IMG/VR virus record: IMGVR_UViG_3300032241_001687
Coordinates: 1 to 58,015 of that record
Source of the DNA: a virus
Lineage: Duplodnaviria; Caudoviricetes
Reading direction: 5' to 3' (one strand)
Length of the DNA: 58,015 nucleotides
Below, in pieces: positions 1-58,015 of this stretch. The first letter of the stretch is position 1, and the number at the start of each line of letters is the position of its first letter. Position numbers and translations under genes: made by a program. The notes under the pieces were generated by a model. The model was not told where the DNA came from. It searched no databases and saw nothing but the letters and a program-made list of their open reading frames with translations.

Positions 1-239
1 GTAACAGTTCCTGTAGTTAAATTTTGCCAACTTAACGTACCAGAACCATTACTTACTAATGCTTGTGTTCCTGTACTATCTGTTGAGGGAAGAGTCCATA
101 TTACATTTGATGTAGGTGAACCTGCTTTAAAAGCAGTATAAAAAGTATTTCCTGAATTATAAAATTGTAAATTACTTGCGCCTTGAATCGATAAGGTTTG
201 TGTGATTAAACCGTTTTTTGTTTTAAATTCATTTGTCAT
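1..239 (-). CDS. Tail-fibre/virion structural protein, N-terminal part only (runs off the window)
   Basis: Not in the ORF track. ATG at 239 reads MTNEFKTKNGLITQTLSIQGASNLQFYNSGNTFYTAFKAGSPTSNVIWTLPSTDSTGTQALVSNGSGTLSW, open to base 1. The TLP...G.L.SNG.G.LSW motif is typical of T4-like fibres; the N-terminus resembles FKIKDGL of the upstream gene. Confidence 0.75.
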   Translation of the reverse strand, partial: MTNEFKTKNGLITQTLSIQGASNLQFYNSGNTFYTAFKAGSPTSNVIWTLPSTDSTGTQALVSNGSGTLSWQNLTTGTV

Positions 240-263
240 TTCGTTTCCCTATCCACGAAATGA
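236..263 (-). promoter_or_regulatory. 9-bp hairpin burying the start codon, purine-rich SD-like loop
   Basis: Minus strand reads TCATTTCGT-GGATAGGGAA-ACGAAATGA, a perfect inverted repeat (236-244/255-263) that includes the ATG at 237-239. Confidence 0.55.
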
Positions 264-282
264 AGATTATTAAATCTTCATA

Positions 283-2337
283 TTAAACAACTATTAATGT
301 TCTAGTAATATTTATAGTTGCCGAAGTTGCAGTTCCCATTGTTACAGTTAATACAGCATTTGCACCAGATATACTACTTGTAAATGTAGCTAAACTTCCA
401 TTTGTTTCTAACACAGCATATTCAGTCATATATGTAGATGTTCCATCTTGTGTCATCATAATTTCACTTACTTGATAATTTGTTCCTTGAGTAATTTGAA
501 TAACATATTTTGCTGAACGGTAAGTTGCTTTTGCCCAAGAATCTACAGTTGTTGCAGAAGTAGTAGTAACAGTAGTTTGTATTACATTTTCACTTGCAAT
601 TGTAGTTGCACTTGTTTTATAATCAATTGAACTATTGAATGATTTATTTGTAAGTGTATCTGTTGTATTTCTTCCTACTAATGTATCAGTAGATGTAGGT
701 AAAGTTAAAGTACCTGTATTAACAATACTAGAAATTACAGGTGATGTTAAAGTTTTATTTGCAAGTGTTTCATTTCCACTTAAGGTAGATAAAGTTCCTG
801 TTGTAGGTAATGTAACATTTGTTGTATTAGTAGTAGTTAATGTTAATGCGTAATTACCATTTGTACTAAAAGAATTTGCAGTGCTAATATTACCACCTAA
901 AGTGATTGTATTAGAACCATTATTAACACCTGTTCCTCCATATGTAGAACCAATTATGTTTGCGTTCCAAGTACCACCAGTTAATGTTCCAACTGAAGTT
1001 AAAGAAGAATTTATTACACCTGAACCTAAAGTATTATAAGATAATACACTATTGTTATTAATATAAAAAGATTTTCCAGTTGCTAAATTAACATGTTCTG
1101 AAAAATTCCAAGCATTATTAGAAGTATTCCATAAAATAGTTTTATTTGTTGTTCCATCTAATTGAATTCCACCACCATCTGCAGTTACATCACTTGGAGT
1201 TGTCGAATAACCTAATATAATAACTTTATCTACAGTTTGTACTGTAGTTGATTCAATTGTAGTTGTTGTACCTTTTACATCCAAATTACCTAAAATATAT
1301 GTTGTTCCACCACTTTTACCAATGTTTAATGTAGTTGCTGCACCTCCAAAATTAATTGTAGTTGCATTGGTATTTAATAAATCAAATGATGAACCTGAAG
1401 TAGTTATAGAAGTTGAAATATTTGGACTAGTATCTAATACTACTTTACCAGATCCAGTTGTATCTGTAATTGATGTTCCATTAATTTTAAATACATTTCC
1501 TGTACCAGCTGTATCAAAAGTTTTATTTGTAAATATATCTGTTGTTGCTTTACCAACTAATGTATCGTTTGAACTTGCAGGTAAAGTTAATGTATTGCTT
1601 CCTGCAGAAGATGATGCTTGTAATATTGTTGTACCTGATACACTACCATTTAAATAAACTCCACTATTAACTGTAGGTGAACTTATTGTAGGTGAAGTAT
1701 CTAATACAACTTTATTTGATCCCGTTTTATCACTTATAGTTGTTCCATTAATTTTTAATATGTTACCTGTTGCAGCAGTATCAAATGTTTTATTTGTAAA
1801 TGTGTCAGTTGTTGCACGACCTACTAAAGTATCAGTAGATGTAGGTAGAGTTAATGTTCCCGTATTTACAATTGTAGAAATAACAGGACTTGTTAAAGTT
1901 TTATTTGTTAAAGTATCTGTAGTTGCTTTACCTACTAGTGTATCTGTTGTTGCAGGTAAAGTTAAAGTTCCTGAAGCAGTTGTATATGCTTGAAGTGTTG
2001 TAGTACCTGAAGAAGAACCTGATAATAAAATACTAGTAGTAAAAGTAGGACTAGTACCAAATACTAATTGACCTGTTCCTGTAGCATCTGTAACTGCATT
2101 TAATAAATTTGCTGAAGTAGGAGTTGTTAAAAATGTTGCAACACCTGTACCTAATCCAGTAATACCTGATGTGGGTACAGTAATATTAATATTTGCACTA
2201 CCATCAAAACCTACGCCATTAATTGTTCTGGAGTATTGTAGTGTTGTAGCTGTTGGTGCGTTTACTTGTAAAACACCTGAGTTATTGAATACATCTACGG
2301 TTCCTATACGGAGTCCGTCTTTTATTTTAAATGCCAT
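283..2337 (-). CDS. Repeat-rich tail-fibre-like virion protein (684 aa)
   Basis: Thr/Ser/Gly-rich, with repeated TLTLPxxTDTLVGxATTDTxTNKT units and a C-terminal YRSAKYVIQ domain of the kind seen in T4-like marine phage fibres. Confidence 0.75.
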   Translation of the reverse strand: MAFKIKDGLRIGTVDVFNNSGVLQVNAPTATTLQYSRTINGVGFDGSANINITVPTSGITGLGTGVATFLTTPTSANLLNAVTDATGTGQLVFGTSPTFTTSILLSGSSSGTTTLQAYTTASGTLTLPATTDTLVGKATTDTLTNKTLTSPVISTIVNTGTLTLPTSTDTLVGRATTDTFTNKTFDTAATGNILKINGTTISDKTGSNKVVLDTSPTISSPTVNSGVYLNGSVSGTTILQASSSAGSNTLTLPASSNDTLVGKATTDIFTNKTFDTAGTGNVFKINGTSITDTTGSGKVVLDTSPNISTSITTSGSSFDLLNTNATTINFGGAATTLNIGKSGGTTYILGNLDVKGTTTTIESTTVQTVDKVIILGYSTTPSDVTADGGGIQLDGTTNKTILWNTSNNAWNFSEHVNLATGKSFYINNNSVLSYNTLGSGVINSSLTSVGTLTGGTWNANIIGSTYGGTGVNNGSNTITLGGNISTANSFSTNGNYALTLTTTNTTNVTLPTTGTLSTLSGNETLANKTLTSPVISSIVNTGTLTLPTSTDTLVGRNTTDTLTNKSFNSSIDYKTSATTIASENVIQTTVTTTSATTVDSWAKATYRSAKYVIQITQGTNYQVSEIMMTQDGTSTYMTEYAVLETNGSLATFTSSISGANAVLTVTMGTATSATINITRTLIVV
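309..316 (-). promoter_or_regulatory. T4-type late promoter TATAAATA
   Basis: Exact match, 70 nt upstream of the ATG at 239. Confidence 0.55.
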
Positions 2338-2360
2338 TTAAATCCCTCTATGAACTGTAA

Positions 2361-2368
2361 TATTTATA
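2361..2368 (-). promoter_or_regulatory. T4-type late promoter TATAAATA
   Basis: Exact match in the intergenic gap upstream of 2337, followed by a GAGGG SD. Confidence 0.75.
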
Positions 2369-3532
2369 TCAAATTAATCGTCTAAAATTAAATACATAGT
2401 TTGATGAAGATGCGTTATTTACGTTAGAATATATTTGTAATTTTAAATTTGTTCCTTGTATTGTAGGTGACCTAAACGTTCTTAAATATAAATTACCATC
2501 ATTTTGAGCACCTGCCCTATGTAATTGAATTTCGTCAGTAGGAAGTACTTGTGATGAACTTGTTGTACTTGAATACCAACTCATTATACCTGAATAATAC
2601 TCATTTAAGTTTGTTCCTCCTGAAGCATAATCGTTTGCAAATAATTGTATAACATAAGTTCCAGTTGCTAAATTATTACTTTGAATTCCTGTGTCTTGCC
2701 AATTAGTAGTTAAAGTTAATGTTTTAGTTATAGTAGTAACTAAATCTTGTGCAGCTGCAAGAGGTACATTTGTTAAATCATTATAACTACCAGAAAAGGC
2801 AACAGGTGCTAAACTAGATGTATTTGCTTTTTGAGATAAACTTGTAAATATATTTCCTATAGATGTTTCATCACCCGTTATTGCATCTGCTAATTCTTTT
2901 AAAGTATTTAAAGTATTAGGAGCACCACCTATTAAATTATTAATTGATGTATCTACATAACTAATAGTTGCATAATTGCCAGATGCAATATTGTCTGCAG
3001 CTATCCATTTTTTTAATGCACCATCAAATTTTAATATTTGATTATTACTAGCATTTTTTATTGAAGATAAATCTGTATCACCTAAATCATACAGCCAGTA
3101 TGAACCAGAACCAGTTCCTCCTCTACCTACATTTGCAAGAGAACCTGTAATTCTTGATACTCTTTTTTGTATATTATCAGATAATTCATTTAAGTTTTGA
3201 ATTAAAGGTTCTATGTTTGGAGTTTCTCCGGGATCTCCTTTATCACCCTTATCCCCTCTATCTCCTTTATCACCTTTATCTCCCTTATCACCTTTAATAG
3301 AATTTTCTTCTAAAAAATTAATTTTTGCTTTAACTAATTTAATTTCATCTTTTGATTTTTCAGTAAGAGAAAGAAATAGTTCCTTATTTTCTTGTTCTAA
3401 TAGAACAGTATCTTTAACGTTATTTTTTACTATGTTTAATTGATTTTTTAATACTTTTATTTCGTCTTTTGTTTTTTCAGTTAAAGATAATAAAAGTTTT
3501 TTTTCAACAAGTAATTTAGACTTGTCTTTCAT
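2369..3532 (-). CDS. Collagen-repeat fibre-like protein (387 aa)
   Basis: Lys/Glu coiled-coil N-terminus with a duplicated LxLSLTEKxKDEIK unit, a (G-D-K/R) collagen run, a GAPxTLxTLKELADAI fibre motif and a LAPVAFSGSYNDL motif. Confidence 0.7.
   Translation of the reverse strand: MKDKSKLLVEKKLLLSLTEKTKDEIKVLKNQLNIVKNNVKDTVLLEQENKELFLSLTEKSKDEIKLVKAKINFLEENSIKGDKGDKGDKGDRGDKGDKGDPGETPNIEPLIQNLNELSDNIQKRVSRITGSLANVGRGGTGSGSYWLYDLGDTDLSSIKNASNNQILKFDGALKKWIAADNIASGNYATISYVDTSINNLIGGAPNTLNTLKELADAITGDETSIGNIFTSLSQKANTSSLAPVAFSGSYNDLTNVPLAAAQDLVTTITKTLTLTTNWQDTGIQSNNLATGTYVIQLFANDYASGGTNLNEYYSGIMSWYSSTTSSSQVLPTDEIQLHRAGAQNDGNLYLRTFRSPTIQGTNLKLQIYSNVNNASSSNYVFNFRRLI
3226..3294 (-). repeat. Collagen-like Gly-X-Y tandem repeat
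   Basis: GDKGDKGDKGDRGDKGDKGDPGE, with 9-bp periodicity. Confidence 0.85.
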
Positions 3533-3538
3533 AAATCA

Positions 3539-5119
3539 TTACCATTTTCCATCAATAATTTCTTTTGTAGTATTAATCAATTCTTCACTCTTAGTCAAAT
3601 TAGCACTTACTGCTGCATCTATTTTTTCATCTGCTTCAGGTCCAAATTTAGCATCATGTTCTTTATCAGAACCTTCTTTTTTAATTTGTGTATTAAGTTC
3701 ATCAATTTCTGCTTGTGATTGTTGAAGAATAGATTTTCTAACATATTCATGTGAAAAATATCTACCTACAAATTTTTCCATTATATCTGCTAAACCAATA
3801 CGTTCTTTTAACATTTCACTATTTTTTAACTCAGCAAAATGTCCATCTTGTAAAAAGTCATATTGTAATTTAGATCCTATTAATGCCCAATCTTCTTCTG
3901 CAATAACACCTTTAAGGATTAATTGAGTTTTTAAAATGTCATTAAACATTTCAGTAAATTTTTTTCTAAGTCTTTGAACAAATTTAGTAAATTTTAATTC
4001 GTCTCTTGTAATTTCAGTTGAACGTCCCATATTAAAACCACTATTTGATTCTAATCTACTTACAGGAACATTTAATGATCTATAAAGTTTCTTTTGAAAA
4101 TATTCTATGTCTGCAATTTGGTCTAAATTTCCACCACCAGGTAAAGTAGTAATATCAGTTCCTCGACCACCTTCTCTCGTAGGTAACCAATAATCTTCTA
4201 ACATATTCATATAATTTCTGTCATCTCGAATTTCACCTGTACTAGCATCATACACAAGTTTATTTCGATAACGAGCCATAACATCTCTCAAATATTGTTC
4301 TGCTTTTTGTTTAGGTAAATTTCCTACGTCAATTTTAAATATTCTTCTTTCAGGTGCTCGTGCAATACGATAAATTACAACTGCATCTTCAATCATTCTT
4401 AATTGATTAACAGGTTTAATTGCTTTATGTAAATATGATAACATCATATTTTTATTTTGATCTACTAATCCTGAAGAACAAAATGTAATTGTATCAGCAG
4501 CAATTCTTATTCCAGAACCTGAGGTCGATCCTGCAACTCCTTTTTCATTAAACATGTAATATTCTTCATATTCACTTATAATTGCTAAATCTACATTGTT
4601 TCTACTTTTTTTAACTTCTCTAACTTTTTTAATTTTTCTAGGATCAATGTATCTTAATTCTGTAATACCTTCTTTTGGATTTTCTCTATTAATTACTTTT
4701 TGATAATATATTCTTCCATCAACATACCATCTTTTAAAAATTTCAAAACCTTTTGTACTGAAATTTAATAAATGTAATATGGTTTTAAATTCTTCGTCTA
4801 TTTTCTTTTTAACAGGATCTTTAAAAGGAATGGTATCACATAATATTCTTACCGCATCTTTTTCTTCATTAGATACAATTGCTTCGTTGCAAATATCTTC
4901 TATTGCTTGATCACATTCGGGATGTAATGAAATTTCTCTATATCGTCTTATAAGGTCTGCTTCATTTTTTGCTGTACCTTCTAAGTCTAAGTATTGTCCA
5001 AAAAAACCTCCAGAAGCAACGACCGTAGTGCCGTCATCTGCTTGTGGAGTAGTAAAAAATTGTTTTGGATCTTCTGGTTTCTTTTTTCTCGTAATCGAGA
5101 ATCCGAATAAATCAGCCAT
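3539..5119 (-). CDS. gp20: Portal vertex protein (T4 gp20)
   Basis: Motifs SYLHKAIKPVNQLRMIEDAVVIYRIARAPERRIFKIDVGNLPK and EDYWLPTREGGRGTDITTLPG; lies next to gp19. Confidence 0.97.
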   Translation of the reverse strand: MADLFGFSITRKKKPEDPKQFFTTPQADDGTTVVASGGFFGQYLDLEGTAKNEADLIRRYREISLHPECDQAIEDICNEAIVSNEEKDAVRILCDTIPFKDPVKKKIDEEFKTILHLLNFSTKGFEIFKRWYVDGRIYYQKVINRENPKEGITELRYIDPRKIKKVREVKKSRNNVDLAIISEYEEYYMFNEKGVAGSTSGSGIRIAADTITFCSSGLVDQNKNMMLSYLHKAIKPVNQLRMIEDAVVIYRIARAPERRIFKIDVGNLPKQKAEQYLRDVMARYRNKLVYDASTGEIRDDRNYMNMLEDYWLPTREGGRGTDITTLPGGGNLDQIADIEYFQKKLYRSLNVPVSRLESNSGFNMGRSTEITRDELKFTKFVQRLRKKFTEMFNDILKTQLILKGVIAEEDWALIGSKLQYDFLQDGHFAELKNSEMLKERIGLADIMEKFVGRYFSHEYVRKSILQQSQAEIDELNTQIKKEGSDKEHDAKFGPEADEKIDAAVSANLTKSEELINTTKEIIDGKW

Positions 5120-5140
5120 TATGTATTCCTTATCATAGTA

Positions 5141-5147
5141 TATTTAG
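5141..5147 (-). promoter_or_regulatory. Variant late promoter CTAAATA
   Basis: Lies between the gp19 terminator and the portal start codon. Confidence 0.45.
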
Positions 5148-5153
5148 TAATCT

Positions 5154-5184
5154 AAAAGGAGCCGTTTTTAATGCGGCCCCTTTT
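5154..5184 (-). terminator. Rho-independent terminator after gp19
   Basis: Minus strand AAAAGGGGCCG-CATTAAAAA-CGGCTCCTTTT: GC-rich stem with one G-U pair, then a U-tract. Confidence 0.75.
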
Positions 5185-5193
5185 AATTAACTA

Positions 5194-5721
5194 CTAAGTT
5201 GTAGTTGAAGTTTCAAAATATTGATATGCAAAAGTAACAACAAATTGTTCAATTTGAGTTTGTTCGTCATAATTCAATTCAATCGCAGCGATGTCTTTTG
5301 GAAAAGCACCTCTAAGAGTGTATGATTTAATTGTATTACCATTTCTATCTAAATGGTCAACAAACGCATCTACTTGATAATCCGCAGGATTTGTTAATCC
5401 TTCGTTATCTGTCATATTGTTGATACCGTTTTGCCATCTTTCAAAAGCATTTCTTAATAAGAAATCTGAATCGTTGTAAACAGTAACGTTCCAATCTGCA
5501 AATGATCTATCACCTGCAATCTTAATTGATCTACCTCTGAATTTAACATCAACTTCACCCAATGTCATAGCGGGAATTGCTGAAGCTCTACATAAAAATG
5601 CAAGAGTTTCGATTTCTCCACCAACTTGAGCATATCCAGGGAAAGGCATAGTTACCTTAAACTGGTTAGCACGAGCGCCACCGCCGGATAGTTTAGATTT
5701 GAAGTCATTTATATTAGCCAT
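5194..5721 (-). CDS. gp19: Tail tube protein (T4 gp19)
   Basis: Motifs GGGARANQF and KFRGRSIKIAGDRSFADWNVTVYND; lies downstream of the sheath gene. Confidence 0.95.
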   Translation of the reverse strand: MANINDFKSKLSGGGARANQFKVTMPFPGYAQVGGEIETLAFLCRASAIPAMTLGEVDVKFRGRSIKIAGDRSFADWNVTVYNDSDFLLRNAFERWQNGINNMTDNEGLTNPADYQVDAFVDHLDRNGNTIKSYTLRGAFPKDIAAIELNYDEQTQIEQFVVTFAYQYFETSTTT

Positions 5722-5743
5722 TGTTTTGTTCTCCTATTCTAAA

Positions 5744-7672
5744 TTAACCACCAGCCACTTCCGAGAAGGAAACGCCAGTTCGGGTTGCTATAAATGATAA
5801 TGTGATAAAGTTGATACTTCTAGCAGGTTTAATATATATTTCTGCTACAAATTCATTTCTATCAATTACATCGCCTGTATTATTAGTTGCGTCACAAACT
5901 ACTAAGAAGTCTGTTATACCACGTCTTCCTTGTACCTCTCGTAAGAATGGTTCAACGATGTTTCTAAAGTTTGCTCTAGTAAACTCATCGTTAAATTCAA
6001 ACAATTGGAATTTAGAAGCAGTAGATATTGCTTTTTCTAAAACAATAAACAATCTTCTTACGTTGATTCTATCAAACGCAGATGGAGAACTCAATCCTGT
6101 TTTATCTCCAAACAAAACAGTTCCTTGTCCAGGAAAAGTTACTACTGGATTGATTCTGTTTCTGTATAGATCGTCTCTTTGAGTTTTATTAGGATTATAT
6201 GCAAGTTTAACTGCACCTCTAATAACACCTCTATTAAGACCAGCAGGTGAATACCACGCATCAGCAACTAAATCTGTTCTTGCTGCTAATCCTGCGATAT
6301 CTCCATTCAATGGTACATATCTATATACGTCATTATATCTATCGTATTGATACTTGTAACCACTATCAATTACAACATAAGACGATGATCTAATCGAACT
6401 TGCAGTATTGATAATGTTTGATGTTTGTGTTTCAGAATTTGTAATATTAACAACGTCTGATCTATAAGGTGATACAAATGCAACGGTATCAGCTCTGTTT
6501 TCAGCAATTGTTATAGTACTATCAATTGATACATTAGAAGAAGGTCCTCCAATTAATAATCCTATATCCACTGTTTCTGAATCTAAGAATTTTTGTAGAC
6601 CTGTTACTCTTTGAGCATCAGTTGCATTAGAACCATCATTACCATTTGATAACAAAGTAGTTACTGGTGCAGTTATTGATGTAAATGTTGTTCCAGCAGC
6701 AGTATTACCCCAATTTGATCCACCAGCAGTATGATCCATCCAATAAATGTAATTTGATTTATTAAATATTACTGTTGGATAATAGTTTGTATCTCCTTGT
6801 GGTGATTTAGCATCAGAAGCTAATGATACACGAGAATAAGTTTCTAAAACTGTATTTGCTGTTCCAGAAATTGATCCTGTTGCATCATAAACTACTACAT
6901 GTATTTCGTCATTTGATCCACTTAAATTAGAAACAAATGGTGAAGTTCCAGGAGCACCGTTTACGAAATCGAAAAATGCCCATCTTCTTCTAACTGTACT
7001 TCCAGTTAAAACTGCTCTTTGTAAACCACCATTACCTGATGGATATCTTACAAATGTAATTGTATTTGTTGATACGTTAGTTACTTTATATTGATACCCG
7101 TCATTAAAATCAGTTCCAGAAGCAGTTGTCGAAAATGCTATAATGTCTCCTACTTTAACATTTGCAGCACTAGTAAGAGTGATAGTTGTATCACCTACAG
7201 CAGGGGTTGCTGTTGCTACAGTTGTTACGTTTGTATTTTCATATGCAGTTGCAGAAGGACAAATTGAAACACCAATATTGTTACCCCATGCACCAGCAGT
7301 ATTTGCTGCCCATTCTCCGACAGATCCCTGTCCAGCAGCATAATTGTTTGTATAATCTACATCATTTTTTATAACAATAGCTGATCCTGAAGCTACTGCG
7401 TTTAAAATACCAGTATTTTGTGTTCGTACTACTCTTAGTGAATTAGAATATTGTAAAAAGTTTGCTGCGCTAAAAAAATACTCAAAATTATTTGAGTCTG
7501 GTTTTCCAAAAGTTTCAACTAACTCTTGTTCGCTAGATACTGTTACAACTTCATCTAAAGGTCCTTGTCTAAAATCACCCACGATTGCACCCACCGAAGT
7601 AGATACTGCTGGTATAATTCTAGTTAAGTCTTTTTCTTGTACGAGAACACCTGGTGATACTTGAAATGCCAT
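5744..7672 (-). CDS. gp18: Tail sheath protein (T4 gp18)
   Basis: SPGVLVQEKDLT N-terminus, plus WYSPAGLNRG and SAFDRINVRRLF motifs. Confidence 0.97.
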   Translation of the reverse strand: MAFQVSPGVLVQEKDLTRIIPAVSTSVGAIVGDFRQGPLDEVVTVSSEQELVETFGKPDSNNFEYFFSAANFLQYSNSLRVVRTQNTGILNAVASGSAIVIKNDVDYTNNYAAGQGSVGEWAANTAGAWGNNIGVSICPSATAYENTNVTTVATATPAVGDTTITLTSAANVKVGDIIAFSTTASGTDFNDGYQYKVTNVSTNTITFVRYPSGNGGLQRAVLTGSTVRRRWAFFDFVNGAPGTSPFVSNLSGSNDEIHVVVYDATGSISGTANTVLETYSRVSLASDAKSPQGDTNYYPTVIFNKSNYIYWMDHTAGGSNWGNTAAGTTFTSITAPVTTLLSNGNDGSNATDAQRVTGLQKFLDSETVDIGLLIGGPSSNVSIDSTITIAENRADTVAFVSPYRSDVVNITNSETQTSNIINTASSIRSSSYVVIDSGYKYQYDRYNDVYRYVPLNGDIAGLAARTDLVADAWYSPAGLNRGVIRGAVKLAYNPNKTQRDDLYRNRINPVVTFPGQGTVLFGDKTGLSSPSAFDRINVRRLFIVLEKAISTASKFQLFEFNDEFTRANFRNIVEPFLREVQGRRGITDFLVVCDATNNTGDVIDRNEFVAEIYIKPARSINFITLSFIATRTGVSFSEVAGG

Positions 7673-7764
7673 TCGGTTTATCTCCTATTAAAAATTAACT
7701 CTATATACATATATTTCAACACTCGTATTATTAATACGCCCATAGTCAAAACTTCAACTATACC

Positions 7765-7772
7765 TATTTATA
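7765..7772 (-). promoter_or_regulatory. T4-type late promoter TATAAATA for gp18-gp19
   Basis: Exact match in the gp17-gp18 intergenic region. Confidence 0.8.
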
Positions 7773-7795
7773 AAATGATAAATTTTGACGTTTTT

Positions 7796-9442
7796 TTAAT
7801 AGTTTTCGCCCCCCTCACCTCTATGTACTACAGGATTCCAAACCTCTCCATATTCATCTTTAAACGGTTGATCTTCTTCTTTTGTAATACCATCATCTAT
7901 AAAACCAAAAGGTGCCATATCTTGTTCTATTATTTTAGATTGATCTTCGTATAATTTTGAACGTACATCTGAATTACTTAATTCTTTAAAATATGGTTGA
8001 TTTGATAACCATCCAAATAAAATAAGACAAGTCATTAAATCATCATTACAACCTTCTTCTGCTTTCCATGAATTATGTCTTCTTGCAAACGTTGACATTT
8101 CTTCAATAATATTAAAATCATTTATCATTAGTTTATCAGTTTCTATAATTGTCTTTAAATTTGAACAACCTATTTTTTTAATTTGTTTAGTCATACGAAT
8201 TCCTAATTGACTACCACGACCACTAAATCCAGTTCCTAATACTTGACCAGCACGACCTCTTTGTGTAGTCATTAATAAATTATCATATTCTAAATCAAAT
8301 TGTAATGCATCAGATATTTGTCCTCCTAAATCATTTACTTCTACAAGTGTATGAGCACGATTATATCCTTTAATAGTTTGTTCTATAATATTTGGAAATA
8401 CCAAAGGTTTAACTTCATTATTTCTATACTTTGCAACCACTCTATATGGCATTTTGGTTACATCAAATATAATAAATGCAGAATAATCTTTTGTAATTCC
8501 TCTTGCAACGTCAACTGTACAAACATAAATTTTTTCTTTATCAGGTCTTTCAAATATATCTAATCCGCCTTGTGATTGTATAGGTTTTAAATAAGGTATA
8601 ACTTTTATTTTACTTGAAGAAATTAAAGTGTCTATAGATCCTAAAAATTCACACTCAAACTCTTGTTGAAACTGTTCTGGACTTGTATTTCGTATTGTAT
8701 CTTCTTTCCATTTTTCATCACGACCTGGTACTTCTGACCAGTGAACTTCTATAGGTACATAATCATTTTGTTTATTAATTGCATCAGTCCATAGTTTATA
8801 ATACATATTCATACCATGAGGTGTAGATACAATAATCATTTTTGTATTTTTACCTGATGAAATTGTAGGAAACACTGAACTAAAAAATTGTTCTGCAATT
8901 GTAGCAGGTACGAAAGCAAACTCGTCTAAGAATATAATGTTATAAGAACCTCCTCGAATTGCAGAAGAAGATGTTGCCGCTGCTACTATTTTACTACCAT
9001 TTTCTAATTCAATACTACCTTTATTCCAATTTAATACGCCTTGTTGTAAAAACTTTGGTATATTTTCATATGCAAGTTGTAAACGACCTAATATATCTCT
9101 TGCAGTAGATGACTTGTTTGCAAGTATGGCAACATTACTATTTGGATTAAAAATAACATAATGTAAAAGATAAGATACAATAGTGGTTGATTTTCCTGAT
9201 TGTCTAGGTAACTTACAAATTGTAAAACGATTACTATGCATGGTACCTACCATATCTTTTTGAAAATCATACATTTTAAAAGGTACTAACCCTTCATCTA
9301 AAGAAACAATTTTTACATAATTTTGAATAAAATGTAAAGGATCATTTGAACATTTATCAAATTCTTGTATTTGTTCTTGTGTAAATTCTACTGAAACGTT
9401 TGCTTTTTTAAGATTAGGATTGCCAAGATATACTTCGTTCAT
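7796..9442 (-). CDS. gp17: Terminase large subunit (T4 gp17)
   Basis: YLGNPNLK N-terminus, Walker A LPRQSGKST, Walker B IIFLDEFAF, and nuclease motif DDLM. Confidence 0.97.
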   Translation of the reverse strand: MNEVYLGNPNLKKANVSVEFTQEQIQEFDKCSNDPLHFIQNYVKIVSLDEGLVPFKMYDFQKDMVGTMHSNRFTICKLPRQSGKSTTIVSYLLHYVIFNPNSNVAILANKSSTARDILGRLQLAYENIPKFLQQGVLNWNKGSIELENGSKIVAAATSSSAIRGGSYNIIFLDEFAFVPATIAEQFFSSVFPTISSGKNTKMIIVSTPHGMNMYYKLWTDAINKQNDYVPIEVHWSEVPGRDEKWKEDTIRNTSPEQFQQEFECEFLGSIDTLISSSKIKVIPYLKPIQSQGGLDIFERPDKEKIYVCTVDVARGITKDYSAFIIFDVTKMPYRVVAKYRNNEVKPLVFPNIIEQTIKGYNRAHTLVEVNDLGGQISDALQFDLEYDNLLMTTQRGRAGQVLGTGFSGRGSQLGIRMTKQIKKIGCSNLKTIIETDKLMINDFNIIEEMSTFARRHNSWKAEEGCNDDLMTCLILFGWLSNQPYFKELSNSDVRSKLYEDQSKIIEQDMAPFGFIDDGITKEEDQPFKDEYGEVWNPVVHRGEGGENY

Positions 9443-9445
9443 TTA

Positions 9446-9889
9446 TCATTTGCTTTCATTATCTTCATTTTTGTTTTTTAACATTTTTTGCAATTCAGCC
9501 GTAGAACCTACAAACAGTGCATTTTTAATTTGAGGTGATGCTGATTTGGTTGCTGCTTTTAAATCTTTTAATTTTTTTTGTAAATCTTGAAGTTTATCTA
9601 CAGTTTGTGCAACATTTGCAATTAATGCACCTGCAACTTCATATGCTCTTGGGTGTTGACCTTCTTTTGCAATTTCTAATATACCTTCAATTGCTTCTTG
9701 ACCTTTTTCAATTAAATTATAGTAGTTGTCTCTACTATATTTGTAATCATTATCAATATCTGATTTACTTGTATCTTGTACTCTAGGTACAGATGGATTA
9801 GAAATTTTAATTACAGATTCTAATGTAGGTTTTTCATCTTTAGGTGTAATACCTAAAATATCATTTACTTTATCTTCTAATTTTGTCAT
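9446..9889 (-). CDS. gp16: Terminase small subunit (T4 gp16)
   Basis: Motifs DYKYSRDNYY, HPRAYEV and NALFVGSTAELQKML; directly upstream of gp17. Confidence 0.92.
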   Translation of the reverse strand: MTKLEDKVNDILGITPKDEKPTLESVIKISNPSVPRVQDTSKSDIDNDYKYSRDNYYNLIEKGQEAIEGILEIAKEGQHPRAYEVAGALIANVAQTVDKLQDLQKKLKDLKAATKSASPQIKNALFVGSTAELQKMLKNKNEDNESK

Positions 9890-9891
9890 AA

Positions 9892-10701
9892 TTAAACATC
9901 AGTATCAGTTGCCGGATTATATTTTTTACCATCTTGGTAATTTGTTATTGTTGTTGTAAATCCAAAATCACTATCAGGATTTGCATTAAGTGGATTAGGT
10001 ACTACTATAATTCTATCATCTCTTGCATGATCAGGAACAATATTTTCTTTAGCAGATAAATCTGTTTGTACTTTTGTAATTACATTTTGTGACGACATAG
10101 GGCCATACAGGTAAGTTTTTGCAGTAAAGTTTAAATTATATATAACAGCTCTACGAGTTGAAAAATCACCACTATAATTATCTTCGTAATTTATTGTATT
10201 TAATACAACCGGAACATCTCTAACAATATTCATATCTGGCAGTATGTTTAATGATATTGTATAGTCAGGTTGAAAGAAAGGTAATATTTGTTCTATAATT
10301 TGTAAACCATTTTCTGCAGTAGCAGTAAATGTATGAAGATTGTAACTTATATTATAAGGTACAGGAACATAATTAACATTGTAAGTTTTACCGTTTGAAC
10401 CAGGTTGTACTTGTTTATATTTTATAACTCTTGTTAATTTTCTTACAGGATCATAAGTAATTCCAGAAATTTCAAATCCCATTCTCGGTAATGTAATTGC
10501 AAATTGTCTTTGATTTAAATCTGGTTTTTGTTCTAATCTCACAAGAAATTTTTCTTTAGGTGCATATGAAAGAGGAACTAATATTCTTTTAGTTAATGAA
10601 CCAGTTGCACTATGAGATTCAATAACGATGTTATTAAATAATGTTCCAAAGGCAACTGTCATTTTTCTTAAAGATTCATTATAAAAATAATTTCCAAACA
10701 T
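9892..10701 (-). CDS. gp15: Tail sheath stabiliser / completion protein (T4 gp15)
   Basis: Motifs AFGTLFNNI, VPLSYAPKEKF, LPRMGFE and QIIEQILPFFQP. Confidence 0.93.
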   Translation of the reverse strand: MFGNYFYNESLRKMTVAFGTLFNNIVIESHSATGSLTKRILVPLSYAPKEKFLVRLEQKPDLNQRQFAITLPRMGFEISGITYDPVRKLTRVIKYKQVQPGSNGKTYNVNYVPVPYNISYNLHTFTATAENGLQIIEQILPFFQPDYTISLNILPDMNIVRDVPVVLNTINYEDNYSGDFSTRRAVIYNLNFTAKTYLYGPMSSQNVITKVQTDLSAKENIVPDHARDDRIIVVPNPLNANPDSDFGFTTTITNYQDGKKYNPATDTDV

Positions 10702-10703
10702 TT

Positions 10704-11510
10704 TTATATTTCTCCTGGTTGACCAAAAGGATTTGTTTCAGAAAAATCTAATAATTGATTTGCAGAATGAGGATCAAATCCTGCTGCTGTATCTAAATCT
10801 AAATTTTCTGCATAAGGTGATTGTACTTCAATATTAGTTGCAACTGCATCTTCTCCAATTAAAAAAACTGGATCTCCATAAATTGGTGATTCTTCTAATA
10901 TAACAGAACCATCACCTTCTATCCAATCTCCACCTTCTAGTAACATATTATATTTAATATTATTAAGTGAAAATGTGTTTTCATTTTGATCAATTACAGG
11001 AACACCTGTTTCAAGAGGTTCTGAATTGTATTGCCATCTTTGTACTCTAAGTTTATATACTGGCAAATTACCCAATTGAAAAAACGGTTCTTGGTCTTCT
11101 ACAAATAATATTTCAAAAAAACTATTCATTAAAGGCAAAAATATAATATCTCCTTCATTAGGTCTTCCTAAAACTATTTGATTTCTAGGTATAATCATTT
11201 GTTGCCATGTTCTTTTTGCAACAACAAATGTTGTATCTTCTCTAATTTCTAATCCAAATTTACTTACTAATTCTTTTTGACCTGCAAATCCTTCAGTAGT
11301 TTCAAAATACATTTCAATATTATAAGCCTGATCAAATTTACTTGAACTATCTTCGCCTAGAATTAAATCGTGATTGACGAGTGTACGAGGCATGTAATAT
11401 ACATCTAATCCGTATATCTTAATACCCTCAATAATTAAATTTTCAAATAAAGTTTTTTCTGATTGGCTTCCAATACCTTGACCTCCTTGGAAATAATGAT
11501 TGACAGGCAT
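10704..11510 (-). CDS. gp14: Neck protein (T4 gp14)
   Basis: Motifs YGLDVYYMPR, SKFGLEIRE, RPNEGDII and C-terminal DFSETNPFG. Confidence 0.93.
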   Translation of the reverse strand: MPVNHYFQGGQGIGSQSEKTLFENLIIEGIKIYGLDVYYMPRTLVNHDLILGEDSSSKFDQAYNIEMYFETTEGFAGQKELVSKFGLEIREDTTFVVAKRTWQQMIIPRNQIVLGRPNEGDIIFLPLMNSFFEILFVEDQEPFFQLGNLPVYKLRVQRWQYNSEPLETGVPVIDQNENTFSLNNIKYNMLLEGGDWIEGDGSVILEESPIYGDPVFLIGEDAVATNIEVQSPYAENLDLDTAAGFDPHSANQLLDFSETNPFGQPGEI

Positions 11511-11514
11511 AGTT

Positions 11515-12330
11515 TTAACCTACTAAAAATGCTGGTGGATTTTCGTATGTTTCTCTTAATTCTTTTTCTAATTTTTCTATGTCAGAAAGGGAATCGTTAA
11601 ATATTTTTTCTCCATTCAACTTAACACCTCCTAACATGACAACACCATCAAATTTTATTAAATTTGCACCCCATTGTTGTTTAAATTTTGCTATTGTATA
11701 TCTTTTTAACCATATATCATTAAAAACATCAGGAAATGTACTTGGATCTAATTTACGATAACAATCAATAACAAAAAATTCATTTACTTGTATATCATTA
11801 ACCCAATCCATATCAACATACAATCTATTATCATGTTGTTGAAATCTAATTGGTTTCATACCTACTAATATTTGATCTAAAAAATCTAAATGTCTTAATA
11901 CCATATCATAACTAATAATAGATGTTGAGGCAAAATCATAAAGATCGTTTAATCGTAATTGATATCTTACGTCAAAAAAATTCATTGTCTGTTTATTTGA
12001 AAACGGAAATATATTTACAACTGATATAACAGTAGGAGGTACAACTAAAAAATTTTGTGCTTCATACCAAGTTGAACTAAACCCATCAGCACTAGTTGCA
12101 GTTTCTGATGATGCAGTTGAACTGGTTAATCTAATTCTATCTGCATCTGTTAATTGATATTTTAAATACGTTCTACGAATACCGTCAACGTGATACTGTG
12201 CATATAATTGTAATGCTTCATCAATTCTATCTTCTAATTGATCATCATCAACGTTAATTTCTATAACAGGTTGTCCTAATGCTCTTAAAGCATATTGTTT
12301 TAAATCTTCTCTTGTTGCTGGAAGTGCCAT
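11515..12330 (-). CDS. gp13: Neck protein (T4 gp13)
   Basis: Motifs LRALGQPVIEINVDDDQLEDRIDEA and KQQWGANLIKF...GGVKLNG. Confidence 0.95.
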   Translation of the reverse strand: MALPATREDLKQYALRALGQPVIEINVDDDQLEDRIDEALQLYAQYHVDGIRRTYLKYQLTDADRIRLTSSTASSETATSADGFSSTWYEAQNFLVVPPTVISVVNIFPFSNKQTMNFFDVRYQLRLNDLYDFASTSIISYDMVLRHLDFLDQILVGMKPIRFQQHDNRLYVDMDWVNDIQVNEFFVIDCYRKLDPSTFPDVFNDIWLKRYTIAKFKQQWGANLIKFDGVVMLGGVKLNGEKIFNDSLSDIEKLEKELRETYENPPAFLVG

Positions 12331-12339
12331 AATCTCTAC

Positions 12340-12347
12340 TATTTATA
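12340..12347 (-). promoter_or_regulatory. T4-type late promoter TATAAATA for gp13-gp17
   Basis: Exact match 10 nt upstream of the gp13 ATG. Confidence 0.75.
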
Positions 12348-12372
12348 ATATTATAATAGAGATTATATATCT

Positions 12373-13467
12373 TTAAAACTTATATGATGCAGATAGTACT
12401 ATTTGTTGACCATCTTTAACATATGCATTTGTATAAGGGTTTCTTTGCGTTTGATCATACAAATATGCTCCTACTTCAGCACCACGTCTTTGATCAGGTC
12501 TTTTATTTACATCAGCGGGATTTGTATAAAACTCACGCACTAAAGCATAGTAATTTCCAGTATAACCTAAATCATCATGTTCTGTTCTATGAAAACTTGT
12601 AAACCATTCTTTGTTAATCATATAAAATACTTCATAGTCATATCTGTTTTGTTTAACAGAATAGTAACCTGTATTATGATTGTTCCACATTTCTGCACCC
12701 CAAAATACTGGTATACCATATTGAAATAAAGGTCCACCAATAGAATAACCTTCTTGATTTTTCTTTTTACCAGAGTAATCTGTTACATTATCTTCTGCCT
12801 GACTATTTGGTGTTGCAATTTGCATATATGATAAATCAAAGTATTTTACATTTGCAGTAACACTTCGATATTGAGTATGTGTATCTTTATCGTAACCTAT
12901 CATTGCACCTATAGGAAAATCTTTTTTTAAACGATATTCATTATAATCAAATTTATCGTCCCATTGAAATCCACCAACTGCCAAAACTACTTTTTCATTT
13001 TGATCAATTCGAGAATTATGTGTAGTTATAATTAAAGGTATACCTACTTTTGCTGTTTTTGCAAAACCTATTCTTTGCATATCAGTTTCACCTAACGCAA
13101 GTCTATAGTAATCACCACCAAACCCTAATTGTTTTGCAGTAAACGTATTATCTTGTGTGTGATCTAATTCGTGATATGTATCATAAACTGCAGATGCACC
13201 AATCCAATTAAAATATGAATTGCCATTTTCTACGTTATGACTTGCACCAACTTGAACTTGACCTGTTGTATGTAATCCACTATTATAAGTTTTATCATCG
13301 TAAATGGATTGTATTTGACCTTTGATATATAAATCTTTTGAAATTTCTGGTCCTTGTTTACTTTCAAGCGCTTGCACTCTTTTTTGTAAATCAGAAACAG
13401 TTGCGTTATCGTCCGCAAACGACAATGACGACCATAATAACGCCATTGCAAATATTAAATACTTCAT
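12373..13467 (-). CDS. Putative outer-membrane beta-barrel (porin-like) protein
   Basis: Sec signal peptide MKYLIFAMALLWSSLSFA, a short coiled coil DLQKRVQALE, aromatic/Gly-rich alternating strands, and a C-terminal VLSASYKF ending in Phe (BAM signal). An AAGGAG SD favours the ATG at 13467 over the GTG at 13473. Confidence 0.65.
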   Translation of the reverse strand: MKYLIFAMALLWSSLSFADDNATVSDLQKRVQALESKQGPEISKDLYIKGQIQSIYDDKTYNSGLHTTGQVQVGASHNVENGNSYFNWIGASAVYDTYHELDHTQDNTFTAKQLGFGGDYYRLALGETDMQRIGFAKTAKVGIPLIITTHNSRIDQNEKVVLAVGGFQWDDKFDYNEYRLKKDFPIGAMIGYDKDTHTQYRSVTANVKYFDLSYMQIATPNSQAEDNVTDYSGKKKNQEGYSIGGPLFQYGIPVFWGAEMWNNHNTGYYSVKQNRYDYEVFYMINKEWFTSFHRTEHDDLGYTGNYYALVREFYTNPADVNKRPDQRRGAEVGAYLYDQTQRNPYTNAYVKDGQQIVLSASYKF

Positions 13468-13487
13468 TTTCACTCCTTAATTGTATA

Positions 13488-14171
13488 TTAGTTATTTATA
13501 TCAGGAAACAAATGGTGTTTATTAAAAACCTCTACATCTTGTTCATTTAATCCCAAAGACAACATAACTCTTGGTGTATGAGGATTTTTTCGTTGATGTT
13601 CACAGTAATAATTTTGTGCTTTTATAACATCTTCTTTATTTGCTTCATCTTTATGATTAACTATTTTATCTAAGTAATTGTTTAAATTACTTTCTGCCAT
13701 AGTAGTAATTTGTTTTAATTCTTTTTCTTCTTGTATATTACCAGCGGCAATCATTCCTTTACTGAAGATTGCCTTAGCCCAATCTGGTAATTCTCTCTCT
13801 TTACTAGGTTTAAACCATTTGGTTTCGTGAATAAACCAATTTGTTAAATCGTGATTTTTATTTAATAGTGGAGAAAAATCGTGAAAAGCGCCTGTAACTT
13901 TATTTTTACCTGCAATAATATCAAATCCATAAATTGGTCCACTATTTGTTAAACCCGGAAATAAACAAACATGCATCATATAAAGACCTTTTGTATTTCT
14001 TGCATCTACAACATCTATATGAGCTCGTCTTACATAATCATTTTTCCATGTACGATTGACCCAACCTTCTTTATTAAATCGTGTCATACCTTCTTCAAAG
14101 TATTCTACACAATTTTTATTTAATATATTAATTATATTATCTTTACACTGTATAAGATTTTCCCAAATCAT
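13488..14171 (-). CDS. pcyX: Ferredoxin-dependent bilin reductase, PcyX-like
   Basis: Motifs RRAHIDVVD, MMHVCLFP, PIYGFDIIAG, GAFHDFSP, RELPDWAKAIFS and QNYYCEHQRKNPHT; overlaps a heme oxygenase gene. Confidence 0.85.
   Translation of the reverse strand: MIWENLIQCKDNIINILNKNCVEYFEEGMTRFNKEGWVNRTWKNDYVRRAHIDVVDARNTKGLYMMHVCLFPGLTNSGPIYGFDIIAGKNKVTGAFHDFSPLLNKNHDLTNWFIHETKWFKPSKERELPDWAKAIFSKGMIAAGNIQEEKELKQITTMAESNLNNYLDKIVNHKDEANKEDVIKAQNYYCEHQRKNPHTPRVMLSLGLNEQDVEVFNKHHLFPDINN
13493..13500 (-). promoter_or_regulatory. T4-type late promoter TATAAATA for the porin-like gene
   Basis: Exact match at the 3' end of pcyX, about 25 nt upstream of the porin ATG. Confidence 0.6.
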
Positions 14172-14712
14172 TCATTTCCTTAAATAATTCTGTTGCATAA
14201 TCAAAACATAATTTGGCTTCTGCAACTACATTTATTTGATAAGTTTTATAATATTCATTTATAGATTCTCTAATTGATCTTTTTAAATGTTCAGGTTCTA
14301 CAAAAATAAGATAAGAATTTTGTCCTGGGGTTTTTCTTCTTATCATTTGTCCACCATATAAATCACCCATGTGTCTAACATAAACATGAGAAAATAGTTT
14401 TTCTGGATCGTTTTTTATATCGTCTAAATGGTAAAGATAACGTAATGTACTATCAGTAATGTATGGTAATTCGTTTTTTTTCCATAAAGTTTTATAATCA
14501 GATTCTAATTTAGATGTTCGTTCTATATTTGGAAGTTGATTAAAAAGACCATTCTCAATACAATATTTTTCTAATCTAGCGTAACATTGATAAAGATTAA
14601 AAAGATAAATTGAATATAATTCTGGATTTATTGATCCAGACATTAAAACTTTTACAAATTCTTGATTTTCTGCGTTACGATGTTGTTCAAGCGTTTCTGT
14701 TTTGATATCCAT
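14143..14712 (-). CDS. hemO: Heme oxygenase (biliverdin-producing)
   Basis: Proximal His in TLEQHRNAE, distal helix HVYVRHMGDLYGGQ, and C-terminal EAKLCF. Confidence 0.9.
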   Translation of the reverse strand: MDIKTETLEQHRNAENQEFVKVLMSGSINPELYSIYLFNLYQCYARLEKYCIENGLFNQLPNIERTSKLESDYKTLWKKNELPYITDSTLRYLYHLDDIKNDPEKLFSHVYVRHMGDLYGGQMIRRKTPGQNSYLIFVEPEHLKRSIRESINEYYKTYQINVVAEAKLCFDYATELFKEMNDLGKSYTV

Positions 14713-14736
14713 AATATAAAATTTTCATAAAAATTA

Positions 14737-16914
14737 TTAGTCAGTAGGCCCGCTGTGCATCATATATCTAGGGCCTGTAGTTGTTGCAGAATATGGATAT
14801 TTACTATAGTTAAATGTTTGTTGATTAGTACCATCATAACCGACCCATAATATTTTACCATTTTCATCTCTAAATGCCATTAACGGAGTTGAACCAAATC
14901 CAAATGCGTGTGCATCAACAATAGAAGTTCCTGAAGGAACAAATAGTTTACGTTTTCTTTCGTAATTCATTTCATTATCAAATAAATCTTGATCAGGTGA
15001 GTTAGGACCTTGGTTACTCCAGTTAGTGTTATTACCTGCTGCTGAAGCACCTGGATCAAATCCTTGTGATTGATATCCATAGATATTTCTTCCACCTGCC
15101 CACATTACACCTTCATCATCAAATATAATAGGATCAGCATATTGATATGATCCATCGTTTCTGGAAATACTATGACCTGCAACAAATTTACAACCTTTAG
15201 GCCCTTCAATAAATGTAAATACATTTGATTCACCTCCAGTTGTAAACCAATAGTTTTGTTTAACTCCTGAACCTCTAGAACCTGCAGCATAGTTACCATT
15301 AAATGACCATACCATGTCTGTATTTTTTTGTCTAATAACAGCCCATTGTGCATCTGAACCGCCTACCCAAAATTCATCAATATCACCATTCATAAAGAAA
15401 TCTAATCTTCTAAATGCACCCCATTGAATAGTATCTGTAGCACCTTCAGCACCTACTCCAGGAACTGATCCGTTAGTAGCATATCCTGCTGCCCACAACC
15501 AACCTTCATTATCTAAAATCCATGCAGTTGTATTAGTTTCGTTGTTAGATGTAAGCATGAATTTTTTAATTCCTCCATACAATCTAAAATCTACTGTTAT
15601 AGGATGTGGATAATATTGAATATAAGTACCTGATCCATGTCCTTGACCTAATTCACCGTATTGGTTTTTACCCCAAGACCACATAATACCTTCTTCATCT
15701 AAGGCATAAAATCTTGATTGTCCACAACCTGTACTCCACATATCTACAATTGCTTTACCATCAAAATAATCTTGTGGTAATCTTCTTGGTCTTAATACGC
15801 TTGTAGAATAAAAACCTGATTGGTCAACAACGTTGTTTATAGAAGGATTACCTAATCCTAATTGACCTTGATTGTTATATCCCCATACCCAAACTGTTCC
15901 GTCAGCACCTAATGCAAAACAATTTGTGTTTGTACCAGATTGTTGCATAGATGATACACCAACTTTTACAATTTGAGTTTGATTAAATGTATTTGCAATA
16001 TTGTTACCAACCCAATCTGTAGTATCTGTAGCAGTAACTCTAGTAGTCCATGTTCTTTGAGTTGTATCATTTACACCCATAGCACCTTGTGCGTTATCAC
16101 CGCATGAATATACTTCACCATTATTCATAAGATATAATGCAACTTGATAACCTGCAGCAATTTGAATTACTTTTGGTGCTTTACCATCTGGAGTATTTAA
16201 TTTTCCTGTTTGATCTGCTGTATTCCATGCAGATGTATCTGTTGATGAAATCCAATCAACAAATGTAAACGCTGTTTGTTGATGTTTACCTAATCCTGTT
16301 TGTGTTGCTAATCCAGAACCTAATCCATTTCTTCCTAAAACGTCATATCCACCAAAATTTTGTACTGTTCCATCTGAACAAATAGCTTGAGATTTATATT
16401 GAGCATCACCTTTAGCATAACAATTTTCACCCATGTTATATTTCCAACCTAAAGGAGCAGCATTATTAAATATAATTGCTTCATGTCTATATTTTCCTCT
16501 ACGTGGTGATTGATAAACTTGTGTCCAATATAAAGTTTCAGTTACAAATGTATTTTTATTTCTTGTAGTTTGAACACAAAGATATACTGCACCATGATAT
16601 CTAACCATTTCACCTGGAAAATATTGTTGTGCCCAGTTCCATAATTTAACTCTATCTGTTGAACGAATGAATAACACCCAATATCTTTGATTATCAGGTC
16701 TATGACTTCTTCTAATTAATGTAGGAGTTTCTATAGAATAGTTGTTTGTATTAACTATACCAGTAGTTTTAATAATAAATTCTACAGGAATATCTCTAAT
16801 ACATTTATAAGATTTACCCTTCCAAACAATAACATCGTTTTTAAAATATTGTGTTCTTGTTCTCCATTGACCTTTCCATTGAAGTTTTATAGGGGTAATT
16901 GGAATTGCAACCAT
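14737..16914 (-). CDS. RCC1-like beta-propeller virion/fibre protein (725 aa)
   Basis: Repeats VWVWGYNNQGQLGLG and MWSWGKNQYGELGQG; N-terminal W..Y..DV..G..Y.C (CBM5/12-like) units. Confidence 0.7.
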   Translation of the reverse strand: MVAIPITPIKLQWKGQWRTRTQYFKNDVIVWKGKSYKCIRDIPVEFIIKTTGIVNTNNYSIETPTLIRRSHRPDNQRYWVLFIRSTDRVKLWNWAQQYFPGEMVRYHGAVYLCVQTTRNKNTFVTETLYWTQVYQSPRRGKYRHEAIIFNNAAPLGWKYNMGENCYAKGDAQYKSQAICSDGTVQNFGGYDVLGRNGLGSGLATQTGLGKHQQTAFTFVDWISSTDTSAWNTADQTGKLNTPDGKAPKVIQIAAGYQVALYLMNNGEVYSCGDNAQGAMGVNDTTQRTWTTRVTATDTTDWVGNNIANTFNQTQIVKVGVSSMQQSGTNTNCFALGADGTVWVWGYNNQGQLGLGNPSINNVVDQSGFYSTSVLRPRRLPQDYFDGKAIVDMWSTGCGQSRFYALDEEGIMWSWGKNQYGELGQGHGSGTYIQYYPHPITVDFRLYGGIKKFMLTSNNETNTTAWILDNEGWLWAAGYATNGSVPGVGAEGATDTIQWGAFRRLDFFMNGDIDEFWVGGSDAQWAVIRQKNTDMVWSFNGNYAAGSRGSGVKQNYWFTTGGESNVFTFIEGPKGCKFVAGHSISRNDGSYQYADPIIFDDEGVMWAGGRNIYGYQSQGFDPGASAAGNNTNWSNQGPNSPDQDLFDNEMNYERKRKLFVPSGTSIVDAHAFGFGSTPLMAFRDENGKILWVGYDGTNQQTFNYSKYPYSATTTGPRYMMHSGPTD

Positions 16915-16917
16915 TTT

Positions 16918-17331
16918 TTAAAATCCTAAACTTGTTAAATATTCTTGTTTTTTATTTTCAATTTCTGTTAAATCTGCAATTACATTTTTATCACCTGCTG
17001 CCATTAAACTTAAAATATGTAATATAGATTTATATTTTTGATATATTGTTTGTTCAATATTTGTAAATTCTGTTTTAATATTAAAACTATTTTCTTTTAA
17101 AAATTCTAATGTTTTAGCATCATCTTCATTAGAGTTATCTAAAATTCTAACATCTAAATCACCTTGTCCTTCTGTAATTTCTGTTGTTTCTGGATTAAAA
17201 GAAATATAAACATGAGTTTCTGTATTTCCTATAAAAATTAATTTTTGTTCAGAATTTGGATCAATTTGTTTTGGAGATATATAACTATCACCCAATGCTA
17301 TGTTTTTTAATTGAAATATTTTATTTGCCAT
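16918..17331 (-). CDS. Hypothetical protein (137 aa), possible fibre assembly factor
   Basis: AGGAG SD; sits between RCC1 paralogues. No family recognised. Confidence 0.55.
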   Translation of the reverse strand: MANKIFQLKNIALGDSYISPKQIDPNSEQKLIFIGNTETHVYISFNPETTEITEGQGDLDVRILDNSNEDDAKTLEFLKENSFNIKTEFTNIEQTIYQKYKSILHILSLMAAGDKNVIADLTEIENKKQEYLTSLGF

Positions 17332-17350
17332 AATTTTGTTCTCCTTATAT

Positions 17351-20008
17351 TTATCTTCCTATTCCACCATTAGTCATAATTCCACCATTATTACTACTAT
17401 TATTCCATATACTATGACCTAATGTGTATGTATCTGAATATCCCCAACCAAATATTTGACCATTTTCAGTTGCAAGAAAATTAATTAAACCAAAGTAGTT
17501 TGGTGATACAATTGCTGAATATCTCCATAATCCTTGTCCAGTAATAGATACAACTCTTGTTCCTGCTGGTACATAACAATTATAAGGAATATAAGTTCCA
17601 TCTTGACCGTTATAAGGAGCATTACTTCCTGCTAAAGGATTTGGTGAACTACCACTTGTATTAAAACCTTGAGTTAACATCATACCATTATCCATTAAAT
17701 AATATGCCACAGCTGTATCAGCAGAAGCACCTCCAGTTCCTATAATATGAACTTCTTTTAAATTGTTTAATCTTGAATTTAATTGTACGGCAGGATATAT
17801 ACCGCCACTTGTAGTATTGTTACCAGCAAGATACTGAGCACCAGAATATCCTGCTACCCATGTTGTACCATCATTTTTACGAGCAAAAATAGTAGTATAG
17901 TTATTATAGTTTACACACCACATGTCAACTAAAGTTCCACTTGGTGCAGTAGTTGATATAGTCCATGTAGTTACAGCTGTGTTTGTTGCAGCAAAACCTT
18001 GACCATAACCATTGTAACCTGATCTCCAAATATAACCATTACCGTCTAATATAAAACAACAAGCATTTGTGTCCCAACCAACGCACTGAAATACTTGAAT
18101 ACCGTTGTTAGCAACAGGATCCCATCCAGTCATTTTAAATGGACGATATCTATCTGTAGTATCTCCAGTAGCTAATAAGCCACTTGAATTTCTTCCCCAA
18201 CCATAAAGCCAATCATCTCTTGTTCTTGCAAATGCAGTAATGTAACCAGATGGACCTCCTGTAATTGCAATATCAATAACTTTTTTATTATCAAAATAAA
18301 ATCTTGGTATTTTTTTAGCAGCTGCCCAGTTTTCTAATCGACCTGTAGCCAATTGTCCAACTGTGTTGTTACCCCAAGTATAAACATCACCTTTATCTGA
18401 TAATGCCATACAAGTATGAAAGTTATTTTCGCCCGAAATGTTTGCCGCAACTTTTATAATTCTTACATCTTCAAGACCATTTACGTTAACAGCCTGAGAG
18501 TAACTAGTAAAGTTACCATTACCACCTTGTCCTTCAGTACCGTAACCACTATGTTTAACTTCTCCGTTATCAAATAGATATAAAGAATATCCATAACCTT
18601 GTTCTATTTGAGTACATTTTGGAACGTTACCATGTCTTGTATATTTAAATCCTCTTCTACTTTGTGTACCACTTCTATTTCTATCTTCTGAAGAATCCCA
18701 TTCTCTAAATTTAAAACAAATTTCTTGGAAATATGATATAACGTTACCGTCTCCAGTTGCTATATCACCGTTAGAACCTGCTCCTCTTGTCCATACAGTT
18801 CCATTTTTATCTATAAATTTTTGGTTAGCATAAATGTTTCCACCTGAATTAGTATGATGTTTATAAGACCAACCAATAGGGCCTTGATTTGGAAACCATG
18901 CTCCTGCTTGGTTATCACCATCACCTGAAAAGTTTTCCCATTTAGTTTGTCTACTATTAATGTTAGTTGTTAAACGTCCTGAAGTGTTTGTTGATGATGT
19001 CATCAATGGTGATCTTGTTTTTTCCATTGCACCAAATACTGGAGGAGTATTAATATTATCAACTGTACATCTATAAATTTCTTTACCCATTGTTACATAT
19101 CTATTAGGAGAAGGAATAGTAACTAATTGATGACTTGTATAGTTTTTATATGTTACTAAATCGTTATGATAATATTGTGTTGTAGGATTCCACTCTCCTC
19201 TAAAATTTAATTTAGTATTAAGTTCGTCCCAATACAAATATCCTTCCCAAGATTTTGTAACTGGTACACCAACACTACCTGTAAATACAGCAGATGTTGC
19301 ATTACAATATGGATAAATGTTTGTTGCTCCTATTGGAACAGTTAATTCAACACGTCTGCTATTATATTTGTTAAATAAATTTGAATTTAAAAATGTTGAA
19401 AAATATGTAGATTCAGTTACAACTTGATTATTTAAATAATATTGAACATAACCAGCAGCATATAAACTTACTGCTGATGGTTCTGCAGTTAAACTAAAAC
19501 TAATAGCATAATTTAAATTAGAAACATCATGTTGTTCAAAAGCATAAGTTTCATCTTCATTTAATTGCAACCATGTATTTGCAAGACCAGCAGTTGATCC
19601 GTCAATTTGAAATTTAGTTGAAGCAATTTTAACTGTATAAACGTTTTTATATTGTCTATAGTTATAAGAAAAATTAGGGTTAGCGTTTATGTAACCATAT
19701 TCATCATTAATTCCAGGTTCAGCATTTTGTTCACCTATGTACTGTTGAGTATTTTGTCCTACGTTTAATAAATCGTAATCAGTATAAGATAAACGAGTTT
19801 TAAAGTCATCTCTACTTATTATATCATTATAACCAGTAGTTTTTTTACCAGGTGCATAATTGTTTACACTATTAGGAACATAAGCTCTTTTCATTATCCA
19901 TAATTTATTTTTATGAATAACAACATCACCTACAGTATACACTTGCGATGATGTCCAGTCACCTTGTAGTGTAAATTTAATTCGTCCTAAATCTATTGTT
20001 GCTGACAT
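17351..20008 (-). CDS. RCC1-like beta-propeller virion/fibre protein (885 aa)
   Basis: Repeats VYTWGNNTVGQLATG and LYGWGRNSSGLLATG; N-terminal DLGRIKF..QGDW motif. Confidence 0.7.
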   Translation of the reverse strand: MSATIDLGRIKFTLQGDWTSSQVYTVGDVVIHKNKLWIMKRAYVPNSVNNYAPGKKTTGYNDIISRDDFKTRLSYTDYDLLNVGQNTQQYIGEQNAEPGINDEYGYINANPNFSYNYRQYKNVYTVKIASTKFQIDGSTAGLANTWLQLNEDETYAFEQHDVSNLNYAISFSLTAEPSAVSLYAAGYVQYYLNNQVVTESTYFSTFLNSNLFNKYNSRRVELTVPIGATNIYPYCNATSAVFTGSVGVPVTKSWEGYLYWDELNTKLNFRGEWNPTTQYYHNDLVTYKNYTSHQLVTIPSPNRYVTMGKEIYRCTVDNINTPPVFGAMEKTRSPLMTSSTNTSGRLTTNINSRQTKWENFSGDGDNQAGAWFPNQGPIGWSYKHHTNSGGNIYANQKFIDKNGTVWTRGAGSNGDIATGDGNVISYFQEICFKFREWDSSEDRNRSGTQSRRGFKYTRHGNVPKCTQIEQGYGYSLYLFDNGEVKHSGYGTEGQGGNGNFTSYSQAVNVNGLEDVRIIKVAANISGENNFHTCMALSDKGDVYTWGNNTVGQLATGRLENWAAAKKIPRFYFDNKKVIDIAITGGPSGYITAFARTRDDWLYGWGRNSSGLLATGDTTDRYRPFKMTGWDPVANNGIQVFQCVGWDTNACCFILDGNGYIWRSGYNGYGQGFAATNTAVTTWTISTTAPSGTLVDMWCVNYNNYTTIFARKNDGTTWVAGYSGAQYLAGNNTTSGGIYPAVQLNSRLNNLKEVHIIGTGGASADTAVAYYLMDNGMMLTQGFNTSGSSPNPLAGSNAPYNGQDGTYIPYNCYVPAGTRVVSITGQGLWRYSAIVSPNYFGLINFLATENGQIFGWGYSDTYTLGHSIWNNSSNNGGIMTNGGIGR

Positions 20009-20017
20009 TTGTTATAT

Positions 20018-22741
20018 TTATCCTAATGCTGGTACTTGAAATTGAGATTCAGTAGGAGATGAGTGATGTGAACTCAACTGACTTCCTGAATATCCTGAAC
20101 TTTGATATCTATAATCATTTGTTCTTAATTCAAGTCTATAATAATAGTTAGTTGTACCGTAACCAAATGATTGTAATTCAGCTACGTTTCCTTGTGCATC
20201 ATTTAACATTCTTGGTAATTGAAATACAATTTGTGTACTTTCTTCAATGTTGTTAGCAGATGCGTTTGAATAAGTGTTTGCAGACGTAAATCCCATAGAA
20301 GAACAACCATTGTTATTAGAACCTGCAACTAAAACAAATCCATTATTTGTTAATACGTGTGTTCTGTGGTTATCAGCAGAAGAATGACCTCCAATAAATT
20401 TTACGTCAAGTAAGTTATAGTTATTTGATCTAAGTCTCCATAGTGGTGTTACTACAGACGATCTATCAGTTGTAGAGTTATCACCTAGTTGACCATTTAC
20501 ATTTCTTCCAGCAGCAGTAATTGCTCCATTAATATCTTGCATAAAAATACTATGATATTGACCATTACCAGTAAACCACATATTTGTTGAAGTATTACTT
20601 GCCGCTGCACCTGGGCCACTGCCCATTTGTGTAAATGTAGATAAGTTTGTTGTATTACCATTACCCATCCAACCATAACCATTATAACCAGTTGTAAATA
20701 TTTTACCTTTATCTGTTAAAATTGCTGTTCTTCCATAATTAGTATATTGATCACATAATAATTTTGCAATTGCACCATTTGTTGCAGCAGTAAATGTTGG
20801 AGTTGTAATTTGTGTTGGAACGTTAATAGGAGTTGTTGTATTTCCTAATCCCAATTGACCATAAGTATTTTCACCCCAAGCATATAAGTTACCTGCAGAA
20901 TCTAAAGCATGACATGATACGTTTGCAGCACCTGTACACCAAAAAGCAACAATAGCATTATTGTTAAAATAAGTTGCTTTAGGAATAATTGTAGGTTTTT
21001 GTAATTGAGTTGTAGTGTTATTGCCCAATGAACCAGATGAATTGTTTCCCCATGCCCATAAGTTTCCGCTGTCATCTAAAGCATAACAACTATGAGTACC
21101 AGAATCATCGGCATTTTTATTTGAAATCCAACATTTTACAATTCTAGTATTTAATAAAGCGTGTGTAGAAGCGTTGTTTCCTGCATATACGTTAGCATAA
21201 GAACCGCCAACACGTACAGGATAGTTTTGAGTAGCAGTACCGTCGTTTCCGCCTTCACCTTCTGTACCTTGACCCCAATGGTATAATTCTCCATTATTAA
21301 ATAATGCCATTCCGGAGTTATAACCAGTTTCTAATTGAATACATTTTGGAATTTGGTTATCTGGAGTTGAATGTACACCTGTTCCACCATTATCTGTACT
21401 TCTATACCAATCTAAAAAATGAAACACCATGTTTGTTGCAACACCTGAATCACTTACTGCTCCATTATTTGAACCAGCACCCCATGTTTTAATTCCACCT
21501 GATCCATCAATAAATGTAGCATAGTTAACACATTCTCTACCTGCATAGTGACCATACTTTCTATAATATCTATTATATTCTCCTATAACACCATCTCTAT
21601 TTGCTAATGCAATACAATCTTTATTATTTCCTGAATACATTGAAGTTTGACCTTTAACATATTTTCCTATAGAAGCAACTTGGAATGTAATCGCAGGAGC
21701 ACCACCAGCACCTAACTGTGCATCTGTAATTGTAAGTGTATCTCCTACAACATAACCAGAACCAGGATAATCAACAATAATTTTATTAACTGTTCCACCA
21801 GAAGTTATAACTACGTTAAATATTGCACCAGAACCAGTTCCACCGGAAGCTGTACAACCTAAATAATTTCCTACAGTTCGTAAAGCATTTGCAGCACTAA
21901 ATGTACCTACAGTTAAAATATCTCCATAATTTGTAAAAGATGTATCATCATAATCAATTTCAGATTCTAATAATTGCCATTTTGAAGCAACACTTTGATT
22001 ATAAGGTAAAGTAGCGTCAAGACCTGCATTAGTATGAGTTTGTATGCAAATATAATATGCATCAGTAGTTACATATTGTCCTGTAATATAATTTGAATTA
22101 TTATTGTTTACTCTTACAGAAACGTAAACAACATCTCCTACGTTATAAGTTTGACCTGAATTATTAAATGTTCCTCTAAATGTAGTAGCATTTGTAATTG
22201 TTCTCCAATAAGGTAAAGAAGAAGTTGTTATTGAACTACCATAAGTACCACCTCCTGCATAAGAAAAATAATATAATGTTGTAGGTGTTAAGTTATCAGT
22301 TTGTAATTCTATTCTTCTTGCAGTTGCTGCGTTAAAAGTTGTAACGTTTTGAAATGTTGCAGCAGTTACGCTTACGTTATTTAAAAAATATGATACACCA
22401 GTTGTGTATAAATTTGATGTTTGACTAGTTCCAGTTGTTGCAAATTGCAATACTTGATTATTATTAGTAGTGCTATTTAAATTAAATATATATTTGTCGC
22501 CTCTGTTTAATGATAAAACAGGTTGAGCAACACCATCAATGTTAAATACGCTTGATACTGTGGTTACTATTGAGTTTATAATTTTAGGTGCAATAGGTGT
22601 TTGTGCTGTATTTGCAGCAATAGCAACGTAATCAACATTGTTATATGTTGCAACATCATCAACAATATATGATGTACCTGAATTCCAAGTCCCTTTATAT
22701 CTAAAATTTATATTACCTAAGGTTGTTGTTGTGATAGCCAT
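20018..22741 (-). CDS. RCC1-like beta-propeller virion/fibre protein (907 aa)
   Basis: Repeats LWAWGNNSSGSLG and LYAWGENTYGQLGLG; N-terminal LGNINFRYKGTW motif. Confidence 0.72.
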   Translation of the reverse strand: MAITTTTLGNINFRYKGTWNSGTSYIVDDVATYNNVDYVAIAANTAQTPIAPKIINSIVTTVSSVFNIDGVAQPVLSLNRGDKYIFNLNSTTNNNQVLQFATTGTSQTSNLYTTGVSYFLNNVSVTAATFQNVTTFNAATARRIELQTDNLTPTTLYYFSYAGGGTYGSSITTSSLPYWRTITNATTFRGTFNNSGQTYNVGDVVYVSVRVNNNNSNYITGQYVTTDAYYICIQTHTNAGLDATLPYNQSVASKWQLLESEIDYDDTSFTNYGDILTVGTFSAANALRTVGNYLGCTASGGTGSGAIFNVVITSGGTVNKIIVDYPGSGYVVGDTLTITDAQLGAGGAPAITFQVASIGKYVKGQTSMYSGNNKDCIALANRDGVIGEYNRYYRKYGHYAGRECVNYATFIDGSGGIKTWGAGSNNGAVSDSGVATNMVFHFLDWYRSTDNGGTGVHSTPDNQIPKCIQLETGYNSGMALFNNGELYHWGQGTEGEGGNDGTATQNYPVRVGGSYANVYAGNNASTHALLNTRIVKCWISNKNADDSGTHSCYALDDSGNLWAWGNNSSGSLGNNTTTQLQKPTIIPKATYFNNNAIVAFWCTGAANVSCHALDSAGNLYAWGENTYGQLGLGNTTTPINVPTQITTPTFTAATNGAIAKLLCDQYTNYGRTAILTDKGKIFTTGYNGYGWMGNGNTTNLSTFTQMGSGPGAAASNTSTNMWFTGNGQYHSIFMQDINGAITAAGRNVNGQLGDNSTTDRSSVVTPLWRLRSNNYNLLDVKFIGGHSSADNHRTHVLTNNGFVLVAGSNNNGCSSMGFTSANTYSNASANNIEESTQIVFQLPRMLNDAQGNVAELQSFGYGTTNYYYRLELRTNDYRYQSSGYSGSQLSSHHSSPTESQFQVPALG

Positions 22742-22754
22742 AATATTTCTTTAT

Positions 22755-22762
22755 TATTTATA
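22755..22762 (-). promoter_or_regulatory. T4-type late promoter TATAAATA
   Basis: Exact intergenic match upstream of 22741. Confidence 0.7.
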
Positions 22763-22770
22763 ATCCATTA

Positions 22771-25700
22771 TTAAGGTGTATATGTTAATATTAATCTTCC
22801 GCTTGAATTTATACTCATTGATACTTCATTATTTACCAACATGTGAGATAACACACCAGTATTCACAATTGGATCTAATGATACTGATTGAGAACCAGCA
22901 TTATAGTTTGTATATAATGCAGAAGTAAGTGAAGCAGTATTTAAAGTAGATTGTCCTGTAATATTATTATCAGTATTAATACTAATAAGTTGTAAAGTAT
23001 CAGCATCACCTGCATCTACATATGTTTTAGGTGTAAGATCAGTTAAACTTGAAGGTGTATAAGAAGCTTGTATTTTTGTTCCTAATACAATTGCTGAACT
23101 ATCAGTTGTAGTTATTGCAGAATTGCTAATTGATATGTTAGATATAGTTGCAGTATTAACTGTTAAACTATTTTTACCACTACCTAATTGTGTATCAACA
23201 TATGTTTTAACAGCACCTTGCGTTGGCAATTTACTATTTGATGCACCTGATAAAGTACTATCAGAAGAAAATTCTGTAATTGTACTAGAAAAACCTGATA
23301 TCGGTGTTAATGAAATACTTGATAATCCTGCAAGTGAGAAATATTGAGAAGATAAAGTAGCTATACCTGTTGCTTGTTGTACGACAAACAAGTTACCTAC
23401 GTTAAAATTACCGTCTTGGTCAGTACTTGTAAAAAATACTCTTCCTAAATTTTGATTTACAGTTTGATTACTAGAATTTGCTGATTGTGTAGGAGTACCT
23501 GGATAATTTGTGGTTGATATACCTCCAGTACCAATACTTAAAAAATCATGTCCTGTTAATCTAACGTTTGAGTAATTTTTTCTAAATGTAGCAACTGTTC
23601 CTTGTGTAGGAGCATTTGCAGTTGTAATATTTGGATAAACTCTTAAAGTTGCATTTCCACTTCCTAAATCTGTAACTGTAACTATATAATAATTTGTTAC
23701 ACTATCGTTTGCAAATTGAAAAGAATTACCTGCAATTGGAAGACTTGAATAACTACTTACATTAACGTATGAACCTATAGGTAATATTTCTGCATAACCA
23801 TTTCCTGAAATTGTTGCAGCAGCAGAAGTTTGAATCCAACCAGTACCTACGTTTGAAATTGTCCAATAACGAATAACACCATTTGCTTGAATAGGAGAAG
23901 CAGTAGCTAAAACTGAAGCATTAGGATCTGTAATTGTAATAGTTGGAGATCCAGAATATCCTGTACCAGTATCTGTAATATAATAAGCTACAATTGTACC
24001 ACTTTGTACAACTGCTCTTGCAAAAGCTTGATTTGTATATGTTCCACCAACAATTTGAACTCTAGGTTCAATTTCATATTTTGTTGTTGAATCTAAAGTA
24101 GTTGAAGGAGTTACTGTAGGCCCAAATACGTTCCAACCCGCAGAACCAGTTTCTGTAACAACTGTAGCAATTTTTGTTCCTGCGTTGTATGTAGAAATAA
24201 TTCCTGTTTGACCAGAACCTGTTCCATCTGTAATAGTAATTCTCATACCATTGTATGATGATGTTGCAGCAGAATCTGATGCAGATAAAGTAATTTGTGT
24301 AGAAGTTCCAGTTTGTGCATAACCTGTTTTATAAATGTGTCCAACGCCACCTGTAAGAGCAGTAATTGTTGTTATACCACCATTTGCAAATGTAGGAGAT
24401 GCAATTACTCCAGAACCTGTTCCTGAAAAAGTAATAGAGGCAGATGAATAACTTATACCTGCATATTGTTGTTCAACTCTATATACTCCTGCTTGAGAAA
24501 TTAAAACTCTTCCAACTTGTGCTTGATTGTTTCTGTTATTAACAGTTGCAGTATAAGGAGTTTCAGTAGAATCATATCCTGACGCTAAAGAACCATAGTC
24601 TCCGTATGAGTTATTACCATTTGTTGCTCTAATTTTTGCACCTGAATCAGCAAGATAACCAATGTGAGCATAATAAGTAAATACAGAAACTAATTCTGTT
24701 TTACCTCTGTTTAAACACCATACACCAATACCTGAATCAATTACTTGTGTAAAATCGTTTGCAACAACAGTTGAATATCCACCACTTTGAACACTTCCAT
24801 CTACTTTTAATCCTACTGCTCTAGTTCCAAATGTTGAAACGTTTTGAATGTAGGGTGATTTAGATGAAATAGAACCTGCAGGATCTAATGCACAAAATAT
24901 ACCACCTGTTACTCTTGTTAAACCGTAAGTATCAGCAGAAGTTGCTGTTCCTACCATATTTTGTAAAGTAGCATTTCTTAAACTACAACCATTGTTTAAT
25001 AAAAACATTGTTGATTGATTATTTGAAGTAACTCCATCTTTTGAAATACCTACACCATAACCTTTATTATTTGTAGTATCTGGACTTATTCTTGTACTTC
25101 TTAAATCTTCACCAACAATTGCCCAGTTTGCAGGAATTTTAATAGGTAATAATTCAGTAAAACTACCAGCAGTAACTCTAATTGTACCTGTTCCACCTAG
25201 TGCTAAAGCTTGTGTAGCTGCGTATTGAATTGTTAAATAAGCTGTTTCTCTTGATGTACCATAACCCGCTGCATCTGTTCCGTTTGGTGATACCCAAATT
25301 ACGTTAGTAGTACCAATATCAAAACTCCAAACAGGATCTGTTCCGTTAGACTTTAATTTTGCATTTGCAGCACCAATAGGTAAAGCAACATTTGTTAATG
25401 ATGAACGTGTTAATAAATCTCCACGATTTGTTAATACTGAATTTGAATCTCCTTGTGCAACTAATGACCAATAAGTAGCAGATACATCTAAATCAGGTCT
25501 TGTTGTTGTATTATTTCCAACATGTTGAATATTTGCTCTATAAGTTGAAGAAGAATATCTTACAGTATCTCCCGGATAATATGTTGTACCATTTGTCCAA
25601 CCTGAAGAAATAAAATTAAATGCAGTTACTAATAATTGCCAGTTACTATCACCAGAAGCTGCAGGAGGTGTATTTGCAGCAACGTTTGCCAAAGCAACAT

Positions 25701-26442
25701 AAACGTTACCTCCATAAGAAATTACTTGACCTATTTTATAAGTGCTTGAATTGTTCCATCTTCCAGCATTTGAATAACCAGTTGTAAATATTGCCCAATT
25801 ACCTGAATTTGTAGGTGGTACAGAATTTGTATTTGTAGTAATAGCATTATACAAATAACCACCATAACTTACAGTATCACCTGGATCGTATTGAGTAGAA
25901 GAACTCCATGTATTTACATAATCTAATCCTGCAACAAATAAAGCAAATTTTGTTAAGTCAATTGAATTTGTAGAAGACGTAAATGGTAAGGCACTTGTAC
26001 AAATATAAAGAGAAGGTCCATATTTTACTACATCGTTTAATTTATAAGTTGCACCATTTGTATATCCTCCTGAAATATAATTAAATCCTGGAACGTAAAC
26101 ATTAAATTTTGTTGGATCAAATGTTGAAGTAGAAAAATGTGATGTAGTACAAATGTAAGAAATTCCTCCATAAGTAACTATATCATTTAATTTATAAAAA
26201 AATGAAGTTGTACCGTCGCCTGCTGTCCATGAACCTTTATAATCGGTTCCTGAAGTCATTATTGACCACAATGGAGTTGACGCATTTAAATCGGTATAAA
26301 AATTTGCTGAAGCTGTGTGATTGACTAAACAAGTATAAGATTGTCCACCATATTTTACAACGTCATCTTTAATATATGCTGTGCCGGTTACCCATGAACC
26401 TTGAAACTGGAACTTTATACGACCTAAAATAAAATCTGCCAT
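22771..26442 (-). CDS. Large virion protein with CBM5/12-like repeats and a pectin-lyase-like beta-helix (tailspike-like, 1223 aa)
   Basis: About seven W...T.Y...D.V.YGG..Y.C repeats, then VIWVSPNGTD...AYLTIQYA...IRVTAGSFTE, typical of the start of a right-handed beta-helix. Confidence 0.68.
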   Translation of the reverse strand: MADFILGRIKFQFQGSWVTGTAYIKDDVVKYGGQSYTCLVNHTASANFYTDLNASTPLWSIMTSGTDYKGSWTAGDGTTSFFYKLNDIVTYGGISYICTTSHFSTSTFDPTKFNVYVPGFNYISGGYTNGATYKLNDVVKYGPSLYICTSALPFTSSTNSIDLTKFALFVAGLDYVNTWSSSTQYDPGDTVSYGGYLYNAITTNTNSVPPTNSGNWAIFTTGYSNAGRWNNSSTYKIGQVISYGGNVYVALANVAANTPPAASGDSNWQLLVTAFNFISSGWTNGTTYYPGDTVRYSSSTYRANIQHVGNNTTTRPDLDVSATYWSLVAQGDSNSVLTNRGDLLTRSSLTNVALPIGAANAKLKSNGTDPVWSFDIGTTNVIWVSPNGTDAAGYGTSRETAYLTIQYAATQALALGGTGTIRVTAGSFTELLPIKIPANWAIVGEDLRSTRISPDTTNNKGYGVGISKDGVTSNNQSTMFLLNNGCSLRNATLQNMVGTATSADTYGLTRVTGGIFCALDPAGSISSKSPYIQNVSTFGTRAVGLKVDGSVQSGGYSTVVANDFTQVIDSGIGVWCLNRGKTELVSVFTYYAHIGYLADSGAKIRATNGNNSYGDYGSLASGYDSTETPYTATVNNRNNQAQVGRVLISQAGVYRVEQQYAGISYSSASITFSGTGSGVIASPTFANGGITTITALTGGVGHIYKTGYAQTGTSTQITLSASDSAATSSYNGMRITITDGTGSGQTGIISTYNAGTKIATVVTETGSAGWNVFGPTVTPSTTLDSTTKYEIEPRVQIVGGTYTNQAFARAVVQSGTIVAYYITDTGTGYSGSPTITITDPNASVLATASPIQANGVIRYWTISNVGTGWIQTSAAATISGNGYAEILPIGSYVNVSSYSSLPIAGNSFQFANDSVTNYYIVTVTDLGSGNATLRVYPNITTANAPTQGTVATFRKNYSNVRLTGHDFLSIGTGGISTTNYPGTPTQSANSSNQTVNQNLGRVFFTSTDQDGNFNVGNLFVVQQATGIATLSSQYFSLAGLSSISLTPISGFSSTITEFSSDSTLSGASNSKLPTQGAVKTYVDTQLGSGKNSLTVNTATISNISISNSAITTTDSSAIVLGTKIQASYTPSSLTDLTPKTYVDAGDADTLQLISINTDNNITGQSTLNTASLTSALYTNYNAGSQSVSLDPIVNTGVLSHMLVNNEVSMSINSSGRLILTYTP

Positions 26443-26456
26443 TTATTCTCTCTATG

Positions 26457-26888
26457 TTATAATGGTGTTACAGTAGTTTGCCAATTTCCTGTAACTCCAT
26501 TTTGTGTAACTGCATAAGGATAACTTTTGTCAAACCTTGCAACTAAAAATCCATTATTGTCAATATAGTACGTTACTTTTCTATGATCAATTTTTACTTG
26601 ATCATTAAATCGAGAATTGTAATTGTACTGTCTTACATCATTATCTTCACTTACACCTTTTTGTGTATCATTAATTAAAGTTTGTCCATCTGTAGCAAAT
26701 CCACTTTCAATTTGATCTAATGAATAAGCAAAACCAGAACCATCACTTAAATTTATACTACCTTCATCACCATAAAAATTTACTTTTGAATAATACAAAA
26801 TTCCTGTATTATCTTTTCTTAAAGTATGTATAGCTGACTCGTTATTATATCCTGTTGCTGTTTTTGATTTATTAACTAAGTAAGCCAT
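26457..26888 (-). CDS. Hypothetical virion-module protein (143 aa)
   Basis: ORF directly downstream of tandem late promoters; YYIDNNGFLVAR motif. Function unknown. Confidence 0.55.
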   Translation of the reverse strand: MAYLVNKSKTATGYNNESAIHTLRKDNTGILYYSKVNFYGDEGSINLSDGSGFAYSLDQIESGFATDGQTLINDTQKGVSEDNDVRQYNYNSRFNDQVKIDHRKVTYYIDNNGFLVARFDKSYPYAVTQNGVTGNWQTTVTPL

Positions 26889-26904
26889 TAATTATTTTCC
26901 TAAT

Positions 26905-26921
26905 TATTTATACTATTTATA
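26905..26921 (-). promoter_or_regulatory. Two tandem late promoters TATAAATA
   Basis: Exact matches at 26905-26912 and 26914-26921. Confidence 0.7.
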
Positions 26922-26928
26922 AAAAATA

Positions 26929-27258
26929 TTATGTTATTTGTAATATACTCAGATATACACTTCCACCTGCAACGTCTGCCCACACTCTTATTGTATCGTT
27001 TGCTTGTAAATTTATTGGTTTATCTAAAACTAACGTATTTTGCGCCTGAACTTCTAAATTATTACCTATATAATAATAAGTACTACCACCCGCAACAGTA
27101 ACTGCAATATTTACATGTAAAAATAATGTCTCATTTGTATTAGAAACATATAAAGCATGTATTACCGATGATGTATTTGCAGGTACAGTGTAAATATTTG
27201 CACTACTATCATTTGTAGTTCCTAGTGTCTGTGCTGCACTTGTAAATGTACTTGCCAT
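26929..27258 (-). CDS. Small beta-rich virion protein (109 aa)
   Basis: Patterns IYTVPA, L.L.A.D.I.V and SILQI, common in small T4-like structural proteins. Confidence 0.55.
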   Translation of the reverse strand: MASTFTSAAQTLGTTNDSSANIYTVPANTSSVIHALYVSNTNETLFLHVNIAVTVAGGSTYYYIGNNLEVQAQNTLVLDKPINLQANDTIRVWADVAGGSVYLSILQIT

Positions 27259-27262
27259 AGTT

Positions 27263-27640
27263 TTAACCGAATATTATAGAATATGCTAAAGCATCTCCAT
27301 CAGTTGCTAACACTCCACTATCATTAGGTAATGATATTGTATTTGTTTTTGTAGGTTCAACAACAGTTAAATTTGTATGAAAAGCATTATCGTAATTTCC
27401 TTCAAATGTTATTACAGAACCATTTAACCAAAGATCATAAGAAGTTTTATTTCCATGAGATAAGACATCTTGAATTGTAACTGATCCTGCGCCTCCGATT
27501 TCTGTTATTACATCTTGTGATGATCTTGTATAAAATTTACCATCGGCAATGTTCATTGCCAATTCACCAACTTGTAAAGTTAATATATCAGGAACAGCAA
27601 ATTGTGTTTCTGAACGTTTAGGTTTAATTACCGTTGTCAT
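27263..27640 (-). CDS. Short fibre-associated protein with Mtd/hyaluronidase-type N-terminal module
   Basis: IKPKRS...P...L..GELAMNIADGKFY, then LTVVEPT...ISLP. Confidence 0.6.
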   Translation of the reverse strand: MTTVIKPKRSETQFAVPDILTLQVGELAMNIADGKFYTRSSQDVITEIGGAGSVTIQDVLSHGNKTSYDLWLNGSVITFEGNYDNAFHTNLTVVEPTKTNTISLPNDSGVLATDGDALAYSIIFG

Positions 27641-27646
27641 TATAAA

Positions 27647-27787
27647 TTACTTTCTAAAAATATTTTTTATTTTTTCAATAGTAGTAAAATTTTTTCTATC
27701 TTCTTTTTTTGCAACGCTATAACCAATTAAAAATGAACCGGTCATAACTGTTAAAATTGCTAAAATGTGCCAAATTAAAAAAGTCAT
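27647..27787 (-). CDS. Small single-pass membrane protein (46 aa), missed by the ORF track
   Basis: MTFLIWHILAILTVMTGSFLIGYSVAKKEDRKNFTTIEKIKNIFRK; the start is coupled to the upstream stop (TAATG) and it fills the intergenic gap. Confidence 0.65.
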   Translation of the reverse strand: MTFLIWHILAILTVMTGSFLIGYSVAKKEDRKNFTTIEKIKNIFRK

Positions 27788-29520
27788 TAATATGTTCCTC
27801 CGTCTATTGTTGTAATTGCTACTGAACCTGTTGTAACTGTAAAATTATCTGTTGGAAAAAATGCAACACCTAATGCACTACTTGTAGCAATATTTGCATT
27901 AATTGTTACATTGCCACTTGATATAGTAGGTGTAATTGCTGTTCCATCAGCAAATGTTAAAGTGCTATTTAAATTAGTTATATAAGAATGACTATGAGCA
28001 TCTGCAACTGTAAAATAAGGTGTAGATAATTTTGTATTATCAATACTACCTGCTAACATTGCATTTGTAATACCTAATGCTTTAACTCTTAAAGTATTAG
28101 AAAAACTTTCTATAGAACTATTATCTACTTGGACAGCAAGCGTATTTCCATTTTTAGTTAAACCATTTCCTGCAACAACTTCACCTGCACCTGAAAATTG
28201 TGTTACTGTTAATTCTGTAAAACCTATAGTTAAAGAACCAGTGTATGTAAATACATAACCATTTTTAGCATTTGAAGTTCCTTCAGATACAAAAACAAAA
28301 GAACCAGAAGTTAATTGAGCTGGAGTATTTGCATCTGTGGTTCTTGTTAACACCCATGGTGAAGAAACTGAACCAACACTTGTAACTGAGTAAACACCAT
28401 TATATGCATCTAATGCACCAGCAGCAGGTTCATCTTTTACTAATACTCTATCTCCTACTAAAACTGAAACTCCATCAATTACTAAAGTAGCATACGGAGA
28501 AGATTTTGTTATTGTAGCACCAACACCTGCAGTTCCATTATTATAAGTATATGTTCCTAAAGGTTGAGTTGTAGCAACTCTTGCAGCTTGCTTAATATTT
28601 AAACCTTGAGATACTTGATCAACGTAATCTTTTGTTGCTAAAGATAAAGAAGAAAATCCTGATCGATCTTTATAACCAGATGGAACTTTAATTGTTCCAG
28701 TACCGTTAGGTGATAAATTAATATCTCCATTTGTATTATTAGATTGAATTGTATTTCCAGATATTTCAATATTATTTACAATTAAATCTGTTAAACCTGC
28801 AAGTGTAGTAGAAGTAGATCCTAAACTTATAGAAGTAGAACCAATTGTAACTGATGAATTTTGTAATTTTGCATTTGTAACAGTAGAATCTGCTAACTGA
28901 GTAGTTCCAATAGAACCATTTTTAATAGCAAAATTAACGTTATTACCAGAAACGGTAGTTGAAATTTGATTACTTCCTACAAAATCTAAAGTGCTAGTTG
29001 TTGTAAAACTATTTGTTCCTGTATCACCTGCAATTGTAAATGTTGCAGGGACAGTTGCAAAAGATAAAACTCCATTACCATCAGTTATTAAAGTTTGTCC
29101 ATTTGTACCTGTTGTAGTAGGTAAAGTTAAAGTTACATTGTTAGATAAAGAAGAAGGTGCTTTAACTGTAACTGAATATGTTCCATTTAATGTTGCTTCA
29201 TTAAATTTAATTGCTCCACCTGTACTTGGACTATTTCCAACTATAAGTTGATCAATTGCTTTATTTGCATCAACTAAAATAGCACTTGATGCTGAAAGTG
29301 TTCCAGGAGTTGCACCTAAAAGACCTGTAAAATATTTACCTCCAATAGCAACTTGTTGCGATGCATTTCCGTTTCCATCTACTGGGCCTATACCTATAAA
29401 AAGTCTATCTCCTAATGTGTTGTACGTTCCTGCAGCATATGAATACGAAAGTTCTCCGATTTTTGCTGTTGCCGGGGTACCTACACCACTTGAGGTTTTA
29501 ATTTTAATTATAGTTGCCAT
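27787..29520 (-). CDS. Tail-fibre-like virion protein (577 aa)
   Basis: GELSYS N-terminal module, TLPTTTGTNGQTLITDGNGVLSF, an ATKDYVD..QGL.IKQAARVATT and GDRVLVKD domain, and C-terminal IDGGTY. Confidence 0.72.
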   Translation of the reverse strand: MATIIKIKTSSGVGTPATAKIGELSYSYAAGTYNTLGDRLFIGIGPVDGNGNASQQVAIGGKYFTGLLGATPGTLSASSAILVDANKAIDQLIVGNSPSTGGAIKFNEATLNGTYSVTVKAPSSLSNNVTLTLPTTTGTNGQTLITDGNGVLSFATVPATFTIAGDTGTNSFTTTSTLDFVGSNQISTTVSGNNVNFAIKNGSIGTTQLADSTVTNAKLQNSSVTIGSTSISLGSTSTTLAGLTDLIVNNIEISGNTIQSNNTNGDINLSPNGTGTIKVPSGYKDRSGFSSLSLATKDYVDQVSQGLNIKQAARVATTQPLGTYTYNNGTAGVGATITKSSPYATLVIDGVSVLVGDRVLVKDEPAAGALDAYNGVYSVTSVGSVSSPWVLTRTTDANTPAQLTSGSFVFVSEGTSNAKNGYVFTYTGSLTIGFTELTVTQFSGAGEVVAGNGLTKNGNTLAVQVDNSSIESFSNTLRVKALGITNAMLAGSIDNTKLSTPYFTVADAHSHSYITNLNSTLTFADGTAITPTISSGNVTINANIATSSALGVAFFPTDNFTVTTGSVAITTIDGGTY

Positions 29521-29523
29521 TTA

Positions 29524-29784
29524 TTAATACTCTCCTCCATTGAGTGTTAGATTTCCAGTAGTAGTAATAACATTAGTTGTAGTAAAAAATTTTTGATCGC
29601 TTGCTCTATATTGTAATATAGCGCCATCTGCGATACCAGAAATATCTACATCATTTAAAAGAGAAAGTTTTAATGCCGAATTTTGTGCAGTTAAATTATT
29701 TAAACTGCCTGTAGAAGGTAGTGTTACAGATACCTGTTGTGGTTGTAATGGACTTCCTTGAATATTTGCAACAATATAAGACAA
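29524..29784 (-). CDS. Small fibre-associated protein (86 aa)
   Basis: L.LLNDVD...DGAILQY fibre motif and an LNGGEY terminus. Confidence 0.6.
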   Translation of the reverse strand: MSYIVANIQGSPLQPQQVSVTLPSTGSLNNLTAQNSALKLSLLNDVDISGIADGAILQYRASDQKFFTTTNVITTTGNLTLNGGEY

Positions 29785-29806
29785 TGATTTCTCCCTATTT
29801 ACTGTA

Positions 29807-29814
29807 TATTTATA
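29807..29814 (-). promoter_or_regulatory. T4-type late promoter TATAAATA
   Basis: Exact intergenic match upstream of 29784. Confidence 0.7.
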
Positions 29815-29841
29815 ATATTTTTTAGTTTATATTATAATATA

Positions 29842-30177
29842 TTATGATGTACTTACTTGAGGTCTAACAGTCATTATTCCTTCAACAATTCTTGTTGATT
29901 GATTAAAGGAATCAGTTATTTTTACATCATATACATAACGTGCAGCGTCCAAAGCCGCAGTTTGTGAAGCAGTTAAAGAAAGAGAAACCATTCCCGTAGA
30001 AGTATTTATAGATGCGGTTATAGGTGTTTTAGTTGCAGTAGATGAATAACTTTTTGCCATATTAGCAGTAACAGTATATCCTGTTAGATTTAAAGCATTA
30101 CCTACTAAATCTTTTACTGAAATATCCGAGGAAAAAGTTGCACCTTGGTCAATATTTAAGTTTGCTATTGCACCCAT
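29842..30177 (-). CDS. Ig-like small virion protein (111 aa)
   Basis: Motifs ANLNIDQGATF, LSLTASQTAAL, RYVYDV and TRIVEG...V.P.V, as in T4-like cyanophage structural ORFs. Confidence 0.65.
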   Translation of the reverse strand: MGAIANLNIDQGATFSSDISVKDLVGNALNLTGYTVTANMAKSYSSTATKTPITASINTSTGMVSLSLTASQTAALDAARYVYDVKITDSFNQSTRIVEGIMTVRPQVSTS

Positions 30178-30185
30178 TTACTTAT

Positions 30186-30410
30186 TTATTTTTTTTCCGT
30201 TGTTTCTGTTTCTTGTACTATTGGTTGTTGATCTGCTAATTTTTCAACAATTTTTCCGTTATAGTATTCTGTCAATACATCAATTTTTTCAATCTCAATT
30301 ACTAATCGAGTTTTATTTTGTTGTATTTCTTGTCTAGCGATGATGTAATTTTTTAGTTCATCACTAAATTTTGTTTCATCGTAGTTTTGTCCGTTAATTG
30401 TAATTGCCAT
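30186..30410 (-). CDS. Small hypothetical coiled-coil protein (74 aa)
   Basis: Strong AAGGAG SD; ITINGQNYD N-terminus followed by a helical segment. Confidence 0.7.
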   Translation of the reverse strand: MAITINGQNYDETKFSDELKNYIIARQEIQQNKTRLVIEIEKIDVLTEYYNGKIVEKLADQQPIVQETETTEKK

Positions 30411-30432
30411 AATTATTCACTCCTTTTAAGTT

Positions 30433-30461
30433 ATTATACATTATTATATAAAAAATGTCAA
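30433..30461 (-). promoter_or_regulatory. Perfect sigma70-type promoter TTGACA-N17-TATAAT
   Basis: -35 at 30456-30461 and -10 at 30433-30438 with a 17-nt spacer, directly upstream of the SD of 30186..30410. Confidence 0.8.
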
Positions 30462-30464
30462 TCA

Positions 30465-30472
30465 TATTTATA
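30465..30472 (-). promoter_or_regulatory. T4-type late promoter TATAAATA
   Basis: Exact match just upstream of the sigma70 -35 box. Confidence 0.65.
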
Positions 30473-30477
30473 TAAAA

Positions 30478-30885
30478 TTAAATATCATTTTTGTATAAAA
30501 ATTCTTTTTTGTAGTATTCTTTTATATCTGGAACTATACCTTTTGTTTCATCTAAAGGCATTATTTTATTTAATATATCATCATAAGTTTTTGTATCAGT
30601 ATCATAAGTTTTAAAATATGGATCATTTCCATATAATAAATCTTTATCGTTTAAAAGTTCAAAAAAATCTTCATTAAAATCTTTTGATAACCAATAAGCA
30701 TAACAAATAGCCACAACATAACTTTTAGAAGGATATATAAAAGGCATATCTTTATTATAAAAATATCTAATAGCATTTTCGACTACATCATTAGAAAATT
30801 CCACTGGTAATTTATTAAGATCATCACCATGTTCTGTAATAATTCTATGATATAGCTCTTGTCTGATTTTCCATTCTTTGTGCAT
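30478..30885 (-). CDS. Hypothetical protein, last gene of the radical SAM island (135 aa)
   Basis: Overlaps the upstream rSAM gene; YPSKSY and NDPYF motifs. No family recognised. Confidence 0.6.
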   Translation of the reverse strand: MHKEWKIRQELYHRIITEHGDDLNKLPVEFSNDVVENAIRYFYNKDMPFIYPSKSYVVAICYAYWLSKDFNEDFFELLNDKDLLYGNDPYFKTYDTDTKTYDDILNKIMPLDETKGIVPDIKEYYKKEFLYKNDI

Positions 30886-31789
30886 AGTAATCTAATAATC
30901 CTTTATATCCATTACAACCATTATTCAAATTTTTTACATAACGATAATGTTCTGTTAAACAATGACCAAAATATTTACATTGTTTACATATATCAGAAAC
31001 ATTTTTTATAGGTTCGTTGTTTGCCCATTTTACATATTCTCTAAAACTATTTAATTCTAAAAAATATTCTTTATCTTCTTTATCAAATTCTAATACTGCA
31101 AAATTGCCATTAGGTGTTATATAAACATGATTATTTGAAAATGCATTATATTGTTTATTTAAACTTTTAATTATTTTACTTTCATTTATAAAATCAAATT
31201 TTTTTTCTATTTTACTATCTAACCAACGTTGAACAAATATTTCAAAATCTTTATGAGTAACGTTATAAGAGTTTGATTGATTTATAGAATACGGTTTAAT
31301 CTCTACACTTTCTATACTTGAACATAAATTTAATTTTTGTATCATATCATCTACATTCATCTGAATAACTTTTTGACTTGCAAGAATTAATACTGCAATA
31401 GGCACTTTACTTTGTAACATATTATTAAAAACTAAATCAGATTTTTCTCTTGCTTCAAAATCATAACTGACACTTAAATAACAATCTTTTTCAAAAAAAC
31501 CTTCATGTAACATTGAAAAATTTGTTATAATATTAATTTTACCAGTATAATATTTTTTAATTACATTTTTTAAATTTAAAAAATAATCTTTTTTTAATGC
31601 ACCTATTTCACCTCCATATAAATCAATCCATTCTATATTTCTAACTTTACTAACTTCTTGCAATCGTATATCTAATATAGGTATTGGTATTTTTTTTGTA
31701 TCACTTAATTGATTATCAGTAAGATAACAAAAGTTACATCTAAAGTTACAAAAGTAACTTGGATTAATTGAAAGAGTTATATTATTCAT
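30845..31789 (-). CDS. Radical SAM protein with reduced SPASM/Twitch-like C-terminus (rSAM-4)
   Basis: CNFRCNFC (CX3CX2C), YGGE, and C-terminal CKQCKYFGHC...GC. Probable start MNNITLS at 31789, coupled to the upstream stop. Confidence 0.85.
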   Translation of the reverse strand: MNNITLSINPSYFCNFRCNFCYLTDNQLSDTKKIPIPILDIRLQEVSKVRNIEWIDLYGGEIGALKKDYFLNLKNVIKKYYTGKINIITNFSMLHEGFFEKDCYLSVSYDFEAREKSDLVFNNMLQSKVPIAVLILASQKVIQMNVDDMIQKLNLCSSIESVEIKPYSINQSNSYNVTHKDFEIFVQRWLDSKIEKKFDFINESKIIKSLNKQYNAFSNNHVYITPNGNFAVLEFDKEDKEYFLELNSFREYVKWANNEPIKNVSDICKQCKYFGHCLTEHYRYVKNLNNGCNGYKGLLDYYAQRMENQTRAIS

Positions 31790-32363
31790 CTTTATATAAA
31801 AATAAATCAACAGGCATTGCAAGTCTTAATTTACCATAGTAAATATCTACACTGTGATAAACAAAACTTGGAAATATAATTATATCACCTGTTTGAGGAG
31901 TAAAATGTAATGATGAAAACCAGTTTTTAAATCTATCTTTTTCATAACCTCTATTTGCATTAAATCTAGGATCTTGCATAATTAATGCACCTCCTGAAGT
32001 TTTTTCTTCTGCCATTAGATAAAATACTGCACTTATTTGAGAACCAGAATGATTATGTTTTGCCATAGAATAACCTGTACCCCAACCTGTTATCCATGCT
32101 TTAAGTTTATATTTACAAGAACTTATATCAAAATTTAAACTTGAATTTAAATAATTATTAAAAGAGGGTAAAACAATTTTATTTTTAAAATCATCTAAAT
32201 TTTTATCGTCAAATAAATTTAAAACAATAGATTGATCAGACTGTTTATTTGCATCACTACAATTTGCAATTAAATATTCTGTAGTTTTATTTAATAAATT
32301 TATATCTTTAATTGTGTCTTTAAGTATATCTGTAGACCAATAATGATTTAAACCTTCTTTCAT
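31782..32363 (-). CDS. 2OG-Fe(II) oxygenase-like protein (HxH type)
   Basis: KHNHSGSQISAVFYL, DPR, FPSFVYHSV and a distal Arg in LRLAM. Confidence 0.8.
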   Translation of the reverse strand: MKEGLNHYWSTDILKDTIKDINLLNKTTEYLIANCSDANKQSDQSIVLNLFDDKNLDDFKNKIVLPSFNNYLNSSLNFDISSCKYKLKAWITGWGTGYSMAKHNHSGSQISAVFYLMAEEKTSGGALIMQDPRFNANRGYEKDRFKNWFSSLHFTPQTGDIIIFPSFVYHSVDIYYGKLRLAMPVDLFLYKDE

Positions 32364-32881
32364 TGTGTTAAGCTTTCATTTATATAATAATTAAAACTTG
32401 CAACACGTCTAGGTAATTTAAAATTTAATGGTGTTACAATATGTTCAAATTTTAAACTTTGATTCATAATAATAATATCGTGTTGTTGTGGATAATAAGA
32501 ATTAATTAATTCTTTTGTTTGAGTATTTCTAAATTGAATTGCACCACCAATATCTTTATCCATTGTATCAAAATAAACAAGAATACAAAGATTTGGGCCT
32601 TCAACTAAATCATTATGCCAAACTAATGTTGCATCGTCCATACCATTAACTAAATCAATTTTGTCTACACTTTTATAATTTGGATCTATTTGTTTAACAT
32701 AAGTATTACTTAAATATTCTTGTACTAGTTTTAGTTGATCAATAAGTTTATTGTCTTTAATTGCAAGTTGCAAACCCATATGACATGCATCATACCATTT
32801 AACTCTATAGATATCTATAAAATTTAAAGGTACAACATCATTTATTTTATAATGACCATTTGTCAAAAATTCATTTAACAT
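32360..32881 (-). CDS. 2OG-Fe(II) oxygenase (prolyl-hydroxylase-like)
   Basis: WHND (HxD), GGAIQF, FEHIVT and RRVASF. Confidence 0.8.
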   Translation of the reverse strand: MLNEFLTNGHYKINDVVPLNFIDIYRVKWYDACHMGLQLAIKDNKLIDQLKLVQEYLSNTYVKQIDPNYKSVDKIDLVNGMDDATLVWHNDLVEGPNLCILVYFDTMDKDIGGAIQFRNTQTKELINSYYPQQHDIIIMNQSLKFEHIVTPLNFKLPRRVASFNYYINESLTQ

Positions 32882-33978
32882 AATACACTTTCATCTATAT
32901 AAGGTGTTACTTCAATATTTAGTTCGTTTGCTTTAAGTATATCTGGAGCTATAGTTTTCATCAATTTACAATGTTCTTCTACTACATTATGTTTTTTAAA
33001 ATCTTTTATAGTTTTTCTGCACCCATTACATATTTGAAACATAGGACAAGTCCAACATGCATTTTTCATAGATGTTATATTTAAATCTTCTCTTAATGGT
33101 GTAAAAAATTCACCTTTCATTTCTCTTTCAAAATCTATTGATTTATCTTTATCGTCACCAAATGCACCACAAGAATAATAATCACCACTAGGATTTAATG
33201 CACGAATACCTGCATCACAATTACGATTTTGAGGACAAGTAGTTCCATTACCTCGCAATCTTTGTATCATTTGTTTTGTATTAAATTCCCATGATGTAAG
33301 ACCACGTTTCCATATTTCTACATAAATTTTATATATTTTACTTAAAAGATAAGGTTTATCTTGATCGCCACTTGACATAGCATAATTTAATTTACATTCT
33401 ACACCTGTTTTATTATTTCTTGCAAAATTGTGTAAAGTGCCTTCGGGTATAACATCTTCACTCATACGTTTTGCCAACTCTACGTTTTTTATTGCATCTT
33501 TTTCATTTTCAGGTACGATGACCGATATAAAATCTGGTCTATATCCACAATATTCTAACATTGCATCAGAACATTTCCAAAAATCTTTTTCCGTAAATTC
33601 AGTATAATCACCTTTTAATCTACCACCACCATATTGAAAAGAAGTTGTAACTCCAACTCTTTCATTGTTAAATAAATCACTCCACATTTCTGGTTTTTTA
33701 TAAAAAGGCCAAAGATTAGTTGTCAATGCAATAGAAGTATCATAATCATGTTCATCTAACCATCTAATTATAGTCCAATAATATTCTGGATCCATCATTA
33801 AAGGATCTCCACCATTTACAATAATTGTTTTTGTATTTGGAAATCTTTTTAAAAATGTAAATATTTGTTCATGTTCTAATAAGTCTTTTTTATGTTTTGC
33901 AATTTTTGTAGAAGAACAAAACGTACATTTAAAATTACACAATTCAGTAGGTTTTATAATTAAGTCCATCTTATCCAA
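32875..33978 (-). CDS. Radical SAM/SPASM protein (rSAM-3)
   Basis: IIKPTELCNFKCTFC, NGGDP, TCPQNRNC...YSC and CWTCPMFQICNGC...HC. Confidence 0.9.
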   Translation of the reverse strand: MDKMDLIIKPTELCNFKCTFCSSTKIAKHKKDLLEHEQIFTFLKRFPNTKTIIVNGGDPLMMDPEYYWTIIRWLDEHDYDTSIALTTNLWPFYKKPEMWSDLFNNERVGVTTSFQYGGGRLKGDYTEFTEKDFWKCSDAMLEYCGYRPDFISVIVPENEKDAIKNVELAKRMSEDVIPEGTLHNFARNNKTGVECKLNYAMSSGDQDKPYLLSKIYKIYVEIWKRGLTSWEFNTKQMIQRLRGNGTTCPQNRNCDAGIRALNPSGDYYSCGAFGDDKDKSIDFEREMKGEFFTPLREDLNITSMKNACWTCPMFQICNGCRKTIKDFKKHNVVEEHCKLMKTIAPDILKANELNIEVTPYIDESVLC

Positions 33979-34493
33979 TAGTTACCATTTCTTTTAAAAC
34001 CAAATTGTTGCATCAATTCTTTATGATAAGGTTCATGTTGTATTTTTTTTTGATTCATAATTAAATGTAAATGTTCAAAATAAGAACCTGCAGGGACTAT
34101 AATTTTTTTATTACCAAACAGTTTAATTATATCACTCCACATTTTTCTAAGTAATTGACGTATTTTTATTTTACTCCTTGACTTTAATACACCAGAATAT
34201 TTAACACTTCCTATTATAATTTCATTATCATAGATATGTATCATTGCAACACCTTTTTCTAATTTCCAATCATCGTCACAATTAATCCACATATCTTCAC
34301 CTTTTGTTTTTTTTACTTTTTCATATATATCAGGATCAGTTTCTTTTGTACCCCACCATATAAACATATGTGCTTGTTTATCGCATATTCTAGGCACAAA
34401 TGGTGATCTAAGTGGTAATGTGTCTAATTTAACATCTACCCCATAAGGCAATTCAAGTTTAGCGAGCGATGTAGTTTTTTTGTACTCGTACAT
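33960..34493 (-). CDS. Hypothetical protein of the radical SAM island
   Basis: ORF between two rSAM genes. Start MYEYKK at 34493 is preferred over 34559 (100-nt overlap). The C-terminal FGFKR is weakly GNAT-like. Confidence 0.55.
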   Translation of the reverse strand: MYEYKKTTSLAKLELPYGVDVKLDTLPLRSPFVPRICDKQAHMFIWWGTKETDPDIYEKVKKTKGEDMWINCDDDWKLEKGVAMIHIYDNEIIIGSVKYSGVLKSRSKIKIRQLLRKMWSDIIKLFGNKKIIVPAGSYFEHLHLIMNQKKIQHEPYHKELMQQFGFKRNGNYWIRWT

Positions 34494-35511
34494 CTTCGAT
34501 ATATTTGTGCGTAAGTTTATAGACACACTCATCGAGTTCCTCTCTATATTTGTAATCATGGTTCATAAAACAACCTAGTGTACATCTATCTAAAAACTCA
34601 CACGATGCACAGTTGTATTTTTCTAAAAAACTATTTTCAATAATACTATTATCTTTTTTCTTTATAGGAGATTTATACATACTTAAAGATTTTTTATCTT
34701 GTACAAGATTACCACACTGACATAATGTACCATCTGCAAGAACTAATTTACTTACTCTACATGATGCATAATTGCGTTTATTAAATATCCAGTCTTTTAT
34801 AGGGTGTACATTTGGATATTTGTCAACACATAATTTAAAAAATTTTAATAATAATTCGTCTGATGGCATATTATGTTCTGCATGTTCATCTGGCATATAA
34901 TAATCAAAAAAAATATATTTACCTTTATTGTAAAGATAATCAAAATATTCATCACCATGTTTTAAGTAATATTCTATATTTGGTTTTGTAAGTAAACATG
35001 AAAAACATGTAATACGATTATCAAAATAATCAACATTCATTTTAAATATTTCAAATTGTGATTTATTAAAACGACCTCTAGGATCATATGAAGTAGTTAA
35101 TCTTGCAGATATATTATTGTCTTTTGAATACTGTAACAAATCTTCTATTTGTTCAATACCATTTCTATCAGTAACTAAGTTTGTGACCCAATTCAAAGAA
35201 TATTTTTTATTATATTTTTTTGCTATTTTTGATATACCTAAAGATAATTGTTTGTATGCTTCGTTGATTTCTTTTGTATAGATTGCAGGTGCAAAAACTT
35301 CACCACCCATTAAATTTAAAGTAATTGAATTTTTATTTTCTTTACTTACAAATTTATCAATAGGTTCTAGTTTATTTAATATTGTATCTAAACCTATTTT
35401 ATCTGAATGATTTTGCCAACAAAAAGAGCAACTTAAATTGCAGTATTCAAATAAATGAATTGTATATTCTTGTTCAGGATCACGTTTAGGATCAATCAAA
35501 AATTCACGCAT
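34459..35511 (-). CDS. Radical SAM/SPASM protein (rSAM-2)
   Basis: FEYCNLSCSFC, MGGE, ASC...LCQC and CASCEFLDRCTLGC...EC. Confidence 0.9.
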   Translation of the reverse strand: MREFLIDPKRDPEQEYTIHLFEYCNLSCSFCWQNHSDKIGLDTILNKLEPIDKFVSKENKNSITLNLMGGEVFAPAIYTKEINEAYKQLSLGISKIAKKYNKKYSLNWVTNLVTDRNGIEQIEDLLQYSKDNNISARLTTSYDPRGRFNKSQFEIFKMNVDYFDNRITCFSCLLTKPNIEYYLKHGDEYFDYLYNKGKYIFFDYYMPDEHAEHNMPSDELLLKFFKLCVDKYPNVHPIKDWIFNKRNYASCRVSKLVLADGTLCQCGNLVQDKKSLSMYKSPIKKKDNSIIENSFLEKYNCASCEFLDRCTLGCFMNHDYKYREELDECVYKLTHKYIEDVRVQKNYIAR

Positions 35512-35522
35512 AAAATAAAATC

Positions 35523-36632
35523 CTATAATAATTTAAATTTGGAAAGCGTGTCTATATCGTTATTTCTTTTAAAATTTAAAACGTTTTGTATAAAAACATA
35601 ATTTACATTTTCACTATCAGATTTAGGAACTAAACAAGTATCAAATGGATTTGCAATAACAAAATATAAAAAATTATCTAAATCAGTATCTGAAAGAGAT
35701 GTTTGTGCAGCTAATGGTAAATAATCAAATAGTTTAAATATATTTCTATCTATTTCCATAGCTTCAACATTTGCAAAAATGTTTATAATTGTATTTTTTA
35801 ATCCATTTAATTTATCTGCAGATAAACCTACTAAATTTGGTAATGTTAATATACCAGTAGAAAATTTAGATGTCCAAATAGAAGGATCTGCGTATGATGC
35901 CAATGATGCAACATTTTTAATTGGATTTACGTCTGTTAAATCCAAATCTGCATCAGTAAAATTTAATGCAGATTGAAATAATTTATTATTTAAATTATAT
36001 AAAACCATTTCTTTATTTTCTGCAAAAATATCTTTAAACCATCTATATAAAAACAAATGAACTGTAGATTTTAATTGTGTTTTATAATTTGTAGAACCAC
36101 TAAAATAATCACTTAACATATATTCAAATGATAACGATAATGATAAATTTTTAATAGTTTGTCTATCATCTGCAGAAATTGTAATTGCATTAAATGCGGC
36201 AGCAATAATATCACTTGAAATATTTGTATTAATTTGAACTGGATTTGTAGGTTGTACAGTTTGTTCAACACTATTTCTTAGTAGTCTTTCTTTATATATT
36301 GTTATGTTAAATAAATTTTGAAATCCAGATAAATCTAAATTAGGTAATATTATTTTAAACCATTTTGTAAAAAATTTTAAATATGCATCTGTATCACAAT
36401 AAATTATTATTTTTTTATTACTATTTTTATTATAAGTATTTAAAGAAGTAATTAATGTTAAAAAATCAATATCTTCAATTTTTTTTGCAAATTGTATTAA
36501 TTTGCCGCTTGTAACTTTTTGTAAATTGTCTAATATATCAACACCATTTATATTAGATATAACAACTCTATCAAAATTTAAAGATATTTTATCATCAAAA
36601 TCTAAATATGTTTTGTTAAAAAGATGCAACAT
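35523..36632 (-). CDS. Hypothetical protein of the radical SAM island (369 aa)
   Basis: Long ORF overlapping the upstream gene; KIIIYCD motif. No family recognised. Confidence 0.65.
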   Translation of the reverse strand: MLHLFNKTYLDFDDKISLNFDRVVISNINGVDILDNLQKVTSGKLIQFAKKIEDIDFLTLITSLNTYNKNSNKKIIIYCDTDAYLKFFTKWFKIILPNLDLSGFQNLFNITIYKERLLRNSVEQTVQPTNPVQINTNISSDIIAAAFNAITISADDRQTIKNLSLSLSFEYMLSDYFSGSTNYKTQLKSTVHLFLYRWFKDIFAENKEMVLYNLNNKLFQSALNFTDADLDLTDVNPIKNVASLASYADPSIWTSKFSTGILTLPNLVGLSADKLNGLKNTIINIFANVEAMEIDRNIFKLFDYLPLAAQTSLSDTDLDNFLYFVIANPFDTCLVPKSDSENVNYVFIQNVLNFKRNNDIDTLSKFKLL

Positions 36633-37308
36633 TTTCTATAAATTCCTTATTTTTTATTTTAGCTTCTATAAATTCATTACCTTTTCCAGCTGCAATTGCC
36701 CAAGTTATTAAAAACATAGGATTTTTATCAACCGCCCAATAACTATACATATTTTTACCTTTAAACATATAATCATCAAAATAATGTGTATAAAATTTTA
36801 ATTTACTAATTATTTTATTATAAAATAAATAAAATCTTTCATTTTTTAATAAACTTATAAAATTAATACCAAAAATTTCATTTGTGTCATTTTTTTCAAA
36901 ACTTTTTGCATAATTTCTAAATTCTTCACTATTAATCATATACATATTATAAACTATTAAACTTTCTAATTTATTACACCATTTATCAATAATTTTTTTA
37001 TTATTATCTATAAAATCATCAAAAATTTTTATTTCATTTAATTTTTTATAACGTAATAAAATATCTATTGCAATATTTTCTAATGCTGATATATTAACCA
37101 ATGATGTAGAATTAAAATATTCGTTTATTAAATCTATATCAATATTTATAACATCACAAGGTAAATCTAAATTGCTTAAATAAGTAATAAAATTTTTTCC
37201 TTTTAATTCACTTTTTTCATAATCAATTTTATAAAATATATTTTTATCTGTAAAATATTTTTTTAAATTATCTACTGAAATAGGTACTGTTGTTTCTATT
37301 ATATTCAT
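36616..37308 (-). CDS. Hypothetical protein of the radical SAM island (230 aa)
   Basis: Start coupled to the stop of the CHxS protein (TAATG). No family recognised. Confidence 0.65.
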   Translation of the reverse strand: MNIIETTVPISVDNLKKYFTDKNIFYKIDYEKSELKGKNFITYLSNLDLPCDVINIDIDLINEYFNSTSLVNISALENIAIDILLRYKKLNEIKIFDDFIDNNKKIIDKWCNKLESLIVYNMYMINSEEFRNYAKSFEKNDTNEIFGINFISLLKNERFYLFYNKIISKLKFYTHYFDDYMFKGKNMYSYWAVDKNPMFLITWAIAAGKGNEFIEAKIKNKEFIENVASF

Positions 37309-37883
37309 TATCTTCTACCTCTCGAATTATGACAAGAACTATGACAACTTGCATGACATATGTTAACTGTTATAGTAGTTATATTAGCTCTTTGATTATT
37401 ATATTCGGTTTGCATATTTGTAAAAAATGTTTCTAAACCCGAAGCAGTTATTGTATTACCACTACTTACATTAGAATTATTTACCGAATTTAAAGTTTGT
37501 CTGTAACTTGTATTCATATACGCAACAGATGTGCTATTAAATATTATTCCAGGTGAACCATAACTTCCTGTATTACCTCCACCACCTGTAACGTTTAATA
37601 TTGCATTTAAATTTCTTATATTTGTATAAAGTTGAGTTTCCGCAAGTAAAGCAGATACTATATTTGCAGCAGTTATATTAGGAAGTCCTGGTTGTTGTAT
37701 AGAAGAACCTGTTGCCGTTACTGTTGTTCCTGAAGTAGTGCCTCCAAATTGAGATGAATCAAATTGTGAAAAAGGAAGAACATCTGTACCCCATACAATA
37801 TTTGCATTTGCAGTAGCAGTTACAAAATCTGCAAATCTGTTCACAATATTTTGCGAAGTAATAGGATTATTTAACGTTGTCAT
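37308..37883 (-). CDS. Putative substrate/precursor: virion-like protein with C-terminal (CHxS)3-RGRR
   Basis: The T/S/N/G-rich body has no Cys or His; all three Cys and three His fall in the last 16 aa (CHASCHSSCHNSRGRR). It overlaps the upstream rSAM/SPASM gene. Confidence 0.7.
   Translation of the reverse strand: MTTLNNPITSQNIVNRFADFVTATANANIVWGTDVLPFSQFDSSQFGGTTSGTTVTATGSSIQQPGLPNITAANIVSALLAETQLYTNIRNLNAILNVTGGGGNTGSYGSPGIIFNSTSVAYMNTSYRQTLNSVNNSNVSSGNTITASGLETFFTNMQTEYNNQRANITTITVNICHASCHSSCHNSRGRR
37323..37358 (-). repeat. Three 12-bp units encoding C-H-x-S
   Basis: TGTCAT recurs on the minus strand at 37353-37358, 37341-37346 and 37329-37334. Confidence 0.85.
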
Positions 37884-38904
37884 ATTTTATATTACTTTTT
37901 AATTCCTTCATTAAACTTTTTGGTGCGCCACATATATTATCTTGCCAAGCAAGTTGATGACAATCACCTCCACAAAACTCAAAAACTTCGCAAGAAAAAC
38001 ATAAAGGATTTCTTGCACTTTCACAAGCAATGTTTTCTAATCTTATAGGACTATTTATAACTGTTTGTATATCATCATTTATAGTACCAAAAGAAAACTC
38101 GGGTGCAGAATTAGGACAACCTGATATAGTACCATCTGCGTTTATTGTAAATATTTTCTGTTCACAGTCTCTACAAAATGTACCACCTTTTAAAAAACCT
38201 GTTTCAAATTTATTGTATATTACTTCTAACGTTTCATTTTCAAACCAATTTCTACAATTAAATTCTTTAGATTGATGGTGCATTTTTAAAAACCATTTGT
38301 CTTGTTCAATATTATTAGGAAATATTTCAGGATGTAATTTTGCATTACCATTACCGGTTAATCGTTCAAATGATATTTCTTGTACACCTAATTCTTTAAT
38401 CCATTTTAATAAATCAATAGGTTCCATGGCAATAGTATCTTTAGTAACACTTATAAACAATTTGATTGTAACGCCTTTATTTAATAAATCTTTTACATTT
38501 TTTTCCCATAAATTATATTGTGCATCATTTTCAAAACGTATTTTTGGATCCCAACTTGTACCCATACGATTGTTTAATGGCCCTTTTATAAATTCGTAAT
38601 GTTCGTCTTTTAATTTAAAAACAAGATTTGAAGTTATACCCCATGACATATTAGGCCATAAATCTTTACATTCTTCATATACTTTATTCATATGAGATAC
38701 AGGCGCTAAGAATGGTTCGCCACCATGAAATTCTAAATGAATAGTATCTTCATCTTTATTAAAATATTGTCTAAATTTTTTTATAAAATCTATTGTTTTA
38801 AAATGATCAAAGTAAATTTTTTTACCATTGATACCATTTGTAAAACAATGTTTACAATTTAGTTGACAAGTTTCAGTTGTTTTTAAATAAAATATCCAGT
38901 TCAT
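37867..38904 (-). CDS. Radical SAM/SPASM peptide-maturase-like protein (rSAM-1)
   Basis: KTTETCQLNCKHC, FHGGEP, CRDC...INADGTISGC and CFSCEVFEFCGGDC...IC. Confidence 0.92.
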   Translation of the reverse strand: MNWIFYLKTTETCQLNCKHCFTNGINGKKIYFDHFKTIDFIKKFRQYFNKDEDTIHLEFHGGEPFLAPVSHMNKVYEECKDLWPNMSWGITSNLVFKLKDEHYEFIKGPLNNRMGTSWDPKIRFENDAQYNLWEKNVKDLLNKGVTIKLFISVTKDTIAMEPIDLLKWIKELGVQEISFERLTGNGNAKLHPEIFPNNIEQDKWFLKMHHQSKEFNCRNWFENETLEVIYNKFETGFLKGGTFCRDCEQKIFTINADGTISGCPNSAPEFSFGTINDDIQTVINSPIRLENIACESARNPLCFSCEVFEFCGGDCHQLAWQDNICGAPKSLMKELKSNIKYDNVK

Positions 38905-39350
38905 TCATCATATCCTATACTTAATGCCCAGGTATCAGGTAAACTATTTACTTGATGTGGAGTTCCTTTAGGTATTGATATACCTTGACATTCTTTAATT
39001 AAAATTGGTTCATCATCTATAAAAACATTTTTTGCACCTTTTATTACATATAAAAAAACATTTACATCATCAGTATGTTTTGGAAAAGAAAAACCACCTA
39101 ATTGATTAAAAAATAATTGTACACTATTTACTTTAATTTGTAACTGTATATCTTTTAATAAAGATTTATGATAATTTTTATTATCTAAACCTTCAACTTT
39201 TATATTATTATATTTTTTAAAATTTTCAAGCCACTTACGATAAGACATAACATCTTTAACTCGAAAATCTTTTAAATTTTCATCTATATAAACAAGATCA
39301 TTATTTTCGTATCGTTCAACTGAAAAAATTTCATCAAATAAATTAGACAT
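38901..39350 (-). CDS. JmjC/cupin-fold oxygenase-like protein (149 aa)
   Basis: FPKHTDDVNVFLYVIKGAK and IPKGTPHQV (HxD...H triad), resembling the Cupin_4/RoxA core. Confidence 0.72.
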   Translation of the reverse strand: MSNLFDEIFSVERYENNDLVYIDENLKDFRVKDVMSYRKWLENFKKYNNIKVEGLDNKNYHKSLLKDIQLQIKVNSVQLFFNQLGGFSFPKHTDDVNVFLYVIKGAKNVFIDDEPILIKECQGISIPKGTPHQVNSLPDTWALSIGYDE

Positions 39351-39963
39351 TTATATTAATTGTATGTAACTGTAGATTTACTACTAACGTTATTCTTTCT
39401 TCATCTCCACTGTAAGGAGTTACTTCGTGCCATACAATATTAGGACATACAATTAATCTATTTTTTTTAGTTTCTACTTTAAAGTATTTTGGATTAGAAT
39501 ATTCTTCTGTATAATCAAATGTAGGATCTATTAAAACTAACTGACCACCATTTTTTTTGTTATCTATATCATTTAAATAAAATATAGAAAATGCAGTAAT
39601 ATATGCATGAGTATGAGCACCTTTATAATCACCTTTTCTCATAAAAGGAAATTTACCAAAAGATAAAGCTAAATTTTTTGATATTTCATCTTTTGTTAAT
39701 TTATTATTATCATAAGATTGTGCCAATTCATAAAATCCATCAATAAACATATCTTTTAATTGTTTAATTTCAGAATATTTTGAAATATTTTCTTGTGTAA
39801 AAAAAGGTTTTGTTTGATTGCCTGCCTCAGAATAATTACCATCAACTTCTAAAAGTCTTGAAGAAAAATGAGAACGTACTATTGATTGGACAGTGTTATT
39901 CCAATCATCAGATAAATTAAAATCTTTTATTAATACATTTGTTTTGAAGGGTGTATAAATCAT
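39343..39963 (-). CDS. 2OG-Fe(II) oxygenase-like protein (HxH type)
   Basis: AHTHAYITAFSIFYL, GGQLVLIDP, VWHEVTPY and ERITLVVN. Confidence 0.8.
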   Translation of the reverse strand: MIYTPFKTNVLIKDFNLSDDWNNTVQSIVRSHFSSRLLEVDGNYSEAGNQTKPFFTQENISKYSEIKQLKDMFIDGFYELAQSYDNNKLTKDEISKNLALSFGKFPFMRKGDYKGAHTHAYITAFSIFYLNDIDNKKNGGQLVLIDPTFDYTEEYSNPKYFKVETKKNRLIVCPNIVWHEVTPYSGDEERITLVVNLQLHTININV

Positions 39964-39968
39964 AATTA

Positions 39969-39976
39969 TATTTATT
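39969..39976 (-). promoter_or_regulatory. Near-consensus late promoter AATAAATA heading the enzyme island
   Basis: One mismatch to TATAAATA, in the 20-nt gap just upstream of the ATG at 39963. Confidence 0.45.
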
Positions 39977-39983
39977 AATCAAA

Positions 39984-41381
39984 TTAAAGTATGATTGCTT
40001 GTATAATATTTGATGTACCTGTTGATGTATTACTATCTTCTAATGCAATTGCAAATATTTTTTCTTTCCAAACTTCACCTACTTTACATGCAAGTCCATT
40101 ATTATCTGCGATTAATTCATCACCTTTTGAAATAAATCCATTTACTTTAACTTTTACTTTACCTTTTAATGCAATTGGTTGACCTGTACCTTTGGCGTTC
40201 ATTAAATATGCAGGATTTTCTGAAATAACACCTATTGCTCTTTTACCAATGGAACTTGCAGTTACTTCTGCAGAACCACCTACCATCATTACTGTTCCAA
40301 CTTCATATTGTTGATCGGTAGCATAAATTTCAGCTAAATCGGCATAATCTGCACTTAATGATGTTGTATTTAAAATATTTAAATTTGGATTATAAGTTAA
40401 ATCTATATCTGTTCTTAATGCTTGATTTCCTGAATTACTAGCAACAAAAGGAACATAATAATTATTGTTATCTATATTTTGAGGTGTTACTGTTACCGTT
40501 GAAGCAATACTTGCAGTTCCAGTAAAACTAGTTGCAGTTACACTATTAAATGTAATAGAATCTCCTGCTACATTTAATTTTGAAGCTCTTATAGTATTAT
40601 CAGCAATATTACTATTTGTAATTGTACTAACTGCTATCATATTACCAGTAACAGTTCCACCATCAGAATTAGTTATAAGTGTACCTGTTATATTTGGTAT
40701 TGTAATTGTTCTATTTGCAGTAGGATCAGCAACTGTTAATGTTGTTTTATAAGCATCGTTTGTCGCACCTTCAAATTGAATATTTCCTGCAGTAGACAAA
40801 TATAAATTACCACCTAATGTAGTTAATCCTGTAACTCCCAAAGTTCCTGCAATAGATGTGTTACCAGTTGAACCTGCAACTGTAAATTTATTTGTATTAA
40901 TAGTTATATTTCCAATAGATGTATAAGAAGTTGCAGTTAGAGCACCTACGCCTAAAGTACCTGATGTAATTAAATTATTATTAGAAAATGAAATATTTCC
41001 ACCAGAAGAAGAAATACTTCCGCTAGATAAAGATAAATTAGAAACATTTAATTGCGTAGTAAGTGTAACTGTATTAGGTAAACCTATTGTTACAGTAGGC
41101 CCTGAACCAATAGAAACGGTAGTTTGATTATTAGTTCCATTAATAACAAGATTTGTTCCTGGGCCAATTAATTGAGTGTTATTTAAAGAATCTTTAATAT
41201 TAAAAGCAAAAGTACGTGCAACAAATTGAGAAATTTGAACAATAGCACCCATAACAGAGGTTGCATTTAATCCAGTTGTTGTTAATAAAGCGGGATCTCC
41301 AAAATCATTTGCTGTTAAGCTATTAAGCTTAATTCGCATTACATCTAGTGTATCTGTTGTATTAATTACTGTGACTGCCAT
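39984..41381 (-). CDS. Tail-fibre-like protein with C-terminal intramolecular-chaperone-like domain (465 aa)
   Basis: TDTLDVMRIKLN N-terminus, FEGATND..TTLTVADPTA.RTITIP motif, and C-terminal ADYADLAEIY...IGVISENPAYLMN...IALKGKV. Confidence 0.72.
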   Translation of the reverse strand: MAVTVINTTDTLDVMRIKLNSLTANDFGDPALLTTTGLNATSVMGAIVQISQFVARTFAFNIKDSLNNTQLIGPGTNLVINGTNNQTTVSIGSGPTVTIGLPNTVTLTTQLNVSNLSLSSGSISSSGGNISFSNNNLITSGTLGVGALTATSYTSIGNITINTNKFTVAGSTGNTSIAGTLGVTGLTTLGGNLYLSTAGNIQFEGATNDAYKTTLTVADPTANRTITIPNITGTLITNSDGGTVTGNMIAVSTITNSNIADNTIRASKLNVAGDSITFNSVTATSFTGTASIASTVTVTPQNIDNNNYYVPFVASNSGNQALRTDIDLTYNPNLNILNTTSLSADYADLAEIYATDQQYEVGTVMMVGGSAEVTASSIGKRAIGVISENPAYLMNAKGTGQPIALKGKVKVKVNGFISKGDELIADNNGLACKVGEVWKEKIFAIALEDSNTSTGTSNIIQAIIL

Positions 41382-41383
41382 AA

Positions 41384-41602
41384 TTATTTTTTAATAACCT
41401 CTTTTAATAATGATTTAATTTCAAACAATTCTGCTTTTAAAGTATTTATTTCTTTAACAGCATTTCTTATTTCATCACTTTGTTGTTGTCTTTTAGCGAT
41501 TCTTTCTTTATATAATTCAAATTCAGTTTTATTATTGTTTATAATAGCATTACTATTAGTATCTCTTACTAAAGATGAATATCCTTCTACTTTTAATTTC
41601 AT
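41384..41602 (-). CDS. Small conserved T4-like hypothetical protein
   Basis: KVEG...LVRD..SNAIIN followed by a coiled coil; likely start MKLK at 41602. Confidence 0.65.
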   Translation of the reverse strand: MKLKVEGYSSLVRDTNSNAIINNNKTEFELYKERIAKRQQQSDEIRNAVKEINTLKAELFEIKSLLKEVIKK

Positions 41603-41603
41603 A

Positions 41604-44600
41604 TTATGCAAATGCAATTCCTCTTAAATCCTGGAATACTGGAGGATAAGAAGAATTGGTTCCTTTTGATACAATTTTAATTTGAAATGCTGAAAATTGT
41701 GTTAGTCCACTTGCTGTATATTGATATTCAGTAAATGTAGCATTTGTTGCAGGTGTAACTGTAATATCTTCATTACCATCTGTATTAAATGGAATCCAAG
41801 ATAAATTAGTTATATTTCTAACTTCAGTTGCACTTGTTGTTCTGTAGTAAACTTTTACAATAGATGATGATCTAACGTTTGCTGTTAATCTAACTTGTAA
41901 AGTTGTAGATGGATTAGCTAATGTAATAGGACGATTTACATATATTGCTTTCGATGAACTTCCATAAGGTGCAAGATCATTAACATAATTTGGTGTATTT
42001 GCTGAAGTAGGATAATTTAATCTATTTTGTACTACTACCATACTCATTCTTGTTGTATCAATTACTGGAGATACTTTTGATGTTCCATCAACATCTATAT
42101 TATTTGTAGATAAATTTAATGTTAAAAATGCAGAACTATTTCCTAATGCAATTAAAGAAGTTTGTAAATTTTCATTTACTGCACTAGCAATCATTTGTGG
42201 AGCGGTAAAATAGATATTATCGCCTGGGTGTACATTAATAGCTGTAGAATTATAAACAAATTCTGTTTCAGAACCCTGAATTGATTTACCAGAAACAGTA
42301 TTTAATGAATAGTCAATTTCTGTTCCACTTACTGTTAATGTTTGTAAATTTAAATTTGCAACATCAAATTGTCTATTTTGTGTTGCGGTTATAGCAGTTC
42401 CTCCTATATCACCAGAAGCACTTGCAGTAATTGTTGTAGTAATATCATAACTATCTAAAGTTATATTTTGTAAATTTGTAAACGTTCCGTTTAATGCTGT
42501 TGATGCAATACCATTATAAGTTCCTGTAGGTATTCCAGCAATTGTAACTTGATCTGTTGAACTGTGCATACCGTGATTTCTATGGAATACTCTAACAATA
42601 TTTGAACCTAGAGTTGTTTGAAGAGCATTTGTTGCTAGTGTTTTAACAGATAAATCTTTGTTTACAAAATTAACACTTCCTTCTACGTTTGTAAAAGCAG
42701 CTCTGTATAGTGTAAACATAATATCTGTTGTTTGATCTGCTGTCCAAGTAGATCCATTTTGTGATTTAAAAAATACACCAGCATACGGATTAACAGAAAT
42801 TGTTCTATTTGTATCTACTTGTGTTTCTCCTATAGTTCCAACCCATGCATTGTAATTATTACACATTGATAATAAACAGAAACAATATTCTGTTTTTTCT
42901 TGTAAATAAACTGGTGAAGTAAATTTAAAATTAGTAGCTACACTTGCATCATCACTAATATTTACTGAACTTGGATTTAATACTACTTCGCTAAAAGGAA
43001 CTAAATTACGAGAAGGATATCCATTTACAACTTCTCTAATTTGCAATGTTACAGGAATGTTATTATCTTTTGATTGAAAATAAATGTCTATAGATGTTGC
43101 AAATATACCACCTGCATCATCTACTAAAAATGTTTCTGCGATAGGATCTATCCATTGTATTACCTGTTGAGTTGTTCTAGTAGAAGTTTGAGTTATAACT
43201 TGATTATCAGTTACATCTTGTCTTACAACACTAGCAACTCTTGTTGATACTATTGTGTTTTGTACTGTATCTATTGAACCAGAAGCAATATAATCACCTT
43301 CTGCTGATGTTTCAACATCATCTAAAGAATTTGTAATTGAACTTGTTAATCTAAATATTCTTGTACCTGTTCTCCATCTAGGATTAGCATCTACTTTAGG
43401 ATCAGGTATAACAAACGTTCCTGATACTGCACCATTTGCATCTGTAACTAAATTACCAGCTAAAGAACCACCTGTCGGAGTTACATAAGAAGTAACACTA
43501 ATTCCATCAAAGAAAGGATAAACTACTGTATTAGGTTTTAATCTAGTTCCAGTAAAACTAATTGTATTTTGTCTAATAAATGGAATAAATGCAATACTTA
43601 AAGTTTTATCTCCTAAAGATGTTTGAACAATTTGTGGAACAATTGCTGTTCTAATTCCTGTTCTTGTCTGTCCAATTTGTTGAGTAGTTGTAGTAGTAAC
43701 GTCTTGTGCTAATACTGTCCATCCACCTGCACCTCTACCATTTGCAGCTACGTTATTTCTTCCAACATAACTTCCTGAGGTTGTTGTTGTTTCTGTAGGT
43801 GTTCCTATCCATGAATCTTGCCACTCGTTCCATACAGTACTTAATTCAACACTTGTTAAATTAGGATTACCTAAATTGGCAACCATTGTATCATAAGAAC
43901 CTTGTTGATTTATAATAAGATCAGGAACTCTATTTGTTTCTTTCCAATCATCACCTGCAGGACTTAAATTTACAGAACCTGCCCAAGTAAATATACTAAA
44001 TGGATTTACGTTTTCATAATGACTTGCATATGGTTGAGTAATAACAGCTGTTTCTGAATAAGGTAAAGTAATTAAATCTCCAGTTTTTTGATAATTATTT
44101 GCACTACGAAGAGCATCAGTTGTATTTTTTTCAATAAAATTAACAGAATCAGAATTATATGTAGGTCTCATTAAACCATTTGCCATATCCATCGATACAC
44201 TATAGTCTAAATTTGTAGGATCACCTACTCCATGACCTGTAAAATTATCTACAAAAAAACCATTTTTATATCTGTCTAATCCATTAGCATCTTGTACTTG
44301 TAAAGATTGCGTTTGTGTTTCTAATAAAGATAATTGCGTATAATATTCTACATTTGCAATTCGTGTTTCTAAACGACCAATATCTCTCATAGTATAACGT
44401 TTATTATCTTGTTTATCTATGATTAAATCTTTTTCATTAAATGTATAAGGATTTAATGTTAATGTGTACAATTGCATTGCACTATCAATTCCTTTTGGAA
44501 TTGGAGGATTTGTTGAACTTGCACCTTCTACTAATTTAAATGTTCCATCTTTATCTAAAAATAATTTATCAATTCTAGGTAAATAATATTCTAAATCTTG

Positions 44601-47600
44601 ATGTGTTTGAGAATTAAATTGAATTACATCTACAGTTGAAGCACCTGTTCCTAAAGATGTTGAAGTAGCTTGATATGCTCTGTCTGAACTGCTACCATTT
44701 ATAGTAGAAGCATCTTGAACTCTAGGTCTAAAATCCAAACAGTCTCTTAATTGATAAACTATTCCAGTAGTATCAGATGTATAAGTGTAAATATTTTGAT
44801 AAGTTGTTACATCATTAGGATAAGAATCTACGCTAAAATAATCACCTGTACTATGAGTATAATAATTAAAAACAATTAATATTCTTCCTGTTGGTGCTTG
44901 AGAACCTGAATTTAATGTAAGTCTTCCAATATCGTAAAAATTATCTCTTTGTCCATTATCAAAAGTATAGCTTGATGTAATATTTGTATCATTTGTTGTT
45001 GCATTAGTATTAAAACTAGCATCACTAGACATATAAACATTTGCTGATATTATATCTGCATGACCTAAAGATATAAGAGATTGTTGTGCTGTTGTTTGTG
45101 TTGTTAAATTTAATGTAGCATTACTAACTAACGTTTTTGTTTTTTGATATGCAACCGATTTAAATATAGTTGCTATAATTTTTATTGTAGCAGTACCATA
45201 ATTAGCACCATAATTTAATGTTAAAGATTTTCCTGTTGGAGTTCCCGATAATGTAAATATTTGTGCTCCTAAATAATTATTTCCTGTTACTGCCAATACA
45301 TCACCAACACTTACTCCTGTTGAAGAACCAATACTTGTTACAGAAACAGCAAAATCTTTTTCTACTGCAGATGAAAATACTTCATTAGTACCTGTAGTTA
45401 AAGTTGCAGTACCATTAGTTAATGTAACTGAATATGCTCTTCTTATATAATAATTTGTATCTGACTGACTATTATTAGTTTGTGTATTTAAAGTTGCTAT
45501 TGTACTGTAAGGTAATTTAAATATACTTATGTTATCTTGTGCATCTTGTATAGCTGCTCTTCCTATATAACCAGTTGTTTTTGTACTTACATCGCTCGAT
45601 CCAACTGCTGTAGTAAATGTTAATTGCGTATCTGAAATAACTGCAGATACTATTCTTGTAATACTATTTCCAGCATCAGATGTAAAAGTAAATGAATCTC
45701 CAAATCTAACTTCTTGTGTAAATAATGTACCATATCCTTGTACTGGCGAAGATGCAGTATTACCACCTGAGTTTGCAATTGATATATTACCTGTAAGTTG
45801 ATTAAAACTTCCATAGGTATCTAAAGCACAGTCAGCTGTATATGGAGGACTTCCTACCATTCCAATTTGTTTTACATAACTAAAATCAAATTTTTGTGCT
45901 GCTAAATAACCTACTGCATTAGCTTGTAATGATGCACTTGTATTTGATGCTGCTATACCGTTAGTAGTATTACCTATACCTGTTATAGTTTCTCCAGATA
46001 TAAATGTACCTGTTACATTATTTAAAACAATAATTCCGTGCGTAGCACTACCACCAGAAGCATATGGTGTGTATGTAGATGAATTTACAGGAGTAATTCC
46101 ATCAGTTGCATATAAAGAAAATGAATTTGTAGAAACGTTTCTTACGGTATAAACGTTTCCATTTACTTGTGTCATTCCTACAACTCCAGTAATTTTAATT
46201 TGTTGACCTTCTAAAAATCCATGTGCAGTTGCTGTAACTACTGCTGTTGTAGCAACACTAATTCCTGTTATTGTTGCTGTTTGAGTTGCAGAATATAATT
46301 GTACATAACCAATTGCTTTTGATAATTGACCTTGAACAGCTTCACCTGCAGTAAAGCTACCAGAAGCTGGAACCGTAACAACAGTTGTTGCTGTAGGTAA
46401 ATGTAAATGAGTGTACATTTCTATATCAAATAGATAATGTTTATAATAAGCACTTGTTAATGATGAAGTTGAAAATACTCCTAATGTTGATATACCACTA
46501 TTTAATTCAAATCCTTTTGTTTTTGCAATACCAATTTGAGGAACATTTGCACCTACTGTCGATTGTAAAGTTCCTCTAACTGCTGTTGCAGTATTAAATA
46601 AATTAACTCTTTTAAATGCTTCACTAATTCCAGAAATAAAAGTTACATCAGGTGTACCATAAACATTTTTTACATTAACATAATTTCCTACTGTAAAATT
46701 TAAAGAAGAATTGTTTGCAGTAGCATAATCTCTTGCTTTTGGAATATTTACATAACTAGGTCCTAATGTTTGTATTTCATAACCTTTTACATAAGCTTTA
46801 CCAGGAGATATAACTGCAGTTAATAATGAATAATCTGGCAGACCACCTTGAGCAAAACTATAAATTCCTCTATTTGATCCGTCATTATATTGTTCTCGTA
46901 TATCTAAATCAAAATCTTTTACAACATAATCACCTGCTTGATCAAACGTTCTTCTTGCTAATGTATCTTCTAATACTGAATATTGTGATGAACCTATTTT
47001 ATTTTGTCTAATACCATTTTGTAATCTTAATAATTCTACAAAATTTGAATCATCTTGTTCTGTTAAACTTTTTTTAGACAAAGTTAATTGAATTTTAAAT
47101 CTGTCTGCACCAATAGCATTATAATTAGAAACTGTTGTACCATCTAGTTTAATTTGTGCAATATCAAATAAAGAAGAATCTTGCGCTGAATTTACAGTAC
47201 TTTCAGTTACAGTTAAACCAACTCTATAACTTGGTGTGTTAGTATAAGGATCTAAAATAAGAGTTGTATCATCAACTGCAACTTGAAATCCATTAATATA
47301 ATATACACCTGCAGCTATATTTGCTGAAGAACCTGTTGCTGTTGAATTTACAACAGCAGTTGCTAAACTTGTTGTACTAACGGTTTGACCATCTGTTGCA
47401 GTAGCTGTTGCTTTTAATGTTTCTCCATTTGTAAAAGTAATTGTAGCATTATCAGTTCCTGTTTTATTATATTTTACATATAGTGTATCAGGATTTGTTC
47501 CATCTGTTGCAACTGCATTAATACATACAGCAACAACACCAGATGTTTGTCCAGTTAAAGTAAGTCCAACATATGAATTTATATCTGTATATGTTTTTGA

Positions 47601-47840
47601 AGTTAATTTTACTGCATAATAATTTAAATCAAATGTAATTTCGCCAGGTATAACCATAGCGCCTTTTTCAAAAAGATAATCAGATACTCTTTCTACTTGA
47701 TTTTGTAATATAGATTGAGATTGTGTTAATTCTCTGGATTGAACTGCATATCCTGGTTTAAAAAGGATTCTATGAAATTTTTTTGTTGGATCGTAATCAT
47801 CATAATATGGAAACGAATTAAAATTTGTTTTTGCAGGCAT
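41604..47840 (-). CDS. Large baseplate/virion structural protein, DUF4815/VrlC-like (2078 aa)
   Basis: PYYDDY...ILFKPGYAVQSRELTQ.Q, LARRTFD..GDY, RYTMRDIGRLE.RI.NVEYYT.LSLLE, FFVDNF and DPIAETF. Confidence 0.85.
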   Translation of the reverse strand: MPAKTNFNSFPYYDDYDPTKKFHRILFKPGYAVQSRELTQSQSILQNQVERVSDYLFEKGAMVIPGEITFDLNYYAVKLTSKTYTDINSYVGLTLTGQTSGVVAVCINAVATDGTNPDTLYVKYNKTGTDNATITFTNGETLKATATATDGQTVSTTSLATAVVNSTATGSSANIAAGVYYINGFQVAVDDTTLILDPYTNTPSYRVGLTVTESTVNSAQDSSLFDIAQIKLDGTTVSNYNAIGADRFKIQLTLSKKSLTEQDDSNFVELLRLQNGIRQNKIGSSQYSVLEDTLARRTFDQAGDYVVKDFDLDIREQYNDGSNRGIYSFAQGGLPDYSLLTAVISPGKAYVKGYEIQTLGPSYVNIPKARDYATANNSSLNFTVGNYVNVKNVYGTPDVTFISGISEAFKRVNLFNTATAVRGTLQSTVGANVPQIGIAKTKGFELNSGISTLGVFSTSSLTSAYYKHYLFDIEMYTHLHLPTATTVVTVPASGSFTAGEAVQGQLSKAIGYVQLYSATQTATITGISVATTAVVTATAHGFLEGQQIKITGVVGMTQVNGNVYTVRNVSTNSFSLYATDGITPVNSSTYTPYASGGSATHGIIVLNNVTGTFISGETITGIGNTTNGIAASNTSASLQANAVGYLAAQKFDFSYVKQIGMVGSPPYTADCALDTYGSFNQLTGNISIANSGGNTASSPVQGYGTLFTQEVRFGDSFTFTSDAGNSITRIVSAVISDTQLTFTTAVGSSDVSTKTTGYIGRAAIQDAQDNISIFKLPYSTIATLNTQTNNSQSDTNYYIRRAYSVTLTNGTATLTTGTNEVFSSAVEKDFAVSVTSIGSSTGVSVGDVLAVTGNNYLGAQIFTLSGTPTGKSLTLNYGANYGTATIKIIATIFKSVAYQKTKTLVSNATLNLTTQTTAQQSLISLGHADIISANVYMSSDASFNTNATTNDTNITSSYTFDNGQRDNFYDIGRLTLNSGSQAPTGRILIVFNYYTHSTGDYFSVDSYPNDVTTYQNIYTYTSDTTGIVYQLRDCLDFRPRVQDASTINGSSSDRAYQATSTSLGTGASTVDVIQFNSQTHQDLEYYLPRIDKLFLDKDGTFKLVEGASSTNPPIPKGIDSAMQLYTLTLNPYTFNEKDLIIDKQDNKRYTMRDIGRLETRIANVEYYTQLSLLETQTQSLQVQDANGLDRYKNGFFVDNFTGHGVGDPTNLDYSVSMDMANGLMRPTYNSDSVNFIEKNTTDALRSANNYQKTGDLITLPYSETAVITQPYASHYENVNPFSIFTWAGSVNLSPAGDDWKETNRVPDLIINQQGSYDTMVANLGNPNLTSVELSTVWNEWQDSWIGTPTETTTTSGSYVGRNNVAANGRGAGGWTVLAQDVTTTTTQQIGQTRTGIRTAIVPQIVQTSLGDKTLSIAFIPFIRQNTISFTGTRLKPNTVVYPFFDGISVTSYVTPTGGSLAGNLVTDANGAVSGTFVIPDPKVDANPRWRTGTRIFRLTSSITNSLDDVETSAEGDYIASGSIDTVQNTIVSTRVASVVRQDVTDNQVITQTSTRTTQQVIQWIDPIAETFLVDDAGGIFATSIDIYFQSKDNNIPVTLQIREVVNGYPSRNLVPFSEVVLNPSSVNISDDASVATNFKFTSPVYLQEKTEYCFCLLSMCNNYNAWVGTIGETQVDTNRTISVNPYAGVFFKSQNGSTWTADQTTDIMFTLYRAAFTNVEGSVNFVNKDLSVKTLATNALQTTLGSNIVRVFHRNHGMHSSTDQVTIAGIPTGTYNGIASTALNGTFTNLQNITLDSYDITTTITASASGDIGGTAITATQNRQFDVANLNLQTLTVSGTEIDYSLNTVSGKSIQGSETEFVYNSTAINVHPGDNIYFTAPQMIASAVNENLQTSLIALGNSSAFLTLNLSTNNIDVDGTSKVSPVIDTTRMSMVVVQNRLNYPTSANTPNYVNDLAPYGSSSKAIYVNRPITLANPSTTLQVRLTANVRSSSIVKVYYRTTSATEVRNITNLSWIPFNTDGNEDITVTPATNATFTEYQYTASGLTQFSAFQIKIVSKGTNSSYPPVFQDLRGIAFA

Positions 47841-47848
47841 GTTTCACC

Positions 47849-49309
47849 TTAAAATTCTATTACTAATTTTATATTCTCCGTTTGGTCAGCAGCTCTAGCA
47901 ATTGGAGCTCTGTTTTCCGCATATATAATATCTCCACTTTTTTGATCAAGTTCCGGAGAAGAATATCCAGAAACAAATACAACATTGTTTATTGTTGAAT
48001 TAGTTGTTGAAGGTGTTCCCGTGGCACCAGATGAAGAACCTGTGACTATATTTACACCACTAAATTGAGTTTGATTTCCATTATTATCTATACCCTCATT
48101 AGTAAATCTTGTTTGTATGTAATATAAAATATTATTTGTTGAATCCCATTCTACTACTTTACCAACCGCACCTGTTGACGCTTGCGTAATAACCTCATCT
48201 GCAACAAATGTTCCAGGTGTAGGAGTATTAGCAAAATTTATTGCTTTGGTAGCTCTTAATGTATTTGCTGTAGCTAATGAACCACTTGATGTTGGATTTT
48301 TAATTAATATTATTCTTCTAAAATCGTTTGCAACTGTAAAGTCTCCTGAATTTGCTATTTCATTTCCATTTAATACAACATTTACTAAAACAAAATAACC
48401 TCCTAATTCTTTTACAGCATCATAACCATGCCCACCTGTTGGTTCTATAATACAATCTAATTCTGAACCTACTAAATTTGTAGCACCTGCAGCAACAATA
48501 TCAGAATTTTTAATATATGCAAAACTATAACCTGTACCTATATTGGTAACTGATACAGCATAAACTCCACCACCTGCTACTACTACAGATACTTTTCCAT
48601 TTTGACCATCACCACGAATTGGAATATTAGTATATGTTCCATTTAAACCATTTGTTCCAGCTGTTTTAATTTTTACAATATTAATTGCACCTGCAATAGC
48701 TGCAGATGATACAGTTGAATTAGTAGCAACAGCCATAAAGTCTGTTGATAAAAAATTTGATTGTTGTGATGCTGATAAAGTGTACATATATTTCCATTTA
48801 TAAAAATCAGAGGTTTGTATAATAGAAGTTGATGTTCCGGTTGGCATTACAGTAGAAGGAGAATTATTATAATTGTCTAAACATTTGTAAACATTAAAAT
48901 CTGAAGTTAAAATATAAAATGTAGAATCCCACAAAGTATATGCACCACTATATGAAGTTATTTGAGTTGTAGTTCCTGTGATATATTCACCATAATCGTG
49001 TCTATAGATATCATATACAGTTCCTGTTGTCCAATTATTTCTTGGAATAGAATAAGTTATATCTGTTGATTGAATTTTTTTAACAGCCAACACATCACTA
49101 TAATTATTATATTCAGATGAAACACTATCAATAGGTGTCAATGGTGCTGCATCAGTTCCTTCATTAACTGTTCTACCATCACCTCTTGTTTCTGATATAC
49201 TAAATGCTTGTGGTCTTCCAATTCCTAAATAATAATTTGTTGAACTAAAAGAATTGTAAAATTGTTGACTATTATTAATTCTAAATTTGTTTGTTATAAT
49301 TGCTGGCAT
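47849..49309 (-). CDS. gp8: Baseplate wedge subunit (T4 gp8)
   Basis: AIIT.KFRI, VYKCLDN, YKWKYMY, GGHG.D...ELG and SGDIIY.ENR.PI.RA.DQTE.IKLVIEF. Confidence 0.9.
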   Translation of the reverse strand: MPAIITNKFRINNSQQFYNSFSSTNYYLGIGRPQAFSISETRGDGRTVNEGTDAAPLTPIDSVSSEYNNYSDVLAVKKIQSTDITYSIPRNNWTTGTVYDIYRHDYGEYITGTTTQITSYSGAYTLWDSTFYILTSDFNVYKCLDNYNNSPSTVMPTGTSTSIIQTSDFYKWKYMYTLSASQQSNFLSTDFMAVATNSTVSSAAIAGAINIVKIKTAGTNGLNGTYTNIPIRGDGQNGKVSVVVAGGGVYAVSVTNIGTGYSFAYIKNSDIVAAGATNLVGSELDCIIEPTGGHGYDAVKELGGYFVLVNVVLNGNEIANSGDFTVANDFRRIILIKNPTSSGSLATANTLRATKAINFANTPTPGTFVADEVITQASTGAVGKVVEWDSTNNILYYIQTRFTNEGIDNNGNQTQFSGVNIVTGSSSGATGTPSTTNSTINNVVFVSGYSSPELDQKSGDIIYAENRAPIARAADQTENIKLVIEF

Positions 49310-49330
49310 AATTTTTAGTTTGTTCTGTTA

Positions 49331-49338
49331 TATTTATA
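49331..49338 (-). promoter_or_regulatory. T4-type late promoter TATAAATA
   Basis: Exact intergenic match upstream of gp8. Confidence 0.75.
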
Positions 49339-49351
49339 CATCATTTTAATA

Positions 49352-50680
49352 TTATCCTAAATATCTTACCATAATTACTGCACCATTAATTGGAGCAACT
49401 GTAAATGTTAAATTTGTTCCTGATAAAGTATATTCTGTAAGAGGAACTTTACATACTCCATTTACAAATACTAATATATTATAAACGTTATAATTTGCAT
49501 TTATAGTAAATACTGTTTGAGAACCTGTTCCTGTAAATGTTGACATTGAACCTAAAGTTACATTTACAAATTTTGCATTTGTTCCTACCCAACTTAAAGT
49601 TTGTTTATTAGTAGGTGGTGTTGATGATATATCAACATCAGGAAATATATCTATACTAGTGTTTGCAGAAGCAATTTGAACCCATCCACCAGAATCTGCA
49701 AAATATAAAGTTGCTAATCCCGTAATAATTCCTATTGCACCTTGATATGCAATTGCGTTTGGTAATGAACCAAAATTTGTAAAATTAAATCTTACTTTAT
49801 TTCCTGAACTTGTAACGTCTAAAATATTTGTAACTCCCGATAATGTTTTATTAGTTAACGTGTCTGTTGTTGCTCTTCCAACTAAAGTATCTGTTGTAGT
49901 AGGTAATGTTAAAGTTCCAGAATTTACAATCGTTGAAATATTTGGACTTGAAATTGTAGGACTAGTATCTAATACAACTTTTCCTGTTCCTGTTTTATCC
50001 GTAAGTTGTGTACCATTTATTTCAAATACGTTACCTGTAGCAGCAGTATCAAATGTTTTATTAGTAAGAATATCTGTTGTTGCTTTACCTATTAAAGTAT
50101 CTGTAGTAGTAGGAAGTGTTAATGTTCCTGTGTTTACAATACTTGAAAAAATTGGTGTAGTTAATGTAGGTGATGTTGCTAAAACATTATTTCCAGTACC
50201 TGTATTTGCAGTAATTGAAGTTCCGTTAATTTTAAATACGTTACCTGTAGCAGCAGTATCAAAAGTTTTATTTGTAAGTGTATCGGTTGTTGCTCTTCCT
50301 AATATAGTATCTGTAGTTGTAGGTAAAGTTAAAACAGAATTTCCACTATTAGTTAAAATTTGTGGAATCGTAGGAGAAGTTAAAGTTTTGTTTGTAAATG
50401 TTTCTACACCATTTAATGTAGCAAGAGTTGCAGGGCCATTTGGAATAACTATAGTTCCGTTATTTAAAATTGCTGATATTGTAGGATTATTTAATGTTTT
50501 ATTAAAAAGAGTTACAGTATTTAAAGTAGTAACAAAAACACCAGACGCAAGAGTTGTGCCATCTCCCATTGCAGAATAAAGCTCAGAAAAATTTGCATTA
50601 ATTTTTGTACCTGCATTACGGAGTGTATCACCCGTTCCATCATTTGCAAACGAACCTATATTTACTGATTGTCTAGTCAT
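49352..50680 (-). CDS. Baseplate tail-fibre connector-like protein (gp9/gp10-type N-terminus) with fibre repeats
   Basis: NIGSFANDGTGDTLRNAGTKINANFSELY N-terminus, then TLTLPTTTDTL repeats. Confidence 0.78.
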   Translation of the reverse strand: MTRQSVNIGSFANDGTGDTLRNAGTKINANFSELYSAMGDGTTLASGVFVTTLNTVTLFNKTLNNPTISAILNNGTIVIPNGPATLATLNGVETFTNKTLTSPTIPQILTNSGNSVLTLPTTTDTILGRATTDTLTNKTFDTAATGNVFKINGTSITANTGTGNNVLATSPTLTTPIFSSIVNTGTLTLPTTTDTLIGKATTDILTNKTFDTAATGNVFEINGTQLTDKTGTGKVVLDTSPTISSPNISTIVNSGTLTLPTTTDTLVGRATTDTLTNKTLSGVTNILDVTSSGNKVRFNFTNFGSLPNAIAYQGAIGIITGLATLYFADSGGWVQIASANTSIDIFPDVDISSTPPTNKQTLSWVGTNAKFVNVTLGSMSTFTGTGSQTVFTINANYNVYNILVFVNGVCKVPLTEYTLSGTNLTFTVAPINGAVIMVRYLG

Positions 50681-50699
50681 TTTTTAAATTTGTTTCTTA

Positions 50700-50707
50700 T
50701 ATTTATA
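50700..50707 (-). promoter_or_regulatory. T4-type late promoter TATAAATA
   Basis: Exact intergenic match upstream of 50680. Confidence 0.75.
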
Positions 50708-50714
50708 CTCATTT

Positions 50715-53321
50715 TTATGGTCTTGTGCTATCAAATGTTATTGGGCCACTTTGATAAGTAGTTTGATCCATTGTAACTTTTGTACTATCAAATTCTAATT
50801 GAGGAACTTGAATTATTATTTCAGAAGGCATTGCTAATTGAGTTTTTATTTTTCTACCTTGTAAACTATTTACTAACAACAAATCGTTTTCATTTCCATC
50901 TAAACTTGTTCCTGTTCCCGAAGTTTTAATATTTGTTAAATTAAATATACTATAATTTGTTTGCGATTGTTGTCTTGCAAACGTTCTAAAAACTTCTCTA
51001 TTAATAGTACCATAATTTGAACCTGCATAAGCATATCCTCTTACTACATAAACACTGTTGAAAAAATTTCTAATTCTTGATAAGTAAAATAATTGAATTG
51101 GAGCTCTTCTAAATGTTATGTCTCTTGTTCTTATTGAAAATTGAGTACGTCCATCTTGTATAAAATCTTGTCCTTCACCTAATAAAGGTGTTAAATTTAA
51201 AGTAGTACCATCATCAATTGTACCTAGTTTTCTTCTAAAATGAGTTAAAAATAAAGTATTAAGTATTTCAAAAATAGGAGATTGAATAACTTTAGATATT
51301 TCTCCAACTACTGGAACTCTTATAGAAGAATTTAATTTTGTTTGAATATCAATCTCGGATTCAAAATAAAATCCCGATGGGTGTATTGCTTTTATAAAAT
51401 CTTCTCTCCATTCATTAATAGAACGTGCAACTTTTAAAACGTAAGAATAATCTTGATATTTTTTATTATCTTGAATTACCATCGTACTTTCAGAAATTAA
51501 TCCTGTATTTCCAGAATACTCTCCTGTAGATGATCGTATAGAACCTATAGTAATATTTCCTTGAGCTTGACTAGAAAAACTTATATTTGCTGTAGCAAAA
51601 GATGTATTTCCAATTATTGATGATGAATTTGTAAAAGCATTAGAAACATTTTTTAAAATTAATAATCCAGTTGTTGAACTAAAACTTACAACAGTACCTG
51701 TAGGCCCATCATTTGCAGTTACTGTTTCTCCTACTATAAAATTAGATGTGACTGTTGTTAAAATTAAATTTGTTTTAAACGTTAATGGTACTTGCGTTTG
51801 CGTATAACCTGAACCTAATTCTAATATTTTTGTAGTTAAAACAGATCCAATATTTTTTCCATAACATTTTAATTTTGCTCCTACGCCTGATGAAGAAGAA
51901 ATTGTAATAGAAGGTAAACTTGTATAATTTAATCCGGGATTTGCTATGAAAATATCTGTTATGTCGCCTGATCCGCTTGCTGTTTCTTGAACTATAACAT
52001 TTCCAGCATAGTTATCGCCATCTGTAGTAGCATCTTCTAAAATAATTCTAGTTCCTGAATTATCTTGATTTGCAATTCCTCCATTTACAATTCTTACAAA
52101 TCCTGCTGCAGAATTACCTGTTGAATTGATATTATTAAAAATTAATTGATCACCAATTTTGTAATTTATTCCTGAATTATCTATTATTATTGTGTCAATA
52201 CTTCCTGAACTTAATATATCTGTTTCAATTAAAGCGTTATTTCCTGTATTAACATCAATTAATTCATTTAAATTATATAATGAACCAGAATCTGTAATTG
52301 TTACTTGTGTAGGAATTCCTTGTACAGTTGCAAAAATATAATTATCATCTGTATCTGTTGCCGTTCCTCTTACGGTTTCTCCCACAATAAATGTACCATT
52401 TATATTATTAGAATCTAATACTAATTCTGTTATTATTTGGCCAGCAACTATAATTTTTGTAATTGATTCTACAATTGCTGTTGCAAAAGAATCTATACCA
52501 TATATTTGTCTATTAATTAAATTATAGGTATCACCTATGTTATCTAATACTCGTATAATATTATTTTGCTTCCATATACCATCTGATGCTCTTAATATAT
52601 TATCTCTAGGATATGTTGTTTCTGCTTTTTCGTTAAATAATATTCTAAAAAATATATCATTACCAACTGATGTTCCTTTTAGATTATAAAGATAATAGGC
52701 ATTTTTTAATAATGATCTTTTATTAACATTTGATTGTAATCCTTCAGGTAAAGTGTTTAATAATTCATATCTAAAATGAGTTAAAAAACTATCTAACGTA
52801 TTATCTACATCTCTAAGATTTAAAAGTTGTTGAATGTTTGTAACTGGATTTGGTTTATAAGTGTTTATTACTGCAGAAGCATTTGATGATAGTCCTAATA
52901 TAATTTCGTTTTGCAAAAATTTATCTTGTGCTAATATAAAAATTTTACCTGTGTTTGTTGAAAGATTAATATCTACTGATAAAACTGTAGAAGTAGCACC
53001 TGATGTTTGACCTTGTATAATTTCACCTATTGTAAATTTTCCATATGAAGAACTTTCATAAATTAATTTTTCTCCAGCATCTTTTAAAGTAACTTCTGAT
53101 TGTACTCCAGAGGCATCTAATAATAATAAATTTGATTGTCCTGTTTGAGATTCTAATTGTATACCATCTGTTGTTTGAACATCTGTAACTTCTAATAAAG
53201 AAGCCTCCATAAACGTATAATACGCTTTTAAAAATTCTACAAATTTTGGGTGATCTTCTACTACAAATTCAGGTAATTGAGTAGTAACTAAATTTGATAT
53301 TTTTTGATTAAAAAATGCCAT
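50715..53321 (-). CDS. gp7: Baseplate wedge initiator (T4 gp7-like)
   Basis: QLPEFV..HP.FV.FL.AYY.FME, Y..KGT...FFRILF, IQD..YQDYSYV and HPSG; follows gp6. Confidence 0.82.
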   Translation of the reverse strand: MAFFNQKISNLVTTQLPEFVVEDHPKFVEFLKAYYTFMEASLLEVTDVQTTDGIQLESQTGQSNLLLLDASGVQSEVTLKDAGEKLIYESSSYGKFTIGEIIQGQTSGATSTVLSVDINLSTNTGKIFILAQDKFLQNEIILGLSSNASAVINTYKPNPVTNIQQLLNLRDVDNTLDSFLTHFRYELLNTLPEGLQSNVNKRSLLKNAYYLYNLKGTSVGNDIFFRILFNEKAETTYPRDNILRASDGIWKQNNIIRVLDNIGDTYNLINRQIYGIDSFATAIVESITKIIVAGQIITELVLDSNNINGTFIVGETVRGTATDTDDNYIFATVQGIPTQVTITDSGSLYNLNELIDVNTGNNALIETDILSSGSIDTIIIDNSGINYKIGDQLIFNNINSTGNSAAGFVRIVNGGIANQDNSGTRIILEDATTDGDNYAGNVIVQETASGSGDITDIFIANPGLNYTSLPSITISSSSGVGAKLKCYGKNIGSVLTTKILELGSGYTQTQVPLTFKTNLILTTVTSNFIVGETVTANDGPTGTVVSFSSTTGLLILKNVSNAFTNSSSIIGNTSFATANISFSSQAQGNITIGSIRSSTGEYSGNTGLISESTMVIQDNKKYQDYSYVLKVARSINEWREDFIKAIHPSGFYFESEIDIQTKLNSSIRVPVVGEISKVIQSPIFEILNTLFLTHFRRKLGTIDDGTTLNLTPLLGEGQDFIQDGRTQFSIRTRDITFRRAPIQLFYLSRIRNFFNSVYVVRGYAYAGSNYGTINREVFRTFARQQSQTNYSIFNLTNIKTSGTGTSLDGNENDLLLVNSLQGRKIKTQLAMPSEIIIQVPQLEFDSTKVTMDQTTYQSGPITFDSTRP

Positions 53322-53323
53322 GA

Positions 53324-55231
53324 CTAATTACTTCTGGACGTTGTAACTACTCCTGTAGTAGTAACAGATGAACCTCCAACATAAGTATTTTTTTCAACAG
53401 TTATATTTGAATTTACAAAATCTATTTCAACTACTTGATCTCTAACCGGAACTATATCATTTGAATAAGGTTTAACAGTAACTTCAAAGTAATCATTACT
53501 TAAATTGTTTATAGAAGAAACACTTGTAACATTTAAATTATTAATTTGAACTGTACCAGTTGTATAATCAATTGTACCTTGAGTTAAATTTTTATAACTA
53601 ATTGCAGATGTTGAACCTGATGATGCTACTAAAGTATATAATCTAATATTTCCATTACCATCATCATTTAAATAATATGTATTAGTAGTATCGCCATTAA
53701 TCATAAATCCAGTAGAAGATAATATTCCACCATTTATTGAATTATAACCAACAACAGGATTATATAAAGTATTTCTAAAATAACATGTATAAGATGAAGT
53801 ATTTCCTAAAGAAGGAGTTACCCTTTGTTTTATAAGAAGTGTTGTTATATTTGAATCTATACTCGTATCTGTTTCATCTATTAATCTTGTTACTTTAGAA
53901 TAACGAAATACAGAATCAAATCTTTGTAAAGTATTATCGTTATAATCATTTAAGTTTGAAAGTACCAGAGAAAGAATACTATCAGAAGTTTTAGAAGTTA
54001 ATGCTGCATTATATAATATAGTACTTGTTAAAACTACATATGTTGTTGTAGGTTCTACTATAACTGGTCTGATTGAAGCTATGTTATAATTTTTTAAAGC
54101 ATTTGTGATTAATGTTTGTGCGCCAACTGTTAATGATTGATCATTATCTAATTTGATTGCAATTTTTACAGTTCCATAATTCGGATATTCATCATTTTCT
54201 CCTCCCCATGCTTTTATTGAAATAGCAGCAGGAACTAATTTTTTAGTTAACGCTTCATAATCATAATATGTTACTGCTCTATTTTGAGTTCCATAAAATA
54301 AAGGAGCATTATATCGAACAGATTCTTTTGATTCTGCTAATGCACCACCAAATGAATTTGTAACAGTAGTTACAGTTATATTTGAATAACCTTGAATTGC
54401 ATTATTAATAGTAAATGTAGTTGCACCATTTGATAAGGTAGCATTTGTAACTATATATTGTAAAATAATAATATTTCCATCATCTAAACTTTTTCCAATT
54501 ACATTATCACCAAAATAAATTCTAAATCTACCATCTTCCGTTTCTTCTTTTAAATAAATTAAACTATCTGGCCCTACATCTGTATCAGGATAAAAAATTG
54601 TGCTTGCTTGAATTGCATTAACATCTAATTCTGAAAAAATTCTTACTGTTGTATCAGTAGCACTGGTTTGTACAGCTACATTTAAAGTTGACATATCAGC
54701 ATATATGCTTGGAATGATAAATTTTTGATCAGGATCTGTAGAATTTACAATATAACGATATGTTACTAGTGTACCTTCGTAAATATTTACATTATTAAAA
54801 GAATAAACTCCATTTACAATTGTTGCATCAATATCTTCTATAGTTAGATATTGAAAATTTACACCATTTACTGTAGTTGAAAAAGATGTTCCAGCGGGCA
54901 TAGTTAAAGAAGAACCTGTTGCTCCATTAACTACTACATTAATTTGAGCAGTAGGTGCAGTAACCGATGAAGGAACATATCCTAAACCTTTTGCAATTGA
55001 AACAATATTTTTTCTTATATCTGCACTATCCAAATACATTTCATTTGCTAACATGTTAGCGTTATAACCAAGATAGTGTGTATTGTAAGCTAATATATCT
55101 AAAAGAACTGACATACCAGAACCTTCAAAATTATAATCTGAAAATTCTGTTTGATTTTGTAAAAATGTTTTAAGATTTGCTCTTATTGCATCAAAATCAA
55201 AATCTGATACTTCTAATTTAGTACTTGCCAT
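53324..55231 (-). CDS. gp6: Baseplate wedge subunit (T4 gp6)
   Basis: DFDAI..NLK.FL, DYNFEGSG.SVLLD.LAYNTHY, QNRAVT..DY and AWGGE. Confidence 0.93.
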   Translation of the reverse strand: MASTKLEVSDFDFDAIRANLKTFLQNQTEFSDYNFEGSGMSVLLDILAYNTHYLGYNANMLANEMYLDSADIRKNIVSIAKGLGYVPSSVTAPTAQINVVVNGATGSSLTMPAGTSFSTTVNGVNFQYLTIEDIDATIVNGVYSFNNVNIYEGTLVTYRYIVNSTDPDQKFIIPSIYADMSTLNVAVQTSATDTTVRIFSELDVNAIQASTIFYPDTDVGPDSLIYLKEETEDGRFRIYFGDNVIGKSLDDGNIIILQYIVTNATLSNGATTFTINNAIQGYSNITVTTVTNSFGGALAESKESVRYNAPLFYGTQNRAVTYYDYEALTKKLVPAAISIKAWGGENDEYPNYGTVKIAIKLDNDQSLTVGAQTLITNALKNYNIASIRPVIVEPTTTYVVLTSTILYNAALTSKTSDSILSLVLSNLNDYNDNTLQRFDSVFRYSKVTRLIDETDTSIDSNITTLLIKQRVTPSLGNTSSYTCYFRNTLYNPVVGYNSINGGILSSTGFMINGDTTNTYYLNDDGNGNIRLYTLVASSGSTSAISYKNLTQGTIDYTTGTVQINNLNVTSVSSINNLSNDYFEVTVKPYSNDIVPVRDQVVEIDFVNSNITVEKNTYVGGSSVTTTGVVTTSRSN

Positions 55232-55232
55232 G

Positions 55233-55658
55233 TTATCTTAGTCTTTCTAAAAATGTTTCTACTACTACTGGTTCCGAACTACCTATAATATAAAAGGTGG
55301 TAGTTAAATTATAAGAGTTATTATCAATATCGGGATTTGCTAATATCTGAACTAATTTAATTCTTGGTTCAAAATTAACTAAAACTTCTTGTACTTTTCT
55401 TTGAAGATTTAAAGCAGTTAGTGGAGTTATATTTTCAAATAATAATAATCTAACATCTGAACCAATTTCAGGATGGAACGGTCTATCTAAATGCGATGTG
55501 TTTATTAAATTTCTAACACTTCTTTTAACTGCTTCAACGTCCGTTAATTTATTAATATCATTTGTAACTACATTTCTTCCAAAATCTAAATCCAAATCAA
55601 TATACTGTCTTGTAATACGGTTACTATTATTAGTTAAAGAAGCATCGTAATTTGGCAT
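55233..55658 (-). CDS. gp25: Baseplate wedge subunit (T4 gp25)
   Basis: AVKRSVRNL, RPFHPEIGS and NFEPRI. Confidence 0.92.
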   Translation of the reverse strand: MPNYDASLTNNSNRITRQYIDLDLDFGRNVVTNDINKLTDVEAVKRSVRNLINTSHLDRPFHPEIGSDVRLLLFENITPLTALNLQRKVQEVLVNFEPRIKLVQILANPDIDNNSYNLTTTFYIIGSSEPVVVETFLERLR

Positions 55659-55663
55659 GTGTA

Positions 55664-55671
55664 TATTTATA
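55664..55671 (-). promoter_or_regulatory. T4-type late promoter TATAAATA
   Basis: Exact match 5 nt upstream of the gp25 ATG. Confidence 0.7.
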
Positions 55672-55691
55672 ATGTTTTTTAAAGTTTAATA

Positions 55692-56129
55692 TTAAGAATT
55701 TAAATTATCTGGATCTTTACCATAAACTTTTTTATATTGCGTAACATAATCAGGAGGAGTTGGTGTTTGAAATGTTGCAGTACTTTCAGTATATTCATTA
55801 TTATGATTACACCATAATTTTATAGTATATGTTAATTTAGGTAATAATTTAACATAAGATATTTGCAAAAATTCTTGATCTTCGTGTGGTTGATAAACAT
55901 GTTTTAATCCTTCAACAATTGGCCATTTTTTTGTTGCAATAATTTTTTCATTAAATATAATATCAAAACCATAAGATAAATCATCAAATTCTACTATACT
56001 ATTTGTTTCTGAATAAAATCCTATTTTAACTGTAATAAAATCCCAATAAGGATCATCAGGATTTAAATTGGGTATACTAATTGACCATTTAGATGTATCT
56101 TCATTAAATTTTGCAACTATACTACTCAT
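55692..56129 (-). CDS. Hypothetical protein (145 aa)
   Basis: Start coupled to the upstream stop (TAATG). No family recognised. Confidence 0.55.
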   Translation of the reverse strand: MSSIVAKFNEDTSKWSISIPNLNPDDPYWDFITVKIGFYSETNSIVEFDDLSYGFDIIFNEKIIATKKWPIVEGLKHVYQPHEDQEFLQISYVKLLPKLTYTIKLWCNHNNEYTESTATFQTPTPPDYVTQYKKVYGKDPDNLNS

Positions 56130-57016
56130 TATCTTATCCTATATCTTATTATAACTAAACCTTGTTGACTATTTGCATTTCCATAATTTCCACCATTAAA
56201 TGCTTGTATTGTAGAATCACTGGATTGACCACACGAACCTCCATTTGTGCCTGCAACTATTGTAGTTGCATAACTACTTCCGCCGGCACCACCTGTTTGA
56301 CCGCAACTATCATTTCCTGAATTGTTTCCAGCTAACCCTCCCCAAAAACCTCCACCTCCTCCACCGGCACCACTTTCATCTACTGGTGCATAAGCGCCAC
56401 CATCGCCTCCGTTATAATTTCCTGTATTTCCTCCAGGTGATCCTGGTGGGCCATTTCCACAAGATCCTGAACTACCTCCTGAATCTCCGCCTCCACCTGC
56501 GCCGCCTCCTCCGTCTTCTCCTGAACCTGCACCACCTCCTCCTGCGGCACACCAAATACATGTACTACCTCTAAAAAGATGGCAACCACCTCCTCCAGCA
56601 CCTCCGGAACAAGAACAACCACTTCCTCCTGCACCCCAACTATTTCCTCCTCTTCCATATCCGCTTCCACCGCCTGCTTGACCACCATTAATACAACCAC
56701 CGTTTCCGGCTCCACCTCCACCTCCAACATAAACATTTAATGTATCATTTAAACTAACAGGTAAAGCTGCGGTTCTTGCAAAAGAACCTCCACCTCCATT
56801 TCCACCTCTTCCTCCTGCACCACCAGCAGCACCCCAACCAAAAACATCAACTGTTGCTCCTGTTGGAGCAGCTTGTGTAATTGTAAGTGTTGAATTTGAT
56901 GTAAATGTATGAACGTTAAATGTTTGTAATCCTATTGTTTGTGTAGAAAGAGAACCACCAGTAGCATTTACAAAAATTAAACCCCCAGCACCTGCTAATA
57001 AATTATATATTGTCAT
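56129..57016 (-). CDS. Glycine-rich adhesin-like protein (295 aa)
   Basis: WGAAGGAGG, VYVGGGG and AAGGGG runs, C-terminal GLVIIRY, and several Cys within the Gly tracts. Confidence 0.72.
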   Translation of the reverse strand: MTIYNLLAGAGGLIFVNATGGSLSTQTIGLQTFNVHTFTSNSTLTITQAAPTGATVDVFGWGAAGGAGGRGGNGGGGSFARTAALPVSLNDTLNVYVGGGGGAGNGGCINGGQAGGGSGYGRGGNSWGAGGSGCSCSGGAGGGGCHLFRGSTCIWCAAGGGGAGSGEDGGGGAGGGGDSGGSSGSCGNGPPGSPGGNTGNYNGGDGGAYAPVDESGAGGGGGGFWGGLAGNNSGNDSCGQTGGAGGSSYATTIVAGTNGGSCGQSSDSTIQAFNGGNYGNANSQQGLVIIRYRIR

Positions 57017-57024
57017 ATATTATC

Positions 57025-58015
57025 CTAATAATAAAATACTATAACTCCAGGACCACCATAACATGCTTCATCACCTCCATGTCCGTACCAATATAAACCA
57101 TCTTGTGTTAAATCAGGATCGAAAAAAAATGCAGGTTGTCTTGCTGATCCTGTATAAGTTGCTGCCATAATTAAACTTGGGTGCAAATAACCTGATCCTC
57201 CACCTCCTCCGCCCATCGAATTTCCATTTGTATAAGCACCAGAACCTCCACCATAATAACCACCACCTCCACCACCACCATAAGGATTAGCATTTTGAAA
57301 TGTACCACCTTGACCTAGTGATCCTGCTTGACCATTATTTGCACTATTTCCTGTACCTGCAGTACCACCTGAAGATTGTGTACCTCCTTGACCTGCAGGG
57401 CCTGAACCTCCAAAACCAGTTGTATATAGATTTAGTGCTGCTGTTCCTCCTACTAATCCACCACCTGGGCCTCCATTATTTAAAGAATAACCATTACATG
57501 AACCTCCTCCTCCGCCACCTCCTGCATACATACATGGCGAACTACTAATTGATGGAACAATAATACTAGAAGAACCACCTCCTCCAGAAGCATATCTATT
57601 ATCTGCATTACTTGTTGCAGATGAACCTCCATCTGGAAATGAATAATGTGGATTATTATCAGGTGTAAGTCCTCTTTCACCAGGTTTTATTGTAATAGTT
57701 GTTCCAGGAACAACTGGTACAATACCATGACTAAATCCACCTGAACCACCTAAAGAACCTTGCCTCCAACCACCATACATTCCGCCACCTCCACCTGCAC
57801 CCCACATTTTTACAAATATATAATTTACACCTGTAGGAACAATCCAAGTGTTTGTAGTTGCATTAAACCAAGCAACAGATTGTTTATTCATAGGTGTTAT
57901 AATTCCATTTTGTTCTTGAAATTGAAATCCTAATACATTAAAATAAGGTCTAACTGGATATGATATAACTCCTGTTGTACCTGATGCAGTTGTTCCAAGT
58001 CCTATAGAATTAGTA
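57025..58015 (-). CDS. Glycine-rich adhesin-like protein, 5'-truncated by the window end
   Basis: The frame stays open upstream of 57891 to the window edge (TNSIGLGTTASGTTGVISYPVRPYF...). Motifs W.VP.GV..I.VKMWGAGGGG and GGGGGYYGGG. Confidence 0.75.
   Translation of the reverse strand, partial: TNSIGLGTTASGTTGVISYPVRPYFNVLGFQFQEQNGIITPMNKQSVAWFNATTNTWIVPTGVNYIFVKMWGAGGGGGMYGGWRQGSLGGSGGFSHGIVPVVPGTTITIKPGERGLTPDNNPHYSFPDGGSSATSNADNRYASGGGGSSSIIVPSISSSPCMYAGGGGGGGSCNGYSLNNGGPGGGLVGGTAALNLYTTGFGGSGPAGQGGTQSSGGTAGTGNSANNGQAGSLGQGGTFQNANPYGGGGGGGYYGGGSGAYTNGNSMGGGGGGSGYLHPSLIMAATYTGSARQPAFFFDPDLTQDGLYWYGHGGDEACYGGPGVIVFYY

What the first reader, a model, noticed from the sequence alone, without database searches (positions are those of the whole stretch)
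30478..39963. Phage-encoded RiPP-like protein-modification island inside the virion gene module
Seen: 13 same-strand genes, nearly all overlapping their neighbours, inserted between fibre genes. They comprise four CX3CX2C radical SAM proteins with Cys-rich C-terminal domains, three 2OG-Fe(II) oxygenases, one JmjC/cupin, four unknown proteins and one protein with a Cys/His-repeat tail. Known: rSAM/SPASM enzymes are mostly peptide/protein maturases (sacti-, ranthi- and triceptide synthases, anSME). Inference: this is a dedicated late-expressed pathway that cross-links and hydroxylates a phage protein, probably a virion component. That would be RiPP chemistry applied to a phage particle. I know of no characterised example.
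Basis: partly seen in the sequence, partly recalled or inferred. Interest (0 to 1): 0.93.

Follow-up and report, generated by a model that had tools for sequence, protein, structure and literature searches.

The report
Phage radical-SAM module for a CHxS-tailed protein
A T4-like phage carries, inside its tail-fibre genes, a conserved set of four radical SAM enzymes and oxygenases that almost certainly modify the invariant Cys-His-rich tail of one co-encoded protein; the same module is widespread in environmental phages and has not been studied.

Summary
In detail: there are 13 minus-strand genes at 30478-39963. They comprise four CX3CX2C radical SAM proteins, a cupin, three 2OG-oxygenase-like proteins, four unknowns, and a 191-aa protein ending in CHAS-CHSS-CHNS-RGRR.

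The island is not a one-off insertion.
- The same module, in the same order, lies in the baseplate/fibre region of the best 80 IMG/VR loci (of 166 relatives found).
- It also occurs in 12 cultured jumbo phages, including Atu_ph07, RSL2 and pPa_SNUABM_DT01.
- A protein ending in CHxx-CHxx-CHxx-RxRR follows radical SAM enzyme A in 75 of 80 loci; the other 5 contigs end before that position.
- The tail gene usually has its own TATAAATA late-promoter motif (69 of 75 loci).

The four enzymes resemble peptide and protein maturases most, but only remotely. None reaches a curated family threshold.

The tail protein's body is a confidently modelled globular domain with no match among solved structures; the tail itself is modelled as disordered.

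Best reading: a late-expressed, RiPP-like maturation system acting on the tail of this protein. Virion incorporation is plausible, from gene context, fusions to a glycine-rich domain that matches a tail-category family, and a hint from the Atu_ph07 virion proteome, but it is unproven. No chemistry has been shown.

The closest characterised analogue is the bacterial HXS defence system.

The parts
39343..39963 (-). w01: 2OG-Fe(II) oxygenase (206 aa), a variable accessory gene
   Evidence: PF13759 E 9.5e-10 and PF13640 above cut-off. A homologue was seen in only 27 of 82 loci.
38901..39350 (-). w02: cupin / JmjC-like Fe(II) oxygenase (149 aa), always directly upstream of radical SAM enzyme A
   Evidence: Cupin_2 scores 27.3 vs 27.2. 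H92-x-D94...H132 is invariant and K107 is at least 90% conserved in 24 sequences. Present in 81 of 82 loci.
37867..38904 (-). w03: radical SAM/SPASM enzyme A (345 aa)
   Evidence: CX3CX2C at residues 13-20. SPASM passes Pfam and TIGR04085 cut-offs. Best full-length similarity is to PapB, E 4e-13, 49 bits vs a cut-off of 340. It is 51% and 47% identical to Atu_ph07 gp171 and RSL2 ORF067.
38052..38059 (-). TATAAATA late-promoter motif inside the enzyme A gene, 176 nt (motif start to start codon) upstream of the tail gene
   Evidence: The motif lies at 163-203 nt in relatives, invariant while neighbouring synonymous sites vary.
37308..37883 (-). w04: predicted substrate protein (191 aa), a globular domain (residues 1-175) plus a C-terminal tail of CHAS-CHSS-CHNS-RGRR (176-191)
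   Evidence: The tail motif is present in 75 of 80 IMG/VR loci directly after enzyme A. 139 of the 150 best representatives carry it. The AF2 model has pLDDT 87.7 overall and about 51 for the tail. There is no PDB fold match.
36616..37308 (-). w05: conserved unknown protein (230 aa), always next to w04
   Evidence: phrog_20767 E 1.7e-59, function unknown. Present in 76 of 82 loci. The AF2 model has pLDDT 80 and is mostly helical with a small N-terminal alpha/beta part. No family assignment.
35523..36632 (-). w06: unknown protein (369 aa)
   Evidence: No Pfam, PHROG or PDB match. Homologues in 62 of 82 loci, very divergent (median identity 30%).
34459..35511 (-). w07: radical SAM enzyme B (350 aa), SPASM-like
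   Evidence: CX3CX2C plus invariant C251, C301, C304, C310, C314 and C329 in 28 sequences. 33% and 32% identical to Atu_ph07 and RSL2 orthologues. No solved relative.
33960..34559 (-). w08: unknown protein (199 aa) that travels with one subtype of enzyme B
   Evidence: Present in 30 of 35 loci where enzyme B is at least 50% identical to the window's, and in 0 of 32 where it is below 50%. No family match.
32875..33978 (-). w09: radical SAM/SPASM enzyme C (367 aa), the most conserved enzyme in the module
   Evidence: Radical_SAM is above the Pfam cut-off. Best match is DynA, E 3.3e-11 over the full length, 43 bits vs a cut-off of 450. 63% and 54% identical to Atu_ph07 and RSL2 orthologues. Eight invariant C-terminal Cys.
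32360..32881 (-). w10: 2OG-Fe(II) oxygenase-like protein (173 aa), variable accessory gene
   Evidence: PF13640 E 2.5e-4, below cut-off. Homologues in 50 of 82 loci, often in several copies.
31782..32363 (-). w11: 2OG-Fe(II) oxygenase (193 aa), variable accessory gene
   Evidence: PF13759 E 4.7e-13. Homologues in 33 of 82 loci.
30845..31822 (-). w12: radical SAM enzyme D (325 aa) with a 4-Cys C-terminal motif
   Evidence: CX3CX2C plus invariant C279, C282, C288 and C303 in 26 sequences. 51% and 40% identical to Atu_ph07 and RSL2 orthologues.
30478..30885 (-). w13: unknown protein (135 aa) that follows enzyme D
   Evidence: phrog_20737 E 2.7e-44, function unknown. Found in 52 of 82 loci, against 57 with enzyme D.
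39984..41381 (-). u1: fibre-like protein (465 aa) directly upstream, with an autoproteolytic chaperone-like C-terminus. It is conserved context, not shown to be part of the pathway.
   Evidence: Peptidase_G2 E 2.3e-4, below cut-off. PHROG tail-fibre families. A homologue precedes the module in 76 of 82 loci.

Best explanation
The 13 genes form a late-expressed protein-maturation module that belongs to the fibre/baseplate gene block of a large group of phages.

Proposed substrate: the 191-aa protein w04 (37308-37883). It is a globular alpha/beta domain carrying a flexible 16-residue C-terminal tail, CHxx-CHxx-CHxx-RxRR.

Proposed chemistry (inferred, not shown):
- Four non-redundant radical SAM enzymes (A-C SPASM-type, D with a single 4-Cys auxiliary motif) each abstract hydrogen atoms from tail residues and install covalent changes.
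- The likeliest changes are Cys thioether links and/or His-x-Ser three-residue cyclophane links, one set per repeat.
- The always-present cupin with an HxD...H iron site, and a variable number of 2OG oxygenases, add hydroxylations. The invariant Arg residues are one candidate target.
- w05, w06, w08 and w13 are accessory or recognition proteins of unknown fold families.

No protease is encoded in the module, so the modified tail probably stays attached to the protein. The mature protein is then probably used in or on the virion, near the fibres; I give that last step about 50%.

Shown here: gene content, orthology, strict co-occurrence, invariance of the tail, promoter motifs and fold novelty. 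Inferred: every chemical step, the substrate assignment, and the final location.
For: Co-occurrence
- A protein ending in CHxx-CHxx-CHxx-RxRR lies directly after enzyme A in 75 of the 80 IMG/VR loci kept from 166 relatives. The other 5 contigs end within 300 nt of enzyme A.
- The same holds in Atu_ph07, RSL2 and pPa_SNUABM_DT01.
- Enzymes A and C occur in exactly the same 15 phage records, which are 12 phages.
- Each of the four enzymes has its own orthologue, in the same order, in Atu_ph07 and RSL2.

Conservation pattern
- The body of w04 has a median identity of 49% to the window's protein and varies from 140 to 296 aa in length. Its Cys, His and Arg tail positions do not vary in the 71 unique sequences selected by the motif.
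- Without selecting by motif, 139 of the 150 best profile hits end in the motif.
- 56 of 71 unique proteins have no Cys outside the tail.

Enzyme resemblance
- Best NCBIfam matches are peptide or protein maturases: PapB, anSME, DynA, HxsB/HxsC, the CXXX-repeat family and cyclophane synthases.

A peptide-sized relative
- In an Oligoflexia MAG contig with cellular-looking neighbours (AhpF-like protein, ABC-2 transporter), the same position holds a 104-aa ORF without the globular domain. It ends in a variant Cys-rich tail with RSRR.

Expression
- All 16 TATAAATA motifs in the window are on the coding strand.
- 69 of 75 loci have one within 300 nt upstream of the tail gene, against a background of 0.05 per 300 nt.
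- Within the enzyme A gene the motif is kept at synonymous positions.

Virion link
- The conserved order is gp8-like, 2078-aa protein, 77-aa protein, fibre-like u1, the module, then fibre-like genes.
- Ten longer relatives fuse an N-terminal Gly_rich_2 domain to the w04 domain and tail. That domain matches PHROG 863, annotated 'tail fiber assembly'.
- The Atu_ph07 paper places most virion proteins in 'CDS 170-215'. RefSeq gp170 is the tail protein (PMC6102473 section 29).

Structure
- The tail is modelled as disordered (pLDDT about 51) on a confident domain (mean pLDDT 87.7), so it would be accessible to enzymes.
Against: - No enzyme reaches the curated cut-off of any named maturase family, for example 49 bits vs 340 for PapB. 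Solved relatives are very remote or absent. The chemistry cannot therefore be read from homology.
- No RiPP recognition element or protease was detected.
- The w04 domain is globular, not fibre-like, and matches no solved virion protein.
- The Atu_ph07 proteome table could not be read. The paper's numbering may be shifted by one against RefSeq, and a cluster range does not prove that gp170 itself was detected.
- Loci are phylogenetically related, so the co-occurrence and promoter counts are not independent events.
- A tail of Cys and His could also be a metal site.
- Radical SAM enzymes are oxygen-sensitive, whereas the cupin and 2OG enzymes need O2. How both work in the same cell is not explained.
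Confidence: 0.62

Rival explanations
1. The module makes a non-structural effector. The modified w04, or a peptide cleaved from it by a host or unrecognised protease, acts inside the infected cell or after lysis. It could serve in superinfection exclusion, counter-defence or as an antimicrobial, by analogy with bacterial HXS, where a radical-SAM-matured HxS-repeat protein blocks phage DNA entry.
For: - HXS shows that radical-SAM-matured repeat proteins can act in phage-host conflict (PMC13128918, abstract and sections 9-10 read).
- The w04 domain is globular rather than fibre-like and has no virion-protein fold match.
- A peptide-sized version stands next to an ABC-2 transporter in a cellular-looking contig.
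- The basic RxRR end recalls the basic HxS repeats, which were reported to bind DNA.
Against: - In the T4-like loci listed the module sits inside the baseplate/fibre block and has late-promoter motifs.
- No signal peptide, transporter or protease was recognised in the phage module.
- Some relatives are fused to a Gly-rich domain that matches a tail-category PHROG.
- The enzymes are not members of the HxsB or HxsC families: 33 vs 370 bits and 31 vs 268 bits.
Confidence: 0.2
2. The Cys/His tail is a metal or Fe-S binding site rather than a substrate. In this reading w04 is a carrier or scaffold, for example feeding clusters to the four cluster-rich enzymes, and the enzymes act on something else such as a fibre protein, a nucleotide or a small molecule.
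For: - Three Cys-His pairs at a flexible terminus resemble metal ligands.
- The enzymes need up to three [4Fe-4S] clusters each.
- Marine T4-like genomes rich in radical SAM genes also carry Fe-S assembly genes (PMC5332604, passage read).
- Weak N-terminal similarity to viperin and MoaA exists.
Against: - No other conserved candidate substrate with a repeat or Cys motif was found in the window.
- Viperin and MoaA matches mostly cover only the SAM-cluster region. The one longer match, enzyme D to pVip, scores only 26 bits.
- Natural variants lose a central Cys, a whole repeat, or His residues. A fixed metal site would tolerate this poorly.
- The adjacency of enzyme gene and tail gene, and the precursor-like 104-aa form, match known maturase-substrate pairs.
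Confidence: 0.1
3. The genes are unrelated auxiliary metabolic genes that merely sit together in a variable region, with no common pathway.
For: - The G+C content is lower than that of the flanks.
- 2OG oxygenases vary in number between loci.
- Jumbo-phage papers list these genes only as miscellaneous enzymes (PMC8066314, PMC11898562, passages read).
Against: - The core (cupin, enzyme A, tail protein, w05, enzymes B, C and D) keeps its order from T4-like aquatic phages to phiKZ-like and Atu_ph07-like jumbo phages.
- Enzymes A and C are found in identical sets of phage records.
Confidence: 0.03

Closest known systems
HXS antiphage system (HxsA-D) of Pseudomonadota (PMC13128918)
   Same: - More than one radical SAM enzyme plus small accessory protein(s) mature a full-size protein, not a short peptide.
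- That protein carries short His-x-Ser-containing repeats rich in basic residues. H-x-S is embedded in each CHxS unit here.
- Enzymes A and C give weak hits to HxsB and HxsC respectively.
   Different: - This module is phage-encoded and sits in the virion gene block.
- It has four enzymes plus a cupin and 2OG oxygenases.
- It has three Cys-led repeats at the extreme C-terminus followed by RxRR.
- No HxsA or HxsD match, and no Pfam match for a peptidoglycan-binding domain in w04; a signal peptide was not specifically tested.
- Scores are far below the Hxs family cut-offs.
Ranthipeptide/sactipeptide-type SPASM maturases (PapB, CXXX-repeat family TIGR04115) and anSME
   Same: - CX3CX2C plus a SPASM domain.
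- Best full-length similarity of enzyme A is to PapB and anSME.
- The substrate has regularly spaced Cys (C-x3-C-x3-C).
   Different: - Scores are 36-49 bits against cut-offs of 340-350.
- The substrate is a tail on a 175-aa folded domain of novel fold.
- No fused recognition domain: the CX3CX2C motif starts within the first 30 residues in all four enzymes.
Three-residue cyclophane (triceptide) radical SAM synthases, including His-linking HtkB/HaaB (PMC11499958, listing abstract only)
   Same: - Aromatic-x-x motifs repeated in the core. His-x-Ser fits the aromatic-X-X pattern.
- Weak hits to GrrM/OscB, XyeB, YhhB, FxsB and AmcB.
   Different: - All hits are far below cut-offs.
- Each repeat also has an invariant Cys, which triceptides do not need.
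- The chemistry is untested.
Unannotated radical SAM clusters of jumbo phages (RSL2/RSF1, FLC6, SURPRISE13, Atu_ph07, pPa_SNUABM_DT01)
   Same: True orthologous modules, with the same tail protein and the same gene order.
   Different: In print, the passages I read only list them as cupin, Fe-S oxidoreductase, radical SAM and 2OG genes (PMC8066314, PMC11898562, PMC5468394). Those passages make no link to a substrate or a pathway.

Membership tests
Radical SAM superfamily | CX3CX2C motif binding the SAM-cleaving [4Fe-4S] cluster | tested here: met
   Present near the N-terminus of all four proteins and invariant in alignments of 3-28 relatives. The Pfam gathering score is reached only by 32875-33978.
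SPASM-domain maturases | C-terminal 7-Cys SPASM motif, with the domain model above its cut-off | tested here: inconclusive
   Enzyme A passes Pfam SPASM (25.6 vs 21.5) and TIGR04085 (35.9 vs 27). Enzymes B and C keep 6-8 invariant C-terminal Cys, but their domain scores are below cut-off (19.2 and 20.7 vs 27). Enzyme D has only 4 Cys.
Any named RiPP maturase family (PapB, DynA, DarE, XyeB, GrrM, FxsB, CXXX-repeat, anSME) | Whole-protein score above the curated NCBIfam cut-off | tested here: not met
   The best is PapB at 49.3 bits vs 340. DynA scores 42.8 vs 450, anSME 40.5 vs 349, and TIGR04115 36.2 vs 350.
RiPP-type pathway in the general sense | A ribosomal precursor encoded beside the maturase, carrying a conserved core motif | tested here: met
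   75 of 80 loci, with the other 5 truncated. 139 of the 150 best representatives carry the motif.
RiPP-type pathway in the general sense | Leader-recognition element (RRE) and a leader protease | tested here: not met
   No PqqD/RRE or peptidase family was found in any of the 13 proteins. Divergent forms cannot be excluded.
HXS system | [quoted passage not shown] | tested here: not met
   HxsB scores 33.1 vs 370 and HxsC 30.7 vs 267.9. The tail protein has no NCBIfam hit even at E 10, and no HxsD hit appeared. Only the H-x-S spacing inside the repeats is shared.
Pfam PF27846 'tSAM_targ_Cxxx_rpt' (name seen only in the Atlas output) | Match of w04 to the family model | not testable with these tools
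   The family is carried by 19% of one look-alike cluster at score 0.80, which is a lead only. The model is not in the local Pfam copy.
JmjC/cupin Fe(II)/2OG oxygenases | HxD/E...H iron triad within a double-stranded beta-helix | tested here: met
   H92, D94 and H132 are invariant and K107 is at least 90% conserved in 24 sequences. Cupin_2 scores 27.3 vs 27.2. JmjC_2 is below cut-off at 18.6 vs 22.
T4-type late genes | TATAAATA late-promoter core upstream, on the coding strand | tested here: met
   16 of 16 motifs in the window are on the minus strand. The total number is not above chance (shuffle mean 21). 69 of 75 loci have one within 300 nt upstream of the tail gene. The consensus itself is recalled, not taken from a call.
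Virion structural protein | Detection in purified particles, or homology or fold match to a known virion protein | not testable with these tools
   No PDB fold match. BFVD matches are all uncharacterised phage proteins. The Atu_ph07 virion proteome table is a supplement that I could not open; the main text gives only the range 'CDS 170-215'.

The most novel reading that the evidence does not exclude
RiPP chemistry is applied to a phage particle. The mature w04 would be a fibre- or baseplate-associated protein whose exposed C-terminus is converted by four radical SAM enzymes and an iron oxygenase into a rigid, polycyclic, cationic knob. This would be a post-translationally built ligand or metal site that takes part in adsorption or genome delivery. 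It would be used by hundreds of lineages of aquatic T4-like phages and by jumbo phages of Agrobacterium, Ralstonia, Burkholderia and Pseudomonas, and it would be evolutionarily linked to a bacterial peptide pathway.
Probability: 0.35. Interest if true: 0.92.

Novelty: new variant of a known kind. Interest (0 to 1): 0.8.

Why it matters
- Radical-SAM maturation is known for peptides and for a few cellular proteins. In my searches of the held library I found no study of a phage-encoded pathway of this kind, nor of any virion protein modified in this way.
- The family is large: 761 clusters at 50% identity for the tail protein. It is also present in cultured phages, so the hypothesis can be tested directly by mass spectrometry.
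- It offers four uncharacterised radical SAM families with a defined, tiny and invariant substrate. That is attractive for enzymology.
- If the product is on the particle, it would add a new layer to how phages build host-recognition or injection devices.
- If the product is not on the particle, it is a phage counterpart of the newly described HXS-type effectors.

Tried and rejected
**Searches that found nothing**
- megablast of the island against phage records: no match.
- tblastn of the tail protein against phage records: no match at E 1e-3, although homologues exist. The protein is short and only the tail is conserved.
- PDB profile searches for w06, w13 and w08: nothing meaningful.
- NCBIfam at E 10 on tail fragments and variants: nothing.
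- PADLOC: only generic viperin-like similarity to the radical SAM core. It is N-terminal for enzymes A-C and a longer 26-bit match for enzyme D.
- Atlas search for w05: no usable hit.
- BLASTP between the Gly-rich part of fusion protein P0121 and the window's own Gly-rich protein (57025-57891): no similarity. I therefore do not claim these two are related.

**Other leads set aside**
- Campylobacter phages CP220 and CPt10 have 11-12 radical SAM genes (PMC2853527, passages read). They did not appear among the relatives of enzymes A or C, so I treat them as a different set.
- No RNA holder was listed for the island. I did not lay any reads.

**Considered and rejected**
- A recent horizontal insertion, because of conserved synteny.
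- Membership in the HXS or CXXX-repeat families, because the cut-offs are not met.

**Literature caveat**
- The Atu_ph07 supplement (Table S5) and the RSL2/RSF1 Virology paper (not held) may already say whether the tail protein is in virions. I could not see either.

Full report
**What is there**

The window is a 58-kb contig, and it is also the whole 'genome' held. It comes from a T4-like phage with about 30% G+C. It encodes portal, terminase, gp25-, gp6-, gp7- and gp8-like baseplate proteins and several fibre proteins, all on the minus strand.

Eleven of the twelve junctions overlap.

- All four radical SAM proteins have CX3CX2C.
- Only enzyme A (37867-38904) passes the SPASM models.
- One of the three 2OG oxygenases (32360-32881) is a sub-threshold match.
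- The cupin just reaches Cupin_2, and its JmjC match is sub-threshold.

The 191-aa protein w04 (37308-37883) ends in CHAS-CHSS-CHNS-RGRR. These are its only Cys and His residues.

**The module is conserved, not an insertion**

Enzyme A has 43-51% identical homologues in 15 phage records, which are 12 jumbo phages of Agrobacterium, Sinorhizobium, Ralstonia, Burkholderia and Pseudomonas. Enzyme C finds exactly the same 15 records.

In Atu_ph07 and RSL2 the neighbourhood is: cupin, enzyme A, a protein ending in CHSS-CHxS-CHxS-RxRR, a w05 homologue, then orthologues of enzymes B, C and D in the same order. pPa_SNUABM_DT01 has cupin, enzyme A, a 178-aa protein with the same tail, and six more radical SAM genes.

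A scan of IMG/VR found 166 relatives of enzyme A. I examined the 80 best:
- 64 have an ORF directly after enzyme A that matches a strict tail pattern.
- 11 more match a looser pattern, and all 11 read CHxx-CHxx-CHxx-RxRR.
- The remaining 5 contigs stop within 300 nt of enzyme A.

BLASTP of all ORFs of the 82 loci against the window's proteins gives one conserved order: gp8-like, 2078-aa protein, 77-aa protein, fibre-like u1, cupin, enzyme A, tail protein, w05, w06, enzyme B, (w08), enzyme C, (2OG genes), enzyme D, w13, then the downstream fibre-related genes.

Counts out of 82 loci, many of them truncated:

| Gene | Loci |
|---|---|
| enzyme A | 82 |
| cupin | 81 |
| tail protein | 80 |
| w05 | 76 |
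| u1 | 76 |
| enzyme B | 67 |
| enzyme C | 64 |
| w06 | 62 |
| enzyme D | 57 |
| w13 | 52 |
| w10 | 50 |
| w11 | 33 |
| w08 | 30 |
| w01 | 27 |

So the core is cupin, A, tail protein, w05, B, C, D and w13. The 2OG oxygenases are variable.

The w06/B/w08 segment comes in two subtypes. w08 is present in 30 of 35 loci whose enzyme B is at least 50% identical to the window's, and in 0 of 32 of the others.

The lower G+C of the island is real, but it does not mark a recent arrival.

**The tail protein family**

A word-index search found 700 clusters at 90% identity with E <= 0.001. None has a name or a Pfam domain.

A profile search of 1.84 billion representatives found 761 clusters at 50% identity, 421 of them at E <= 1e-10. 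Of the 150 best, 139 end in CHxx-CHxx-CHxx-RxRR. The other 11 are small variants (an extra Gly before RxRR, a lost central Cys, a lost third repeat) or truncated sequences.

Among 71 unique tail proteins from the loci, which were selected by the motif:
- The fourth position of each repeat is Ser, Asn or Ala.
- The residue before the first Cys is nearly always Val or Ile.
- 56 have no Cys elsewhere.

The body is much less conserved. Median identity to the window's protein is 49%. It is lower than enzymes A, C and D in 49 of 57 loci, and lengths run from 140 to 296 aa.

AlphaFold2 with a 36-sequence alignment gives a confident compact alpha/beta domain (mean pLDDT 87.7, pTM 0.80). The last 16 residues have pLDDT about 51.

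Foldseek finds no PDB chain at E <= 0.001; the best E is 2.2 and the TM-score is below 0.2. In BFVD it finds only uncharacterised phage proteins, including the Atu_ph07 homologue. The domain therefore has no recognisable relative among solved structures, and it is not fibre-like.

**Enzymes**

Each enzyme is a family of its own.

| Enzyme | Best NCBIfam matches |
|---|---|
| A | PapB (E 4e-13, full length), anSME, an uncharacterised peptide-modifying family, the CXXX-repeat maturase family, DynA, HxsB |
| C | DynA (E 3.3e-11, full length), anSME, HxsC (N-terminal only) |
| B and D | mostly the N-terminal cluster region of viperin, PapB, DarW |

All scores are roughly 6- to 30-fold below the curated cut-offs. 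They support 'works like a peptide/protein maturase', not membership in any family.

PDB profile searches give only remote hits: an unnamed radical SAM protein 8vpo, ChlB, the tetraether lipid synthase, MoaA, and 5v1q (recalled to be SuiB). Enzyme B gives none.

In all four enzymes the CX3CX2C motif starts within the first 30 residues, so there is no N-terminal recognition domain.

The cupin keeps H92-x-D94...H132 invariant, and K107 in at least 90% of 24 sequences including the jumbo-phage ones. This is the signature of an active Fe(II) oxygenase.

**Expression**

The T4 late-promoter core TATAAATA (recalled consensus) occurs 16 times in the window, every time on the coding strand. Many copies lie some 10-90 nt upstream of a start codon. 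The total number is not above the shuffle expectation.

None lies at the start of the island. The nearest upstream motif precedes the gp8-like gene (49331), so the enzymes are probably read through from the baseplate/fibre transcript.

One motif lies inside the enzyme A gene, 176 nt (motif start to start codon) upstream of the tail gene (38052-38059).

Across relatives, 69 of 75 loci have the motif within 300 nt upstream of the tail gene, against a background of 0.05 per 300 nt on that strand:
- It lies either at 163-203 nt, inside the enzyme A gene.
- Or it lies at 27-48 nt, in an intergenic spacer.
- In four further loci (L023-L026) the motif sits at the same codons, but the tail gene is split and lies farther away.

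Inside enzyme A the eight bases cover codons for x-Ile-Asn-x. They are invariant while neighbouring synonymous sites vary.

ATA and AAT are common codons here (52% and 76%), and the loci are related. This is therefore suggestive rather than proof of selection at the DNA level. I read it as a dedicated late promoter that raises expression of the substrate above that of the enzymes.

**Is it cellular as well?**

In one genome per species of the GTDB collection, only five contigs carry a close relative of enzyme A (39-67% identity). The next best is 27%.
- One is a fully syntenic T4-like contig binned into a 'Rickettsiales' MAG.
- Two are short contigs.
- One, a 160-kb contig of a Bdellovibrionota MAG, has two tandem tail genes.
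- One, a 97-kb contig of an Oligoflexia MAG, has cellular-looking neighbours: an AhpF-like reductase, an ABC-2 transporter and more radical SAM genes. At the position of w04 it has a 104-aa ORF without the globular domain, ending in a variant Cys-rich tail with RSRR.

If real, that last locus is a conventional leader-plus-core precursor. It would tie the phage module to a bacterial peptide pathway.

**Virion or not**

For:
- The invariant position in the baseplate/fibre block and the late-promoter motifs.
- Ten longer relatives (451-461 aa) place a Gly_rich_2 domain in front of the w04 domain and tail. That domain matches PHROG 863, 'tail fiber assembly'.
- The Atu_ph07 paper identified 131 virion proteins by ESI-MS/MS and says most are encoded in 'CDS 31-76, CDS 170-215 and CDS 284-329' (PMC6102473, section 29 read). 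In RefSeq numbering, gp170 is the tail protein, and gp169 to gp164 (w05 and enzymes B-D) fall outside the range.

Against, or uncertain:
- The paper's numbers may be shifted by one against RefSeq. It calls gp182 the T4-core baseplate wedge subunit, whereas RefSeq annotates gp181 as such.
- A range is not a detection, and the table is a supplement I could not open.
- The domain is globular and has no known virion relative.

I put virion incorporation at about one half.

**Mechanism proposed**

Late in infection, w04 is made in excess from its own promoter. Its disordered tail is presented to four different radical SAM enzymes, possibly with the help of w05, w08 and w13, whose roles are unknown.

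By analogy with the nearest families, the enzymes would form Cys thioether bridges and/or His-to-Ser(i+2) cyclophane links. Radical SAM cyclophane synthases acting on His are described in PMC11499958, of which I saw only the listing abstract. The iron oxygenases would then hydroxylate the product.

The result would be a compact, cross-linked, strongly basic C-terminal structure that stays on the protein. All of this chemistry is inference.

**Known or new**

- The jumbo-phage papers only list the genes (PMC8066314, PMC11898562, PMC5468394; passages read).
- A comparative survey of jumbo phages has no occurrence of 'radical SAM' (PMC7824862, term search).
- Marine T4-like genomes with up to 12 radical SAM genes have been noted, without a function (PMC5332604, passage read).
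- The closest characterised system is bacterial HXS (PMC13128918; abstract and sections 9-10 read). There, HxsB and HxsC with HxsD mature HxsA, a protein with five HxS repeats, with a +8 Da change at an SHRSS motif.
- A 2026 paper on protein thioether cross-links made by a SPASM enzyme in methanogens (PMC13692751) was seen only in a search listing.
- The Atlas output names a Pfam 38.1 family, PF27846 'tSAM_targ_Cxxx_rpt', on a minority of one look-alike cluster. I could not test whether w04 belongs to it. If it does, database curators have already flagged such proteins as radical SAM targets.
- My searches for a published study of this phage module found none.

The search of earlier findings, complex prediction and the last fold search.

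**Verdict**

The RiPP-like reading is well supported by comparative genomics. The 'virion' part is open. The finding is a new, widespread phage variant of radical-SAM protein maturation, and it is worth experiments.

Noticed in passing
window 13488-14712 (- strand): A heme oxygenase (14143-14712) and a ferredoxin-dependent bilin reductase (13488-14171) sit between structural genes. I recall this pair as known auxiliary genes of marine phages.
   Followed up: no
window 57025-57891 (- strand): A 288-aa glycine-rich protein (ALK_LTK_GRD E 3.4e-18; Gly_rich_2 sub-threshold) lies next to the gp25-like baseplate gene. It explains the local G+C jump to 0.41. BLASTP shows no similarity to the Gly-rich domain fused to w04 relatives.
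   Followed up: partly
window 14737-22741 (- strand): Three large proteins (725, 885 and 907 aa) match PHROGs annotated 'regulator of chromosome condensation'. They are probably beta-propeller repeat fibre or decoration proteins.
   Followed up: no
window 30433-30472 (- strand): Right after the last island gene there is a perfect 12-of-12 sigma-70-like promoter (TTGACA, 17 nt, TATAAT). Immediately upstream of it is a TATAAATA motif. Both precede the 74-aa gene at 30186-30410.
   Followed up: no
L085:11075-11389 (Oligoflexia MAG contig): A 104-aa ORF stands at the position of the tail protein. It lacks the globular domain and has a variant Cys-rich, RSRR-ended tail. It sits among at least seven radical SAM genes and next to an ABC-2 transporter and an AhpF-like gene. 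This is a possible cellular peptide version of the pathway.
   Followed up: partly
L087:8946-10134 (Bdellovibrionota MAG contig): Two tandem tail-protein genes (201 and 212 aa) carry identical tails. A B12-binding radical SAM gene lies nearby.
   Followed up: partly
L023-L026, about 11000-12400: The tail protein appears as two consecutive ORFs: an N-terminal part, then a 140-aa part carrying the tail. This may be a split or frameshifted gene in this sub-lineage.
   Followed up: no
loci L003-L082, segment homologous to window 33960-36632: The w06 / enzyme B / w08 segment exists in two sharply different subtypes that are exchanged between otherwise similar modules. This suggests recombination inside the module.
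   Followed up: partly
L002:15042-16191 (RSL2): In RSL2-like phages, a dihydrofolate reductase gene and a second DHFR-like ORF are inserted between enzymes B and C of the module.
   Followed up: no
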